Assembly (NCBI GenBank): GCA_965223295.1
Contig: CBDCWC010000003.1
Coordinates: forward strand, 1,632,001 to 1,696,000
DNA length: 64,000 nucleotides
Origin: Nitrospirales bacterium
GTDB lineage: Bacteria > Nitrospirota > Nitrospiria > Nitrospirales > UBA8639
Direction: 5' to 3'
Part shown: piece after piece, positions 1 to 64,000 of the stretch
How positions within the stretch are numbered: the first letter of the stretch is position 1
How the letters are laid out: each line of letters opens with the position of its first letter
Notes under the pieces: model-generated
The model's database searches: none
What the model was told of the DNA's origin: nothing
What the model saw: the letters and a program-made list of their open reading frames with translations, nothing else
Translations under genes and position numbers: made by a program

Positions 1-8
1 TGGCGGGA

Positions 9-578
9 GTGGGCGTCATGTTAATTGGCCTGACAGAACTACGAACGGCTATGGGGTGGATGGCTTTAGCTTGGTCGCGATGGGTGTTACCAGTTTCATT
101 GGTAGGATTTGGTATTTTTCTGCTCATCTGGAGCGATCATGAAGCCTGGCCGATTGGTTCCTGGACCTTAGCCGAAACGCTCTCAGGCAAAGATCCAGAA
201 ATGCTGCAACACAAAATTTTTGGTCTCTTAGCGGTGAGTGTGGGATCGGTTGAATGGTTGCGGCGAGCGGGAAGGTTGTCTCAGTGGTTTTGGAGCGCGT
301 TGTTGCCAGGATTTGCGCTCATCGGTGGTCTGATGTTGTTTGTTCATATGCATGGCCCCCATCCTGCGGGCCATCAAATTCAAATGCACCACAATATTAT
401 GGGTTCGCTCGCATTAGCAGGAGGGTTAGCCGGGTTTGCAGGAGAATGGGTGCATCATGCAGCGCAATCCATATCTGCAACACCTCACCCTCAAAAATGT
501 CGGTCTTGCCTGAAAACCCTCTGGGCTATCGCAGTCATCACTATTGGGGTCCAGCTTCTCTTTTATTCCGAAACATAG
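9..578 (+). CDS. His-rich integral membrane protein, probably 5'-partial (possibly metal/copper-related)
   Basis: Several hydrophobic segments; His motifs QHKIFG and VHMHGPHPAGHQIQMHH; frame is open to the window edge. Confidence 0.6.
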   Translation: MGVMLIGLTELRTAMGWMALAWSRWVLPVSLVGFGIFLLIWSDHEAWPIGSWTLAETLSGKDPEMLQHKIFGLLAVSVGSVEWLRRAGRLSQWFWSALLPGFALIGGLMLFVHMHGPHPAGHQIQMHHNIMGSLALAGGLAGFAGEWVHHAAQSISATPHPQKCRSCLKTLWAIAVITIGVQLLFYSET

Positions 579-975
579 AGCTGTTTCTGTATTAGCTTTT
601 TCAGCGATGTTTGGCAGATCGAGACCTTTGGTTCCTCCTGGATCTATCAATGGCTCATCTTGCGGATTTCTTGCAACTAGAATTCATTTACAACTCCATT
701 TTTCTGCATGTCAGGTTTTAGGTCTGTTTTCCCGATAAGTTCGCCATAAGGTGTCGTTTCAAGTATTGACCTGACTTAGGGGAATATTGAAAACGGTGCA
801 CTCACTGCGTTCCCCCCAATGGTGAGGTGCTTACAGAAGTTCGCTCTGTGCGCCAAGAGGACTTTGGCTTTGTTGGCGAACTTTCTTGATCGACTAAGAA
901 GGAATGTTTTTCAGGCCTAATTAGGACAAAATTCAACAGGCTTATTTAGGAATACCGACAGAGAAGAGTAAAGCA

Positions 976-1455
976 ATGTACAAAAGTATGGCAGTGGAGG
1001 GGAAAACGGAAATTTCAAGAGTAGCTACCGTTGGAGGGCTCGGTGTGACGCTGGTCCTCGTGGTGGGAATGATGTTGCTAGTAGTGACCGGAGTTGTAGA
1101 AACTCTGGGCTATGAATCTCGGAATATTAACGGGAATGGACTCTCTAGTACAAACACGGGGAGTTCTTTTGGACTTAAATATTTTTATTTTAGCAAAGGT
1201 CAAAAATTCTTTGCGGAATATGATGCTGTCATTCAGAAAGGCTCACTCTTCGTTCATTTGACTAAACTTGGCAGTATGCCGACGGGTGATTCTCCGTACT
1301 CACAGAAAATTTTCAAAAGTGGGAAGGGTACAGTCACATTTCCTATCCAAGAAAATGGGTTGTATAAGATGAGCGTCAGTGGTTCTGTCTTGGGAGCAGA
1401 CTCCAGAGGACGTGGCTATGATATCTCCTATAGTATTCGATGGGGGGTTCGCTAA
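976..1455 (+). CDS. hypothetical protein with N-terminal membrane anchor
   Basis: 159-aa ORF with one hydrophobic stretch (LGVTLVLVVGMMLLVV) followed by a beta-rich soluble domain; purine-rich upstream sequence. Confidence 0.6.
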   Translation: MYKSMAVEGKTEISRVATVGGLGVTLVLVVGMMLLVVTGVVETLGYESRNINGNGLSSTNTGSSFGLKYFYFSKGQKFFAEYDAVIQKGSLFVHLTKLGSMPTGDSPYSQKIFKSGKGTVTFPIQENGLYKMSVSGSVLGADSRGRGYDISYSIRWGVR

Positions 1456-1974
1456 TTTTTCGTCGTATATTCCTAGCCGTTCCTAGCCGGACCAAATCGT
1501 CATACCTCTACGAACTTGTTAGCAGAGGTGGCTTGTGATGCTCTTGAAGCTCTTTGGCTTTTGAGGAGGGGATGCTGTGTCCAGAGTTTCAGGAACGGAT
1601 GGAGCACTGTCTTGTGCCTGGAGGGTAGCCAGCGCCTGGATCACGGGAAGGGCAGCTTTGAGGAGCATGTTGACAGTGGCTAGAGGAGCAGTCTGGCTCA
1701 GAAATACTACCTCCAGTTTGTTAGTAGATAGGCCAGTCTTGTGGGTCTGGCCTCTGAGGGTCCTGATAGGTCCCTGAGCTTGTGAATTGCCTTGTAAGAT
1801 CTGATGATGACGGGGAAGCCATCCAGAGCGCCCTTCTGGAATTTGTAGATCAGAGCACCATGTGAGTGTTGTCTGTAGGGAACAGGGTAGAATCGATGTC
1901 TGGCGAGACGGCATGGCCATAAGGCCATGCCGTCTCACCAGAAGGTTTAATCGTATGAAACTCGTGATATGCTA

Positions 1975-2172
1975 TTAGGCTAGGGGAGCGTTTTCTCGTG
2001 CGCTTTTTGCCTGCGCACCTAATGAGATAGACACCGTATCCTTGAGGTTTTGTACGGCATCAATAGATGGCGCCGGTGCTTTGCCTTTCGTGGAAAGGGT
2101 AGAAGCATCAATAAGAGGCAATGAGAGTTGAGCGATCGCATTTGCAGCATTGAGGACACCAATTTGTGACAT
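1975..2172 (-). CDS. small hypothetical protein
   Basis: MSQIGVLNAA...DTVSISLGAQ; ATG at 2172 preceded by AAGGAA; DTVSIS-type motif. Confidence 0.4.
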   Translation of the reverse strand: MSQIGVLNAANAIAQLSLPLIDASTLSTKGKAPAPSIDAVQNLKDTVSISLGAQAKSARENAPLA

Positions 2173-2439
2173 AGAGCGATTCCTTGTGATGATGAAAGGT
2201 TGATGGGACACGACCCAAGTGCTGTGCTGTAGAGAACTATCGGAAGGTGTTGTGGTAACTTGATCGTTCAAACTATTCGTCTTGAGAAAAGAGCAGAGAA
2301 CGTGCAATGACGAGCAATAATCGAAAGAGAAAAGTCAGATTACTTTCCAACAAAGATTGAGATGATGGTATGACTAGAATCGTTCTAGTCCTAGAAAAGA
2401 GATTAGGAGAAATAGCACTCAGGGCTTTCCTCCTACTGA

Positions 2440-2990
2440 CTGCTGATCGCGTTGAGAATTATGATAGAGACCGCCAGTGGAGCAATATAACGACGAGAGC
2501 TTGTTAGGAATAATAGATCGTGATGTTGGCGATTTAGCGTTCAGCTCGGGTGCTTCCCGCCGGTACAAGTCAATCGGCAAAAACGATAATAAGAATATTG
2601 CCGAAGGGCAGCACAAGATTTGACGTCATGAGATCAAGCAGATCAAAAAACGCGAGTCACAAAAATGTGACATCAGCCCAGAGATTAAATGACTAGATCG
2701 TGGCAAATCCTAATAGCCATGTATGGGCGTGTTGAATAATGAAGATATCAAAAGCCATATTTCGCCATGAAGCCCTTGGCGATCAACAACCTCGGGTCTG
2801 TTCAAAAAAGTCCGTTCAGCAAGGCCACAGTCATTTTTGCGCGCGGAGCGTCCTCGCACGACGTGAGCACGGAAAAATGGCGAGAACGCTGCTGGCGGCT
2901 TTTTTCAACAGACCCATGTATCTAATCTGGGGTAGACCGACACGGTCACATGCAGGGGGCAGCAGATTTCGGTGATCGGGAATGTCGAAA
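2440..2990 (-). pseudogene. degenerate remnant of an NSS-family sodium-dependent transporter, interrupted by a MITE
   Basis: Minus strand reads TWLLGFATI*SFNLWADVTFL*LAFFDLLDLMTSNLVLPFGNILIIVFAD*, which aligns to TWMLGLGTVWSFNLWADVKFFGLTFFDLLDFITSNLMLPLGGILIAIFAGW of the intact gene at 5084-6448. In-frame stops at 2693-2695 and 2657-2659. Boundaries approximate. Confidence 0.85.
2725..2915 (+). mobile_element. MITE-like repeat, copy A
   Basis: Ends GGGCGTGTTGAATAA / TTTTTCAACAGACCC; flanked by ATGTAT on both sides (2719-2724, 2916-2921); internal end GGGTCTGTTCAAAAAAG at 2794. Confidence 0.85.
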
Positions 2991-3001
2991 GGCCTTTTTT
3001 G

Positions 3002-3402
3002 TGTGGGTAGGCTACTGAGAAACTGGCAGAAATTCGAGAGTTAAACTTTGGGCTATCAAGTGTAAGCGGGGCTGGCATAGATATAGGCGGCCTCTTTATT
3101 GTGTCATTGGAGCCAATCCCAATTGGACAATAGCAGTGCTCTCAGTTGGAGCAGGATGACTCAATTTAATGGTGGGCGCCTTTTGGTCTTTTGCAACTAA
3201 CCTATCTAAACTCCATGCTAGTTTTTTGAGCTCGTGAGCACTGAGACGAGCCTTAGTGGGCCTCCTTCCCCTTACTACTTGGTTAGCCAATCAACGCGGC
3301 TGGACTGTCGTACTCGAGACTACAGCCGTCGTTGCCTTCTTTGGTGGGGTGTTGTGGTTGTGGATTCGACCCGAGAGTGGACTAAATAAAACAGGGGCAT
3401 GA
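3002..3402 (+). pseudogene. C-terminal remnant of an MFS (ACS-like) transporter
   Basis: Reads G*ATEKLAE... then, after a frameshift near 3108, IAVLSVGAG*LNLMVGAFWSFATNLSKLHASFLSS*...TWLANQRGWTVVLETTAVVAFFGGVLWLWIRPE. This matches the pattern of the final MFS helices, with internal stops. Confidence 0.6.
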
Positions 3403-3574
3403 CTGGTCAATCGAAATCTCATTCAGAGACATGAAAAGAGCGCAGAGCATCAATAGTACAAACTCACCCTAATGAATCTTCCCCATTTTCAAAAGAAGTT
3501 TTTCTCGTTACCCTCTCTTTCTTTGTTTTTATATTCATACTGCTCCCTCATAACATTTTATTCTTACTAGCGAC

Positions 3575-4684
3575 ATGCATGGACAGGACCCAAAGTCCTT
3601 AGCGGTTGATATGCCTATGGCATACATGCCTCAACTCGATAGCTTGAGGGCATTGGCTGCTTTAGGAGTTTTTATGCAACATTTCTTGGATGAGCAGAAT
3701 CTTTTTCGATCTACCGTCCCCCTTGGAGATTTAGGTGTCCGCTTATTCTTTGTTCTAAGCGGATTTCTCATTACCGGAATCCTTCTTCAGGGTCGCGACA
3801 AGATTGAACATTCTGTCAAACCATCAAAAACGATCATTTTTCATTTTTTCATTCGACGTGCAATGCGGCTTATGCCCATTTATTATCTCGTTCTCATTAT
3901 ACTCATATTTTCCCTTGTACCCGATTCCTTTTCCCAACCATGGTGGTTCCTCACGTATCTTCAAAATATCCACTTTGCGCTTCAAGATGGGTTTACAACC
4001 GCAAAACATTTCTGGACTCTAGCGGTCGAAGAGCAGTTTTATCTTTTTTGGCCACTGGTTATATTGTTTGTGCCCAGGGCTTTTCTCTTTTATGCCGTGT
4101 TACTCGCTGTCCTGATGGGCCCACTTTTCCGGCTGCTGATGCTCGGATTTGGGCTTACTCATTTTCAAGGAAGTATGTTAATGCCATCACATTTGGACAC
4201 CTTAGGAATTGGTGGCCTCTTGGCCATCCTGTCTAGAAAAGTCGAGCTAGATAGACTCCAGTTTCACAAAACACTCAACTTCAGTTTTGTTGCAGGTATG
4301 CTCATCCTAAGTCTTGTATTCGTTTCCAAAATGCTTAATGCCTCCTCCTCTATTGAATTCGTTCTTGGTGAACTAGGAGCGGGTTTACTTTTTCTCTGGG
4401 TGATAGGAAGAGCAGCAGAAGGATTTGTTGGACCAGTAGGATTCTTACTCAATCAACCAATCCTGATATATCTTGGGTGTATTAGTTATGGGATGTACAT
4501 CAATCATTTGTTTGTTCCAGACTTGCTTCACCATATTGGCTTGATGGCTCTCATACCTGAGATCGTAAATATCGAGTGGGTACGCTTTCTCCTCTTTAGC
4601 AGTGTTTCCATTCTAATAGCCACGGGCTCCTGGTATATCATCGAAAAACCCATAAATGGCTTGAAGCGCTACTTTCCATTATAA
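3575..4684 (+). CDS. acyltransferase family 3 (OafA/YrhL-like) membrane O-acyltransferase
   Basis: Motifs LDSLRALA, GVRLFFVLSGFLIT, FFIRRAMRLMP, HFWTLAVEEQFY, ISYGMYINH, SWYIIEKP. Confidence 0.92.
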   Translation: MHGQDPKSLAVDMPMAYMPQLDSLRALAALGVFMQHFLDEQNLFRSTVPLGDLGVRLFFVLSGFLITGILLQGRDKIEHSVKPSKTIIFHFFIRRAMRLMPIYYLVLIILIFSLVPDSFSQPWWFLTYLQNIHFALQDGFTTAKHFWTLAVEEQFYLFWPLVILFVPRAFLFYAVLLAVLMGPLFRLLMLGFGLTHFQGSMLMPSHLDTLGIGGLLAILSRKVELDRLQFHKTLNFSFVAGMLILSLVFVSKMLNASSSIEFVLGELGAGLLFLWVIGRAAEGFVGPVGFLLNQPILIYLGCISYGMYINHLFVPDLLHHIGLMALIPEIVNIEWVRFLLFSSVSILIATGSWYIIEKPINGLKRYFPL

Positions 4685-4755
4685 AACTGACAACACTCGA
4701 TATTTGACAACACCTCTCCTACCTTTTCGACTTGCTGAAACATTGCTTGAATTTC

Positions 4756-4904
4756 TTAAGGGCCCCTCTAAAAACCAGGATTTTTGTGCGAGGGCAAGGA
4801 AGCCACGCGCGGAAAACCGCAGTGTATGGGCCGATACATGAGGATTTGAGCATGTGGCTGACACCGCCATCGCGGAAAAGGACGGTTTTTAGAGGGGCCC
4901 TTAA
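4756..4904. repeat. palindromic MITE / RPE-like element with perfect 21-bp terminal inverted repeats
   Basis: TTAAGGGCCCCTCTAAAAACC (4756-4776) is the exact reverse complement of 4884-4904; sits between convergent genes. Confidence 0.85.
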
Positions 4905-5083
4905 ATTAATCATGTCAATGCCTTCGGGTCTTTTTCGTCTTTGTGGGAGTGGGGGCTGGGGAACGGGGCAAGAGGATCTGTCGGCTCAAGGATCTGAATT
5001 GGAAGCCAGGGGTGGAGACGAGGTCGTTTGTCAGGACGCGTCGAGATGGGCAGGGTCTCAAAGCTGCATCAGAGGTAGGTGAG

Positions 5084-6448
5084 TTACAGAATCCCGATGG
5101 CGTTGAGAAGGACGATAAAGACGGCCACGGGAGCAATATAGCGAACGAGGGCTTGCCATGTGGCATAAAGGGTGGGGTTGGTTATGTGGAGTTCGGCTTT
5201 TGTGCTTTCTGCGGTCATGAGCCAGCCGGCAAAGATGGCAATGAGGATGCCGCCTAGAGGGAGCATGAGATTCGACGTGATGAAATCCAGCAGATCAAAA
5301 AACGTCAATCCAAAAAATTTTACATCAGCCCAAAGATTAAATGACCAAACCGTACCGAGTCCTAACATCCACGTGGCAATGCCTGAATAGACCGATGCGG
5401 ACATACGTGAGAGGTGAAAGGTTTCAATCAACCAGGTGACGAAGGGTTCAATGAGAGAAATGGATGAAGTCCAGGCGGCTACCAGCAACAGGATAAAGAA
5501 GAGTGAGCCAAATATTGTTCCACCGGTCATATTGCCGAAGGCCACCGGCAAGGTTTGAAAAATCAACCCAGGTCCTGACGAGGGCTCCAGATTATTAGCA
5601 AAGACGATGGGGAAGATGGCCATGCCGGCGAGCAAGGCAACTCCGGTATCCGCGATGGCAATCATGACAGATGTGCTGGCAATGGACGTTTCTTTCGGGA
5701 CATAGGATCCGTAAATCATGATCGTGCCCATACCTAAACTCAGGCTGAAAAAGGCTTGGCCCATGGCCGAGAGCATGCTGGCGCCTGTGAGTTTGCTAAA
5801 GTCTGGAGTAAAGAGAAACGCCAGGCCATTCCCGAAATAGCCTGTCGTCATGCTGTATCCCACCATGAGGAGCAGGAGAAAAAACAGCATAGGCATGAGG
5901 AACTGCACGGCTTTTTCTAGGCCGCCTTGCACTCCGCCCGCGACAATGCTCATGGTAATCATCATAAAAACCGTGTGCCAAATGAAAAGGCTGCTCGCGT
6001 TCCCAACGAATGTCTCGAACGTTGACGCGGCAAATTCGCCAGTGGCGCCGCTAAATGTTCCGGTTATGGATTTAAAAATGTATGCCAGGGTCCAGCCTCC
6101 GATGACGCTGTAATAAGAAAGGATCATGACGCCTGCGATGGTGCCGGCCCAACCAATAATTTGCCACCATTGCCCTGCGTTATTTTCCGTGGCCAAAATC
6201 TGCATTGACCGAATGGGCGTGGATCGGCCACGGCGCCCCAGGAGAATTTCCGCCATCATGAGCGGAATACCTAATGCCGCGACACAGATGATATAAACCA
6301 AGACAAATGCGCTGCCGCCGTTTTGTCCGGTCAAATAGGGAAATTTCCAAATATTGCCTAAGCCCACGGCGGCGCCGGTGGCGGCCAGAATAAAGGTCCA
6401 ACGGGAGGACCATTGGCCATGCATAGATTGACGATCAGGAATGTTCAT
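5084..6448 (-). CDS. NSS/SNF family sodium-dependent transporter
   Basis: Motifs GAAVGLGNIWKFPY, GQAFFSLSLGMG, GPGLIFQTLP. Confidence 0.95.
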   Translation of the reverse strand: MNIPDRQSMHGQWSSRWTFILAATGAAVGLGNIWKFPYLTGQNGGSAFVLVYIICVAALGIPLMMAEILLGRRGRSTPIRSMQILATENNAGQWWQIIGWAGTIAGVMILSYYSVIGGWTLAYIFKSITGTFSGATGEFAASTFETFVGNASSLFIWHTVFMMITMSIVAGGVQGGLEKAVQFLMPMLFFLLLLMVGYSMTTGYFGNGLAFLFTPDFSKLTGASMLSAMGQAFFSLSLGMGTIMIYGSYVPKETSIASTSVMIAIADTGVALLAGMAIFPIVFANNLEPSSGPGLIFQTLPVAFGNMTGGTIFGSLFFILLLVAAWTSSISLIEPFVTWLIETFHLSRMSASVYSGIATWMLGLGTVWSFNLWADVKFFGLTFFDLLDFITSNLMLPLGGILIAIFAGWLMTAESTKAELHITNPTLYATWQALVRYIAPVAVFIVLLNAIGIL

Positions 6449-6623
6449 GAAAGTGGAGAGAAATCCGTAAGGGTTAGAAGAGTGTAATCAAGGAGCCCTC
6501 AACGTTTCAAGGCTTTTTCATCTAGCCATCGGTTGAAGAGAAATTGAACTTGAGATGTATGCCTTGCTCTGTCTATAGTGCAGGCCTTCTTTTCTCTGCG
6601 TAAAATTGGGGACGACGTAGCCT

Positions 6624-8114
6624 ATGAGCGAGGAACAACGAGATCGACAAGTGATTGCGCTGGCGCCGATGCCGCCGGAGAAGTCAGCCTATGCGTTAGC
6701 GCGGTATAGCCGGTCGCCGGATTCAATCGAAGAAAGTTTGAAGTGGGTACATGCGCATTCGTCAGAAAAATTTTGGGAACAGTTTTATTTCGCATACGGA
6801 CATGGATCAATTGCCGATCTGGGGCATGTGACGATTTGTTTTGAAAATATTTCCGAGTTGGCTGCCATTCGCTTGGAAGATGAACCCTTATGGGATGGCC
6901 AAGCCAAATCCAGCCGGTATCAAAACTTTGCCGCTGCAGGCTGCTATGTGCCGGGTGAAATTGCGAATAGTGAAACGGAAGCGGTGTACCGGGGGATTTT
7001 AGGCAGCCTCTATAATATTTATCGACTGTTAAAAGAGCCGCTTCAGCAGCATTTAACGGAGCGCTATCCTCGTCCAGATAGCATGAAATCAGGGGATTAC
7101 GACCGGACGATTGGCGCTCGGACCTATGATGTCATTCGCTATTTACTGCCGTTGGCTGCCAAGACTAATGTGGGACAGGTGGTGAGTATTCGCACATTGG
7201 AAAAGCAAATGACCCGATTGCTATCGTCGCAACTTCCTGAATTATTAGGCATTGGGGAGGACCTGAAGGACGCCTGTGCCCGTAAGCCTTCAAGCGTCTG
7301 GGCAGATTTACAGGAGGAATCCTCTGCTCAACTTGAATCGATGGCTCCGACATTGGCGCGCTATGCAGCTTCCAATAACTATCAAAGTGCGGTGTATCGC
7401 GATGTGCTTCGCCAAGTGAAGGGGATGCTGAAAAAATCTGGACTGGATGATCCTCAATCATGGAAGGGCCATACGCAATCTGTCGATCTGCTTGAACCTC
7501 ATGCGCCGTTGGACGAATTGGTGACCACGTTTGTCTATCGCGTGAGTCAGGCACCATATCGGGTGCTCTTGGAATGGGTGAAAGATTGGTCGGAAAAAGA
7601 GAAACAGGCAGTGGTCGACGCAGCGATCAAAAGCCGGGGGCCGTATGATGACCTGGCCAAGGAATTCCGGTCAGGCTATGCCTTTATTTTTGATGTGTTG
7701 ATGGATATAGGCGGCTGGAGGGATATGCATCGACATCGGCGGTGCCAGCAAGTGCAACAAAATTTCACGACGATCCATGGTTATGATATTCCTCCTCAGT
7801 TATCTGTGGCAGGGGTCGAGAAAGAATATCGGCTCGCCATGGATGCCGTGCAGCAAGATATTGAGCGGTTGCGAACTGAGAATCAAGAAGCCGCTTTGTA
7901 TGCGATTCCTTTTGGGTTTCGAGTTCGTTGTTTGTTTAAGATGGATTTTGCTGAGGTGGAGTATATTTCCAAATTGCGTTCAGGAGTCAAAGGGCATTGG
8001 TCGTATCGCACCGTCGCTTGGGAAATGAAACAACAAATGCTCCATCGTCATCCGTATCTTGGGAGTTTAATCGAGGCTACCTCCCCTGATATTGAAGACA
8101 CTCTGACTCGATAA
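6624..8114 (+). CDS. thyX: FAD-dependent thymidylate synthase, tandem two-domain form
   Basis: LARYSRS, YGHGSIA and QAKSSRY in the N-half; RDMHRHRR in the C-half; 496 aa. Confidence 0.8.
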   Translation: MSEEQRDRQVIALAPMPPEKSAYALARYSRSPDSIEESLKWVHAHSSEKFWEQFYFAYGHGSIADLGHVTICFENISELAAIRLEDEPLWDGQAKSSRYQNFAAAGCYVPGEIANSETEAVYRGILGSLYNIYRLLKEPLQQHLTERYPRPDSMKSGDYDRTIGARTYDVIRYLLPLAAKTNVGQVVSIRTLEKQMTRLLSSQLPELLGIGEDLKDACARKPSSVWADLQEESSAQLESMAPTLARYAASNNYQSAVYRDVLRQVKGMLKKSGLDDPQSWKGHTQSVDLLEPHAPLDELVTTFVYRVSQAPYRVLLEWVKDWSEKEKQAVVDAAIKSRGPYDDLAKEFRSGYAFIFDVLMDIGGWRDMHRHRRCQQVQQNFTTIHGYDIPPQLSVAGVEKEYRLAMDAVQQDIERLRTENQEAALYAIPFGFRVRCLFKMDFAEVEYISKLRSGVKGHWSYRTVAWEMKQQMLHRHPYLGSLIEATSPDIEDTLTR

Positions 8115-8142
8115 TGTATGCCGAGAAGATTGGAATGTTCTT

Positions 8143-9162
8143 GTGACGTCTCATAATCAATCGAAGATCGAATCAGCCATCTCGGGAGGACAATGGGATG
8201 TGGTGTATGATGAGGCCTCTCGTTGGTCAAAACAAAACGATTGCGGGCCCTTGCCGTTTTTTGCGTTGAATGTTGTCTGTTTATTGCGAGGGGATTTTGC
8301 TCAAGCCTGGAGAGCTTATTCTCAAGCTCTGGGTGATGAGGTGCAGTCCCAGCATGTTCGAGAATGGGTTAAGCGTCTGAGAGAGCAGCATGCTGATTCA
8401 CCTCACCTTGCGTTATTTGAAGGGATTTTTCATACACAATCAGGCCTCTTGGATGATGCCTTCGCCTGTTTTCAGCGAGCGGTCACGCTGGCGCCTCAGT
8501 CTCCGTACCCGCATTTTTTTCTGGCTCAAATTTATCAACGGCAAGGACGTATGGATCAAACCATCAAAGCATTCAAAGAGGTCATTAAGCGAGATCCTTC
8601 GTATGTGGCTGCGCGGCTTAAGCTTGGTGTGGTGTATCAGGAACAAGGTCAATTGGAGATGGCTATTCCTCACTATCGGGAAGTCTTAAGACTTCGTCCT
8701 GATGAGGCTGTCGGGCATACCAATTTAGCCTGTGCGCTTGCTGAACAGGGCAAATTAGATCCGGCAATTCAAGAATACAAAAAAGCTGTTGCCCTGAATC
8801 CGGATGATGAAGAAATCCTTTTTGCGTTAGGTGGAGTCTATGAACAGAAAGGCCGGGTCGATCTAGCCAAACGTCAGTATGAGGAAGCGCTAAGGGTTAA
8901 TCCTCATTTTGCTCCTGCTGCGACGGCTATCGGCTGGTTTCTCTATGAAAAAGGGCAAAATGACTTTGCCATGGACTATTTTAGTAAAGCCTTGGTGGCG
9001 AATCCTGAAGATGCCTACGCGACCTTTGGGGTGGGACGTATTTATGAAGAAAAGCGCAAGCCGGAATTAGCGGTTGAGCATTACCAGAAAGCCTTGTCTT
9101 TGGAAAAAGACCCTGATCGAAAAATGCGCATCATTAATTTTATGGATAAGTTATTTGGGTAG
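8143..9162 (+). CDS. tetratricopeptide repeat protein
   Basis: Serial 34-aa TPR pattern (LGVVYQEQGQLEMAIPHYREVLRLRP and similar). Confidence 0.9.
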   Translation: MTSHNQSKIESAISGGQWDVVYDEASRWSKQNDCGPLPFFALNVVCLLRGDFAQAWRAYSQALGDEVQSQHVREWVKRLREQHADSPHLALFEGIFHTQSGLLDDAFACFQRAVTLAPQSPYPHFFLAQIYQRQGRMDQTIKAFKEVIKRDPSYVAARLKLGVVYQEQGQLEMAIPHYREVLRLRPDEAVGHTNLACALAEQGKLDPAIQEYKKAVALNPDDEEILFALGGVYEQKGRVDLAKRQYEEALRVNPHFAPAATAIGWFLYEKGQNDFAMDYFSKALVANPEDAYATFGVGRIYEEKRKPELAVEHYQKALSLEKDPDRKMRIINFMDKLFG

Positions 9163-9258
9163 ATAGACTAGAGGTGCCCTAGAGTCAGCTCTTACATCCA
9201 CGGCGTTTACTAAGCTACCTACCCCAATTTACCATCCATCTTGATAGCGCAACGAGGC

Positions 9259-9954
9259 TTATTCAGGAGTTTTTAACGCTTCCGCTTCTTGTCCTTCTAC
9301 AACGGGCTTGAGATAAATTTCCACTCGGCGATTGAGGCTTCGGCCCTCAGCCGTTCCATTGTTCGCTCGTGGTTGTGCCTCTCCACGACCTTCTGCATGT
9401 AAGCGAGTCAGATGAACTCCCGATGTATTGAGATGGCTTGCCACTGACGAAGCACGTTTTTCAGATAATTCCTGATTATAAGTATCACTTCCTTGCGCAT
9501 CTGTATGGCCAATCACATGCACGATAGTGCTGTCGTATTGGGTTAAGACATTGCCGAGTTTCGTGAGAGCGGTTTGAAAACCGGGCTTGACGGTTGTGCT
9601 GTTCGTGGCAAAGGTCGATTCCCCTTTCAGATCCACTTCTAGTCCATTGTCGGGAAGCTTCCGGAGTTCCACGTCGTGCTGGGCCAATTCTTCGGCCAAC
9701 GCTTTTTCTATATCCTTGGCCTGTTTGTCCATATAGAGGCCCACGCCTCCTCCTGCTAGAATGCCGACCGCTGCTCCAATAGCCGCTCCACGTGCGCGTT
9801 TTTTCTTATCAATAGCCGCGCCAGCACCAGCTCCCACAACTCCGCCTATAGCCGACCCAATTTTTGTGTTCCGATACGGGTCGTTTTCTGCACAGCCAGA
9901 GAACATTATCGACAATCCCAAAAGGAAAATAGGTAGTTGTAAGTACTTCCTCAT
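9259..9954 (-). CDS. OmpA-family lipoprotein with glycine zipper
   Basis: Lipobox FSGC; Gly-zipper; OmpA motifs GHTD, NQELSEKRA, NRRVEI. Start placed at MRKYLQ (9954). Confidence 0.92.
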   Translation of the reverse strand: MRKYLQLPIFLLGLSIMFSGCAENDPYRNTKIGSAIGGVVGAGAGAAIDKKKRARGAAIGAAVGILAGGGVGLYMDKQAKDIEKALAEELAQHDVELRKLPDNGLEVDLKGESTFATNSTTVKPGFQTALTKLGNVLTQYDSTIVHVIGHTDAQGSDTYNQELSEKRASSVASHLNTSGVHLTRLHAEGRGEAQPRANNGTAEGRSLNRRVEIYLKPVVEGQEAEALKTPE

Positions 9955-10167
9955 CGTTTCATCCTTTCCCAAAGTCTGTGTGATAATAATTTTTGTCAGA
10001 AAAAGGTTCATGTGCTTGTCCTTCATTGAACCAGCGACGTGGATGCATCCTTCTTCGCTTTCCACGAGCTGTAAAAAATCAGCTGACGAGTATTCTGAAG
10101 AACACCTATGGGTCCTTCATTTTTACGCATCGGTTTTTGGGAATGGAAACCTGAGTAAATCTGTTAA

Positions 10168-10419
10168 GGGATTGTTGAATAATGATGATATCAGTGGCTA
10201 AATTTCGTCTCTGCGACGTACCATGTCGCGGCCTCGGGTCTGTTCAAAAAAGCCCGCTCGCCTGTGCGAAGCCAGGTCCAGCAAGGCCACAGCCCTTTTT
10301 GCACGCGGAGCGTACAGGTCCTACGTGAGCACGCAAAAATGGCGAGAACGTCGCTCCCGGCCTTCGTAGCCCATCAAGTTACTCCGGCGGAGTAGGCGGC
10401 GGCTTTTTTCAACAGACCC
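10168..10419 (+). mobile_element. MITE-like repeat, copy B
   Basis: Ends GGGATTGTTGAATAA / TTTTTCAACAGACCC; flanked by GTTAA (10163-10167, 10420-10424); internal end at 10236. Confidence 0.85.
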
Positions 10420-10607
10420 GTTAAAGATTCATGAAATAGCCGAAAAGCATGTTTTTGAGGGTACAAAGGATGAGATTTGTAAACAACAAGAGGGATGTAG
10501 GGCGGTAACCCTACCATTGGGTGTAGAAAGGAAATTCTTGCGCAGAGGGCTCAAGGAACATCGAGAATTTGGATGTATGTCAGGGAACGTTGAATATCAG
10601 GAGGAAA

Positions 10608-10952
10608 TCATGAGTCGGCCCTAAGGGTCTGCTGAATGGCAGAAATTTGGGGAGTTGGGCTTCCTGAATTCTTGACTTCCTGGTGAATTTGCTCTTGCAG
10701 GTAGGAAGAATAGCCTACTTTTTCGACGAAAAGCTGGAAAAAGTCATTGGGTGGGAGGGACGTTTTGGCTCGGAGTTCTTCAAGAATGTCATCACTGATT
10801 GGAATGAGGGTGTCGCCAATGTGAAGGATCCCCTTATAGTAATTTCCTTCACCTCGCAGTTGCAGTCGAAGGCCAGATTTTGGCTTGACAGTTTTATCAA
10901 CGGGTGGGTCAGAAATTTCAGAACTGGTTGAATTTTCGGGTAAGTTTTCCAT
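10608..10952 (-). CDS. hypothetical protein
   Basis: ~114-aa ORF with protein-like composition, divergent from serC. Confidence 0.55.
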   Translation of the reverse strand: MENLPENSTSSEISDPPVDKTVKPKSGLRLQLRGEGNYYKGILHIGDTLIPISDDILEELRAKTSLPPNDFFQLFVEKVGYSSYLQEQIHQEVKNSGSPTPQISAIQQTLRADS

Positions 10953-11115
10953 GAATGCGATCAATTGTAGGGCATCATGAATTGGAATGACAAGGACACG
11001 TACTTTCTTGACTGGTTCAGGACCCTATGCTAGCGTAACGACCTTTTCGGCGCGGTGTCTGATGTTTTTCCTACCTCCTGCGCCCCTAATTTTTACGATT
11101 GGAGTACCGAGTCTC

Positions 11116-12201
11116 ATGAAGTCACGTGTGTATAACTTTAGTGCGGGGCCGGCGATGTTGCCGGAAGAGGTTTTGAAGCAAGCTCAAGAAGAATTGCCAG
11201 ATTGGCATGGAGCTGGCGCGTCAATCATGGAGATGAGTCACAGGGGGAAAGAGTTTGTCTCGGTGGCGGCTGAAGCTGAACAAGATCTACGTGAGCTATT
11301 GAATGTACCTAAGAATTATAAGGTGCTCTTCCTCCAAGGTGGGGCGACCTCGCAATTCGCGACGATTCCCATGAATCTATTACGGGGAAAAACGACGGCA
11401 GATTATGTTTTAACGGGTGAGTGGGGCAAAAAAGCCATCAGCGAGGCCAAAAAGTATTGCACCGTGAATCTTGCGGCCTCTTCAGAAAGCCAAAAGTTTG
11501 CCAGCATCCCAGCATTTGAAAGCTGGTCATTAAATAAGGATGCTGCCTATGTGCATTATACCCCGAACGAGACCATAGGAGGGTTGGAGTTTCATTGGGT
11601 TCCCAGTACAGGGAATGTGCCGTTAGTCGCTGACTATTCTTCAACGGTTTTATCGCGTCCTATTGATGTGAGCCGGTTTGGTCTCATTTATGCGGGTGCG
11701 CAGAAGAACATAGGCCCGGCGGGTGTGACACTTGTGATTGTGAGGGATGATCTTCTTGGAGATGCTCTTCCCATCACGCCGAGTGTGTTTGATTATGCCA
11801 AGCAGGCTGATGCCGATTCGATGCTGAATACTCCTCCGACGTATGGAATATATTTGGCGGGTTTAGTCTTTAAATGGTTAAAAGCGAAAGGCGGTGTGTC
11901 GGCGATGGCCGCGATTAACGAACGTAAGGCAACGAAACTGTATGCAGCGATTGATGCGTCCAGTTTCTATAGCAATCCGGTTGAACGGTCCTCCCGCTCC
12001 TGGATGAATGTCCCATTTATTTTAGCCAATGCGGATTTAGATAAAGAGTTTTTGTCTGGGGCGGCTTCAGCGGGATTAACGACACTCAAAGGCCATCGTT
12101 CGGTTGGGGGTATGCGAGCCAGTATTTATAATGCGATGCCGGAAGCGGGTGTGGATGCGTTGATTGCTTATATGGCTGATTTCGAAAAACGCCACGCCTA
12201 A
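11116..12201 (+). CDS. serC: phosphoserine aminotransferase
   Basis: [24 protein letters not shown] (PLP lysine), [14 protein letters not shown]; start at MKSRVY after GGAG. Confidence 0.97.
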
Positions 12202-12255
12202 TCATCATACATGAATAGTTGAGCCTCTTGGTTCTTGCTGTAACGGAGTGACCTT

Positions 12256-13839
12256 ATGAATATTTTAGTAAGCGACAGTCTTTCTTCTAAAGGAGTGGAA
12301 GTCTTAGAACGTGCAGGGTTTTCCGTTGCGGTGAAGACCAAATTGTCCAAGGAAGAATTATTGCAGGAAATTCCTAACTATGAAGCGTTAATCGTGCGCT
12401 CGGCCACGAAGGTCACGAAAGAGGTGATTGACGCCGGAGGGCGTCTCCGTATTGTGGGACGTGCTGGAACAGGGCTGGACAATGTCGACACGGAAGCGGC
12501 GACACGTCGAGGCATCGTTGTCATGAATACGCCTGGTGGAAATACCATCACGACGGCCGAACATACCATGTCGATGATTGCTGCGATGAGCCGGAAAATT
12601 CCCCAAGCCACTCAATCAATGAAAGAAGGCAAGTGGGAAAAGAGTAAGTTTATGGGGAGTGAGTTGTACAATAAAACCTTGGGATTAGTCGGTTTGGGAC
12701 AAATTGGATCATATGTCGCCAAGTTAGCTCAAGGCTGGTCAATGAATGTGATTGGCTATGACCCATATTTAGCAGAAGATCGAGCCAAACGAATGGGCAT
12801 TGAAGTGGTGGGGCTTGATGAATTGTTTCACCGGGCCGATGTCATCTCGGTTCACACCCCTTTGACGAACGAAACGCGAGGGATCATCAATACTGAAGCG
12901 ATGGGCAAAATGAAAGATGGTGTCATGATTGTGAATTGTGCCAGGGGTGGCATCATTCATGAACAGGATCTTTGTGAGGCTCTGAAATCTGGAAAAGTGG
13001 CAGCGGCGGCATTCGATGTCTTTGAAAAAGAGCCTATTGATTCCAGCCATGTTCTTCTCAGTTTGCCGAATTTTACCTGTACCCCCCATATTGGGGCGTC
13101 GACAGAAGAAGCCCAAGAAAATGTCGCCATTGGGATCGCCGAACAATTTGTTGATTATTTTAAGAGAGGTATTGCGCGGGGTGCTGTGAATGTTCCATCA
13201 GTGGCACCTGAGGCCTTGCCTCAACTACAGCCCTATTTGAACTTGGCTGAACGTCTGGGAAGTTTTCAGGCTCAATTGTTAGAGGGGGGCTTACAGTCTG
13301 TCACTGTTGAATATGTTGGCGAGGTATCGCAGCTGGGCGTTGCTCCCATTACGGTTGCTATCTTGAAGGGATTGCTTGCTCCCATCTTGGAAGATGTCAT
13401 TAATTTCGTGAATGCGCCTATTGTCGCCAAAGAGCGCGGTATAGAAGTGAAGGAAGTGAAAAGTAGCGATGCGGGCGATTTTACCAGTTTGATTCGGCTG
13501 AAAGTGGAAGCTGGTCAAAAGACGTATGTGTTGGCTGGTACGCTCTTTCATCGACAAGAACCACGGATTGTGGAAATTAATCAATTTCAAGTGGAAGTGG
13601 TCTGCGAAGGCCAGATGATTTTGATTGATAATGTGGATCGTCCTGGTGTGATCGGAATGGTTGGACAGGTTTTAGGCAAACATGAAGTGAATATTGCCCG
13701 TATGCAATGCTCTCGGGTCGAGCGTGGAGAATCAGCGCTGCTGATCATTGGCTTAGACGCGCCATTGGCTACATCCGTGATTGACCTTTTGAAACAAGAG
13801 CCAGATATCTTATCCGTTCGTATGGTTGATTTGGGTTAG
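12256..13839 (+). CDS. serA: D-3-phosphoglycerate dehydrogenase
   Basis: GRAGTGLDNVD, GLGQIG, NCARGG, TPHIGAST; C-terminal ASB and ACT domains. Confidence 0.97.
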   Translation: MNILVSDSLSSKGVEVLERAGFSVAVKTKLSKEELLQEIPNYEALIVRSATKVTKEVIDAGGRLRIVGRAGTGLDNVDTEAATRRGIVVMNTPGGNTITTAEHTMSMIAAMSRKIPQATQSMKEGKWEKSKFMGSELYNKTLGLVGLGQIGSYVAKLAQGWSMNVIGYDPYLAEDRAKRMGIEVVGLDELFHRADVISVHTPLTNETRGIINTEAMGKMKDGVMIVNCARGGIIHEQDLCEALKSGKVAAAAFDVFEKEPIDSSHVLLSLPNFTCTPHIGASTEEAQENVAIGIAEQFVDYFKRGIARGAVNVPSVAPEALPQLQPYLNLAERLGSFQAQLLEGGLQSVTVEYVGEVSQLGVAPITVAILKGLLAPILEDVINFVNAPIVAKERGIEVKEVKSSDAGDFTSLIRLKVEAGQKTYVLAGTLFHRQEPRIVEINQFQVEVVCEGQMILIDNVDRPGVIGMVGQVLGKHEVNIARMQCSRVERGESALLIIGLDAPLATSVIDLLKQEPDILSVRMVDLG

Positions 13840-13918
13840 TGTCGTCTCTTTTCCATACAGCCTCTTGCTGGCCGGCTTCCTCCTGGCTAGTTGTATGAGG
13901 GCCTCCTCTATAGGTTTC

Positions 13919-15244
13919 ATGAAACCCGCCCGTTCCCTTATTCCCATTGGCACTGCGACTCTCTTGCCCCAAACGGCTCAACGCGTGCGGGAGTTAGAAG
14001 ATCAATTGTTGGCCTACCTCGCCACGTGGGGCTATCAGGAAATTATTCTCCCAACGTTTGAATATCTAGATGTCCTGTCCGTGGGGCTTTCTTCAGAAAT
14101 TTTAGAAAAGTGCTACAAGTTTGCTGATTGGACTTCTGGACGCATGCTTGTCCTGCGTCCAGATGCGACGGCTCAAATTGCCAGGATGGTGGCCATGGGA
14201 TTAGGCGGAGATGTGCTGCCCATGCGTTTTTCTTACCGAACGACTGTCTTTCGTTATGAATTGGAACATCGTGGGCGGGATCGGGAGGTCTTTCAAGTCG
14301 GTATTGAGTTGGTAGGAAATGATACAGCACAGGGTGATGCCGAGATGGTGACGATGTTGGCAGGATTATTCAAAGCGGTGGGTTTGCCAGAATGGAAAAT
14401 TTCTTTAGGACATGCAGGGTTTTTTAAGGCCCTGTTGTCTCGTTCTGGGTTGTCCCCAAAAAAAAGAAAGCAGGCGGAATTAGCGGCAGCTCATAAAGAT
14501 TTACCGAAATTAGAGCAGATTCTCACGACAGAACGTCTATCCAGGAAAGTGGTCAGAAATATTCTTGAGGTTCCAGAGCGCTGTGGGCAGTATGATGTTT
14601 TGGAATGGGGAAAGCGGGTGGCAGGGCACGATGCACAATTGATGAAGCCGTTACATCGTTTGGAGCAGGTCTTTCAACAATTGGCGATCACCGGTGTGCA
14701 GCAGCACGTGCTCTTAGATCTGGGGGAACTTCGCGGGTTTGACTATTATGATGGCGTGGTCTTTGATGTTTTTACCTCCGTCCTAGGCAGTGAGATCGGA
14801 GGCGGCGGTCGATATAATCATCTCGTGGGCCGGTTTGGCCGAGAACTGCCGGCCATTGGATTTGGGTTAGATTTGGACCGTGTCTTTTCAGCCTTGGAGC
14901 GTAGCGGTTACTTAGGAAACCACGGTTTAGGATCTGTGCTCCTGTTGACGGCTGGCCCTCAGACCGCTGAATCATTTGCCTTGGCTCAGACGTTACGAAC
15001 GATGGGTATCGTGGTGATTGAAGAACGTATAGAGCGGCCTCAAAAGTCTATGCGAACTTCTGCGATTCAAATAGCCAGACGGCGTGAATTTTCACGTGTG
15101 ATTCTCTATGAACCAATGAAAGGTGCTCCGGCGTTCATGCATTTACTAGAATTCTCAAATTCTTCTTCGAAACCACGGCAACACCGTGTGACTGCCGAAG
15201 AATTGCCTCAACGGTTACGAGGAGACATATATGGCGATTTCTGA
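13919..15244 (+). CDS. hisZ: ATP phosphoribosyltransferase regulatory subunit (HisRS paralogue)
   Basis: LRPDATAQIAR, REVFQVGIEL, FDYYDGVVF, GGGRYNHL. Start uncertain (13826-13919). Confidence 0.88.
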   Translation: MKPARSLIPIGTATLLPQTAQRVRELEDQLLAYLATWGYQEIILPTFEYLDVLSVGLSSEILEKCYKFADWTSGRMLVLRPDATAQIARMVAMGLGGDVLPMRFSYRTTVFRYELEHRGRDREVFQVGIELVGNDTAQGDAEMVTMLAGLFKAVGLPEWKISLGHAGFFKALLSRSGLSPKKRKQAELAAAHKDLPKLEQILTTERLSRKVVRNILEVPERCGQYDVLEWGKRVAGHDAQLMKPLHRLEQVFQQLAITGVQQHVLLDLGELRGFDYYDGVVFDVFTSVLGSEIGGGGRYNHLVGRFGRELPAIGFGLDLDRVFSALERSGYLGNHGLGSVLLLTAGPQTAESFALAQTLRTMGIVVIEERIERPQKSMRTSAIQIARRREFSRVILYEPMKGAPAFMHLLEFSNSSSKPRQHRVTAEELPQRLRGDIYGDF

Positions 15245-16577
15245 AATATCAGGAGTTCGAGTCCCTCCTCAAAACCTAGAGGCCGAACAATCTGTTTTGG
15301 GTGCGATTCTTTTGGATAATGCGGCCCTCAATCGTTCTCTGGAAATTTTGTCTGAAAATGATTTTTATCGAACCGCCAACCAATTGGTGTATCGAAGCAT
15401 GGTGGGGTTGTCTGATCGGAATCAACCTATTGATCAGATTACGCTGACTGATTATTTACGAGGGACCGGGGAATTGGAGCAGGTCGGCGGTGCCTCTTAT
15501 ATTGCGGAACTGGTGCAGGCGGTACCCAGCGCTGCGAATATTCGCTACCATTGTCAGATTGTCCGGGAAAAATCTTTGCTTCGTGGACTTGTTCGAACGG
15601 CTACCGATGTGGTGATGAAAGCGTACGAAGGGACGACCAAAACCGACGAATTGCTTGAGGTCGCGGAACGTGAAATATTTCGGTTGGCTCAAGGACATTT
15701 AGGGGCAACGTTTGTTCCGGTGCGGACTCTTCTCCAAGGAAGTATTGAAATTGTTGATCGTCTCTATAGCCGGCAAGAAAAAATTACTGGGGTGCCCACA
15801 GGCTTTGATATCGATAATTTGACGGCCGGTCTGCAACCTTCTGATTTAATTATCATTGCCGGTAGACCGAGTATGGGGAAGACGAGTTTGGCCTTGGGCA
15901 TGGCAGAGCATGCGGCTTTGTGTGTCAACGCGGTTGTTGGGATTTTCAGCCTGGAGATGTCCGGGGAACAACTTGTGTTACGTATGCTGAGCTCACTCGC
16001 TCGACTCGACTCACATGCGGTGAGAACCGGACAACTCAAAGGAGTTGACTGGGAAGCCTTAACCGGAGCAGCTAGTCAACTGCAAGATGCGAAGATATTT
16101 ATTGATGATTCGGGTAATCTCAGTGTCCAACAGATGCGGGGAAAGGCCCGACGGCTGAAGGCTGAACATGGCTTGGATCTCCTGATTGTTGATTATTTGC
16201 AATTGATGGAAGGGCGGAATACGTCTGAATCGCGTCAGCAGGAAATTTCCGATATTTCCCGGGCCTTAAAGGGCTTGGCGAAAGAATTGAATGTTCCTGT
16301 TGTGGCGCTTTCGCAGTTGAGCCGAGCAGTAGAAAACCGGAAGCCGCCTGTTCCCGTCTTGGCTGATCTTCGCGAGTCTGGGGCTATTGAGCAAGATGCT
16401 GACGTAGTCATGTTTATTTATCGGGAAGAGGTTTATGAGCCGGATACTGAGGAAAAAGGTATTGCCAGAATTCTGGTACGAAAACATCGCAATGGCCCCA
16501 TTGGGGAAGTTTTACTTCAATTTCATGACAACTATGCAAAATTTCATAATTTAGAAACACGGTCTGGTATAGTATAG
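15231..16577 (+). CDS. dnaB: replicative DNA helicase
   Basis: PPQNLEAEQSVLG, GRPSMGKT, VDYLQL, SQLSR, DLRESGAIEQDAD, KHRNGP; no intein visible. Confidence 0.98.
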   Translation: MAISEISGVRVPPQNLEAEQSVLGAILLDNAALNRSLEILSENDFYRTANQLVYRSMVGLSDRNQPIDQITLTDYLRGTGELEQVGGASYIAELVQAVPSAANIRYHCQIVREKSLLRGLVRTATDVVMKAYEGTTKTDELLEVAEREIFRLAQGHLGATFVPVRTLLQGSIEIVDRLYSRQEKITGVPTGFDIDNLTAGLQPSDLIIIAGRPSMGKTSLALGMAEHAALCVNAVVGIFSLEMSGEQLVLRMLSSLARLDSHAVRTGQLKGVDWEALTGAASQLQDAKIFIDDSGNLSVQQMRGKARRLKAEHGLDLLIVDYLQLMEGRNTSESRQQEISDISRALKGLAKELNVPVVALSQLSRAVENRKPPVPVLADLRESGAIEQDADVVMFIYREEVYEPDTEEKGIARILVRKHRNGPIGEVLLQFHDNYAKFHNLETRSGIV

Positions 16578-16621
16578 ACTTATGGGTTTCATGGAAATGA
16601 CATAGAGAGGCGGATTGTTCT

Positions 16622-18415
16622 ATGCAACATATTCCTTCGGTAGATTCTATGAACACGTTTCCTTGGCGGCTGGGTCAGATCCGAACTTGTCTGTTAGGTA
16701 TTCCATTGTTAATCCTGTCATGCGGGACGGCTCCGCAGTTGAGCGTTCAAGGGCAGGAACCTTCCTCTACGATTCAGGAAACCACGCATCCGCAAGCCTA
16801 TTTTCATTTCCTTCAAGGGTCCCTAGCCGAACTCAACAATGATGGGGCTCAGGCTTTAGAAGCCTATCGGGCTGGGTTAACCTTTGACCCTGACTCCATC
16901 TTCCTGAAGTTTCGTATTGCTAAACTGCATTTTGCGTTGGCGCAGATGACGGCGGCAGTCGACATGGCCAGGCAAATTCCTCTTCAAGAAATTGACACAG
17001 TCCCCATGTTTGTCGATCTGGCAAAAATTTTCTCCGGCGCCGAGGAACAGGAATTGGCTCTCCAGGTCTTAGAACAAGGGGAGAGGCGCTTTCCTTCTGA
17101 AGAACGGCTCTATATTTCTCATGGAACCCTTTTGTTGACAGAGAAAAATTATGCACAGGCAGAAGTTGTGTTTCGGGATCTTTTGGGGCATGTGTCGAGT
17201 TCGTCAGAGGCGCATTATTATTTAGGAATTATCGCTAGTGAAGGGGATGAGAAGCCAAAAGCGATAGGTCATTTTGAGCAAGCTATTGCTCAGAATAAGT
17301 CTTTTGAAAGGGCCTATGGGCGGTTAATTGAATTGTTAGAAGAGACTGAAAATTCTCAGCGAGCGATAGATTTGCTCGAATCTTTTTTGAAGGACGTCAA
17401 TCCGCACCACAGGGAATTTCGTTTGCGGCTGGTCCGGTTATATGCGGCTGAGAAAAAGGCTGATCAGGCTACCGAACATTTAGATTATATTCTTGAACAA
17501 AATCCTGGTGACCTTCATGCGCAAGTTCGGAAGGCTCAAATTTACGGAGAACAGGGGAACTTCGCTGCAGCCGTGGAGGAATTGCAGGCCGTCTTACGTG
17601 ATCGGCCTAATGAACTACGTGTCCGGGATTTTCTAGGGCTGCTCTATGAAGAAATGAAAGATTATGAGAAGGCCATTCAGACGTACCAAGCAAATTTGGC
17701 AATTGACCCAACGTTCTTTGATAGCCTTCTTCATCTGGGGTTCGTGTCCTATCGTCTGAAAAAGAATGATGAGGCCGTGTCCTATTTAGATGAAGCCGTC
17801 AAGTTAAATCCGAAACGTCCTGAACCCTATTTGTTGTTAGGGTTGACCTATTTTCAAATGGAGCGATATGAGCAGGCCAAGGCTCGCTTGGAAGAGGGCA
17901 TTCACCAAGATCCTTCCAATGCTGAACTCCATTTTAATTTAGGAACTGCTTACGACAAACTGAACCAATTTGATGAAGTAGTACGTGCAATGGAACAGGC
18001 CTTAAAGCTGAATCCCGAACATGCAGATGCATTGAATTATCTGGGGTATAGCTATGCTGACCGAGGGATCAACCCCGAAGAAGCCGTGTCCTTGACGCAA
18101 CGAGCGGTGGCCTTAAAACCTCATAATGGCTATTACGTGGATAGTTTAGGCTGGGCGTTATATAAAAATGGGCAAATTGACGAAGCTCTTGAAATGATGC
18201 AACGGGCTGCAACCTTGGTCTCGGATGATCCTGTCATTTATGAACATCTTGGAGAAATCTTCTTACTCCAAGAGAAGCATGAAAAGGCACGGGAAGCTTG
18301 GATTCAATCAATACAATTGGATTCCACGAATGAAGCCCTCAAACAGCGATTTCGAGATACTGGATTTGGGGAGCCAGTCCCAACGCTTTCTCAGCAATCT
18401 ACCTTCACTCCGTAA
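16622..18415 (+). CDS. TPR-repeat lipoprotein
   Basis: Lipobox ILSC; many TPRs; ALNYLGYSYA and YYVDSLGWA motifs. Confidence 0.88.
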   Translation: MQHIPSVDSMNTFPWRLGQIRTCLLGIPLLILSCGTAPQLSVQGQEPSSTIQETTHPQAYFHFLQGSLAELNNDGAQALEAYRAGLTFDPDSIFLKFRIAKLHFALAQMTAAVDMARQIPLQEIDTVPMFVDLAKIFSGAEEQELALQVLEQGERRFPSEERLYISHGTLLLTEKNYAQAEVVFRDLLGHVSSSSEAHYYLGIIASEGDEKPKAIGHFEQAIAQNKSFERAYGRLIELLEETENSQRAIDLLESFLKDVNPHHREFRLRLVRLYAAEKKADQATEHLDYILEQNPGDLHAQVRKAQIYGEQGNFAAAVEELQAVLRDRPNELRVRDFLGLLYEEMKDYEKAIQTYQANLAIDPTFFDSLLHLGFVSYRLKKNDEAVSYLDEAVKLNPKRPEPYLLLGLTYFQMERYEQAKARLEEGIHQDPSNAELHFNLGTAYDKLNQFDEVVRAMEQALKLNPEHADALNYLGYSYADRGINPEEAVSLTQRAVALKPHNGYYVDSLGWALYKNGQIDEALEMMQRAATLVSDDPVIYEHLGEIFLLQEKHEKAREAWIQSIQLDSTNEALKQRFRDTGFGEPVPTLSQQSTFTP

Positions 18416-18614
18416 ACAAGGTAATCTGTCCTTGTTTATAACTGTCTTGCGCGACTGATGTTTTCATGTCTGATCATAGACCATAAGAGCGGACCGTTAC
18501 TGGTGTCACCTGTCTCTTAAGATTGACAATTTTCTGACGATGAGAAATGTCTGAAGGATACTGAGTGTCAAGGGTCCGTTGCTTGAACTTTTTTCTTATT
18601 TATAAATGCAGTTA

Positions 18615-18630
18615 TGGTACATTAATTTCC
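18615..18630 (+). promoter_or_regulatory. possible imperfect sigma-54 (-24/-12) site upstream of the pilin
   Basis: TGGTAC-N5-TTTCC versus consensus TGGCAC-N5-TTGC; the -12 GC is not conserved. Confidence 0.2.
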
Positions 18631-18770
18631 ATTACTTGTTCGTTCTGTGAATTTTGTGGAGGATAGTTGCTGAATCGTACCCTGGTCTCTTGAGTATGCC
18701 AGGTGTATGCTTCCCAGAAGGTAACAAAGCAACTATACATTGGAAGGGACACTTCCGAGGAGGTCACTTT

Positions 18771-19223
18771 ATGAAATTTCGATGCGTACTTCACAATCAA
18801 AGAGGATTTAGTTTGACAGAGCTCATGATCGTGGTGGCGATTATTGGCATTTTGGCCACGATTGCGATTCCCAATTTCTTGAAATATCAAGCGAGAGCGA
18901 AACAAACAGAAGCAAAAAGCAATTTGGTCGCACTGCACACAGCTGAAATTTCATATTTCGCAGAAAACAATGGATACATTGATGACTTTAATGCCATTGG
19001 ATTTGGTGTCAGTGGTTCTTCGCAACGATACTATTATGAATTAGGTTCGGCGACCCTCGGAACGTTGCCTCCGGGCTGCACGGCTTCAGACTTAGATGTG
19101 GCTACCCCTACGGGTTTTACGGCTGTGGCAATTGGAAATATTGATGGAGATGCCACGTGTGATGTGTGGACCATTGATGATCAGAAAGTTTTGACGAACG
19201 TGACGAATGATGTCTCGCTGTAA
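18771..19223 (+). CDS. pilA: type IV major pilin
   Basis: Prepilin site QRG|FSLTELMIVVAIIGILATIAIP; RBS GAGGAGG; C-terminal Cys pair. Confidence 0.9.
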   Translation: MKFRCVLHNQRGFSLTELMIVVAIIGILATIAIPNFLKYQARAKQTEAKSNLVALHTAEISYFAENNGYIDDFNAIGFGVSGSSQRYYYELGSATLGTLPPGCTASDLDVATPTGFTAVAIGNIDGDATCDVWTIDDQKVLTNVTNDVSL

Positions 19224-19333
19224 GTTTTCACTCAGAGACCATTTATGACAGAAAATCACTCAAGAAGAGTTGGGTTGTCCCCGATAGATACCAAGGAGAA
19301 TTATTAGGGACCAGTCTCAAGAGGAGCACGCGC

Positions 19334-20641
19334 GTGGATATTCGAGAAAAAATTCAAAATCGTTCAGCAAAAATTGGGGTTGTAGGTTTGGGTTATGTCG
19401 GACTGCCGTTAGCCGTTCTTCAAGCCAAAACGGGCTATCATGTTTTTGGGGTTGATGAAGTAGAAGCGAAAGTTGAAATGGTCAACCAAGCGAACAACTA
19501 TATTCTGGATGTTGTTGACGATGAGCTACAAGAAGTTGTGGATAAGAAGTTATTGATTGCCACAACGGACTTTTCGGTTTTGCAGCAATGCGATATCATT
19601 TTGATTTGTGTCCCTACTCCTCTCACTCGGAACAAAGAACCAGATATTTCTGCAATTGTTAAGGTGCTCGGACATCTAGCTAACTATTCTCATCCCAACA
19701 TGCTGGTGGTCCTCGAGAGTACGACCTACCCGGGTACCACCGAGGAAGTCATTTTGCCGGCTTTGACGGCGAAAGGCTTAACGGTGGGCAAGGATTTGTT
19801 TGTGGCGTTTTCACCGGAACGAGTTGACCCAGGAAATGCGGATTTTAAAACTCATAATACTTACAAGCTAGTCGGTGGCGTGACGGACGGTTGTCGGGAG
19901 GTTTCTAAATTATTTTACGAACAATCCATTGTAAAAGTGTTTCCTCTCAGTTCTCCTCGAGTCGCTGAAATGGCGAAGGTGTTTGAAAATGTGTTTCGGT
20001 CCGTGAATATAGCATTGGTCAACGAATTGACTATGTTGTGTGAGCGGATGGACATCAATGTCTATGAAGTCATTGATGCGGCCGCAACCAAAAATTTTGG
20101 GTTTATGCCGTTTTATCCCGGTCCAGGCGTCGGAGGGCATTGTATCCCTTTGGACCCCTATTATTTAGCATGGAAGTCAAAGGAATATGATGTCCATACC
20201 CGATTTATTGAATTAGCTGGAGAAATTAACGAAAACATGCCCTATTTTGTTGTCACCAAATTGCAGCGGGTGTTGAACAATATGGGGAAATGCTTGAAAG
20301 GATCAATGGTATTAGTGCTAGGCGTGACGTACAAAGCCGATATTGAGGATCCTCGTGAATCTCCAGCGACTAAAGTGATGGAATTGCTTCAGAAAGAAGG
20401 GGCCAATTTGCAATATCTCGATCCTTACACTCCTTCGTTGCTCATAGGCGATCGGCAATACAAAGCACAGACTGTTACAAAAGAACTCCTAGAACAAAGT
20501 GCCTGCGCTCTCATCTTAACAGCCCATTCAGCGTTTGATTATCAGATGATTGTTGATCACGCGCCGGTTGTCTTCGATACCCGGAACGGAACTCGTCAAG
20601 TGATGAAACACCGGGAAAAGATCGTGTTGCTTTCGACATAA
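19334..20641 (+). CDS. UDP-N-acetyl-hexosamine 6-dehydrogenase (WbpA/WecC family)
   Basis: GLGYVG, CVPTP, ESTTYPGTT, SPERVDPG, GGHCIPLDP. Confidence 0.93.
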   Translation: MDIREKIQNRSAKIGVVGLGYVGLPLAVLQAKTGYHVFGVDEVEAKVEMVNQANNYILDVVDDELQEVVDKKLLIATTDFSVLQQCDIILICVPTPLTRNKEPDISAIVKVLGHLANYSHPNMLVVLESTTYPGTTEEVILPALTAKGLTVGKDLFVAFSPERVDPGNADFKTHNTYKLVGGVTDGCREVSKLFYEQSIVKVFPLSSPRVAEMAKVFENVFRSVNIALVNELTMLCERMDINVYEVIDAAATKNFGFMPFYPGPGVGGHCIPLDPYYLAWKSKEYDVHTRFIELAGEINENMPYFVVTKLQRVLNNMGKCLKGSMVLVLGVTYKADIEDPRESPATKVMELLQKEGANLQYLDPYTPSLLIGDRQYKAQTVTKELLEQSACALILTAHSAFDYQMIVDHAPVVFDTRNGTRQVMKHREKIVLLST

Positions 20642-20821
20642 GCCCGAATTTGTGGTACAACTTAGCAAGTTGCCAAGTCTAATCTTGACAGCCTGCGACC
20701 GATATCGGTATAAGGCCCAGTTTAGACTGGGCCTTGTTGTATCTTGAGCGTATTTCTTTTCGCAGTGTTTCCCCTTGAAAAATTTGCGTGGTCAAGTCTG
20801 AAGACCTAAAGGTATGTACGC

Positions 20822-22990
20822 ATGAAGTTGCTGAAGCAGTTATTCGTTCGGGTGACAGGAAACTTTTTTGGCACTGTTGTACCAAAGTTTCGTCCGCAAT
20901 CTGCTAGGAAGGCGACGCCCTCTCTAAAGCTGGTCTCTCATAATCCTCATCCGGTGGCGACTCCGGAAACTGCCTTGCAACGTAGCGCACAGCTTGGCCA
21001 TATGGAGTCGCTGGAATCAGCTCTAAAAAAAGGTGAACAATGGCTCCTGAATAGGCAGAATGCCGACCAAGGTTTTTGGGTTGAGGAATTAGAAGCGGAT
21101 ACAACGCTGACATCGGACTATGTCATGCTTCGCAGGTTTCTGGGTTTGGTGGATCCTGAACGAGAACGAAAATTAGTCCGTTATCTCCTGCATATGCAAC
21201 TTGATGACGGTGGATGGCCGATTTATGCTGGAGGCTCTGGTGATACCAGTGCGACCGTCAGGGCATATTTTGCTCTAAAATTGTCCGGTGTCAGTGCTGA
21301 TGAACCCGTGATGCAGCGAGCTAAGGAGCTCATTTTACAGAGAGGGGGTGTCGCGCAAGCGAACGTTTTCACAAAAATAATATTGGCCTTGTTTGGCCAG
21401 TATGATTGGCGTGGACTCCCATGTATGCCACCTGAGATTTTTCTGGCCCCACAATGGTTTTATTTTAATCTGTATGCCGTATCCTATTGGTCTCGTGCGG
21501 TCATTATTCCACTTCTCATTGTCTTTGCCCATCGTCCGCTCTGTGCGATTCCTCGTGAGCAGGGAATTGAGGAGCTTTTTGTCAAACCTTTGGGTTCAGA
21601 AGATTTTTCGCAAGTGCCACCCCTGCACCGTGATTCGACATTTCTTAGTTGGCGAAATTTCTTTGTGTGGGTAGATAGTCTTCTTCGGCTCTATGAGTCC
21701 TATCCAATCAAATCTCTCAGAAAGAAAGCGTTGAAAGAGGCAGAGCGTTGGATGATTGATCGTATGGATGGCGAAGGTGGGCTTGGAGCCATCTTTCCTG
21801 CGATGGCCTATTCGATCTTTGCCCTGAGGTCGCTTGGGTATGCCACAGACCATCCGCTCATTCAGAAAGCTCTAGATGAAATTGAGCAGCTCGAGGTCTA
21901 TTCAAATTCTACAAATAGTTCTGCACCTGGCATGTTGCATATGCAACCTTGCCATTCTCCGGTTTGGGATACGGCTTTAACCATGCACGCGTTGATTGAA
22001 AGTGGTATCCCCCTCAATCATATGGCCCTAACAAAGGCCGATGCTTGGCTTCGATCTCGGCAAACTCAAAAGGTGGGTGACTGGGTTGTATCGTCACCTG
22101 AAGCAAAGCCAGGGGGATGGAGCTTTCAATATGAAAACGATTGGTATCCAGATGTAGATGATACGGCTGCGGTGATCACGGCTATGGCGAAAATTCATCA
22201 AGCTGAAACGCCTGACTTTGATGAAGAGCTGCAACGTGCGTTTCGATGGGCATTGGCGATGCAAGGATCGGATGGGGGTTGGGGTGCCTACGATAAAGAT
22301 AATAATAAACTCATTTTCAATAAAATTCCTTTTGCTGACCATCAAGCCTTGTTGGACCCCAGTACGGCAGATTTGACTGGGCGCTGTTTGGAAATGTTAG
22401 GTACCTTAGGCTATGACCAGTCTCATCCGGCTGTTGGTCCTGCTCTTGATTTTTTGCGTATGGAGCAAGAACCCAATGGCAGTTGGTACGGGCGCTGGGG
22501 TGTGAATTATATTTACGGAACATGGTGTGTGCTCTCTGGCCTGCGGGCCATTGGCGTAGATATGACGGCACCATGGATTCAAAAATCTGTCTCCTGGCTC
22601 GAATCCGTTCAGAATTCTGACGGAGGTTGGGGCGAGTCTTGTGAATCCTATGCTGATGTCGAGACGGCAGGTCAGGGAGAGAGTGCCGCGTCACAAACGG
22701 CTTGGGCGCTTATGGCCTTGCTTCAGGCCGGTGAGGCCGACTCTTTAAGTGTGGTTCGCGGAGTGAACTGGCTTATTCGCCATCAGCGTGAAGATGGAGT
22801 CTGGGACGAACCGTTTCACACTGGTACGGGTTTCCCTCGGGTTTTTTATCTGCGATATCATGGCTATTTTAAGTATTTCCCCATTTGGGCCTTAGGTATG
22901 TACCGAAATGTCAAAGTGACTGGTGAAGCCAGAGCCGATCAATTGCGCAAAAAGGCCCAAATTTCAAGACAGCAACGCAAATTGCGGTAA
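20822..22990 (+). CDS. shc: squalene-hopene cyclase
   Basis: Catalytic DVDDTA motif; QW repeats (QLDDGGW, QGSDGGW, QNSDGGWGE, QREDGVW); GTGFPRVFYLRY. Confidence 0.97.
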   Translation: MKLLKQLFVRVTGNFFGTVVPKFRPQSARKATPSLKLVSHNPHPVATPETALQRSAQLGHMESLESALKKGEQWLLNRQNADQGFWVEELEADTTLTSDYVMLRRFLGLVDPERERKLVRYLLHMQLDDGGWPIYAGGSGDTSATVRAYFALKLSGVSADEPVMQRAKELILQRGGVAQANVFTKIILALFGQYDWRGLPCMPPEIFLAPQWFYFNLYAVSYWSRAVIIPLLIVFAHRPLCAIPREQGIEELFVKPLGSEDFSQVPPLHRDSTFLSWRNFFVWVDSLLRLYESYPIKSLRKKALKEAERWMIDRMDGEGGLGAIFPAMAYSIFALRSLGYATDHPLIQKALDEIEQLEVYSNSTNSSAPGMLHMQPCHSPVWDTALTMHALIESGIPLNHMALTKADAWLRSRQTQKVGDWVVSSPEAKPGGWSFQYENDWYPDVDDTAAVITAMAKIHQAETPDFDEELQRAFRWALAMQGSDGGWGAYDKDNNKLIFNKIPFADHQALLDPSTADLTGRCLEMLGTLGYDQSHPAVGPALDFLRMEQEPNGSWYGRWGVNYIYGTWCVLSGLRAIGVDMTAPWIQKSVSWLESVQNSDGGWGESCESYADVETAGQGESAASQTAWALMALLQAGEADSLSVVRGVNWLIRHQREDGVWDEPFHTGTGFPRVFYLRYHGYFKYFPIWALGMYRNVKVTGEARADQLRKKAQISRQQRKLR

Positions 22991-23062
22991 GTCTTCACTC
23001 TATTTTTCAGATTTTTCCTCTAGAAATGACAGCAGGAGCCGATTCTGACCAGAATCGCGATA

Positions 23063-23836
23063 GTGACGGCATCCAGAATAGAATTTCATGCCGTTGTCCG
23101 TGCTCTTCCAGTTACTCACTCCGTTCCCCACGATGGACATCGTGCCATAACCTATAATGGGCAAGGGCTCCATGTTCTCGTGATTCAGTCAGGTATAGGA
23201 CCCGTTAAAGCCCGCATCGGTACCCAACGACTACTTGATGCTCAATCATGGGATGTCTTAATCTCTGCAGGTTTTGCTGGCGGCCTCGATGACACTGCCG
23301 CTATCGGCTCCGTATTGATTGGGCAAGAAGTTTTTGAGACCTCTTTTTCCCCTCACTCCCTTCCGTCGCGACCAATCATGTGCCATTCTGATTGGGTCAA
23401 AACGGCCTCGACTGTTCCTTGGCATGGGCACGGGGTTTTACGGATTGGAAAATTTACATGTGTGGATCGTGTGCTCACTCATTCAGCAGAGAAGTATTCA
23501 ATAGGGATTCGGTCGGGGGCGGTGGCGGTGGATATGGAAAGTGCGGCCATTGGGCAAATCGCTCAAGATAATGATTTGCCATTTTTGATTGTGCGGGCCA
23601 TTTCAGATGGCGTCAATGATGATTTGCCGGTAGACTTTAATCTTTTTCTGGCGCCATCAGGCTGGGTGGCTGGAGTGACGCGCATCTTATCGACACCGAA
23701 GTCATGGAAAGGCTTCTTGAATTTGTACCGGCATTCGAAGCAAGCCTCTCAACAGCTCACCTTATTTTTTGAAGCCTTTTTCTTTACGGTTTCGACTATG
23801 CCAGAATCTTCAGCTTCTTTACTGAACAAGTCATAG
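23063..23836 (+). CDS. hpnG: hopanoid-associated nucleoside phosphorylase (PNP/MTAN fold)
   Basis: SGIGP, SAGFAGGL, AVDMESAA, RAISD; directly downstream of shc. Confidence 0.75.
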   Translation: MTASRIEFHAVVRALPVTHSVPHDGHRAITYNGQGLHVLVIQSGIGPVKARIGTQRLLDAQSWDVLISAGFAGGLDDTAAIGSVLIGQEVFETSFSPHSLPSRPIMCHSDWVKTASTVPWHGHGVLRIGKFTCVDRVLTHSAEKYSIGIRSGAVAVDMESAAIGQIAQDNDLPFLIVRAISDGVNDDLPVDFNLFLAPSGWVAGVTRILSTPKSWKGFLNLYRHSKQASQQLTLFFEAFFFTVSTMPESSASLLNKS

Positions 23837-23839
23837 CCT

Positions 23840-24607
23840 ATGAACATGATTCAAGCACTAGGAGCCCGAGTCATCGCTCAGATTGAAGAAATGGGAGCCA
23901 TGTTGCTGTTTCTGTTGCGATCCTTTGGGTGGCTATTGCGACCGCCGTTGCGATTGCATCAAATCGTTAAGCAAATTCATTTTATAGGCTTTAAGTCGAC
24001 ATTTGTGGTTATTTTGACTGCTCTGTTTACCGGGATGGTTTTAGCGCTACAAGGGTACTATTCCTTGAGAAAATTTGGATCTGAAGGCCTATTGGGGTCC
24101 GCTGTGGCGTTGAGTATGATACGAGAATTAGGCCCAGTGCTGGCCTCGCTGATGGTTACAGCCCGGGCTGGATCGGCCATGACGGCAGAAATTGGTATCA
24201 TGCGAATTACGGAGCAAATTGATGCATTGGAAACCATGGCCGTCAATTCTCTTCAATATCTCATTACACCGAAAATGGTGGCGGCACTGATTTCTGTTCC
24301 GCTTCTTGTGGCCCTATTTGATGTTGTGGGAATCGGTGGGGGTTATGTTGTGGGCGTGAGGTTGTTGGGAGTGAGCGGAGGAGCATATTGGAGTTCAATT
24401 GAATCGGCTGTGGTGTGGAAAGATGTCTATGGGGGAATATTAAAGTCAATTAGTTTTGGCCTGATTATCAGTTGGGTCTGTTGTTATAAAGGCTATTATA
24501 CGAGAATGAGTGCAGAAGGACTGGGAAAAGCCACGACAGAGTCTGTCGTTCTGGCTTCAGTCCTTATTTTAGTCTGGGATTATTTTTTAACTTCAGTTCT
24601 CCTGTAA
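23840..24607 (+). CDS. mlaE: MlaE-family ABC lipid permease
   Basis: IRELGPVL, ARAGSAMTAEIGIMRITEQIDALE. Confidence 0.93.
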   Translation: MNMIQALGARVIAQIEEMGAMLLFLLRSFGWLLRPPLRLHQIVKQIHFIGFKSTFVVILTALFTGMVLALQGYYSLRKFGSEGLLGSAVALSMIRELGPVLASLMVTARAGSAMTAEIGIMRITEQIDALETMAVNSLQYLITPKMVAALISVPLLVALFDVVGIGGGYVVGVRLLGVSGGAYWSSIESAVVWKDVYGGILKSISFGLIISWVCCYKGYYTRMSAEGLGKATTESVVLASVLILVWDYFLTSVLL

Positions 24608-24617
24608 AAACCAACAG

Positions 24618-24773
24618 GGGAGTGTTGAATAATACAACGCACCAGAGGCAAATTTGCACATGATCATATAGGATGCCAACAGCTTCGGGTCGGTTGAAAA
24701 AAGTTCGCTCGCCTGCGCGAAGCCGCTTCGACGAAGGCAGGGAACGCCGCTGGTGGATTTTTTCAACATGCCC
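24618..24773 (+). mobile_element. MITE-like repeat, copy C (internally shortened)
   Basis: Ends GGGAGTGTTGAATAA / TTTTTCAACATGCCC; flanked by CAACA(G/T); internal end at 24687. Confidence 0.8.
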
Positions 24774-24777
24774 CAAC

Positions 24778-25542
24778 ATGATTGATATGGATTCGTCGCG
24801 TACTATTCAGTTGAAGGATGTTGAAAAAACGCTTGGGGGCCAACCTGTTCTGCAAGGTGTGGATTTAGGCATTCCCAAGGGAGAGATTACCACTATCATC
24901 GGCCCAAGTGGTGAAGGAAAAAGCGTGTTGTTAAAACACATGATTGGGTTGATGCGTCCCGACCATGGGCAAGTGTTGGTGGATGGGGTGGATTTGACCA
25001 AAATTCATGATCAAGAATTGCATGAAATTCGAAAGAAATTTGCCATGTTATTTCAGTCTGCTGCCCTATTTGATTCGATGAATGTGTTTGATAATGTTGC
25101 CTTTCCTTTGCGAGAGAAACGATTGGTCTCGGAATCTGAAGTACAGCAGGCTGTGCAGGAGATGTTAGAACAGGTGGGATTGGGGGAAATGGGCCACAAG
25201 TTTCCTGCTGAGCTGAGTGGCGGGATGAAAAAACGCGCCGGCTTGGCCAGGGCGTTAGTGATGGGCCCAGAAATCATTTTGTTTGATGAGCCGACGACGG
25301 GGTTAGATCCGCTAATGGCCCATGCTATTCATGATTTGATTTTAGCCATGCATAAGACTTTTGAATTTACGGGGATTATGGTCAGTCATGAAATTCCTAA
25401 AATCTTTCCCATTTCTGATTGGGTCGCTATGCTGAAGAATGGTAAAATCCTTGCCATGGAGCGCTCGGCCGAATTTCAACGATTGTCAGATCCTTTGATC
25501 CGTGAATTTATTTCAATTCCGAATGCTGTGCCCACACGATAA
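24778..25542 (+). CDS. mlaF: MlaF-family ABC ATP-binding protein
   Basis: GPSGEGKS, LSGGMKKR, DEPTTGLDP. Start placed after the MITE (24778 or 24787). Confidence 0.92.
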   Translation: MIDMDSSRTIQLKDVEKTLGGQPVLQGVDLGIPKGEITTIIGPSGEGKSVLLKHMIGLMRPDHGQVLVDGVDLTKIHDQELHEIRKKFAMLFQSAALFDSMNVFDNVAFPLREKRLVSESEVQQAVQEMLEQVGLGEMGHKFPAELSGGMKKRAGLARALVMGPEIILFDEPTTGLDPLMAHAIHDLILAMHKTFEFTGIMVSHEIPKIFPISDWVAMLKNGKILAMERSAEFQRLSDPLIREFISIPNAVPTR

Positions 25543-25640
25543 GTTGAAAGTTTTGTATGATAACATGAGGGGGGGCTTGATGCTTCTTTCATGTCATGGA
25601 GGCCAATGACAAACCAATTCTCTTTTCTGGGACTGCTATC

Positions 25641-26084
25641 ATGGAACGTGGCAAGCTAGAGTTCGTCGTTGGGCTATTTGTGCTTGTGGGAATTCTTTGC
25701 CTTGGGTATCTGGCGATCAAATTGGGAAAATTGGAATTAGTCGGTGGAGATTATTATGAGCTCACGGCTGATTTTTCTTCGAGTTCTGGCTTGAAAAAAG
25801 GCGCGTCTGTTGAAATTGCAGGCGTGGAAGTTGGTCGTGTGAAGTCTATTGTTTTAAAAGAAGATCAAGCTCAGGTCGTCGTGGCGATTGAAGATGGGAT
25901 TACGGTGTATGATGATGCGATTGCCTCCATTAAGACGCGTGGCATTATTGGGGAAAAATTTTTGGGTCTTTCTCCAGGAGGAGCTGGGGAGCCCTTATCA
26001 AAGGGAGGAACCATTATGGACACCGAATCTGGGATAGATTTGGAACAAGTCATTAGCCAATTTATCCATGGTAACGTTGAATAA
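25641..26084 (+). CDS. mlaD: MlaD/MCE-domain protein
   Basis: N-terminal TM helix; GLKKGASVEIAGVEVGRV; TRGIIGEKF. Confidence 0.93.
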   Translation: MERGKLEFVVGLFVLVGILCLGYLAIKLGKLELVGGDYYELTADFSSSSGLKKGASVEIAGVEVGRVKSIVLKEDQAQVVVAIEDGITVYDDAIASIKTRGIIGEKFLGLSPGGAGEPLSKGGTIMDTESGIDLEQVISQFIHGNVE

Positions 26085-26108
26085 AGTGTCTTAATCCTTG
26101 GAGGGGGT

Positions 26109-26795
26109 ATGGCAATATTAGGAGCTATGACGGTCAGAACAATTCAAAGGGTTAGGGATCAATTAGGGCAAATGAGGGAAGGGGCGTATAGACGTCCGTC
26201 TATAGTAGTTTGGGCTTGTGTCGTTATCTTCTGCCTTTGTTTGCCTTTGGCGTGGGCCGCGAGTGGTCCAACGGAAGCCGTGAAAGAGACGATCGACCAA
26301 GTTTTGTCTGTTCTTGGGGATGAAGACTTGAAAGCCCCAGGGCGAGAGGTCGAGCGTCGAGAGAAATTGGAGGCGATTATTGGGCAGCGATTTGATTATG
26401 AAGAAATGGCCAAACGCACTCTTGCGGCTAAATGGAAAAAATTAAGCACTGAAACCCAGCAAGAATTTGTTGGCCTATTTCAGCAATTTTTATCTCAATC
26501 CTATGCTGGGAATATCGATGGGTATTCTGGAGAGCAAGTGGAATATCTGAAGGAACGGTTGAAAGGCAAGTTTGCCGAAGTGCAGACAAAAGTTGTTTCA
26601 TCGAAAGTTCAGATTCCCCTGGATTATCGCCTTCTCAAGAAAAATGAGAAATGGGGAGTCTATGATGTGATTATTGACGGAGTCAGTTTGACAAAAAATT
26701 ATCGAGGACAATTTTCCAGAATTATCAAATCTTCTTCATTCGAAGGGTTACTCGACAAGCTTCGTTCGAAGTCTGACCTTGCCGCTTCTTCGTAG
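26109..26795 (+). CDS. mlaC: MlaC/Ttg2D/HpnM-family periplasmic lipid-binding protein
   Basis: FDYEEMAKRTL and WGVYDVIIDGVSLTKNYRGQF. Confidence 0.88.
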   Translation: MAILGAMTVRTIQRVRDQLGQMREGAYRRPSIVVWACVVIFCLCLPLAWAASGPTEAVKETIDQVLSVLGDEDLKAPGREVERREKLEAIIGQRFDYEEMAKRTLAAKWKKLSTETQQEFVGLFQQFLSQSYAGNIDGYSGEQVEYLKERLKGKFAEVQTKVVSSKVQIPLDYRLLKKNEKWGVYDVIIDGVSLTKNYRGQFSRIIKSSSFEGLLDKLRSKSDLAASS

Positions 26796-26804
26796 GGAAC
26801 TCGT

Positions 26805-28019
26805 TTGATGGTGCTTTTCCGTGCCTCGTGCTGGGCGGCGGTGGTCTGCCTGGCGTTAGCGGGAAGTATCATTCCCTCCATCGCCTCCGCTGAAAAATCA
26901 TTTTTTGTCGTTCCAGCGATTTCCACCTCCAAAAACGACGGGAGAGACTTTGGGATCATTGTGCCTGTGTTGGATTCAGATGAGGAAGGCAATCTCCGCT
27001 CAGTCTTGGCTCCCATGCTTATTCATAACTCATTTTTGGGACTCAGGGGGACACTAAACTACTTTCAATATTGGTCAGGTGGAAAACGATTAAAAGCGGT
27101 GGGTTCGTATACGGAAGAGATTGAACGTAAATTTAAGTTACGCTATCAAGACCCAGGGTTTATCGAGGGTTTGTTTTTCGTAGATATTGGAGCGCAGTTT
27201 TTTAAAAATGCCACAAGACGATTTTTTGGCTTAGGCCAAATTACCCCGGAGTCCAATGAATCTAACTATACTGGGCGTGAAATTCTGGTCCATTGGAATT
27301 TTGGGATTCATCTCAATGATGTGACCCGGCTGTCGGTGAATCAACGATTTCGGGATGTGCAAATTCAGCCTGGAGGTGTTGATGATGAACCGTTTTCCCA
27401 AGACGAGTTTTCCAATACACCTGGAATCGATGGTGCGACAATTTTGGCCCATCGGTTAGTTTTTCAATATGATTCTCGGGATAACCTTATTGCTCCTACG
27501 GCAGGTACGCGGGTTGAAGCGTTTGGAGAGTTGGCACAGAATTTTGACCGAAGAGAGATCATTGATGACCAATTCTATTTTCGTTATGGCGTGGATGCCA
27601 GACGGTTTTTCCCTAGTCCGTCAAAGCGGTATATTTTCTTAGTTCGAGGGCGATTACAACTAAGTTTTGGAGATGGCATTCCTTTTTTTGAACAAAGTTC
27701 GTTGGGAGGAGAAAATAACCTGCGAGGTTATGGTCAAGATCGGTTTATTGATAAGCACATGGTTGTGTTCAATGTAGAGGAGCGTATTCATCTCTTACAG
27801 GTCAAGATATTGAATGTCAATGTGGAGTTTGAGTTCACTCCCTTTGTGGATATGGGTCGTACCTATCAAGACTTTTCTTTCCGGCAATTTAACGAATGGG
27901 AGGTCACGCCGGGGGTGGGGTTCCGTGGCATTGTGCGGCCAAACTTAGTTAGCCGCGTTGATTGGGGATATAGCCGGGAAGGCGGGGCGATCTTTGCTGG
28001 GTTGGATTATCCCTTTTGA
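26805..28019 (+). CDS. Omp85 (BamA/TamA-like) outer-membrane beta-barrel without POTRA domains
   Basis: Signal peptide; YDSRD; LGG...LRGY lid motif; FVDMG; C-terminal Phe (LDYPF); only 404 aa. Confidence 0.8.
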   Translation: MMVLFRASCWAAVVCLALAGSIIPSIASAEKSFFVVPAISTSKNDGRDFGIIVPVLDSDEEGNLRSVLAPMLIHNSFLGLRGTLNYFQYWSGGKRLKAVGSYTEEIERKFKLRYQDPGFIEGLFFVDIGAQFFKNATRRFFGLGQITPESNESNYTGREILVHWNFGIHLNDVTRLSVNQRFRDVQIQPGGVDDEPFSQDEFSNTPGIDGATILAHRLVFQYDSRDNLIAPTAGTRVEAFGELAQNFDRREIIDDQFYFRYGVDARRFFPSPSKRYIFLVRGRLQLSFGDGIPFFEQSSLGGENNLRGYGQDRFIDKHMVVFNVEERIHLLQVKILNVNVEFEFTPFVDMGRTYQDFSFRQFNEWEVTPGVGFRGIVRPNLVSRVDWGYSREGGAIFAGLDYPF

Positions 28020-28051
28020 AGCGTGATGCTATTGTCGGATTGTTGATTGTC

Positions 28052-28789
28052 ATGAAAAAAGTGGTTTTTGCTCTATTGTATGTTTTTATTGTTCCCATCT
28101 TCGGATGGCCTCTTTGGAGTGTTGGAGGAGAACTCACAGAGCCAGATACGGCAGAGGGTGTGGTCCAAGAGCTTAAGCAGCTCGTGTCTGAGGGTAAAGC
28201 GAAATCTAATGACCCCGAAGAGTTACGGCATTTGGCTCATCTGTATTTGGATGTCGGCTATGGGTTGTATGTTGATCGAGAGAAACAAATAGCCTCTCTT
28301 CAAGAGGGAGCTCGATTGGCCAAAAAAGCTCTGGAGTTGGATGAATCTTCGGCGACGGGGCATTTTCTGTTTGCAGCTAATTTTGGTAAGGCCGCTCAAT
28401 TGGAAGGCTGGGTGGCCGCAATACGTGCCTTAGGGACATTACAGTATCATGCGAATCGAGTTTTGGAAATTGATGAAAATCATGTGTTGGGGAACTATAT
28501 GTTAGGGGCCATGTATGAGAAACTGCCGTGGTTTTTAGGAGGGGACTCAGAGAAGGCAGGCGAGTATCTCAAAAAAACCATTTCTCTTGATGCTCGGTAT
28601 GCTCCTGCGCACTTGGATCTTGGGAAATGGTACTTAAAACAAGGACAGACTTTGGAGGCGAAAAAAGAATTCATGCAGGTCCTTCATACACCTCCCCGTG
28701 AGAAACAATGGATTTGGAAGCGTATTCATCGACCCGAAGCAGAAGAGTTATTGCAACAAATTGGTGTTTCTAATTCCCAGACTCCATAA
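28052..28789 (+). CDS. secreted TPR-like protein, TatT/BstC-like
   Basis: Signal peptide; helical repeats; LGAMYEKLPWFLGGDSEKA motif. Confidence 0.65.
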   Translation: MKKVVFALLYVFIVPIFGWPLWSVGGELTEPDTAEGVVQELKQLVSEGKAKSNDPEELRHLAHLYLDVGYGLYVDREKQIASLQEGARLAKKALELDESSATGHFLFAANFGKAAQLEGWVAAIRALGTLQYHANRVLEIDENHVLGNYMLGAMYEKLPWFLGGDSEKAGEYLKKTISLDARYAPAHLDLGKWYLKQGQTLEAKKEFMQVLHTPPREKQWIWKRIHRPEAEELLQQIGVSNSQTP

Positions 28790-28915
28790 AGGGGAAAAGC
28801 CCAAGCCATCACACATTCTCTTCACTCATTTGTCATCCACGAAACAGGATAGTCGGTGGCAAGAGAGTGAAGCGCCTCTTACTCAGTATTTCACCGGCTT
28901 TCTATCACGAATATT

Positions 28916-31570
28916 ATGACCTCCTCATCTGATTGGTTACTACGAGCACTTGGCCGGCTAGCTGATTTTGTAAAGCATTGGGCCTGGTGGGTCCTAGCGT
29001 TGGCCATTTTTGTGACAGCCATTTCCTTGTCTTATGCGTTCATGTATTTAGGGATCAATACGAATACCACCGAGATGCTGGCTGCTGACGTACCCATTCA
29101 AGAAGCGCGCGAACATTATAGGCAAATTTTTCCTCAGAACACGGACTCTATTGTTCTGGTTGTTGAGGCTCGTACGCCGGAGATGGCCCATGCTGCTGTC
29201 AACACGCTTGATAGCATATTAAGGACTATGCCAGACCACATTAAGTCAGTTTATACACCATTCGGAGGATCATTTTTTGAAAAAAATGCTCTGTTCTATC
29301 TTAATGTTGCCGAACTTGAACATCTTTCGGAATCAGTGTCGACGTTACAACCCTTTATTAAAGAGTTGATGCAACAGCGGAATGTCTATGGGCTGTTTAC
29401 TCTCTTAGCAGATCACTATGATCGACTGCAGTGGGAGCAGGAACCCCTTCTGTTTGGGCTTTTTCAAAGAATGGCAGAAGGCATTCAGTCGAGTCTGATT
29501 GGCTTGGACTATGTGTTAGCCTGGCATTCCGTCCTACTGAAGCCAGATCGTCAAACGTCACAGACACGGCGGTTCATTTTGTTGCAACCTTATCTGGATT
29601 ATCAAAAGATGCTGCCAGCCGAAACTGCGCTTCAGGCTGTTCGTGATGTCATTCAAGAGTCGGGTGTGTCAAACATTCCGGGAGTCAGGGTCCGGTTAAC
29701 GGGAGAAGTGGCACTGGCGCATGAAGAGCTTCAGGTTGTTAGCCAGCGTGCAGGGATTGCCGCCGTTCTGTCTCTGATCATGGTCTGTCTCACTTTGACG
29801 CTGACCTTTCATTCATGGCGATTTATGATGATCACCTTGTTAACGCTGATAGTAGGGCTGGCCTTAAGTGCAGGATTTGCCACGGTCGTTGTTGGCCAAT
29901 TGAATATCCTATCCTTAGCTTTTGCGGTCCTCTTTATTGGGTTAGCGGTAGATTATGCGATTCATCTGAGTCTCCGGTACCAGGACCTTCTTACTTTGGG
30001 GAACGAGCCGTTTTTGGCCATGAGAAAGAGTCTGCAAGAAATTGGTCCGGCCTTACTGTTGTGCGCGGTGACCACCGGACTTGGCTTCTACACCTTCGTT
30101 CCAACAAATTACACCGGCATGTCGGAATTAGGATTGATATCAGGAACGAGTATGTTCATCGGGCTGGCCGTGTCACTGACGGTCTTGCCAGCTCTGTTCT
30201 TGGTCTTCCCCTTATCCAAAAAGGATTGTCGTTCCTCTTCTTCTCGCCGGGGCTTGGATGCTGTCTATCAATTTCCCATCCGTCATGGACAGGCCATTCG
30301 ATGGGGAACGGCTGTAATGTTTTTTGGCACTGTCCTCTTACTTCCTCAGGCTTCGTTTGATTGGAATCCTCACAATATACGTGATCCCAATGTCGAATCT
30401 GTTCAAACGATGGATGATCTTCTGGAGGACAAAAACGGAGGGACCTGGCCCCTGACTCTTTTGACCTCTGCGGACGAGATCGATGATGCCGTTTCCCGAC
30501 TGGAAGCCTTGAAATCCGTCGATAAGGTGGTGACGATCAATAATTTTATCCCGACAGATCAATTCGAAAAATTTGTGCTGCTCGCAGGGCTCGCGGATAG
30601 CATGCTACCTCAAGGGCTTGATACGAAGGTCTCAATTTCTCCAGACACTGATACCTCTCTTAATGCGATCCAATCCTTTTTGAGGAACCTAGAAGAATAT
30701 ATTCGGAAAGCAGAGTTGAGTCCTGAGCATTCTGCAGTCCATCTTAGGGATGCGCTGAAAAGTTTTGTTGAGAAGTTGAACGCTAGTGATAACGAAGTAC
30801 AGAAGAATCTGCTTGATCGTGTAGACCACAGTTTGTTGGGGTCTTTTCCGAATGACCAAACATCTGAGCAAGCGATTGCGATGCCGATGGGGCTCATCAC
30901 TCAGAAAGACCTGCCGCAAGAATTAGTTGAACGTTGGGTTGGTTCGAATGAAACGTACCGTCTGGAAGTCTATCCTAAAAAGGATTTGAGGAATCTCAAA
31001 GCCTTAGAAGAGTTTGTGAGCGACGTTCGTCGCATTGCTCCGCAGGTCACCGGTTTGCCTGTCATCTATCTGGATGGTGGCAATGAAGTAGCTGGAGCGT
31101 TCATGCAGGCTTTTGTCTCTGCACTGCTGGTGATAACGATTATCTTGGCGCTTGTCCTTCGAAATATTTGGGATATTCTATTAGTGATTCTTCCTTTGAG
31201 TCTAGCCGCACTCTGTCTGGTAGGGTATACGGTTATTTTTGACATGCCCTTCAACTATGCCAATGTGATTGCGCTTCCATTAATTTTTGGGCTTGGAGCA
31301 GATAGCGGTATTCATATTGTCGAGCGAATGCGAAGAAAGACAGAAGCCTGTGAAACATTTCTGCGGTCCGGGACCATCCGGGGAGTGTTTTTTAGCAGTG
31401 TGACAACCATGCTGAGTTTCAGCAATCTGGCTTATACGTCGCATGTGGGCATCGCCAGCATGGGACAATTGTTAAGCCTAGGGATTTTACTGACATTGAT
31501 TGGGTGTTTGGTGGTATTGCCTGCATTTCTCTATCGTGGCCAGCCGAAAGCGTCAGATATGGCTACCTAG
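28916..31570 (+). CDS. hpnN: hopanoid RND/MMPL transporter
   Basis: Two MMPL repeats: FAVLFIGLAVDYAIH and NYANVIALPLIFGLGADSGIH; LTGEVALAHEEL; lies in the shc cluster. Confidence 0.9.
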   Translation: MTSSSDWLLRALGRLADFVKHWAWWVLALAIFVTAISLSYAFMYLGINTNTTEMLAADVPIQEAREHYRQIFPQNTDSIVLVVEARTPEMAHAAVNTLDSILRTMPDHIKSVYTPFGGSFFEKNALFYLNVAELEHLSESVSTLQPFIKELMQQRNVYGLFTLLADHYDRLQWEQEPLLFGLFQRMAEGIQSSLIGLDYVLAWHSVLLKPDRQTSQTRRFILLQPYLDYQKMLPAETALQAVRDVIQESGVSNIPGVRVRLTGEVALAHEELQVVSQRAGIAAVLSLIMVCLTLTLTFHSWRFMMITLLTLIVGLALSAGFATVVVGQLNILSLAFAVLFIGLAVDYAIHLSLRYQDLLTLGNEPFLAMRKSLQEIGPALLLCAVTTGLGFYTFVPTNYTGMSELGLISGTSMFIGLAVSLTVLPALFLVFPLSKKDCRSSSSRRGLDAVYQFPIRHGQAIRWGTAVMFFGTVLLLPQASFDWNPHNIRDPNVESVQTMDDLLEDKNGGTWPLTLLTSADEIDDAVSRLEALKSVDKVVTINNFIPTDQFEKFVLLAGLADSMLPQGLDTKVSISPDTDTSLNAIQSFLRNLEEYIRKAELSPEHSAVHLRDALKSFVEKLNASDNEVQKNLLDRVDHSLLGSFPNDQTSEQAIAMPMGLITQKDLPQELVERWVGSNETYRLEVYPKKDLRNLKALEEFVSDVRRIAPQVTGLPVIYLDGGNEVAGAFMQAFVSALLVITIILALVLRNIWDILLVILPLSLAALCLVGYTVIFDMPFNYANVIALPLIFGLGADSGIHIVERMRRKTEACETFLRSGTIRGVFFSSVTTMLSFSNLAYTSHVGIASMGQLLSLGILLTLIGCLVVLPAFLYRGQPKASDMAT

Positions 31571-31685
31571 TTTTTTTTAACGTGTAGAAAACAATGGAAA
31601 TCAAGTATTGCCATGGTCGTCCACCTATTTAGTCCAACAAGAAGGTATGTTATGATGGTTAACCCCTCCAAAGAAAGAATTCAAT

Positions 31686-33320
31686 TTGTCCGCATCTAGC
31701 TCGCTCTTAACCCCGGCAGCAACGGTTCGAACATTTCGGCCGGTAAATGTTCGGCGTATACTCTGTGTGTTTCCAGCCTATACCAAAGCCTTTGGTACGT
31801 TTGACCATGCCTTTCCTCTTATGGGGCCGGTGAAGGCCTTTATGCCGCCACAAGGGATTCTTCTCATTGCCGCGTTGGTGCCCCAAGAATGGGAAGTCCA
31901 GTTTATTGATGAGAACATTCGTCCAGCTCGAGACAGTGAGTTGGCCTGGGCTGATGCTGTCCTGATATCGGGTATGCATATCCAACGTCATCAAATCCAT
32001 GACATTGCGCGCCGGGCTCATCTGGCAGGTAAGGTGACAGTGTTAGGGGGTCCATCAGTTTCTGCCGCGCCTGAACAATATGAAGATATTGATTGTTTGC
32101 ATTGCGGGGAAGTAGGGGATGCGACGCTGGACTTGTTCCGCCGGATTGATGAAACACCGGCACGTCCCGAGCAGCAACTGATCTTTCGAACAGTTGATCG
32201 GCTTCCGATGACAGATTTTCCGACTCCAGCCTATCGTCTGATAAACATCCGTCAGTATCTGCTCGGCAGTGTGCAGTATTCCAGTGGTTGTCCTTTTACT
32301 TGTGAATTTTGTGATATCCCTGCGCTGTATGGAAGAAATCCAAGACTGAAGACACCACAGCAAATTTTGACAGAACTGGATGAACTGGCCGATGGAGGGA
32401 CGCCTTCCATTTATTTCGTGGATGACAATTTTATTGCCAATCCCCGAGCCGCGCGTGAACTGTTGCCATATCTGGTGGAATGGCAGAAGTGCCGGGATTA
32501 TACGGTTCGCCTCTCCTGTGAACTCACGTTCAATGTGGTGGAATATCCCGATATTCTAGAGCTCATGCGTGAGGCGTTTATGACCAATATCTTTATTGGC
32601 ATCGAGACTGTGGACCCGGATGCGTTGCGAGCCATGAGTAAAAGGCAAAACGTTCGTACGCCCATGCTTGAAGCCGTGGACACGGTGAATAGTTACGGAA
32701 TCGAAATCGCTGCGGGCATTATCATTGGGTTGGATACAGATACGCCTGAGACCACTGACGCGATTATCGAATTTATTAAGGTTTCTCAGATTCCCATTGT
32801 GACACCGAACTTGCTAGTGGCTTTGCCGCATACCCCGCTCTACGAACGTCTTGAAAAAGCTAATCGCCTCAATTCGGGAGAAGGACGTGACTCGAACGTC
32901 GAGTACTTGCAACCGTATGATGAGGTCGTCGCAAATTGGAAGCGTGTCATTCGTGAAGCGTATGAACCACGAAATATCTACGCTCGCTATGCGGCGCAAG
33001 CCGAAAGAACGTATGTGCATCGGAAGCGGCCGACGCGTCCCTTGGATCAGTTGACGTGGGCGAATCTGCGTCGAGCGGTCGAAATTTTTGCGCGTACGGC
33101 TTGGCAAGTGGGTATTTGTAGCGATTATCGAAAAGAATTTTGGACCATGACCCGGCGAGAGTTAAAAGAGGGTAATGTTGAGTCAGTGTTCCAAATCGCG
33201 ATGGTAGCTCACCATTTGATCACCTTCGGGCGGGAATGTCTTACTCGCGATGTGCAAGCCTCAGCTTATTCAGCTCGTGGGAGAGATCTCAGTTTGTCCT
33301 ACGGCATCATTGTTCCGTAA
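31686..33320 (+). CDS. hpnP: hopanoid C-2 methylase (B12-binding radical SAM)
   Basis: RRILCVFP.YTK.FGTF, AFMPPQG, WADAV.ISGMHIQR, GSVQYSSGCPFTCEFCDIP.LYGRNPRLKTP, VAHHLI. By recall these segments closely match alphaproteobacterial HpnP. Confidence 0.88.
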   Translation: MSASSSLLTPAATVRTFRPVNVRRILCVFPAYTKAFGTFDHAFPLMGPVKAFMPPQGILLIAALVPQEWEVQFIDENIRPARDSELAWADAVLISGMHIQRHQIHDIARRAHLAGKVTVLGGPSVSAAPEQYEDIDCLHCGEVGDATLDLFRRIDETPARPEQQLIFRTVDRLPMTDFPTPAYRLINIRQYLLGSVQYSSGCPFTCEFCDIPALYGRNPRLKTPQQILTELDELADGGTPSIYFVDDNFIANPRAARELLPYLVEWQKCRDYTVRLSCELTFNVVEYPDILELMREAFMTNIFIGIETVDPDALRAMSKRQNVRTPMLEAVDTVNSYGIEIAAGIIIGLDTDTPETTDAIIEFIKVSQIPIVTPNLLVALPHTPLYERLEKANRLNSGEGRDSNVEYLQPYDEVVANWKRVIREAYEPRNIYARYAAQAERTYVHRKRPTRPLDQLTWANLRRAVEIFARTAWQVGICSDYRKEFWTMTRRELKEGNVESVFQIAMVAHHLITFGRECLTRDVQASAYSARGRDLSLSYGIIVP

Positions 33321-33541
33321 GTATTTGAACAATTTTCGCCTGCTCTCTTCCAAACTCAGACTTGTTGGCTCACAGCATACCTGTTCGTCGGCTAAACTCA
33401 TTCTGTGGCAAAGACTGGTGCTTGACACTTCTTAGCAGCTATGGGATGATTTTAGTTGTATTCATGCCTAAGTTCTGATGTTCTTCATGATTCCCTGACA
33501 AAAAGGCGGCGTTAGTTTTAGCCTAGAAGAAAGGAAGCCTT

Positions 33542-35440
33542 ATGTCCTTGTTAAAAAGGATTGAAAGTCCTACAGATTTAAAGAAGCTCTCTCCCGAACA
33601 ATTTCCTGAATTATGCCAGGAAATCCGCGAGCTGATCATCGAGGTTATCTCCAAGGTGGGCGGACATCTTGCTTCTAATCTTGGTGTGGTGGAGTTAACT
33701 GTAGCCTTACAGTATTTACTCAACACGCCAGAGGACAAAATTGTTTGGGATACCAGTAATCAAGCCTATGCGCATAAATTGTTGACGGGTCGTCGAGAAA
33801 AATTTCACACGATCCGCCAATTCGGTGGCATGAGCGGGTTCTGTAAGCGTGAAGAAAGCATGTATGACACCTTTAATGCTGGACATGCAGGCACAGGAGT
33901 TTCTGCTGCGGTTGGCTTTGTGGAAGCCCGCGAGAAATTAGGCCGTTCCAATAAAATTGTTTGTGTGGTAGGGGATGGCGCACTCACATCTGGCATGACA
34001 TTGGAAGGGTTACAGCATGCAGGGGATAAGGGTAAGGACCTTGTGGTGATTCTGAATGATAATCAGATGTCTATTTCTCGCAACGTCGGGGCAATCTCAG
34101 CATATTTAAACCGCACATTTACCGGGGAGTTCTACACGAGATTTCGTGAAGAAACCTCACAATTGTTGGATACCATTCCGCAAATTGGTGAAAACGTGAA
34201 GCGGATTGCCATGCGAGCGGAAGAGTTAGCTAAAGGGTTCCTGCTGCCAGGTCTCTTATTTGAGGAACTAGGCTTTCGCTATGTTGGTCCTATCGATGGG
34301 CACAATTTTGAGCATTTGTTGCCAACGCTTGATAACGTCCTGAAGCTGAAGGGACCAACGCTTTTACATGTGATTACCAAAAAAGGGTTAGGTTTTGAAC
34401 CAGCTATGGAGAATCCTGTTTGGTTCCATGCCTGCTCGCCGTTTGATTCAAAAACAGGCCGACCGGTCAAAAAGTCTGGGCATCCCTCTTATAGCGCCAT
34501 CGTTGCTGATACCTTGAGGCGTCAGGCACGTAAAGATCAGCGCGTGGTTGCGATCACGGCAGCGATGTGCGAAGGCACAGGCCTGTCCAGCTTCCAAAAA
34601 GAATTTCCCGAACGGTTGATTGATGTGGGAATTGCTGAGCAACATGCCGTGACCTATGCCGCAGGACTGGCAGCAGAACAAATGCGCCCCGTCATTTGTA
34701 TGTATTCGACGTTTCTGCAACGTGCCTATGATCAAGTGGTGCATGATGTCGCCACACAGAACTTGCCTGTGACATTCTGTATTGATCGAGGTGGACTCGT
34801 GGCGGAAGATGGAACCACGCATCATGGGGCCTTTGATTTTGCGTATCTTCGCCATGTCCCCAATATGATTGTGATGGCCCCAAAAGATGAGAATGAAGTT
34901 CAGCATATGGTGCAAACAGGATTGGTTCATGAGGGTCCTGTTGCGGTGCGCTATCCTCGTGGAAGCAGCTTAGGAGTGCCCTTGGATCCCGAGCCAATTC
35001 CTTTGGAAATAGGGCAAGGAGAACTCTTAGTTGAAGGAACAGATGTCGCCATTGTGGCTATAGGCGTGATGGTGTCGGAAGCCATCAAGGCAGCTGAACA
35101 ACTGAAAGACAATGGAATCTCTGCGGCAGTTATTAACGCAAGATTTGTGAAACCTTTGGATAAAGACCTTATTCGTGATGTGGCGAAAAATGTCAAATGT
35201 CTCATCACCGTGGAAGAAGGCTGTCGAATGGGAGGATTTGGTTCGGCTGTGTTAGAGTTTCTTTCCGAGGAAGAACGATGGGATTTGCCGACGAAGGTGC
35301 TCGGATTACCGGATTGGTATATTGAACAAGGTCCACAAGATTTACTTCGTGAAAAATACGGGTTAACGGCCGATGGGATTCATGATCAAGCCAAAGCTCT
35401 CGTCGAACGAGTCTCCCTGAAAACCATTTTACGTTCATAA
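33542..35440 (+). CDS. dxs: 1-deoxy-D-xylulose-5-phosphate synthase
   Basis: GGHLASNLG, GDGALT...NDN (TPP motif), DVGIAEQHAV, YSTFLQRAYDQ. Confidence 0.97.
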   Translation: MSLLKRIESPTDLKKLSPEQFPELCQEIRELIIEVISKVGGHLASNLGVVELTVALQYLLNTPEDKIVWDTSNQAYAHKLLTGRREKFHTIRQFGGMSGFCKREESMYDTFNAGHAGTGVSAAVGFVEAREKLGRSNKIVCVVGDGALTSGMTLEGLQHAGDKGKDLVVILNDNQMSISRNVGAISAYLNRTFTGEFYTRFREETSQLLDTIPQIGENVKRIAMRAEELAKGFLLPGLLFEELGFRYVGPIDGHNFEHLLPTLDNVLKLKGPTLLHVITKKGLGFEPAMENPVWFHACSPFDSKTGRPVKKSGHPSYSAIVADTLRRQARKDQRVVAITAAMCEGTGLSSFQKEFPERLIDVGIAEQHAVTYAAGLAAEQMRPVICMYSTFLQRAYDQVVHDVATQNLPVTFCIDRGGLVAEDGTTHHGAFDFAYLRHVPNMIVMAPKDENEVQHMVQTGLVHEGPVAVRYPRGSSLGVPLDPEPIPLEIGQGELLVEGTDVAIVAIGVMVSEAIKAAEQLKDNGISAAVINARFVKPLDKDLIRDVAKNVKCLITVEEGCRMGGFGSAVLEFLSEEERWDLPTKVLGLPDWYIEQGPQDLLREKYGLTADGIHDQAKALVERVSLKTILRS

Positions 35441-35446
35441 CTTCAT

Positions 35447-36631
35447 ATGCATATTGCCAGACGAAAAACCCGCCAGATCCAGGTGGGACCGGTCAAGATC
35501 GGCGGAGATGCGCCGATTTCGGTGCAATCCATGACCATCCCTCATCCCAGTGATGTTTCCGGGACCCTCGAACAAATTCGTCGCTTAGAAGAAGCGGGGT
35601 GTGAACTCATCCGAGTGGCGGTCCCTGATATGGAAGCGGCTCAGGCCCTCCCCAAAATAAAAGCTCAGATGACGGTGCCGCTCATCGCGGATATTCATTT
35701 TGATCATCGTTTGGCATTAAAGGCAGCAGAGGTGGTGGATTGTGTGCGCATCAATCCAGGGAATATTGGTCCTTGGTGGAAAACTGAAGAAGTCATCAAA
35801 GCCGTGAATGATCATGGTATTCCTCTGAGAATTGGTGTGAACGGAGGTTCACTGGAAAAGCCATTGTTAGACAAATATGGATATCCGACGGCCGAAGCCC
35901 TCGCTGAATCGGCTTTAAACGCGGTTCATGCATTAGAAGACGTGGGCTTTACTAATATGAAAGTCTCCCTCAAAGCGTCGGATGTGCATATGGCCATCGA
36001 CGCCTATTGGCTCTTTGCGCAGCAATCCAATTATCCCTTACATATTGGTATCACGGAGGCTGGTACAGCGATGACTGGCGCGGTCAAGTCCGCAATGGGA
36101 TTGGGGTGGCTCCTGTCTCAGGGCATTGGTGACACGCTGCGGGTGTCGTTAGCGGCTGATCCGGTTGAAGAAGTCAAAGTCGGTTTTGAGATCTTAAAAT
36201 CACTTGAATTGCGGCATCGTGGGGTCAATGTGATTGCGTGTCCTACATGTGGCCGCGTCGAAATTGACGTGGTGAAAATGGCCAATGAATTAGAGCATAG
36301 ATTAAGTCATATCACGAACCCCATCACGGTGTCAGTTCTTGGCTGTGTCGTCAATGGTATTGGGGAAGGAAAGGAAGCCGATATTGGGATAGCGGGTGGT
36401 CAAGGGGTAGGAATCATCTTTAAAAAAGGCAAACTCTATAAACGTGTACCTTCAGAAGAATTAATGGATACGTTGATCGAAGAAGTCGAAGTCATGGCAA
36501 AAGAGCAGGAGTCTGATAATTCAAATCAATCGGTTTCTATGGCCGATCCTGACGTTCTTCCAATCGATGATCTGTCTTTAGCCTCCACAGGGCGTTCCTC
36601 ACGAGACATTCCAGTTTTACCTCTCAGGTAA
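35447..36631 (+). CDS. ispG: HMBPP synthase
   Basis: VQSMT, ADIHF, RINPGN, CPTCGR, GCVVNGIGE. Confidence 0.97.
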   Translation: MHIARRKTRQIQVGPVKIGGDAPISVQSMTIPHPSDVSGTLEQIRRLEEAGCELIRVAVPDMEAAQALPKIKAQMTVPLIADIHFDHRLALKAAEVVDCVRINPGNIGPWWKTEEVIKAVNDHGIPLRIGVNGGSLEKPLLDKYGYPTAEALAESALNAVHALEDVGFTNMKVSLKASDVHMAIDAYWLFAQQSNYPLHIGITEAGTAMTGAVKSAMGLGWLLSQGIGDTLRVSLAADPVEEVKVGFEILKSLELRHRGVNVIACPTCGRVEIDVVKMANELEHRLSHITNPITVSVLGCVVNGIGEGKEADIGIAGGQGVGIIFKKGKLYKRVPSEELMDTLIEEVEVMAKEQESDNSNQSVSMADPDVLPIDDLSLASTGRSSRDIPVLPLR

Positions 36632-36673
36632 TCGTCGGTACTTCCTAAGAAGTAGAAGCCATCGTCCTCTCAG

Positions 36674-36703
36674 TTGTGCAAAACAAAAGCGACTTCGTAT
36701 AAT
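36674..36703 (+). promoter_or_regulatory. candidate sigma-70 promoter of tRNA-Cys
   Basis: TTGTGC-18 nt-TATAAT just upstream of the tRNA. Confidence 0.5.
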
Positions 36704-36714
36704 GAAGTTTAGAA

Positions 36715-36790
36715 GGCGCCGTACCCAAGTGGTTAAGGGAGCAGTCTGCAAAACTGCGATTCAGCGGTTCGACCCCGCTCGGCGCCTCCA
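36715..36790 (+). tRNA. tRNA-Cys (GCA)
   Basis: Acceptor stem GGCGCCG/CGGCGCC; anticodon arm GCAGT-CTGCAAA-ACTGC; GTTCGA T-loop; encoded CCA. Confidence 0.96.
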
Positions 36791-36871
36791 CGTATTGCTT
36801 TTCTCACAAATACAACATTTCTTGTTTTAGGTAGGACAATAGCGGGCTACGCACGTTGGAGTAGATCAGTA

Positions 36872-37888
36872 ATGGGTGTTCCTCTTTCGCAAATGTACAC
36901 GGTATCGCAATATGCGCTATCGAAGCATCTTCGTGGCATCAAGCGATATCCGCTCGTGTTAATGCTCGAACCCTTGTTTCGATGTAATTTGGAATGTGCC
37001 GGATGTGGGAAGATCCAATATCCTGATCATATTCTGAACAGACGTTTGACGCCTGAGCAATGTTGGACGGCGGCAGATGAATGTGGAGCGCCAATTGTGA
37101 GCATTCCTGGAGGTGAGCCTCTCATTCATCCAGAAATGCCAGCTATTGTCGAAGGCCTTGTGCAGCGGAAAAAATATGTTTATTTGTGTACGAACGCCAT
37201 TCTTTTAGAACGAAAAATTCAAGACTATATGCCATCAAAGTACCTGACCTTCAGTATTCATATGGATGGGCTGAAAGAAGAGCATGACCATGCTGTCTGC
37301 CGGGATGGCGTCTATGATGTAGCGGTGAAGGCGATTCGCGTTGCATTAGCCAAGGGTTTTCGAGTGACGACCAATACAACGCTGTTTGATGATGCCGAGC
37401 CATCTCGTGTTCGTCGATTCTTTGATGAAATGATGGAGTTGGGGGTGGAAGGCATGATGATTTCGCCTGGGTACAGTTACGATAAAGCCCCTGATCAGCA
37501 AAGCTTTCTGAAGCGGAATCGCACGCGGTCATTGTTTTCCCAATTGCTTACGCAACGTAAGCGAACCTGGCAGTTTAATCAGTCGCCGCTTTTTCTCGAG
37601 TTTCTCATGGGGAAGCGGGATTATGACTGCACGCCATGGGGAAATCCCACCTACAATATCTTTGGCTGGCAGCGTCCCTGTTACTTATTGCAAGAAGGAT
37701 ATGTTTCGACGTTTCGAGAACTCATGGAAGAAACAGAATGGGAGCGCTATGGGACTGGACGGCACGAGCAATGCCGGGACTGTATGGTGCATTGTGGCTA
37801 CGAAGCGTCGGCGGTCAAAGATACCTTTGGGTCTTGGAGTGGATTCTTCGGAACCGTTAGGGCCACGCTCTTCCCTAATGCAGTGTAG
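36872..37888 (+). CDS. hpnH: adenosyl-hopene transferase (radical SAM)
   Basis: YPLVLMLEPLFRCNLECAGCGKI, SIPGGEPL, CTPWGNPT, CMVHCGYE. Confidence 0.95.
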   Translation: MGVPLSQMYTVSQYALSKHLRGIKRYPLVLMLEPLFRCNLECAGCGKIQYPDHILNRRLTPEQCWTAADECGAPIVSIPGGEPLIHPEMPAIVEGLVQRKKYVYLCTNAILLERKIQDYMPSKYLTFSIHMDGLKEEHDHAVCRDGVYDVAVKAIRVALAKGFRVTTNTTLFDDAEPSRVRRFFDEMMELGVEGMMISPGYSYDKAPDQQSFLKRNRTRSLFSQLLTQRKRTWQFNQSPLFLEFLMGKRDYDCTPWGNPTYNIFGWQRPCYLLQEGYVSTFRELMEETEWERYGTGRHEQCRDCMVHCGYEASAVKDTFGSWSGFFGTVRATLFPNAV

Positions 37889-37962
37889 CGCTTGCCTCAG
37901 TCATTCCCCGGCCTACTTTTCCTATCGAACTGAGCCAAATCCTCTCGGAAAGGTCATAAGTT

Positions 37963-38307
37963 GTGAGTGACCAAGACCTTTCAGATAATCATCCACCGTC
38001 TTGGGAAGGGCATCGGTTGCCGACTCATACGGAGTCTGACTTGCAAGAGGCCCTTACTAGAGCCTGCGATTATCGAGGCGACGTAACCATTCATCTCAAT
38101 ACTGGAGAGCAGGTTATCGGTTATGTGTTTGATCGCCAAGAACGAGTTTCCGACCCTCATATTAAACTGTTTTTACCCAATCACACCGAGCCGATCACGG
38201 TGAGTTATCAGGATATTATTGAAATAGAATTTAGCGGAGAAGACACGGCATTTGGCCGATCCTGGGAAGATTGGGCCCAGAAGTGGCAAAAGCCAAAAGA
38301 GCCTTAG
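37963..38307 (+). CDS. hypothetical protein (Sm-like fold possible)
   Basis: DYRGDVTI...GYVFD...FSGEDTAFGRSWEDW; follows hpnH. Confidence 0.65.
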   Translation: MSDQDLSDNHPPSWEGHRLPTHTESDLQEALTRACDYRGDVTIHLNTGEQVIGYVFDRQERVSDPHIKLFLPNHTEPITVSYQDIIEIEFSGEDTAFGRSWEDWAQKWQKPKEP

Positions 38308-38450
38308 TCTTTTTCAGCTGTCTTCGTGGTTCCTCCCTCCTTTCTACAAGATTTTTTTATATTTCCGATATCCCACAATTCACCAATCCCTTTGGAAATG
38401 TTGCTACTCGAAAAATAGACATTTTCCGGGCAATTGAGTCTTTCACTAAA

Positions 38451-38674
38451 TGGCCTGTTGAAAAAAGCCGCCAGCGGCGTTCCCTGCCTTCGCCGGAGCG
38501 GCTTCGCGCAGGCAGGTCGACATTGTTCCGTGCTCACGTAGGACCAGGACGCTCCGTGCGCAAAAATGGCTGAGGCCTTGCTGGACGCCATTTTTGAAAA
38601 GCCCTGATGCTGTTGATGGCCAACCGCTTCCGGGCGAAATATGGCCCTTGATATCCTCATTATTCAACACTCCA
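38451..38674 (-). mobile_element. MITE-like repeat, copy D (inverted)
   Basis: Ends TGGCCTGTTGAAAAA / TTATTCAACACTCCA; flanked by CTAAA (38446-38450, 38675-38679); internal end at 38604. Confidence 0.85.
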
Positions 38675-39070
38675 CTAAACGTAGGATTCGATTGACGGTC
38701 GCCGCTTGTCTGTGATAGAAAACCAGGTCTTTTTTGAGGGTCAAAAGACCTAGAAAATGAAAGAAGATCAAAGTAATTAAAGGAAGAGGTCCCATTTGAG
38801 TTATTGAAAAAGTAGTCAATTAACAGATATGGCCTAGACCGTCGAGGATAAAATCAGTTCCCGTCCTCTTTTATCTTTTCCTCGAATGTTCCCCGCCGGT
38901 TTAGGAAAAAGCCTTTTTTGGAACTCCACTAAGAGAAATAAAAAGTCTTCAGAAGGGGATAACATAGGAAGTGTAGTCCTCGAGGAAGTGGCAAGGTTGT
39001 TGGTAACAGTTGAGAAAAAGCAGGAAGCTGAATAGGGTTGTATTAGGAATCACGTACACGAGGGGGAACA

Positions 39071-39622
39071 ATGAACGAATACCGAAATCTTCGAAGCTTG
39101 TTTGTCATGGGGTTAGCAGTTGTGGCGATGTCCTTATCGGCTTGTGGCGGTGGCGGCGAAGGTCCACCCAAGCCCCCACCGCCTGCTCCGCCTGAATATG
39201 CAGACAAGCATATGCCGGACGGCTATTGGAACAATCCAGACATCATTGCAGAGGGAAAAGCCATTTATACTGGGCAGCATAACATTGATGTGAACTGTGC
39301 CAGTTGTCATGGAAAAAACGGGAAGCCCGTTAAGGCAGGTGCCAGAGATTTTCGCCGAACTGAGCAAATGGAGTTGTATTCTGACGCGGTATGGTTTTGG
39401 CGAGTCAGCGAAGGAGTGAAAGGCACCAAGATGAAAGCTTGGAAGAGCAAGCTTTCTGAAGAGGAAATTTGGAAAGTGATCGCCTTTGAATCAACATTTG
39501 GTCTTAGTGGCAAGGAATATGATGTCGCTGCAAAAAAATGGGTGGCGGCTGGGACGGCAGGATCGGCTCCCGCAGCAGACGCACCTTCGGCTGAAGCGCC
39601 CGAAGGTGATGCTGCTCATTAA
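39071..39622 (+). CDS. monoheme cytochrome c lipoprotein
   Basis: Lipobox LSAC; CASCH; distal Met (TKMKAW). Confidence 0.92.
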   Translation: MNEYRNLRSLFVMGLAVVAMSLSACGGGGEGPPKPPPPAPPEYADKHMPDGYWNNPDIIAEGKAIYTGQHNIDVNCASCHGKNGKPVKAGARDFRRTEQMELYSDAVWFWRVSEGVKGTKMKAWKSKLSEEEIWKVIAFESTFGLSGKEYDVAAKKWVAAGTAGSAPAADAPSAEAPEGDAAH

Positions 39623-39680
39623 TAACGCCAAAACCTAAATCTCAGGAATCGGAAGAACGTCAAAAGGAGGGGTACGACCC

Positions 39681-41366
39681 TTGAAAACCTTACATCGAAG
39701 TATATGGATGGTCTTAGGCCTGCTTATTGGCGGGGCCGCTCTCGCATATGGGCAGGGTGTTCCCGCACCAGAAGTGGATTTTCCATATACTGGAAACCGA
39801 ACAGCAGTCTGGGTCGTAGCCAATCTGCATATATTATTTGCAGCCTTTATTCTTGGGGCTCCAATCTTTGCCGTGGTGGCTGAATGGCTTGGGTACAAAA
39901 ATAACGATCCGAAGTATGACCGGCTTGCGAAAGAGGTTATTAAAGTTACGGTTATACTCTACAGCATGACGGCTTTAACCGGTGGGTTGTTTATTTTCGT
40001 GCTCTTGGGAACCTATCCCGACTTTTCAACCTGGCTTATTCAGCATTTCTTCTTAGTATTTGCTGTCTTTTATCCAGTGTTGTTTATCATGGAGACCATT
40101 ATCCTCTATACGTATTTCTATTCTTGGGATTCTATGAAGGGTTCTTTGAAAGGGCGTCATATTGCTCTGGGAATTCTCTTGAATATCGTTGGGACCGTGA
40201 CGTTGTTTGTCATTGATGGTCCCACGGCGTTCATGAATACTCCTGCAAAAGCAGCGGAAGGGGTCTCCCTCGTAGAATTCGTCTCGAATGCTGGTTTGTG
40301 GGATAAAATGGCCAACTATAGCTGGATGCCACTGAATTTACATCGGTTAGTCGGGAACGTCACTTTTGGAGGCTTCATTGCAGGTTTGATCGCGGCCTAT
40401 ATGTTTATGCGCTCTAAAACTGATGAAGAGCGATCCTATTATGATTGGATGGGATTTGTAGGCAATATGATTGGGGTGGGAGCCTTACTCTTGCTTCCAT
40501 TCATGGGCTACCTTTTAGCTTATGAACTCTGTGATTATGATGCCTCGATTTGCCCCTATATGATGGCAGACCAATTGTCGATGTTCTTCGAAATGCAAGG
40601 GGCAATGATTGGTTTGATATTTTTAGCAAGCAACTATTACATTTGGCTTAGTCTCAAGCGCATTGATGGCGTTGAGAAGATCAGAATTTCAGGATTTGTG
40701 GCGTTAGCTGTGCTGATTATGCCGGCTGTTATGGGGATGGCGTGGAAAATGTTTCCCCCTCCTGAGTGGCAGTCCTTGATTTATTTGGCAGCAATTGTCA
40801 TTGCGCCAATGGTTCTCGGCAGGGTTCCCGGGCTCAGTAATTTCACCGTTTCCGCGTTTACAATGATCAAAGTCGGGTTTTTGATGATTGTCGTGGCTGA
40901 TGCCATTTGGATGACGCCTCATGGTTTTGTCGCCACGCAAGGTCTGGCGACGCATGATCTCGAGTTGCCGGAATGGGCCGAAGAATTGGCCTTGATGCCG
41001 GCCAAAAATGCGGCGGCGTTCACGCTTGTGTTTCTCACGATTGTGAACTACATCATGTATAACCGGGCCATCAAGCAAGGAACGATTATTTGGGGGAAAA
41101 TAGATTTTGCCTCACAATTTGTCTTGATTTTCTTAGCATTTAGCGCAATTTGGACCATGGGTTTGATGGGAACCGTTCGGTCACTCACCAGAAAATATTT
41201 CCATGTCTATAATCTTGTTCCAGATTTTTCAGCCGAGGCCTTTACGCCGACATTATCGTACTCGGCTTGGTGGATTACGGGAGTCACGATTGTATTCTAT
41301 GCGGTGGTTAGTTTTGCCATTCTGGTCACTCTTAAGCCAGTCAATCCAAAAACGGCAGCTTCTTAG
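39681..41366 (+). CDS. cytochrome bd-like oxidase subunit I homologue (copy 1)
   Basis: CydA-like N-terminus (NLHILFAAFILG, YDRLAKE, LHRLVGN); polytopic membrane protein. Confidence 0.8.
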   Translation: MKTLHRSIWMVLGLLIGGAALAYGQGVPAPEVDFPYTGNRTAVWVVANLHILFAAFILGAPIFAVVAEWLGYKNNDPKYDRLAKEVIKVTVILYSMTALTGGLFIFVLLGTYPDFSTWLIQHFFLVFAVFYPVLFIMETIILYTYFYSWDSMKGSLKGRHIALGILLNIVGTVTLFVIDGPTAFMNTPAKAAEGVSLVEFVSNAGLWDKMANYSWMPLNLHRLVGNVTFGGFIAGLIAAYMFMRSKTDEERSYYDWMGFVGNMIGVGALLLLPFMGYLLAYELCDYDASICPYMMADQLSMFFEMQGAMIGLIFLASNYYIWLSLKRIDGVEKIRISGFVALAVLIMPAVMGMAWKMFPPPEWQSLIYLAAIVIAPMVLGRVPGLSNFTVSAFTMIKVGFLMIVVADAIWMTPHGFVATQGLATHDLELPEWAEELALMPAKNAAAFTLVFLTIVNYIMYNRAIKQGTIIWGKIDFASQFVLIFLAFSAIWTMGLMGTVRSLTRKYFHVYNLVPDFSAEAFTPTLSYSAWWITGVTIVFYAVVSFAILVTLKPVNPKTAAS

Positions 41367-41422
41367 CTGCTTGTCTTGATTGTGAGGGGTAGAGAGAACG
41401 AATTTCGAAGAAAAGGAATTGT

Positions 41423-42232
41423 ATGGCTAATCAAAGCTTCATGAAAAGTGTTCTGAAAAAAACAGTCATCGGAATTATCATTGGAGTCATTTTAGTTGTT
41501 GTGGCTCAGATGACGCATTTTCCGCATGTCTTTCAGGTGATGTTCTTCATCTATGCCATGCTTGGAACACTCGTGTTCATCCTGTTGGATGCACCTCCGA
41601 TGACACGATTAGAAGGGATGAAGGCTTTGGGGGCGTTGGTAGTTTTTTATCTCCTCCTTTCTGGAATGTATATCGCTGGGGCTTCAATTCTTCCTCAATT
41701 TGACCCCGCTATTGAAGCAGGAAAAATCGAAAAACTTTTGAAAGCCCGCAGAGCTAGGACGGAGCAGGGTAAGGCCGATGAGCTCATTGCCCGAGCAAAA
41801 GAGCTGGATGAGAGAGCCAAGGCTATTTCCAAGCAGCTGGCATCATTGGGTGGTGCGGCTCAACAAGTTGAAGTAGTCGAAGAGAAGAGTGGAGGTGGAG
41901 CGGCTTCTGGTGATCTTATTGCGCTTGGCAAGGAACAATGGGAGCTGCAGGAATGTTATAACTGTCATAAATTATTTGGTTCTGGCGGGAAAAAGCGAGG
42001 GCCCGTCCTTGATAATATTGGCAATCTGATGACTCCAGAAGCTCTTCGAGACAAGATTTTGAACCCAAAAAGTTGGATGGCAGAAGGCTTTGAGAAGCAA
42101 TATAAGAAGGGGAAGATGCCAGATAAATATCGTGATCTGATGTTTGAAGAAGAAGTCGATGCACTGGTGGCATTCTTGGCATCGTTAAAGGATGCCTCAG
42201 TGGAAACGCCAAAGCCAATTAAGATGAATTAG
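41423..42232 (+). CDS. membrane-anchored cytochrome c
   Basis: Three TM helices, a coiled segment, CYNCH and GKMP. Confidence 0.9.
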   Translation: MANQSFMKSVLKKTVIGIIIGVILVVVAQMTHFPHVFQVMFFIYAMLGTLVFILLDAPPMTRLEGMKALGALVVFYLLLSGMYIAGASILPQFDPAIEAGKIEKLLKARRARTEQGKADELIARAKELDERAKAISKQLASLGGAAQQVEVVEEKSGGGAASGDLIALGKEQWELQECYNCHKLFGSGGKKRGPVLDNIGNLMTPEALRDKILNPKSWMAEGFEKQYKKGKMPDKYRDLMFEEEVDALVAFLASLKDASVETPKPIKMN

Positions 42233-42249
42233 GGAAATCGCAGGATTTT

Positions 42250-43194
42250 ATGCAACCTAAGCTGACAGCTAAAGCTCTATGTGGAGACCAGGAAATCGGC
42301 AAGATTTCCAAAGTGATTGTTGATCCTTTGTCACATGAAATTAGCCATGTGGTGGTCAAAGAAATGGGAGCTCAGGAGCTTGATCGGCAAATCCCAATAG
42401 GGCAAGTACAGCAGATTGTGAATGAAGAAGAGATTATTCTTCGCTGTTCCCCTGAAGAGTTTAAGAGCTTTCCTGTTATTGATCGTGATCAATATGTCAC
42501 GATTCATGATGTAGAAATCGCCCATCTTGAAGATAATCTTCATGTTGAGCCCGGCGAAGTCCTCGTTCCACTTCCTCGTCTGGAGCAGGGAGTCCCTCGA
42601 AGGACATTTTTTAACAATATGACACATGCGATTGGGACGCTTATCGCACTGCCTCTGGCATTTCCTGTCTTAAAGTACCTCATGAAGCCCATGTTTAAAC
42701 CGTTCGATAATTCCTGGTTTTCTGTGGGGAATGTGAAGAAGATTAAGCAGGAAAATATTGGGTTTCAGTTTAAATTTAGCCGTGGATTTAAAGAAGCATT
42801 CATGCCTGAGCAGCAGATTGAGAAGAATATTTGGGTTGTCAAAGCCACCCCTGAGGTGCAAAAGGCGGTGTATGGGGGTAAAGATGCGAGGTTTCTTGAC
42901 AACAAAGGCCAGGTTCTTCATGTAAATAAAGCCAATTCACCATATATAGGATTTTCTGGTAAGTGTCCACATTTGGGATGCGGGTATAAGTGGCGAAGGA
43001 CAAAAAGTAATCCAGATGGAGTGTTCCTCTGTCCCTGTCACCTAAGTCTTTATGATGCTGCTGGCAAGGTGATTGATGGTCCAGCCCCTCGTGGTCTTGA
43101 TGTTCTCCCGATGGATGTGAATGCCGCTGGCGAAATTAAAATTATCGATATTGAATACAAAGCTGGCGTGAATAAGCAGATCCGGCTTCTGTAA
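42250..43194 (+). CDS. qcrA: Rieske iron-sulfur subunit with N-terminal PRC-barrel-like domain
   Basis: CPHLGC and CPCHLS boxes; GPAPRGL; internal RRTFF followed by a TM helix. Confidence 0.9.
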   Translation: MQPKLTAKALCGDQEIGKISKVIVDPLSHEISHVVVKEMGAQELDRQIPIGQVQQIVNEEEIILRCSPEEFKSFPVIDRDQYVTIHDVEIAHLEDNLHVEPGEVLVPLPRLEQGVPRRTFFNNMTHAIGTLIALPLAFPVLKYLMKPMFKPFDNSWFSVGNVKKIKQENIGFQFKFSRGFKEAFMPEQQIEKNIWVVKATPEVQKAVYGGKDARFLDNKGQVLHVNKANSPYIGFSGKCPHLGCGYKWRRTKSNPDGVFLCPCHLSLYDAAGKVIDGPAPRGLDVLPMDVNAAGEIKIIDIEYKAGVNKQIRLL

Positions 43195-43229
43195 GAGCAG
43201 TACTCTTTTCATTCAAGGAATTTTCCTTC

Positions 43230-44342
43230 ATGCAGCAGGACTCCCAGTCAGTCAACGAACCCAATCCATTTGAAAAAGTTGTTGAATTTGTTGATGAACG
43301 GGTTGGCCTGAAAACCATTCAAGCCAAAATGCTCAACGAGCCCATACCAGGCGGGTCTCGGTGGGCTTATGCCTTTGGGTCAGTCCTCCTTTTTATTTTC
43401 ATTCTCCAGGTGGTCACTGGGATATTGTTGATGTTTTATTACGTCCCCAGTACCGATCATGCCTACGACAGTACTCAATACATCATTCATGAAGTTGACT
43501 ACGGGTGGTTTCTTCTGAGCTACCATTTTTGGGGTTCATCGGCTATGGTCGTCATGGTGTTTGCCCATATGTCTCAAGTCTTTTTATGGGGCGCATATAA
43601 AAAGCCTAGAGAATTGATATGGCTTGTCGGTCTGGCGCTTTTTGGAATTGTGATGGGGTTCGGATTTACCGGATACCTCTTGCCGTGGGATCAACGAGCC
43701 TATTGGGCTACGGTGGTGGGGGTCGAAATTATGGACAAAACTCCCATTGTGGGAGATTTTATGGCCAGATTTCTGAAGGGTGGTCCTACGCCCGGTCAAA
43801 TGACGCTCAGTCGATTTTTTGTCATACATGTCATGGTCTTGCCAGCGGCATTAGCCGGATTAGCTGGCCTTCATATCTTCCTGTTTAGAAAAGCAGGACC
43901 TGCCGGACCGTTTAGAGGAAGTCCGGAGGAGATCAAGGCTAAGACAGATTACTTCTTTCCGCGTCAAATTTGGAAAGATATTGTGGCGATGGCCACTGTG
44001 TTTCTCATTATCTGTTCTTTAGCGTTTATTGAGCCTGTTGTCTTGCTTGAGCAGGCGACTCCCGATCCTGGCGACTATCATCCAGAGCCAGAATGGTATT
44101 TTCTCTTTCTCTTTCAACTACTCCGCCTAAAAATGTTTGGAGGAGAGTTCGGGCAATTTCTTGGGGCTATAGCCATCCCTGGAGCGTTTATGGCTTTCCT
44201 GGCCGCTCTTCCTTTTATCGACACGAATCCTGAGCGAAATCTTTTTAAGCGCCCGGCCGCTCTTATTGGATGGACTCTAATAATGGTTATTATTTTGGTG
44301 TTTACCGTCTCAGCCATTATCAATCGAGAGTTTTTACATTAA
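43230..44342 (+). CDS. qcrB: cytochrome b subunit of a bc-type complex
   Basis: TGILLMFYY, GYLLPWDQRAYWA, RFFVIH, PEWY. Confidence 0.95.
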   Translation: MQQDSQSVNEPNPFEKVVEFVDERVGLKTIQAKMLNEPIPGGSRWAYAFGSVLLFIFILQVVTGILLMFYYVPSTDHAYDSTQYIIHEVDYGWFLLSYHFWGSSAMVVMVFAHMSQVFLWGAYKKPRELIWLVGLALFGIVMGFGFTGYLLPWDQRAYWATVVGVEIMDKTPIVGDFMARFLKGGPTPGQMTLSRFFVIHVMVLPAALAGLAGLHIFLFRKAGPAGPFRGSPEEIKAKTDYFFPRQIWKDIVAMATVFLIICSLAFIEPVVLLEQATPDPGDYHPEPEWYFLFLFQLLRLKMFGGEFGQFLGAIAIPGAFMAFLAALPFIDTNPERNLFKRPAALIGWTLIMVIILVFTVSAIINREFLH

Positions 44343-44348
44343 GCGCTC

Positions 44349-45227
44349 ATGACAATGTCGAATATTAAATTGGGCCTTCTTGTTTTTTGGCCCACATTTT
44401 GGACCGGGTTTCCTATTAAGTTGGCTTTTGCTCTCTTGATGCTGGCCGCACATATGCATCCTTGGGAGGGTTCGGGCTTATTCCTCCTGTTACTTATTTC
44501 AATTCCAATAGACATTTGGGCTTTAGGTCTTTGTGCCAGAACGGTATTTATTGATCGTCTGAAGGTCGACCCTCAACCTGGGTTTGCTCCTAACCTTTGG
44601 GTTCGCTGGGCGGTTTTTTCTGCTATTGCGTTGCCATTAATCAAAATGATCGTTTCGGGTGTAACTGGGGTGGCAAAATCTGTCACATCTAGTATTATTC
44701 ATTCCGTCAAAGAAAGTATCTGGCCGACACTACCGGTCGCTGAACAAATAACAATTGAACTTGTGATGTGGGGAACCGTATCTTCAGCGGTCCTGATTCT
44801 TTGCATTTTGGGGTGGCTATATGGCTTAGGATGGCTGACTCAACCATTTGTGAGAAATGCCAAACCTTTGGATGGAACAGAGGAAGAACGAGCAAGTTTT
44901 TGGGATGGTCTTCGCATTCCCGCAGACCAGCCGCTACTCTTGACTGCGTTTACGGGTGCTGGCGTGGTCTTGGTCTTCGTTTTCTGGGCTTTATTGCCTC
45001 CATCAACTCCTCATCCCCATGAAGAATATGAATTTATTTCCTCTGGTACTCAAGAAGTTAAAGTGGAGCCTAAAAAAGTCTTAAAAGAAGCTGAAAAGGT
45101 CTTGGTCAAAGCTGAGTTAGTTGTCAAAAAGCTTGAAGAAGAAAAGGGTGACGAGCCAAAAGATTTCAAAGATGAAAAGGCGGCAGAACCGAAAACTAAA
45201 GATGCTCAACCTGAAACGAAAAAATAA
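44349..45227 (+). CDS. hypothetical membrane protein in the respiratory cluster
   Basis: Multiple TM helices, PHPHEEY, charged tail; starts 6 nt after qcrB. Confidence 0.8.
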   Translation: MTMSNIKLGLLVFWPTFWTGFPIKLAFALLMLAAHMHPWEGSGLFLLLLISIPIDIWALGLCARTVFIDRLKVDPQPGFAPNLWVRWAVFSAIALPLIKMIVSGVTGVAKSVTSSIIHSVKESIWPTLPVAEQITIELVMWGTVSSAVLILCILGWLYGLGWLTQPFVRNAKPLDGTEEERASFWDGLRIPADQPLLLTAFTGAGVVLVFVFWALLPPSTPHPHEEYEFISSGTQEVKVEPKKVLKEAEKVLVKAELVVKKLEEEKGDEPKDFKDEKAAEPKTKDAQPETKK

Positions 45228-45330
45228 TACAAAAGACGAGAAATTTTGGCTAGTAAGAGGATTATGGCATGCGTTATAAGTATGCGAAACAAGTTTTCAT
45301 GCTTCAAAATGACCGACTGAAGGGGGCCTA

Positions 45331-47208
45331 ATGATGAAAGCGGCCAACCACATAGAATCATCCAGCCAGATTCGTCTCCTGGAAAAAATGCCTTCTATTT
45401 TTAAGTGGGTGAGTTTCCTTTCTGTCTTATTACTTCCAGTCATTGCCATGGCAGCAGGTGCGGATACGAAAGCCATGTCGGTGGAGTATCGTGATGTCCC
45501 GGGTATTGGGGCCAGAAACTTAGTGTGGGTGGTTGCCCAACAACATTTGTTGTTGGCCGGATTCGTGTTGGGCGTGCCAATTTTTGGTTGGGTCTGCGAG
45601 TTAGTTGGCTGGAAAACCAAAGAAGCTCGCTATGACAAATTAGCCAAAGAGTTTACGAAACTTCTCACCTCGGCTTATGCCACTACAGCTCTTTTCGGTG
45701 GTATCCTGTTGTTTTTGCTCATTGGCTTATATCCAAAGTTAATGGCCTATTTGACAGATATGTTTTTCCCATCGTTCCTCATCTACTGCTTACTGTTCTT
45801 AGCTGAGACCGCGACTCTGTATATGTATTGGTACGGTTGGGATTATATGCAGGGGAATAAGAAAGTCTTTCATTTATTTTTGGGCTTTCTTCTGAATCTG
45901 TTTGCTATTGGCATTATGATTGTTCCCAATTCTTGGGCTACCTTCCAGGCCAGTCCTGTCGTGGTGGCTGATGGGGACGCATGGACACGAGCATGGGCTG
46001 CCATGCATAACCCCACTTGGTGGCCGGTGAATATTCATCGCCTGATTGCCAATGTGGTGTTAGGCGGGTTTATCGTTGGTGCCTATGCTGGGATCCGGTA
46101 TCTCTTAGCTGTTTCACGCGAAGAGCGAGAGCATTACGACTGGATGGGTTATGTCGGGAACTTTATTGGGGTATTTGGAATGTTACCTCTTCCCTTTGCT
46201 GGCTATTGGCTGATGCGTGAGGTCTATCAGTACAACCAGCAAATGGGCATTACTCTGATGGGTGGATTTTTAGCATGGCTGTTTATTCTCCAGGCGATGT
46301 TAATTGGTGTTCTTTTTTTGGGTGCCAACTATTATTTCTGGATGGGTATTACCTATAGGATACCTGGGTCTGAAAACGCCTATAAGAAACCTATTATGGC
46401 CATGCTCGTCGTTCTCCTACTCTGTCTCGGCGTATGGATGACTCCGCATTCTCTTGTCGCAAGTTTGGCAGAAGCCCAGAAAATGGGAGGGACTCATCAC
46501 CCTCTGCTGGGAGTCTTCGGGGTAATGTCGGCCAAGATGACCGTGTCGAATCTCATGATTCTTGTGACCTTTATGAGTTTTATTATGTATTGGCGTGCGG
46601 GGAAACAGGAGACGGCCGGATGGGCCAAAGCGGCAAAAGCTATTATGGGGGCTCTGCTTTTCATTGGTGGGGTTGCCGTCATTGTTCTGGGAGTGTGGGG
46701 CTATTTCGTCCCGGCCATTATCCGAATCAATTACTTCTCCGTGGCCCAGGTGCTCATTGTCTTGTTTATTATGATTACGTTTACACCGTTAACGGCATTG
46801 TTAATGAAGAGTGCAAAGACAACAACTGAAATGGTCTGGGGGCAAATGCCAATACGCGCGGGATACAGTTTAGTCTTGAATGCCGTGATGGTTATTCTCT
46901 TGATGTCTCTCATGGGATATGCGCGATCCTCCTCACGAGTGCATTGGCATATTTATGGAGTGATGCGAGACACCTCGGACTATGCTTATTCCCCTGCATT
47001 AGGTTATGCCGCGGCATTCATGTCTCTGAATACGTTTGTGTATTGCTTGCTTGTTGCATTTATTTTTTGGGTGGCGACATTGGGAGATAAGGCAAAAGCT
47101 CAGCAAGCCAAAGCACCATTGCCTGTTGGGGGCGCTCCAGCAATGGCTGGCGGAGCACCAAGTGCCACTGAAACTACTGGATCTGGGGTCCTCGAAAACC
47201 ATAAGTGA
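45331..47208 (+). CDS. cytochrome bd-like oxidase subunit I homologue (copy 2)
   Basis: QQHLLLAGFVLG, YDKLAKE, IHRLIAN, WMTPH...GGTHHP; clear paralogue of 39681-41366. Confidence 0.82.
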   Translation: MMKAANHIESSSQIRLLEKMPSIFKWVSFLSVLLLPVIAMAAGADTKAMSVEYRDVPGIGARNLVWVVAQQHLLLAGFVLGVPIFGWVCELVGWKTKEARYDKLAKEFTKLLTSAYATTALFGGILLFLLIGLYPKLMAYLTDMFFPSFLIYCLLFLAETATLYMYWYGWDYMQGNKKVFHLFLGFLLNLFAIGIMIVPNSWATFQASPVVVADGDAWTRAWAAMHNPTWWPVNIHRLIANVVLGGFIVGAYAGIRYLLAVSREEREHYDWMGYVGNFIGVFGMLPLPFAGYWLMREVYQYNQQMGITLMGGFLAWLFILQAMLIGVLFLGANYYFWMGITYRIPGSENAYKKPIMAMLVVLLLCLGVWMTPHSLVASLAEAQKMGGTHHPLLGVFGVMSAKMTVSNLMILVTFMSFIMYWRAGKQETAGWAKAAKAIMGALLFIGGVAVIVLGVWGYFVPAIIRINYFSVAQVLIVLFIMITFTPLTALLMKSAKTTTEMVWGQMPIRAGYSLVLNAVMVILLMSLMGYARSSSRVHWHIYGVMRDTSDYAYSPALGYAAAFMSLNTFVYCLLVAFIFWVATLGDKAKAQQAKAPLPVGGAPAMAGGAPSATETTGSGVLENHK

Positions 47209-47214
47209 GGCATC

Positions 47215-47865
47215 ATGAGTGAAGTTGCGTTACTTCAAATAATCGGTCTGTGCGTCGTTGGTGTCGGGATTCTTATCCTATTGTTTATCAAAGGCATGTT
47301 TACTCGTGTTCTAGGGTTTGTGGCCATGGTGTTGGGGTTGTTTAGCTTGATTGCCTTAGGGGTTCCGCAAATGGCATCTCTCCCGCCAGCTATAGAAACG
47401 TTTGATCTGGCGGAAGTAAAGACTCCAAGCGATTTAGCTTCAATTGGGCAAAAAATCTTTTTCAGTAAAGGCCAATGCGCATTGTGTCATTCCATTGGGC
47501 CAAGTGAGTCCGCTCGTTGTCCAGATTTAAATGGCATTGGGGCAAAGCTCTCTCCTGAATTTATTTATGAAAGTCTGACAAAGCCACAGGCCTATATTTA
47601 TTTGGATTTTCGTCATGCGACAAAACCTGAAGAATATCCCGCACGAATGCCGCATATTGATAAAGATCCCATTGGGCTGACCAAGCCGGAAATTTATTCT
47701 GTGATTGCGTTCCTTCAAAAAATGAGTGGGGAGCCAATCAGCGTCAAAGTTGAAGATATTATGAAACCGGATGAGGAAGAGACCGAAGAGGTGGAGGTTG
47801 CCTCAATTACTGATTCCCATTCGGTCGAATCGGTAGAGGAAGAACGTGCAATGGTTGCTCGATAG
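47215..47865 (+). CDS. membrane-anchored cytochrome c
   Basis: Two TM helices, CALCH, ARMP. Confidence 0.9.
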   Translation: MSEVALLQIIGLCVVGVGILILLFIKGMFTRVLGFVAMVLGLFSLIALGVPQMASLPPAIETFDLAEVKTPSDLASIGQKIFFSKGQCALCHSIGPSESARCPDLNGIGAKLSPEFIYESLTKPQAYIYLDFRHATKPEEYPARMPHIDKDPIGLTKPEIYSVIAFLQKMSGEPISVKVEDIMKPDEEETEEVEVASITDSHSVESVEEERAMVAR

Positions 47866-47898
47866 GAAGATGGGGAACCGGAACACAGGAGGAACAAT

Positions 47899-48624
47899 AT
47901 GAGAGGTCCAATTGCGAGCGGGGCAATTTTGATGGTCGGGATGTTTATCTTCCTGAAGTTTCTTCTCCCGTTAGTCACAGCCCCATTGCCTGCCAGTTTG
48001 ATCTATTTGTATTTAGCCCTCACATTAAGTGGCATCATGATTTATGGCACGATGAGCGCTTCTTCATTGGAGGCCCTCATGGGACCTGTTTTTCGGTTTT
48101 TAGCTGGGGAGGGGCAGTCAGGGATTGGACAGATGGCGCGATTGGCCGTGTTGGTGCTTTTCCCGTTATTGGTGGGTTGGCAAACCTATACACGTTTGGC
48201 TCCCAGTGATCTTCCTCCGGCAGAAAATAGAACCATTCACCCAGCCCCACCTGGAGAATTTGTGGGATTAGCAAATCCGTATCAAAATAATGAAGCCAAT
48301 ATTAATATGGGGAAGGGACTCTATGCAGCATATTGTTCGCCTTGTCATGGAGCGAATTTTGACGGGAAGGGACCTGCTGCACCAGGGTTCAATCCTCCTC
48401 CGGCGAATTTTGCCGACCCTGGGACCATTGCTCAGTTACAGGAATCCTATTTATTCTGGCGGATCAAAAAAGGTGGTGTTGGATTACCTGTAGAGGGCAT
48501 GCCCTGGAAGTCGGCTATGCCGCGCTGGGAAGTGGAGTTGCCTGATGAATTTATTTGGAAAATTATTATGGGCGAATATGATGGGGCGCATCAGTCTCCC
48601 AGGACGTGGGAAGAAGAAGAATAA
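47899..48624 (+). CDS. membrane-anchored cytochrome c
   Basis: Three TM helices, CSPCH, SAMP. Confidence 0.9.
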   Translation: MRGPIASGAILMVGMFIFLKFLLPLVTAPLPASLIYLYLALTLSGIMIYGTMSASSLEALMGPVFRFLAGEGQSGIGQMARLAVLVLFPLLVGWQTYTRLAPSDLPPAENRTIHPAPPGEFVGLANPYQNNEANINMGKGLYAAYCSPCHGANFDGKGPAAPGFNPPPANFADPGTIAQLQESYLFWRIKKGGVGLPVEGMPWKSAMPRWEVELPDEFIWKIIMGEYDGAHQSPRTWEEEE

Positions 48625-48676
48625 TAACCGTGGCTCGTCCATTAATTGAGAGCGGTGTATGTGTGGAGAAACAAAT

Positions 48677-49516
48677 ATGCTGAATAGACTGAGATTCCTT
48701 TCGACAGTTCTTTTTGTAGGAATATCTGGAATACTCGGTTTTACTAGTGTATTCGCTAGTGATCCGCCACCTGCAGGCGAACCGGTTGGAAGTGTCTCAG
48801 TCAGATTGTATCAGGTTGAAGGCAGTCTTCCTGCGAATGACCCAAATTCTGCTCAGTGGGCTTCCGTGCCAGAGTCAGAATTTAAGTTAGCTCCCCAAGT
48901 GCATTGGCCCGAACGTATTCAGGAGGTGACTGTCAAATCGGTGAAGGTCAAAGGATTGCATGATGGACAGAACCTGGCAATTTTAGTGGAGTATGAGGAT
49001 CCGACTGAAGATCCAGGAGATGCGGCAGCCGTAGAATTTATGGTGGGCGACAAGAAGGCCCATTTTGCTCATGGGCAACCCATGCTTCAGGTTGAAGGAG
49101 GCCCTGTCAATATTTGGTTTTGGAAAAAAGAAAATGGCAAGGCCTTGGATATGACTGCGAAGGGTTTTAAGACCTTGGCCACTCAAGACAAGCAAGATGT
49201 CAACGCAACAGGTTCCTGGGAGGGCGGTGTCTGGAAGGTCGTGTTTACTCGGGCGCTCAAAACAGACGATGAGCAGGATGTCCAAATAGAGCCAGGTGAG
49301 TGGAGAAGTGTCGCCTTCGCCTTCTGGGATGGGGCCGTGGTTGGCGGTCTTGTGAAAGAAAAAGGGAGTCAGAAAGCGGTTTCCTCTTGGTGGTCGATCC
49401 GGGCGGAGCCGAGTGCAGATAATTCTATTTTCGGGTGGGTTATTTTTGGCCTTGCTCTCGCTGCAGGTTTTGAATGGGTCGTGGTACGGAAACTGAGAAA
49501 GGGCCAATCAGCATGA
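48677..49516 (+). CDS. EB_dh (ethylbenzene dehydrogenase gamma-like) heme-binding protein with C-terminal anchor
   Basis: Signal peptide; DAAAVEF, PM, VNIWFWK, GVWKVVFTRAL, VAFAFWDG...EKGSQKAVSSW; C-terminal TM helix. Confidence 0.78.
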   Translation: MLNRLRFLSTVLFVGISGILGFTSVFASDPPPAGEPVGSVSVRLYQVEGSLPANDPNSAQWASVPESEFKLAPQVHWPERIQEVTVKSVKVKGLHDGQNLAILVEYEDPTEDPGDAAAVEFMVGDKKAHFAHGQPMLQVEGGPVNIWFWKKENGKALDMTAKGFKTLATQDKQDVNATGSWEGGVWKVVFTRALKTDDEQDVQIEPGEWRSVAFAFWDGAVVGGLVKEKGSQKAVSSWWSIRAEPSADNSIFGWVIFGLALAAGFEWVVVRKLRKGQSA

Positions 49517-50547
49517 AACGGGTGGCCAAAGGAACAATGACGAGAGCCTTACTACATTTGACGCTATTGGGGTTTTCCTCCACGCTGTTATTTTTTGGCT
49601 GTGCAGGGGATGAACGAACGGCCAAAGGAAAAAAGCTTTATCATCATTATTGCAGTCATTGTCATGGGGAATCTGGTCAACAAGGGGAAGGGTTTAATTG
49701 GGACCACATGCCTGACCCCAGACCAAAAAACTTAGCCTCAAATGCAGAAATGTCGACCTTTAGTGACAAAGAAATATTCGATACGGTTTATCGTGATATG
49801 CGGGATTGGGAAGATCCAGAAGTGTTGGATGACGAGAACTATTTTGCGGTCCCTACAATGCCCACGTTTAAATATACGCTGTCCGAGGAAGAAATTTGGA
49901 ATATTGTGGGTTATGTCCGGACTCTCCATGGGATGTCATTGACTTTTGATATGGCTGGCCGCAAAAAAGAGTTAGAAGAGGCTTTAGCTACTGCACAGCA
50001 GGAAATGGAAACGACGAAAGCAAGCTATGAGGCAGCAGTGGAAAAAGCGGAAGCCGAGCAGGCCGCGTATGAAGATACGTTAACTGATGAGCAGCTTGAC
50101 GAATACGAACCAGAAGACATTGAGTTACCTGAAGAAGAAACTTTCCTTATTGCCAACGAAAAATATGAAAAAGCAAAAGCGGCCGTGGATAATTTTTCCA
50201 AGCGTCCAAAGAAAACCCGCATTGAGCGTCCTGATCTTTCTATTTCTGAAGAAGATTTAGCTCAGCAGGTAGAAACAGGGAAGAAACTCTATACCAATAC
50301 GTATGGATGTAATGGATGTCATAGTCTCAATGATGTGGGCGGGTTGGTTGGTCCGGCTTTAGACCGTGCGGGTGTTCGCTTAAATCCCACATGGGTCTAT
50401 CGTTGGATTCGAAATCCCCAGGCAATAAAAAAACATACAAGGATGCCAAATTTAGGGGCTTCTGATGAAGATGCAAGAGCCCTTACCTACTATTTGGGGA
50501 CCTTACGGGCTCCAATTCCTGACGGTCCCGTTCCTGAACCTGAATAA
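49513..50547 (+). CDS. diheme cytochrome c (probable lipoprotein)
   Basis: FFGC lipobox-like; CSHCH and CNGCH separated by an acidic coiled-coil linker; ATGA overlap with the upstream gene. Confidence 0.9.
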   Translation: MKRVAKGTMTRALLHLTLLGFSSTLLFFGCAGDERTAKGKKLYHHYCSHCHGESGQQGEGFNWDHMPDPRPKNLASNAEMSTFSDKEIFDTVYRDMRDWEDPEVLDDENYFAVPTMPTFKYTLSEEEIWNIVGYVRTLHGMSLTFDMAGRKKELEEALATAQQEMETTKASYEAAVEKAEAEQAAYEDTLTDEQLDEYEPEDIELPEEETFLIANEKYEKAKAAVDNFSKRPKKTRIERPDLSISEEDLAQQVETGKKLYTNTYGCNGCHSLNDVGGLVGPALDRAGVRLNPTWVYRWIRNPQAIKKHTRMPNLGASDEDARALTYYLGTLRAPIPDGPVPEPE

Positions 50548-50624
50548 GTTAGTTTAGTCGCACCTATTTTCCCTACCTATCCAGGTCTTCATCTTTTGCG
50601 TGTATTTCTAGGGTCTCCCCAGAT

Positions 50625-51524
50625 CTAACGGACCCCAAAGAATATTCCTGCCAGGACAATCACTCCAGTCCAGGAATGCTGTTTGAACAGTGTCAACGCT
50701 TGTGCGGGTGTGACCTGCGATCGAAGGAGAATCACTTGATAGCCCATAAGAAGTGCAATACACATAACACCAATAAAGTAAGGTAGCCCCAACCCAGTTA
50801 CCTCACCGGCGATGGATAAAAAAGCCAGCATAAAGAAGGCCGCACATCCAACACCCAGCCATGTATAGGCTCCAAATAAAATAGCTGAGGATTTCACGCC
50901 AATTTTCAGATCATCTTCCTTGTCTTGTATCGCATAAATTGTGTCATAGACAATGGCCCAACAAACAGTGGCCGCAAACAATATCCAGGTTGCTGGTTCT
51001 AAGTCATTTCGGACGGCCGCCCACGCCATCACCCCGCCCCAGCCAAATGCCAAGCCAAGAATGAATTGTGGGATGTGTAGAAACCGCTTACAGAAGGGAT
51101 AGAGCCCGGCTAAAAGTAAGGCCACGGGGCTCAGAAGCCAGGTAAGGGGATTGAGAAACCATAATAGCCCTGCTGCACAGGTGAGTAAGAGGGCTAATAA
51201 CCCCAGGGCATGTTGAGGACGTAATTGTCCTGATGCAAGTGGACGGTGGCGTGTGCGCTCGACCCGCTTATCGAATTGACGATCAGCTAGGTCATTCATA
51301 ATAACTCCGGCACTGCGCATAAGGAATGAACCGGCAATGAACACAGTGAGGAGCTTGAATGATGGCCACCCGCGTGATGCCAGTACCAATGACCATAAAG
51401 TCGGAAAGAGCAAAAGTAGCGTGCCCGTTTGGTTCCAAAGTCGGATAAGATTGGCAAAGGCCTCAAATTTTGATTGGGAGGGAGGAAGCCTAACAGAATC
51501 TGTGGAAGGGGAGTCTGACATCAA
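50625..51524 (-). CDS. ubiA: 4-hydroxybenzoate polyprenyltransferase
   Basis: MRSAG...NDLADRQFD, RTRHRPL, YDTIYAIQDKEDD, GVKSSA. Confidence 0.93.
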   Translation of the reverse strand: MMSDSPSTDSVRLPPSQSKFEAFANLIRLWNQTGTLLLLFPTLWSLVLASRGWPSFKLLTVFIAGSFLMRSAGVIMNDLADRQFDKRVERTRHRPLASGQLRPQHALGLLALLLTCAAGLLWFLNPLTWLLSPVALLLAGLYPFCKRFLHIPQFILGLAFGWGGVMAWAAVRNDLEPATWILFAATVCWAIVYDTIYAIQDKEDDLKIGVKSSAILFGAYTWLGVGCAAFFMLAFLSIAGEVTGLGLPYFIGVMCIALLMGYQVILLRSQVTPAQALTLFKQHSWTGVIVLAGIFFGVR

Positions 51525-51623
51525 AATAAGCGAAAAGAAAATATTCCTGCATCAGGGGAAAATGATCAAGGGTCTCTGGAGAGGGCTGGAAGTGGGATAA
51601 TCCACAACAAGCCAGCAGGTAGC

Positions 51624-52094
51624 TTATTGTACCGTAAATCGGCTGATACAAATAATGTCTTCAGGTGTATTGGAAGGAGCCACCACAACCATCCATTCAC
51701 CTTTATGTCTCTCAGGTTTTAGGGACTTTAAACTCCACATTCGATACCCTGCTGACGGACGAATAGAAAGGTTCACTTCCGAAACTTTTGTCCAAGTCCC
51801 GTCAACTTGGTGATGCCAGCTATGCCGCAAAGTTCCTCGTTTGGCGGCAGCTACTTTGGTCCAAAAAAATACTTTTGAAGTTCTCGAAGCCTCTACAACA
51901 GGAATGGCAGCTTGGCCGTTTTTATCTTTTTCGCAATACGCAGGTGGGGTGAAAATACCGTGAGGATTTCGATTGGTCACGCCTTTGGCAATAATGACCT
52001 TTTCAACACGAAAGTCAGATTTTGCATATACAGAAGTTGTGAGGAATATGATTCCCATACATACCAATGCGGTCCTGACAAAAACAATCGACAC
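51624..52094 (-). CDS. secreted protein, DUF2914-like
   Basis: Signal peptide; VFFWTKV, LRHSW, YRMWSLK, GEWMV. Confidence 0.65.
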   Translation of the reverse strand: MSIVFVRTALVCMGIIFLTTSVYAKSDFRVEKVIIAKGVTNRNPHGIFTPPAYCEKDKNGQAAIPVVEASRTSKVFFWTKVAAAKRGTLRHSWHHQVDGTWTKVSEVNLSIRPSAGYRMWSLKSLKPERHKGEWMVVVAPSNTPEDIICISRFTVQ

Positions 52095-52299
52095 GTTCTT
52101 CCTAGTTTTCCTACATGTTGTCTGAAACTTGTGCTAGGAAATTAGGCGATCTTCCTGTCCATGTCAATGGACGAACAAAGGACGGAATGTAGGGAAAAGA
52201 TGGGTGATTGATATTTTGAACTTCGTGATTTTAAGTTGACGATATCATGTGACGAAAGGTATAAACGAGCGGATCCTTGTCGTTCCTGCTAAATGTTAT

Positions 52300-52424
<125 letters not shown>

Positions 52425-53715
52425 CATTAGGGTGTTAAGTTTGGAGGCTGCGAGAAGTAGGTCGGCTTCATTCACGTTGTTATACCGTTGATGCATCTTT
52501 TCAGATTTATGTCCCACGATCTTCATGGCCGTTACGGTATCAACTCCAGCCCGTCGCAGATTCGTCGCCGCACAATGCCGTAGATCATGAAATCGAAAGT
52601 CTTTGATTCCTGCTCTTTTTATTGCGGTCCTCACGGATGATTTAATCTCACCCAGCGGTCTCCCTTGATATAAAAACACACGGTTCGTCACCAAGCTTTT
52701 GACCCTCGAGAGATCCTGAAGCATTGACCGGACTCCTGGAGTCATAGGCACAAGTCTCGATTTCCCTGACTTCGTATCACGAGCTCCAAGCCGAATAAAC
52801 CCACGTTCAAGGTCAACCCGATCCCAGGTTAAGTGAAGAATCTCACTTAGCCTCATACCCAGGTTATAGGCAACTAACAGAATAGACTGGATGTGCGGCG
52901 AAGCTGATCCCACCAAGCGTTCCCATTCTTCTTGCGTTAAGACACGATCTCGGGCATTTTGAGGATCAGGCATCCGCACTTTTTTGGCTACATTCCGCTG
53001 AACCAGCCCCTTCCGCTCCGCAATACTGAGCAAGTGTTTCAGTATAGTGTGATCATTATTGACAGTTTGAAGACTTGGGGTCTTCCCATTAAGAAGCATT
53101 CGTTGAGCTCGGAAGTGTTCCACATCTTCTGGAGTGAGTTCTTCTAACCCCTTTTTCCCGAAGAACGGAATTAACTGGTATTGAATGGCTGCCACTCGAT
53201 CTTTGTATGATCGCAATGCCTTCACTTCCTCTAACTGAAGGTAGGCTTCTGCCCATTGAGCAAACGTGACACATTGCGCCCGCTCACTCTTCATCGTCCC
53301 CTTCATCAATTCCGTCTTAATCAGGGCCTCCTGCTGCTTAGCCATGGTCTTGTTTGGCGTCCCAGTCTTCCACCGCTTGAGCTTCGCCCCCGGTGCCCCT
53401 CGCGCTAATGACAACACCTTCCCATCATCAAGAACGGGAAACTGCACATACCACCCCTCCTTCCGTTTGGTCAGTCCCATCAGAGATTCCTCCTTTGTGA
53501 AATCGTGAATGATTACTAAGCACGGATACGGAGACTTCAAAGGCGTTTGTGCGGGACTTGAAGAATCCAGGCGACCCATGGAGCAAGGATGCCAGCTGGC
53601 TTTTCCCTCTTCCCCATGATTTCTTCCCGTTGGGTCCCTCTATCACCACACATGACCCCCTTTGTGAGCCCGTCTCGTGCCTCATCTTTCTTTTCAAGCC
53701 TATGCGAGCCCCCTC

Positions 53716-53934
53716 TCACTTATCAAGCGGACGTGGGGGCATAGGCATGACCGAGTTTTCGGAAATCCACGCCTGAAGCTTCTCAGGATCAAACTTCAGC
53801 GCTCCTCCGACTTTGACATAAGGGACACGCCGGTGGCTCACCATTTTGTACAAGGTTTGGGACGTCACTCCCAACCATTCGGCAGCTTCAGTAACATTGA
53901 TTAACCGACTAAAGAATTGCTGTTGCCTATCCAT
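53716..53934 (-). CDS. excisionase-like HTH (HTH_17) protein
   Basis: LINVTEAAEWLGVTSQTLYKMV...VPYVKVGGALKF; RBS GAGGAGG. Confidence 0.85.
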   Translation of the reverse strand: MDRQQQFFSRLINVTEAAEWLGVTSQTLYKMVSHRRVPYVKVGGALKFDPEKLQAWISENSVMPMPPRPLDK

Positions 53935-54047
53935 TACTTTGGTCCTCCTCTAAATGATGGCCTCTCCGACCCTATGAGCGAAAAGAAACAAAACCTACCA
54001 CAGGGTATGGAGCTGGCCCCTCTATTATTAATGTGTGTTATTGGTAT

Positions 54048-55295
54048 CTATTGTTTCTTTTCCTTGTTCTTCAGATCCTCCTGATGATTCAGAGAGGTCA
54101 ATGGCCGACTCAGGATATCCTGATACTTGGCCAGAGGGTAATACAGCCATTCCTGACCGACCTTGGCCGACTCCAGAATCTTTACGGAGACGAGTTCATT
54201 GAGCTGTTGGCGGCACCAAGGCTGACTCCAGCCGAAGTGAGCCTGCACCTTGTTAGCGGTGAGGCCCTCTGGATTAGCGAGTAGGAGCCGTAAGATCTCC
54301 CCCCAGGTCAGGTGAATCGACGAAAGTACTACACGCCGAAGCATCTCGAGCTCGTGGTCTGTTAGACGAGTACGTCCATGGACTCGAGCTAAGGCCCGAC
54401 CCAAGTTCCGTAATTGAAAGGTGCCACGCCACGGTTGTTCCGTTTGGACACCCACAATCTCACGACCGCCCTGTTCCGAACTTTTATAGTCAAGAACGCT
54501 CCGCCCTGCGGCCATCAGTTCGGCCAGGCGGCTGATCCTGTCCTGCACCGCCAGGGTTTCTGGCAGAAGGATGAGGGGGCTGGTCAGCACATCCTCAACA
54601 TGTTCCACCACCAATTGATCCAAGGCCGTCATCTGTTCACGACGGTCCGTTCCATTCCAGATAAGATCAAAGCCCAGCGCCTGTTCGTCTTCGGTCAGCG
54701 CTAATACGCCATAGAAGAGGAACCGCCCCCCAATACTCGACATATATTGTTGATGCTTTTTCAAGGCTTGGGGCGTAATGCACGCGAGGATGGTAAACTG
54801 ACTGTTGCTACTCAACACGCCCACCGTCCCTGTGGCTTTGGCATAGGAGCCATCATAGATTGACTGCAGGTCGCCCAAGATCTTTTGCACGTTCTCCGAC
54901 CTCAAGGAAAAGAGCGTGGTGAGATCTTTGATGATCAAACACCCGCCATTTAATTGAGGTAACAGATCTTGCGCCTTCTTTTTTGTCTTATCGTCCACAT
55001 ACCCACTCAGAAAGCTATTCGGTGTGAGCGTGTCAATAAATGTGGTATGGCTACAGTCCTTGAAAGATAAAATCCGCTGCGTTTTATCCGAGCCCGGGAC
55101 TCCCACATTGATGAGCCAGACGAGGGGAGACCCATCCGACTGACTAATGCCTAAACTGGTGGCCGTAGCCATGGCTAGTTCAAGAATGTCATGGCTAAAC
55201 GGGGAACTGGTTAAGGCACTGAGATTCTGGTGAATGCGCTGTAATCGAAACCTGAGAGAATTGTCTTTGCAATCCTTACCTTCCCAATACTGCAT
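54048..55295 (-). CDS. AAA+ (MCM-like) ATPase with C-terminal winged HTH
   Basis: Walker A-like GVPGSDKT, Walker B-like LIIKD, GGRF finger, C-terminal helix-turn-helix-like segment; RBS GGAGG before MQYW. Confidence 0.65.
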   Translation of the reverse strand: MQYWEGKDCKDNSLRFRLQRIHQNLSALTSSPFSHDILELAMATATSLGISQSDGSPLVWLINVGVPGSDKTQRILSFKDCSHTTFIDTLTPNSFLSGYVDDKTKKKAQDLLPQLNGGCLIIKDLTTLFSLRSENVQKILGDLQSIYDGSYAKATGTVGVLSSNSQFTILACITPQALKKHQQYMSSIGGRFLFYGVLALTEDEQALGFDLIWNGTDRREQMTALDQLVVEHVEDVLTSPLILLPETLAVQDRISRLAELMAAGRSVLDYKSSEQGGREIVGVQTEQPWRGTFQLRNLGRALARVHGRTRLTDHELEMLRRVVLSSIHLTWGEILRLLLANPEGLTANKVQAHFGWSQPWCRQQLNELVSVKILESAKVGQEWLYYPLAKYQDILSRPLTSLNHQEDLKNKEKKQ

Positions 55296-55476
55296 AATTC
55301 GACCTCCAATAAATGTAAACGTTTTAAGATAATAAACGACGAATTTCCGTCTCATTCAGAAAGATAACCACGGTAAAATCGCCTCACTAAAATGAAGGTA
55401 CGGGGAAATGTACTTTAATTTGTCAGGAAGGGAATTAAGTGTCTCTTCGAAGAGTTACGGCCTGAAAGGAAGGGGG

Positions 55477-56169
55477 TTACTCTTGATGTAGGTCATTGAG
55501 GAGAATTTGAATAAGACGTGGATCGGTAGGCAATTCTACCGAAACAATCTTAAGAGCATTGTAGGCCTGATAGGCTACGCGGATGAAATCAATCTCGAGT
55601 GAGGTCGAATCGAACTCCTGGTCAGACTGATTATATTGCATGAAAATTTTATCCATTCGTTTTGTAATTTCTAAACGCGCAAACTTGGTTTTCCCTCTTT
55701 GGCTACTTTGGGACTGAAATTTGGATTCTGCTTGCGCCGCAAGTTGAATGAACGTTTGGAGATTCCGTTCAAATTCATGCTCAAGGAGAGGGAGATAGAA
55801 AGCTCTCTTTTTTATGGCAAGCTCTTTGATTTCTTCTGGGGTATTCCCTCCAAAAGATACAGCAATCTCTGTTTTCAACTTTTGTGAGCACTCTTGAAGT
55901 AATTGTAGAGTTGTTTTGGCTGAAGCTAAGAGCGGCCTGATTTCGGCCAAAAAATTGGCAGGTCGTGGGGCATTATCAAAACAATCAACATAATAGGGGA
56001 AAAACTGTAAGGCCTTCTCGACCTTCTTAATCATTTGCTCCCCCCGTTCGAGGCACGCTTGATCATCTAAGTCGAGAATATCTAAAAGCTCTGTACGAAC
56101 TTCTAGAGGTAAGGAAACAGGAATGCCGTCATGTAGAAAAGTCTCTGCTTTCGGCTTAGCTCGTGGCAT
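55477..56169 (-). CDS. hypothetical protein
   Basis: 230-aa ORF with RBS AAGGGG; helical composition. Confidence 0.7.
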   Translation of the reverse strand: MPRAKPKAETFLHDGIPVSLPLEVRTELLDILDLDDQACLERGEQMIKKVEKALQFFPYYVDCFDNAPRPANFLAEIRPLLASAKTTLQLLQECSQKLKTEIAVSFGGNTPEEIKELAIKKRAFYLPLLEHEFERNLQTFIQLAAQAESKFQSQSSQRGKTKFARLEITKRMDKIFMQYNQSDQEFDSTSLEIDFIRVAYQAYNALKIVSVELPTDPRLIQILLNDLHQE

Positions 56170-56799
56170 GAACTAGCCCCTTTCAAAAAGAGAAGGTTTA
56201 TTCTCGAAGAGAAATATCCCTTAGTAGTTTTATCGGTTCATTGTTGATCAACAATGAGGAAAAACAGATAAGAATGTACAGAACATTTGGCTATGTTCGT
56301 CATTCAAAACCATTGAACAAGGCCCCCTCCCTCTCACTTCCAATGTCCCCTGGTGCGTCCCAGAGACCCGATGGAAAGGAGAAGCCAGAGACGAAGAGTA
56401 ACACTATAGGGATAACTCTATAGAGAGATAGGTGAAGGGGGGCACACCCGGGAAGCACGAGGTCGAGGTGACGCAAGTGAATGACACAGGATGGGATGGA
56501 GATTGGGCCTGCTTCGGCCCTCTTCAATCAGGAGGACAGATGCGGTCAGAATGACCAGAGCATGGTTACAGGATGAGTGGTCGTTGGAAGGAGAGGAGGG
56601 AGAAGCCAGGCAGGGAGGCCCGAAGTCAGAAGACAAAGCCTCCCTATGGAGAAAGGATTTTGAATGAGAAATTTGAGGTGCCCAATATTTAGGATAATAG
56701 AATAGGCTGTGAAGGGATCAGGCTCCAAATGCTGGGGACCATCAGGATGAATACACCATCTAAGAATTTGATACAGAGAACCTAATTGCTTGAGTTGAT

Positions 56800-57506
56800 T
56801 TATGCAGAGCACGCACTAAGATTGCCTTTGTAACGATAAGCCCTTCGGAACCCTAGTTCTTCCGCCTGTTTTACTCGTTCCTGATAACATTCCCCAGGAA
56901 CATCCCCAATGACAACGGCATCGTATCTTTGATCCATAGGTAGATGGAAAATTTTCTCACCGGTCGAGGAGTTAATATTACATTTAATCATTGGATAGGG
57001 CTCAACATCAAAATGCTCTTTAACCTGAACCTTAAGATATTTGGCAAAAAGCTTTGCCTCTTCTGATAACTCGTAGGAGGTTACAAGAACTGGAATAAAC
57101 TGTTTTTTGCAATTTGCCTTTTTTGATTGAATCTGTTTCATCCTGTAGTACTCAGCAGCTCCATGCAATTGAGCAATCACATTTTCGCGTACAGGAAGTC
57201 CTTTGCTCTTGGAAAGACGTTTGCACTGAATGATGAGTACTTCTGAATCCCTGGTGCAAATGAGATCAATGCCTAAATCTTGCTTCCCTTTTTTTGCACC
57301 ATGATAATCAACTTTGTAGCCACGTATTTCATACGTATAACCAACGTATCGCTCATAGTCGATCCCAATTTCCCTTGGGCTTTTCTTTCTATCCCTATAT
57401 CTGTCCAACGCTAATTGTTTCTGTTCTGTTGGCGAGAGCTTTTTCCATTCAATCTTATTAACATAACGCTTAATTGGATCGTCTGGCTCTTCATCTATTC
57501 CATCAC
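56800..57506 (-). pseudogene. Mrr-like (PD-(D/E)XK, D...QCK) endonuclease, 5'-truncated by an IS3 fragment
   Basis: YERYVG, DLGIDLI, IIQCKR. The frame stays open upstream (SDGIDEEPDDPIKRYVNKIEWKKLSPTEQKQLALDRY) up to the IS end at ~57507. Confidence 0.7.
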
Positions 57507-57785
57507 TGTAAGCTTCCCCAAAATGTAGACAGATTAAAAGTAGAGCTTTCTGGCAGAATAGCCCAGGAGGTTCTCATGAAAACGAGTCGATTCAGCGAAA
57601 CCCAAATCGTCGCCATTTTGAAACAAGGTGACGCCGGCATCAAGGTCAAAGACCTGTGTCGAGAGCATGGCATCAGCGATGCCACCTATTACAATTGGAA
57701 AGCGAAGTACGGGGGGCTCGAGGCATCGGATCTCAAACGTCTGAAGGAAACAGAAGGCGAGCTATCCAAGCTCAAGCGAACATGC
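57507..57785 (+). mobile_element. truncated IS3-family (IS407-group-like) element: left end plus partial orfA
   Basis: IR-like TAAGCTTCCCCAAAATGTAGACA; orfA from 57576 (MKTSRFSETQIVAILKQ...TYYNWKAKYGG); no orfB. Confidence 0.88.
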
Positions 57786-57809
57786 ATTGTTCACCCAGAA
57801 ATATCCGAG

Positions 57810-58691
57810 TTAAGAAAATCCCATGTTCTTTTGTAGACAGTCAGCTTCGGAGCGAATATCATCTAATTTGGATATCAATGAGACAGCATCAAGCCAACCC
57901 TTTTCTTGGCTAGATACCAACACCTGCTTTTCAAGCACTCCCTGAACGTCAATGTCAGTGTCAAGTCTCTCAAGAACCATAACACTTAATTTGTCTGCTA
58001 ATTTAATGCAAGCGACTGTGGCTTCATCAGTTGCAGGCCTTGTGATTTCATCGTTTGAGGGATTGTGATGATCGCGAACAACAGTGGCAATTTCTTCTGG
58101 CAAACCCCATTTCTTGCAGGCGTATGAGCCTAAGGCGGCATGAGTGTACTTGAACACTTCCACATCAGCCTCGATTAACTCATCTGGAGTATGCCAGTTC
58201 GATTCGTCAACATCCTTGAGATGTTGTGGTGCGTGCTCAAACATGACAAAGCGTCCTATGTCATGTAAAAGCCCACATAAATAGGCCTTCTCTGGATTAA
58301 CTTCTAACTGGAGGATCATGTTGGCCAGACACTTAGATGTGACCGCTACAGATATTGAGTGAGTCCATAATTTGATTTGATCTTTGCCTGATGGCACAAA
58401 AACTTTTTGCACTGCAAGCGAAGCTACTAAGTTTCGAACAGTGTCAGTTCCTAATCGAACTACTGCCTCGTTGATCTTTACTATTGGATGAGTAGGAAGG
58501 AAGGCAGGAGAATTGGCTAATGCTATAACTCGAACCGCAAACGGTGGATCTTCCTCGACAAGCTGCACAAAATTTTCGTAATACTGATCTGAGTCGGGAT
58601 TGAGTTGCATAATTTTAACCAATACCATAGGAAGTAATGGAAGTTCGTCTACTTTTATCTTCATCTGCTCAAGGTGAGCGTTTACATCCAT
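57810..58691 (-). CDS. HDOD domain protein
   Basis: LPLLP, DPPFAVRVIALANS, AVVRLG, GLLHDIG, HAALG...WGLP. Confidence 0.92.
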   Translation of the reverse strand: MDVNAHLEQMKIKVDELPLLPMVLVKIMQLNPDSDQYYENFVQLVEEDPPFAVRVIALANSPAFLPTHPIVKINEAVVRLGTDTVRNLVASLAVQKVFVPSGKDQIKLWTHSISVAVTSKCLANMILQLEVNPEKAYLCGLLHDIGRFVMFEHAPQHLKDVDESNWHTPDELIEADVEVFKYTHAALGSYACKKWGLPEEIATVVRDHHNPSNDEITRPATDEATVACIKLADKLSVMVLERLDTDIDVQGVLEKQVLVSSQEKGWLDAVSLISKLDDIRSEADCLQKNMGFS

Positions 58692-59070
58692 ACAGAACCT
58701 CACAACTTTGTGGGTTTTTTCTAAAGTTATCGGTTATTCCTGGCTACACTGACTTAAGGAATCTTCAGCTTTTACCATGACCGCTTTTTAGTCGATACCA
58801 AACCTGCAGCTGACTCAAAAAGATATCTTGCTCATCTTGAATTGAGAGTTTCGCTTTCCTATAAACCACACGTATGAAATAACCTAAAAGCAATGAATAA
58901 TATCATTCATAGGCCACCCTAACGTAGATTTTTCCCCAAGCCAGAACCGACAATTTAAGAAAACATCTTGCGAAAAGGCTAAACCAATCCATTCAGAAAC
59001 ATCGAGAGACGTATTCATTCACCTTACAAGGTTTATTGAATAAAGGAAAGAAAAGATTTACATGGAAAGA

Positions 59071-59253
59071 CTAGGCATTCGCCTCTGGCAGCTTCGGTGC
59101 ACTCTGCTTTCCCCATTCCAACAACTGAATGGTTCGACCCAAAAGTTCCTTGGCATGGTCGGCAGAAAGACCATGCTGAACAATGACGCCCATGAGCTGT
59201 TCAATAACGGCATTCTCTTGAGCGGTGAATGGTTGGGAAGATGGGCAAGACAT
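59071..59253 (-). CDS. small hypothetical protein
   Basis: 60 aa; RBS GAGGGG; amphipathic helices. Confidence 0.4.
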   Translation of the reverse strand: MSCPSSQPFTAQENAVIEQLMGVIVQHGLSADHAKELLGRTIQLLEWGKQSAPKLPEANA

Positions 59254-59528
59254 GGGTTCCCCCTCTTCTCTGATGCTGGAAACTCCCCATTCGGGGTATA
59301 GGCGTGAATCTAAGAATTTGCGAGAATGTGTTGGTATAGTTGCTTTCTTAATCATCCCGGCCTCTGGGGGAATCTTCCTTCAGGGGCCGTGGTGCTTCTA
59401 AAGCAGACCCCATGATTTCTCCGTTTCATCTGTGCTGTCTCTAAATTTGAGGGTTCATCATCTGATCTTCCCATGGAATATCGGACACCGAGTTAAGAAT
59501 TATATAATAATTCGAAACGAGGTATTGA

Positions 59529-59825
59529 ATGAAGCGATTACGTAGGTATCACAGTCCAGAATTTAAGTACGAAGCGGTGGCGTTAGTTGTAGAGCATGGG
59601 TACAGTTATGCGGCCGCCGGCCGTAGTTTAGACGTAAGTGGGGGTATGATTAGGCGGTGGAAGGATGAACTGGATACTCATAAAGCGGAAGCCTTTCCTG
59701 GCCAAGGGAAACGCACCGCTGAGCAACAGCGGATCTATGAGCTCGAAGTTGAGAACCGGCGCCTTCGGATGGAGCGAGACATCTTAAAAAAAGCCACGGC
59801 CTTCTTTGCCAAGGAACCCACATGA
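59529..59825 (+). CDS. IS3 transposase OrfA
   Basis: HTH (EFKYEAV...AAGRSL) and leucine zipper ENRRLRMERDILKKA. Confidence 0.93.
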   Translation: MKRLRRYHSPEFKYEAVALVVEHGYSYAAAGRSLDVSGGMIRRWKDELDTHKAEAFPGQGKRTAEQQRIYELEVENRRLRMERDILKKATAFFAKEPT

Positions 59826-60676
59826 GGTATCGATTCATCGAGAAACAGAAGAAGGCCTGGCCTGTCACCCTCATGTGTGGGGTTCTGAACGTCTCTCGCA
59901 GTGGCTATTATGACTGGGCCGCACGTGGCCAGAGTCCGCCGGAGCACTCGAATCATCAACTTGATCGACGGATACGCGAAATCTTTACTGAGCACCGCCA
60001 ACGGTATGGCGCGCCACGGATCACGAAGACTTTACACCATGAGGGCCGCAAGTGTAGCGAGCATCGCGTGGCCCGACGAATGCAGGCTCTGGGACTCAAA
60101 GCGATTCAGGCGAAGAAATTTAAAGCCACAACCAACTCGAAACACTCCAACCCAGTCGCCCCCGATCTGCTGGAACAGGACTTTCGGGCTGAGGCCCCAA
60201 ATCAGAAGTGGACCAGTGACATCACCTATGTGTGGACGCACGAGGGTTGGCTCTATCTCGCGGTCGTGATGGATTTGTATTCACGAGCGATTGTAGGGTG
60301 GTCGATGAACCAACGCATGACGCAACAACTGGTATGTGATGCCCTAAGCATGGCGTTGTTCCGTCGTGGCTTTCCCAAAGGCACCATCCTCCACTCTGAT
60401 CGTGGAAGCCAGTATTGCTCAACACGCTATCAACAATTGATTGCAAACAGTCAGTTGCGTTGTAGCATGGGACGACGAGCGACTTGTTATGATAACGCCG
60501 TCACAGAGAGTTTCTTCCATACACTGAAAGTCGAACTGATTCATCGAGTGCCGTACCCGACGCGACAGACGGCGAAGATCAGTATTTTTGAGTATATTGA
60601 AACGTATTACAATCGCCGGAGAAGGCATTCGGCTATTGGACAGCAGATCCCGATTGTATTTGAACGGGTAGCTTAA
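59822..60676 (+). CDS. IS3 transposase OrfB (DDE)
   Basis: WTSDITY, HSDRGSQY, DNAVTESFFHTLK, YYNRRRRHS. Confidence 0.95.
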   Translation: MRYRFIEKQKKAWPVTLMCGVLNVSRSGYYDWAARGQSPPEHSNHQLDRRIREIFTEHRQRYGAPRITKTLHHEGRKCSEHRVARRMQALGLKAIQAKKFKATTNSKHSNPVAPDLLEQDFRAEAPNQKWTSDITYVWTHEGWLYLAVVMDLYSRAIVGWSMNQRMTQQLVCDALSMALFRRGFPKGTILHSDRGSQYCSTRYQQLIANSQLRCSMGRRATCYDNAVTESFFHTLKVELIHRVPYPTRQTAKISIFEYIETYYNRRRRHSAIGQQIPIVFERVA

Positions 60677-60750
60677 CGCTGTGTCCGATGTTATAGGGGA
60701 AGATCATCTCACAGCCTGGGCCGAATTCGGACACTGGAGAAGAGTCACGT

Positions 60751-61432
60751 TCAGACTACGGCCCGCATACATTCCTCACTATCATTCTTCGGATTATTCA
60801 CGATCGTACTTACAGGATAGGCTTCCATGTCCTCCGCTGTATAAGGCTGGAGTAAGCCTCTCAGGGAGCCCCCCTCATTCAGTCTTGGATCTAACCAACG
60901 AACATAAGCCGATTCTGGAAGAATCACAGGCATGCGATGGTGAATCGGTTCCATCAGACTATTGGCGTGGATGGTAATCAGGCTACATGATTCAATGATT
61001 TGCTCTTCTTTCTCCCATCGTTCTATGTTATTGGGACCACAGTCCCGCGAACGCAAATGGTCGATGGTCTTTCAGGTGAATGTAATATGGCTGCTTCATC
61101 TTGCCTTCTCGCTTCCATTCATAATATCCATCTGCAAGGACCAGACAGCGTTGCTGTTTGAACGCCTGACGGAACGAAGGTTTCTCGGCAACCGTCTCCC
61201 CTCGAGCATTGATGAGCTTGTGTCCAATACTCGGGTCTTTGGCCCAAGACGGCACCAGCCCCCATTTTAGGTCACAGCATTCGAGTTGTTGGGTGTCGGG
61301 ATTGGTCCGAATACATGCCACAAGCTGGGAAGGGGCAATGTTATATCGAGGAGTCCAATGCGACGGGGTGGTCAGCGTCAAGTCATGAGCAATCTGTGCA
61401 AATTTATCGGTTCTCTTATACCGGCCACACAT
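60751..61432 (-). pseudogene. SOS response-associated peptidase (SRAP/YedK), disrupted
   Basis: MCGRY, PRYNIAP, WGLVP, INARGET, DGYYEW in the 5' part; HHRMPVIL and VNNPKN in the 3' part; frame broken at 61024-61036. Confidence 0.9.
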
Positions 61433-61935
61433 TCTGGTACCCTACACAATCCGCATGGAGAAAGGTAGATGGGTACCTCAATTACCCCTGCAGTTGGCCT
61501 CTTCCGATTGATCCTTGAGGGCCCAGACCTTGTCTAGTTGCGTCGGCAATTGTGGCGAGTGAGGCCAGGAGGGCCGAACGAGCCCTATACCCCCCTTCTT
61601 TCCCAGGACAGATTCAGGCCGTTTGCGTCAGAAACCTTCAACATTTGAGAATGAGTTTTTTCATGCCCCCAGAGAAGCGGTCCTTACGTAGGGAGGAGCG
61701 TCCAATTTTTTAACCCACCCCCCTGCAAAGTATTCTGACCCCCACCCCCTCACATTTCCTACGTACAACAGGAGCATGTAGCCAGTGTCAGATAGGTGTC
61801 AGAAAGAGGTCGCAAGGCAGGAGAACAGAGGTAAAAAGAAACCAAGAGAAGAAAAAGCCTGAAGCAGTGTTTAGGCAGGAAGGGCAAGGGGATTGCCAGC
61901 CTTATCAAAGACTTGAGCAACCCCCTGCCGATTGA

Positions 61936-62030
61936 TTCGTAAACCGTAGGTCGGTGGTTCAATCCCACTCGCCGGCTCCATTAAATCAATGGTTTACGAT
62001 TTTTGAAGACGCTGAAGAAACGGTAGGTGT
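61936..62030 (+). repeat. attR direct repeat (3' 45 nt of tRNA-Thr plus 50 nt)
   Basis: Identical to 52330-52424. Confidence 0.95.
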
Positions 62031-62063
62031 TATTAATTTTGTATTAATTAACTAGCATTTGCC

Positions 62064-63290
62064 CTATTGCGGAGCATGGCGACTTGCTTGCGTCACAGTA
62101 AGATCATTTAATACTAGAGGGATGGCATCAAATCCTGGCATTTCCGTTGAAACATCTAACCTGACACCGTTTCCAGCCAAGAAGACGTTTGACACATCAG
62201 GTCCAAAAACTACTCCGAACACATCACCCTGAGTCCCTGCTTCGGGAGATTTAAAAACATTCCCTTCAAGAATGACATCATTAACTTTCTCTAGATAAAT
62301 ACCATTCTGCCCTGTCCTTCCCATGCCCGTAAAATAACTGTCTCGAATCGTAACGCTTTGAGTCAAACTGGTTGACGGCGAAGCAGCTAGTCCCACGATT
62401 TTTATATGTTCAGCTTGATTGTCTTCCGCACGGTTACTGGCATATGTTAACCCCTGAATAGCTTTTGATAAGACCAGTAATGCATGAATGCTAGCATCCA
62501 ATCGCGAATTGGCCACAGTAAAGCCACTAATGCTTTGAATTCCTAAGGAAACGCAGGCGAACGTACCTGTGCAGTCCAAACCATCAATCGTAGTAATTGT
62601 AGAATTGACCTCGACTCCGTGAGATTTCAAAGAATTGCCACGAAGGCGGAGGTCCCGAAGTGTTGTGGAATGAGCGGTTTCAGCAGTGGAAATAGTAGGG
62701 CCATGGCCCACTTTGATCAACGGACCCTCTGCCAGGTGGTAGTTATTCTGGACAAATAGTCTAGAGAGTACCGTCTTCTGACCAGCAGCAATCAAATCTA
62801 CAGCGGTAGAATCAGTATTGTTAAGATCAAAAGAAACATCTGTGATATACACGTATTGATATATAGATAACACGCCGTCTTCTGCCCGCATATCAGCCGA
62901 AAAGACGCTCATATTGGTTGTTGGCTTCAACACGGTTCCAAGTCCCTGCCCAACGATTTTTAAGCTTCCTTCTCGACGGTTGGGTTTATACCGTTGTGGA
63001 GCAGAAATATTGTATATGGCATGACCAAGAATTAGCGTGACATTCTTGTTTGTGCCCTCAAAAATGTTCCTGTCGATGACCTGAGTACCACTTAACCCTC
63101 TCGCGTCACATGTGCCCCCAGTCTCTGGAAGGGCCGCAAAGCATTTGACAATTTTTACTCCAGCATTAGGGCCTCGATAACGATGGACTTGTTTGATACC
63201 CAGGGGTTCTGCAGCCAAACTAGTAGAAATCCCAGTTGCAAGCCATATCGACAAAGTACCAACAATCAACAAATTCGTGCATTTGGTCAT
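62064..63290 (-). CDS. secreted right-handed beta-helix (pectin lyase-like) protein
   Basis: Signal peptide; IVGQGLGTVL; repeated I/V-x-x-N/S rungs (VTIRDSYF, GIYL, VILEGNVF). Confidence 0.7.
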   Translation of the reverse strand: MTKCTNLLIVGTLSIWLATGISTSLAAEPLGIKQVHRYRGPNAGVKIVKCFAALPETGGTCDARGLSGTQVIDRNIFEGTNKNVTLILGHAIYNISAPQRYKPNRREGSLKIVGQGLGTVLKPTTNMSVFSADMRAEDGVLSIYQYVYITDVSFDLNNTDSTAVDLIAAGQKTVLSRLFVQNNYHLAEGPLIKVGHGPTISTAETAHSTTLRDLRLRGNSLKSHGVEVNSTITTIDGLDCTGTFACVSLGIQSISGFTVANSRLDASIHALLVLSKAIQGLTYASNRAEDNQAEHIKIVGLAASPSTSLTQSVTIRDSYFTGMGRTGQNGIYLEKVNDVILEGNVFKSPEAGTQGDVFGVVFGPDVSNVFLAGNGVRLDVSTEMPGFDAIPLVLNDLTVTQASRHAPQ

Positions 63291-64000
63291 TGTGAAAATT
63301 GCCCTTTCCTAAAAATTAGTGGTGCAGTTAGGAAGATATTCGAGAAGGACATATCTTGTTGTTCTTAAATGTCATGAAGGTTTGCGAGAAAAACAATCAA
63401 CCCTTGATTCGCCTTGACTCAACCCAGAAATCATAAGGTACATAGATTAGCCTAAACGATATCAATTTTTACCTTCAGAAGTGGCATGATCTTTTGGTTT
63501 TTTTCTCATCGCAGCCCCATAAATCTGTTCCCATAAATACACAATATAAAAGCACAAAGATCGAATTAGATCAACATACTTCAGACCCATAAACGCGATG
63601 GGTCATCTTGTTGGAACGAAATGAAGAATTGAAAACGGAGGGGAATTGACTGTTTGAGGTTGTGATCCGTCACTCGTCTGGGGCGATACACTCAGCACTT
63701 TCATTGCCAGATTTTCCTACATGAACTCTAGCTTTTATTCTCATCACCGCTCTACCATCTTGTTCCATTGAGTATCGCAACTAAAGCACAGGCAATGAAT
63801 AACTTCAAGCCTTTAGAAGCGTGCCAACTAATTGAGAAAGGACCACAATAGTTCAGCCTGTTGTCAGGCGAGAAAGAACATGACTTCAGAGTGGACGACT
63901 CCTATCAGTGAACGAAGGCTGCTCTAGCCTTCTGGGAATGGATTAAGTAGCAAGGGTGCTCAGATACGGTAGCGGGCAGTCTTCGAATTGCCGAGCAGCC

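Follow-up and report, generated by a model that had tools for sequence, protein, structure and literature searches.

Among the envelope genes embedded in the hopanoid cluster of a Nitrospirales bacterium, the component most tightly tied to the hopanoid genes is a POTRA-less (noNterm) Omp85 outer-membrane barrel, and among genomes that carry shc the distributions of this barrel and of the exporter HpnN are near-complementary. Our preferred reading, held with moderate confidence, is that the barrel forms the outer-membrane terminus of a route delivering hopanoids, standing in for the HpnN-HpnM-HpnS system of other producers. The substrate, the direction of transport and the protein contacts of this route are given here as we infer them, and so is the carriage of hopanoids rather than phospholipids by its Mla part. 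The gene row in which the barrel lies is probably not one fixed machine.

The hopanoid cluster and its embedded envelope genes

The window, that is, the whole stretch of DNA analysed, is 64,000 nucleotides long. On its + strand shc is followed by an hpnG-like gene, mlaE, mlaF, mlaD, mlaC, the barrel gene, a gene for a TPR protein and hpnN. Downstream of hpnN come, in this order, a gene for a B12-binding radical SAM protein, dxs, ispG and hpnH, and respiratory genes lie beyond hpnH. The features are:

20710..20737, + strand: terminator-like hairpin with a 12-bp stem, between a UDP-glucose dehydrogenase gene and shc (pattern match only)
20822..22990, + strand: shc, squalene-hopene cyclase (TIGR01507, 766 bits against a cut-off of 431; PF13243, PF13249)
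23063..23836, + strand: hpnG-like nucleoside phosphorylase/hydrolase (PF01048, 88.6 bits)
23840..24607, + strand: mlaE, ABC permease (PF02405, 277 bits; TIGR00056, 264.6 bits against a cut-off of 212)
24673..25542, + strand: mlaF, ABC ATPase (PF00005; best NCBIfam match MlaF NF008809, 213 bits, below its cut-off of 441)
25596..26084, + strand: mlaD, single MCE domain and N-terminal membrane helix (TIGR04430, 137.3 bits against a cut-off of 135; PF02470)
26109..26795, + strand: mlaC, predicted lipid carrier in the periplasm, ordinary Nitrospirota type (PF05494, 167.8 bits against a cut-off of 26)
26805..28019, + strand: noNterm (POTRA-less) Omp85 outer-membrane barrel, 404 aa (PF01103, 64.3 bits against a cut-off of 24)
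28016..28789, + strand: TPR protein of TatT/BstC fold (structure model); hydrophobic segment at the N-terminus, lipobox cysteine absent
28916..31570, + strand: hpnN, predicted RND-type hopanoid exporter (TIGR03480, 862.1 bits against a cut-off of 751.85)
31686..33320, + strand: B12-binding radical SAM protein with DUF4070 (PF02310, PF04055, PF13282)
33542..36631, + strand: dxs and ispG, MEP-pathway genes (domain matches)
36872..37888, + strand: hpnH, adenosyl-hopene transferase, end of the cluster (TIGR03470, 548 bits against a cut-off of 225)

The first-pass annotation had described a row of nine genes from shc to hpnN, and the domain profile matches bear this out for all nine in position, strand and domain content. 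The tight spacing that it had seen holds from hpnG to the TPR gene (intergenic gaps of 3, 65, 53, 24, 9 and -4 bp); the gap before hpnN is wider, at 126 bp. On the HpnG model TIGR03468 the hpnG-like protein scores 115 bits, under the cut-off of 187, and its gene comes after shc in related loci too. The true start of mlaF is probably about 35 codons further in, and the database form of the TPR protein begins at the 13th codon. The ABC genes were assigned to Mla on MlaE, MlaF and MlaD being encoded together, with MlaF below its own equivalog cut-off. The hairpin upstream of shc likely marks the upstream boundary of the transcription unit; a promoter and terminator scan of the region returned a number of sites not above that in shuffled sequences. 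shc, the hpnG-like gene, hpnH, dxs and ispG make this region the core of the hopanoid (bacteriohopanepolyol) synthesis cluster of Nitrospirales, with the genes for envelope lipid handling set among them.

Related loci were collected by a genome scan with a 13-sequence barrel alignment. The arrangement, whole or partial, was present in 80 of 80 related Nitrospirales loci, which is far beyond chance expectation. shc was found in 52 of the 53 loci with at least 7 kb of upstream DNA, mlaC directly upstream of the barrel gene in 70 of 72, mlaEFD in 50 of 61 (the cluster being without mlaEFD in the other 11) and dxs in all 64 with sufficient downstream DNA; dxs and ispG come after the envelope genes in all related loci. 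By the shc and mlaC-barrel counts, the embedding of envelope genes in a hopanoid and isoprenoid cluster, as had been proposed, is stable.

Occurrence of the barrel with shc

Among 121 Nitrospirota genomes, 47 of the 48 barrel-positive ones have shc, the single exception being 91% complete and in 390 contigs, and the barrel was found in 1 of the 63 shc-negative ones. Genus g46 contains two genomes with both barrel and shc and two without either. Homologues common in genomes without shc had been expected to count against a hopanoid role: by these counts those of the barrel are rare there, which favours the proposal, and for MlaC the outcome goes against it, as every genome sampled from three shc-negative families has one.

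The barrel also lies in the hopanoid clusters of four further lineages, with differing gene orders. The order is hpnI-hpnJ-ispH-hpnA-barrel-hpnG-shc in family f13, hpnG..barrel..shc-hpnA..hpnH in family f9 and barrel-ispH-hpnJ-TPR-hpnI-PagL-like in family f6, and two metagenome loci (L173 and L196) have the barrel inside a hopanoid cluster as well. As the barrel recurs in clusters of differing order, simple inherited synteny is insufficient as an explanation. For the hopanoid cluster of Leptospirillum ferriphilum, 'Omp85' is among the listed domains, uncommented in the part of the paper available to us (PMC12654047). Of 80 more distant barrel homologues on metagenome contigs, 78 have none of the genes shc, hpnG, hpnH and hpnN at a distance of 10 kb or less; their contexts include FlhA with a radical SAM protein, a kinase with an ABC exporter, and an LPG-synthase-like gene. 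In ESM Atlas and cluster look-ups, the taxonomy of the matches hardly goes beyond Nitrospirota, the additions being one cluster labelled Myxococcota and one each of Planctomycetota and Elusimicrobiota.

Near-complementary distributions of the barrel and HpnN

In the phylum sample, the 58 shc-positive Nitrospirota genomes comprise 46 with the barrel only, 10 with HpnN only, one with both, which is the window's own, and one with neither, which is 83% complete. In the window's own family, where 41 of 41 genomes are shc-positive, 13 have the barrel only, 20 HpnN only, 7 both and one neither (78% complete). The distributions are near-complementary, a pattern that may rest on few events, perhaps two or three, since relatives are not independent. 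As HpnN is an inner-membrane and the barrel an outer-membrane protein, they cannot be literal substitutes. In the HpnN-only genomes checked (genera g2 and g22), HpnN adjoins an MlaA-like gene and a true HpnM gene, the latter with 196-201 bits on the HpnM model.

HpnN had been taken as a part of the cluster, and this part of the proposal is not supported: only 7 of 64 loci carry HpnN, and of the 47 phylum-sample genomes with barrel and shc, 46 gave no match to it. On the stricter NF052374 model the window's hpnN scores 593 bits, below the cut-off of 1100. In related loci hpnN and the radical SAM gene are co-present, and hpnN is in 5 of the 7 genomes of the window's own genus; judged from these occurrences, the two genes are a joint insertion into the cluster that is limited to this genus. 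The radical SAM protein scores far under the cut-offs of the HpnR and HpnJ models and is a possible hopanoid methylase candidate.

The Mla genes and the unlinked mlaA

The mlaC of the cluster is the only MlaC in the genome and, apart from strain-variant contig C1, its mlaE is the sole MlaE. With a single MlaC and a single MlaE, a housekeeping phospholipid role is required of them, if Mla is needed. The label 'mlaC/hpnM' given to the carrier gene has to be dropped. On the HpnM model TIGR03481 the window MlaC scores 101.2 bits, below the cut-off of 160.1 and in the same range as MlaC of three shc-less families (76-109 bits), the true HpnM proteins beside hpnN having the higher scores given above; its identity with HpnM is ruled out on this ground. 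MlaEFDC was also found without shc in families f14, f18 and f19.

The first-pass annotation was right that the cluster holds no mlaA and no mlaB, there being neither an mlaA nor a STAS gene among its genes. The sole mlaA of the genome is about 300 kb away (G000:C3:1333661-1334296; PF04333, 215 bits), with an AI-2E transporter gene on one side and a sigma-70 gene on the other, and the 11 STAS_2 matches elsewhere in the genome are none of them assignable to Mla. In E. coli, mlaA is likewise unlinked from mlaFEDCB. All 15 of the Nitrospiraceae sampled have MlaA as well as the barrel. As mlaA exists outside the cluster, its absence from the cluster is not evidence for the replacement of MlaA by the barrel and the TPR protein, which had been suggested.

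The association of Mla with the hopanoid genes differs among lineages. In family f6, mlaEFD-TolC-like-mlaC directly adjoins hpnH-shc-hpnG, and MlaA was not found (0 of 10 genomes). In family f13, MlaC was not found (0 of 20 genomes), though the barrel is beside shc there; the barrel is thus independent of MlaC, and the two are not an obligate pair. In genus g2, MlaE was not found (0 of 6 sampled genomes), and an MlaC orthologue is kept between hpnG and dxs in both loci examined.

Several of these results would be expected if MlaFEDC were an ordinary phospholipid (lipid-asymmetry) system with an unlinked MlaA, the barrel and the TPR protein had envelope functions unrelated to hopanoids, and all of them shared an old 'membrane biogenesis' row with shc. 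The MlaC score, the single copies of MlaE and MlaC, the unlinked mlaA here and MlaA throughout the sampled Nitrospiraceae, the MlaEFDC sets without shc and the non-hopanoid contexts of nearly all distant barrel homologues point that way. We nevertheless consider this explanation unlikely: it has to contend with the co-occurrence of barrel and shc across the 121 genomes, with the recurrence of the barrel in the differently ordered hopanoid clusters of f13, f9, f6 and the two metagenome loci, with its near-complementarity to HpnN, and with the retention of MlaC beside shc-hpnG in a genus in which MlaE was not detected.

Structure and neighbours of the barrel

A noNterm subfamily of Omp85 was reportedly delineated by Heinz and Lithgow in 2014. 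In the structure model of the window's barrel (pLDDT 92.4), strands start at residue 30, after a signal-peptide-like helix, and run to the C-terminal ...DYPF. The description as POTRA-less is upheld, the confident model being all-beta from residue 30 and no POTRA domain being matched. The best folds in the PDB are the BamA and TamA barrels; on the NCBIfam model NF047779 (Omp85_fam) the protein scores 136.4 bits, below the cut-off of 200. Both lid-lock motifs are kept, LRGY at residues 306-309 and FxDxG (FVDMG) at 347-351, with R307, F347 and G351 invariant; the lid-lock meaning of (L/M)RG(W/Y) and FxDxG is taken from the part of PMC11358297 available to us. Twelve long barrel homologues were scanned for an MlaC-Omp85 fusion, and none has an MlaC domain. 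Two long homologues carry QueG domains and are probably merged gene calls; the other N-termini are without domain assignment.

In that same part of PMC11358297, the characterised Omp85 proteins are all said to act on proteins, not lipids. The barrel could accordingly be devoted to the insertion or translocation of outer-membrane proteins required by a hopanoid-rich outer membrane, co-regulated with hopanoid synthesis and with no lipid cargo. The conserved motifs and the BamA and TamA fold matches agree with this, as does the position after the barrel in Nitrospiraceae, where the TPR gene is replaced by a gene for a predicted outer-membrane protein, DUF3187 or DUF1207, of the kind that such an insertase might serve. 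No candidate substrate gene, however, is kept beside the barrel across lineages: its neighbour is the TPR gene in marine Nitrospirales, ispH in f6 and hpnA in f13. A protein substrate would also leave unexplained the near-complementarity with the lipid-handling HpnN-HpnM-HpnS, and we rate this explanation as quite unlikely.

A TPR protein of the TatT/BstC fold

The TPR protein had been called 'TatT-like', and comparison of its structure model (pLDDT 87) agrees with this at the level of the fold, in which the helical hairpins form a closed array and not the open superhelix of other TPR proteins. With VIA-align the model matches 8g52 (Z 22.8), the PTPIP51 TPR domain (Z 22.2), BstC 7t1s (Z 21.8) and TatT 3u64 (Z 21.0), with 207-216 residues aligned at 3.0-3.5 Å for 8g52, 7t1s and 3u64 (BstC 7t1s: 3.0 Å over 207 residues); generic TPR proteins reach Z values of at most 17.8. 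These top matches, at Z 21-23, are binders of lipids or hydrophobic ligands (TPAT, PTPIP51 TPR, BstC, TatT), and the first match in Foldseek is BstC. The protein's own score on PF16811 is 21.7 bits, under the cut-off of 26.5; many close homologues have a precomputed PF16811 match, and NCBI gives the TatT family name to some of them. A profile search of the PDB returned mostly designed TPR proteins, with BstC marginal (E 0.015). The protein is read as secreted, from N-terminal hydrophobic segments. No TRAP P/QM components and no BstB-type binding protein were found among the 18 ORFs between 13.8 and 37.9 kb or the 12 ORFs between 38.0 and 50.5 kb.

The TPR gene follows the barrel gene in 34 of 77 Nitrospirales loci, in only part of the order. 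In Nitrospiraceae its homologues are located outside the cluster, and a distant homologue lies inside the f6 hopanoid cluster (hhalign 93.5%).

HpnN, the TPR protein, MlaC, mlaEFD and mlaA thus differ in presence among loci and genomes, so that the parts vary independently. That MlaFED, MlaC, the barrel, the TPR protein and HpnN together make up a single dedicated machine exporting hopanoids from the inner to the outer membrane, with the barrel and the TPR protein replacing MlaA, is improbable in spite of the close same-strand spacing from hpnG to the TPR gene, the BstC/TatT-like fold and the f6 genomes, in which barrel and shc-linked mlaEFDC occur and MlaA was not detected, given the sparse occurrence of HpnN and of the TPR gene, the f13 barrel without any MlaC, the loci without mlaEFD in the cluster, and the presence of mlaA in this genome and of MlaA alongside the barrel in Nitrospiraceae.

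Relation to known lipid-trafficking systems

An HpnN-HpnM-HpnS trafficking route has been proposed by Lawrence, Pan, Ollikainen and Belin (bioRxiv 10.1101/2025.07.29.667474), the partners HpnM, HpnS and HpnT being put forward in 2025 on computational grounds. The part of this preprint available to us shares with the present locus the placing of Mla-type envelope proteins, as proposed hopanoid carriers to the outer membrane, beside shc and hpnN, and the HpnN-only Nitrospirota checked here have the same triad as is described there: HpnN, an MlaA-like protein and an HpnM above the TIGR03481 cut-off. In contrast, the window's hpnN lies between the TPR gene and the radical SAM gene, with neither an MlaC at the level of HpnM nor an MlaA-like gene; in place of HpnM and HpnS the window has a full MlaFED ABC complex, an ordinary MlaC, the Omp85 barrel and the TatT-fold protein. 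The terms MlaD, MlaE, Omp85, TPR and Nitrospir are absent from the main text of the preprint; its supplementary tables may list such neighbours.

In Methylococcus capsulatus, BstC binds sterols and is encoded next to the HpnN-like BstA (Zhai et al., eLife 2024, PMC10942540). As far as the available part of that paper describes it, the BstA-BstB-BstC system resembles the window in having the gene of an HpnN-like RND pump near that of a TatT-family (PF16811) all-helical protein with a cavity for polycyclic triterpenoids. It differs in that the window cluster has no BstB-type periplasmic binding protein, its HpnN scores 150 bits on the NCBIfam BstA model (cut-off 1400), the lipid is presumably a hopanoid rather than a sterol, and the Omp85 barrel and Mla genes are present.

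By family-level matches, the row resembles the Mla system of E. coli in having MlaE, MlaF, MlaD and MlaC together, with one MlaA in the genome; unlike that system it is without a STAS (MlaB) gene, lies inside a hopanoid cluster and has an Omp85 barrel after it. TamA-TamB, in which an Omp85 barrel docks a lipid-conducting bridge protein, sets a precedent for anchoring a lipid route at the outer membrane through such a barrel; TamA, however, has POTRA domains and its TamB partner, and no AsmA/TamB-like gene is in the window cluster. The barrel also resembles the noNterm paralogues of Leptospira, which are likewise without POTRA or other periplasmic domains and keep the lid-lock motifs in ECL6 and beta-13 (PMC11358297). 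In the published accounts, as far as available to us, noNterm members are without assigned function or tie to lipid synthesis genes, whereas the clade of the window is tied to shc by neighbourhood and co-occurrence.

The proposed route

In the preferred reading, with the barrel as the outer-membrane end of hopanoid delivery, export from the inner membrane would run by way of HpnN, which was added late in this genus, of the MlaFED ABC complex, or of the two together. Soluble carriers would then ferry the hopanoids over the periplasm, namely MlaC and the protein of TatT/BstC fold, relatives of which hold sterols in a hydrophobic cavity. The barrel would be the point of entry into the outer membrane, perhaps by an Omp85-type lateral seam. 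Of the complete hopanoid route proposed in the first-pass annotation, the link of the barrel to shc, the stable embedding and the BstC fold stand; HpnN, the TPR protein and MlaC as fixed parts do not. A more far-reaching form of this reading is possible though doubtful: the barrel would be an outer-membrane hopanoid receptor or insertase and the first Omp85 member with a lipid cargo, in a second, HpnN-independent route fed by MlaFED/MlaC, by a BstC-like carrier or by both. The majority of hopanoid producers in Nitrospirota, among them Nitrospira and Leptospirillum-type lineages, would rely on this route rather than on HpnN-HpnM-HpnS.

On the path of hopanoids from the inner to the outer membrane, HpnN is the sole part with an experimental tie. 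This locus and its relatives offer a concrete outer-membrane candidate, a noNterm Omp85 barrel that tracks shc and is a near mirror image of HpnN in its distribution, and a BstC-like carrier candidate besides. If our reading is wrong, the locus remains a clean case of a conserved hopanoid and Mla supercluster, the Mla part of which would then probably be ordinary. If it is right, an orphan Omp85 subfamily would gain a function, the cargo range of Omp85 would grow from protein to lipid, and it would be explained how major environmental hopanoid producers, nitrite oxidisers and iron oxidisers among them, build their outer membrane without HpnN.

Gene content of the hopanoid cluster

The genome harboring the window (C3:1632001-1696000) has a size of 3.78 Mb and is assembled in three contigs. 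Judging by the names on near-identical proteins and on related contigs, the host is a marine Nitrospira-like member of the Nitrospirales. Thirteen genes, all on the + strand, occupy 20.8-37.9 kb of the window. Both gene content and family matches bear out the row of genes, and its positions, that a first-pass annotation had reported.

Hopanoid cluster and upstream flank (window coordinates)
Upstream of the cluster: housekeeping genes hisS and dnaB, a large TPR protein, a pilin, UDP-glucose dehydrogenase
20710-20737: terminator-like hairpin after the upstream housekeeping genes (pattern match)
+ strand: shc, squalene-hopene cyclase (TIGR01507, 766 bits)
+ strand: hpnG-like phosphorylase (under the HpnG cut-off)
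+ strand: mlaE, mlaF, mlaD (family matches; mlaD just over the TIGR04430 cut-off)
+ strand: mlaC (family match)
26805-28019, + strand: Omp85 protein without POTRA domain, "the barrel" (404 aa)
28016-28789, + strand: TPR protein (245-257 aa)
+ strand: hpnN, RND-type hopanoid exporter (TIGR03480, 862 bits)
31686-33320, + strand: B12-binding radical SAM protein with DUF4070
+ strand: dxs, ispG (family matches)
+ strand: hpnH (TIGR03470, 548 bits)

Respiratory genes lie downstream of the cluster: a cytochrome c, Rieske/cytochrome b and two cytochrome bd-like subunit I genes follow in a row on the same strand (39071-50547). Just past hpnH, a segment of about 220 bp (38450-38675) has copies of 80-98% identity at no fewer than a dozen sites across contigs C1, C2 and C3, and may represent a small dispersed repeat or MITE-like element.

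The 64.8-kb contig C1 (64,829 bp) is collinear with C3:1630307-1715373 at 87-95% DNA identity, encodes a barrel protein 99% identical to that of the window, and lacks about 18 kb (C3:1684375-1702338, window 52375 onward). C1 is most simply explained as a co-assembled strain variant, rather than as a true second copy of the cluster, and doubles each own-genome count for genes of the window. On that reading only a single Mla row with MlaC remains in the genome.

Structure of the barrel and of the TPR protein

In the confident barrel model (pLDDT 92.4), a signal-peptide-like helix precedes beta strands that start at residue 30 and continue to the DYPF at the C-terminus. A POTRA domain is absent, and the best PDB folds are the BamA and TamA barrels. 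The ECL6 motif LRGY (306-309) and the beta-13 motif FVDMG (347-351) are kept in alignments of 13 and 37 sequences. Both sites correspond to lid-lock motifs that are on record for the Omp85 family and its "noNterm" subfamily, the function of which is called poorly understood (PMC11358297).

For the TPR protein (model pLDDT 87), the first Foldseek match was the bacterial sterol binder BstC (7t1s, TM 0.71/0.74). With VIA-align, five entries stood out (Z 20.8-22.8), namely the TPAT transporter component 8g52, the TPR domain of PTPIP51, BstC and TatT (3u64/4di3), whereas generic TPR proteins reached Z values of at most 17.8. The PTPIP51 domain transfers lipid. BstC belongs to PF16811, has its gene close to that of BstA, an HpnN-like pump, and binds 4-methylsterols (PMC10942540). 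The TPR protein has a hydrophobic N-terminal segment without cysteine, and we read it as a probably exported or membrane-anchored protein rather than a lipoprotein.

Conservation of the row in related loci

Searching one-genome-per-species contigs with the 13-sequence barrel alignment yielded 80 loci (barrel identity 49-91%), 79 of them labelled Nitrospirales, Nitrospiraceae or Nitrospirota and one Nitrospinota. The window proteins were then mapped onto these loci.

Genes accompanying the barrel (loci with the gene/loci with enough flanking DNA)
mlaC directly 5′ of the barrel: 70/72
mlaE + mlaF + mlaD: 50/61
shc: 52/53
dxs: 64/64
TPR gene 3′ of the barrel: 34/77
hpnN: 7/64

From these counts, the conserved core is shc-hpnG-(mlaEFD)-mlaC-barrel ... 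dxs-ispG-hpnH, without the TPR gene, which is clade-specific, and without hpnN. Most of the 11 loci without complete mlaEFD retain hpnG-mlaC-barrel-TPR, and MlaE was found elsewhere in the genome in all five checked genomes of this kind. In the Nitrospiraceae, the place of the TPR gene after the barrel is taken by a gene for a DUF3187 or DUF1207 protein (L064:11194-12222, L040:11191-12222, L067:11242-12429 and L080:11128-12288 in four retrieved loci). These proteins end in an aromatic residue, the DUF3187 type being also weakly MetA-phenol-degradation-like, and presumably represent another outer-membrane protein.

hpnN and the radical SAM gene are an insertion, present together in the closest relatives only. 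The radical SAM protein scored 61 and 47 bits with the HpnR and HpnJ models, far under the cut-offs; it is a possible candidate hopanoid methylase of unassigned type. In G156, which belongs to the genus of the window, hpnN adjoins an additional, divergent shc (799 bits) between the barrel and the remaining cluster (C49:105108-117966), hence the inserted block can bring its own cyclase.

Co-occurrence of the barrel, shc and HpnN

Six queries were run against 121 evenly drawn Nitrospirota genomes at least 80% complete (barrel, E <= 1e-20; HpnN, E <= 1e-60), the co-occurrence counts thus referring to Nitrospirota only. Of these genomes, 48 carry the barrel and 58 carry shc. All barrel genomes except G057 (91% complete, 390 contigs) carry shc, G057 being also the only one of 63 shc-negative genomes with a barrel. 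Barrel-positive families are f2 (15/15), f6 (10/10), f13 (18/20), f9 (3/23) and f20 (1/1), plus the genome of the window; within the f9 genus g46, two genomes have both barrel and shc and two have neither.

HpnN was found in only 11 genomes, all shc-positive: that of the window, six of genus g2 (same family), three of g22 (f9) and G045. The 58 shc genomes split into 46 with the barrel only, 10 with HpnN only, one with both (that of the window) and one with neither (G099, 83% complete). In g2 and g22, the HpnN-only genomes have hpnN next to MlaA-like and MlaC-like genes, and the three MlaC-like genes tested (two g2, one g22) exceed the HpnM cut-off at 196-201 bits. This is the set that forms the HpnN-HpnM-HpnS module proposed for proteobacteria (Lawrence et al., 10.1101/2025.07.29.667474).

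A second sample comprised 41 genomes of the window's own family, seven of which, including its own genome, also belong to the phylum sample. shc is present in all 41, the barrel in 20 and HpnN in 27: 13 genomes have the barrel only, 20 HpnN only, seven both and one (78% complete) neither. Of the seven with both, five belong to the genus of the window, and MAGs contaminated at 7-8% account for two. At the genus level, the barrel occurs in five genera and HpnN alone in eight. As the sampled genomes are relatives, the independent replacements behind these counts may be as few as two or three.

Other hopanoid neighborhoods

Family f13, with MlaC in 0/20 genomes, shows the order hpnI-like glycosyltransferase, B12-radical SAM, ispH, hpnA-like epimerase, barrel, hpnG-like, shc, with TolC-like and small TPR genes nearby. 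"Omp85" is among the domains listed, without comment, for the hopanoid cluster of Leptospirillum ferriphilum (PMC12654047). In genera g46 and g55 of f9, the barrel has hpnG-like on one side and shc-hpnA-like...hpnH on the other.

Family f6 has a second hopanoid-type cluster that opens with the barrel (barrel, ispH, B12-radical SAM, TPR protein, hpnI-like glycosyltransferase, PagL-like), the TPR protein being a distant homologue of that of the window (hhalign 93.5%, E 2.4e-7). The closing gene encodes a PagL-like lipid A 3-O-deacylase (L118:4979-5716, L119:15340-16095), which hints at coupled lipid A remodelling. Elsewhere in the f6 genome G012, mlaE-mlaF-mlaD-TolC-like-mlaC directly adjoins B12-radical SAM-hpnH-shc-hpnG, and the positions of MlaC, MlaE and shc matches agree with this arrangement in six other f6 genomes. 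The TolC-like gene between mlaD and mlaC encodes an outer-membrane factor (PF02321; L150:10565-12043); in f13, another OEP gene is located close to shc (L116:15323-16765).

The streamlined g2 genomes (2.1-2.4 Mb) include two loci (L126/L127, from G078 and G110) that read shc-hpnG-mlaC-dxs-ispG-hpnH, with no barrel. MlaE was found in 0/6 sampled g2 genomes, so that an MlaC orthologue is retained beside shc without MlaE found in the genome. Both G078 and G110 have, besides this orthologue, a separate hpnN + MlaA-like + HpnM triad.

Discussion

The row had been proposed to form one hopanoid export machine of MlaEFDC, barrel, TatT-like protein and HpnN. The row exists and its core linkage is conserved; the rarity of HpnN (7/64 loci), the restriction of the TPR gene (34/77) and the barrel without MlaC in f13 speak against its unity. 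A modular arrangement agrees better with the data than one machine would.

An ordinary phospholipid system is an equally plausible reading of the Mla part. MlaE is nearly universal (115/121 genomes), and MlaA is present in the genome of the window and in 15/15 sampled Nitrospiraceae, with none found in f6 (0/10) or f13 (0/20). The earlier label "mlaC/hpnM" does not hold: the HpnM model gives the window MlaC 101 bits, within the 76-109 bits of MlaC from the shc-less families f14, f18 and f19, such a match thus being generic for the phylum, whereas true HpnM-grade genes reach 196-201 bits.

Beyond these relatives, a Planctomycetota-headed alignment retrieved 80 metagenome loci with distant barrels (28-38% identity, one partial match of 54%), only two with shc, hpnH and hpnI nearby. 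Neighbors of the other 78, where examined, include FlhA plus a radical SAM protein, a histidine kinase plus an MsbA-like ABC exporter, a membrane protein of LPG-synthase type, and others. A maximum-likelihood tree of 50 barrels recovers every hopanoid-linked group as monophyletic, but the f9 group falls inside a well-supported clade with barrels of non-hopanoid context, as judged from neighboring genes only. The TPR profile has homologues in 14/121 genomes, most of them in Nitrospiraceae and outside the cluster.

Already in print are the Mla-like idea for hopanoids (Lawrence et al., 10.1101/2025.07.29.667474), a TatT-like sterol binder (PMC10942540) and an Omp85 protein in a hopanoid cluster, listed once and without interpretation (PMC12654047). 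In the literature searched, supplements of Lawrence et al. aside, we found no link of the noNterm Omp85 clade to shc, no complementarity of the barrel with HpnN-HpnM-HpnS and no hopanoid cluster described as containing the full MlaFED row.

The main reason to consider that the barrel acts in hopanoid localization, rather than being a mere neighbor, is its near-complementary distribution with HpnN. Hopanoid would leave via a pump or ABC complex, pass to a periplasmic carrier and then reach the barrel. BstC is a precedent for the carrier step, and TamA-TamB is one for a lipid route with an Omp85 barrel as its anchor. The data fit a phylum with two alternative hopanoid-linked envelope modules, HpnN-HpnM-HpnS versus a noNterm Omp85 barrel module. 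They likewise fit lineage-specific companions of the latter (MlaFED-MlaC, the TatT/BstC-fold protein, DUF3187/DUF1207 proteins, TolC-like proteins), with the genus of the window combining the barrel module and a later hpnN insertion.
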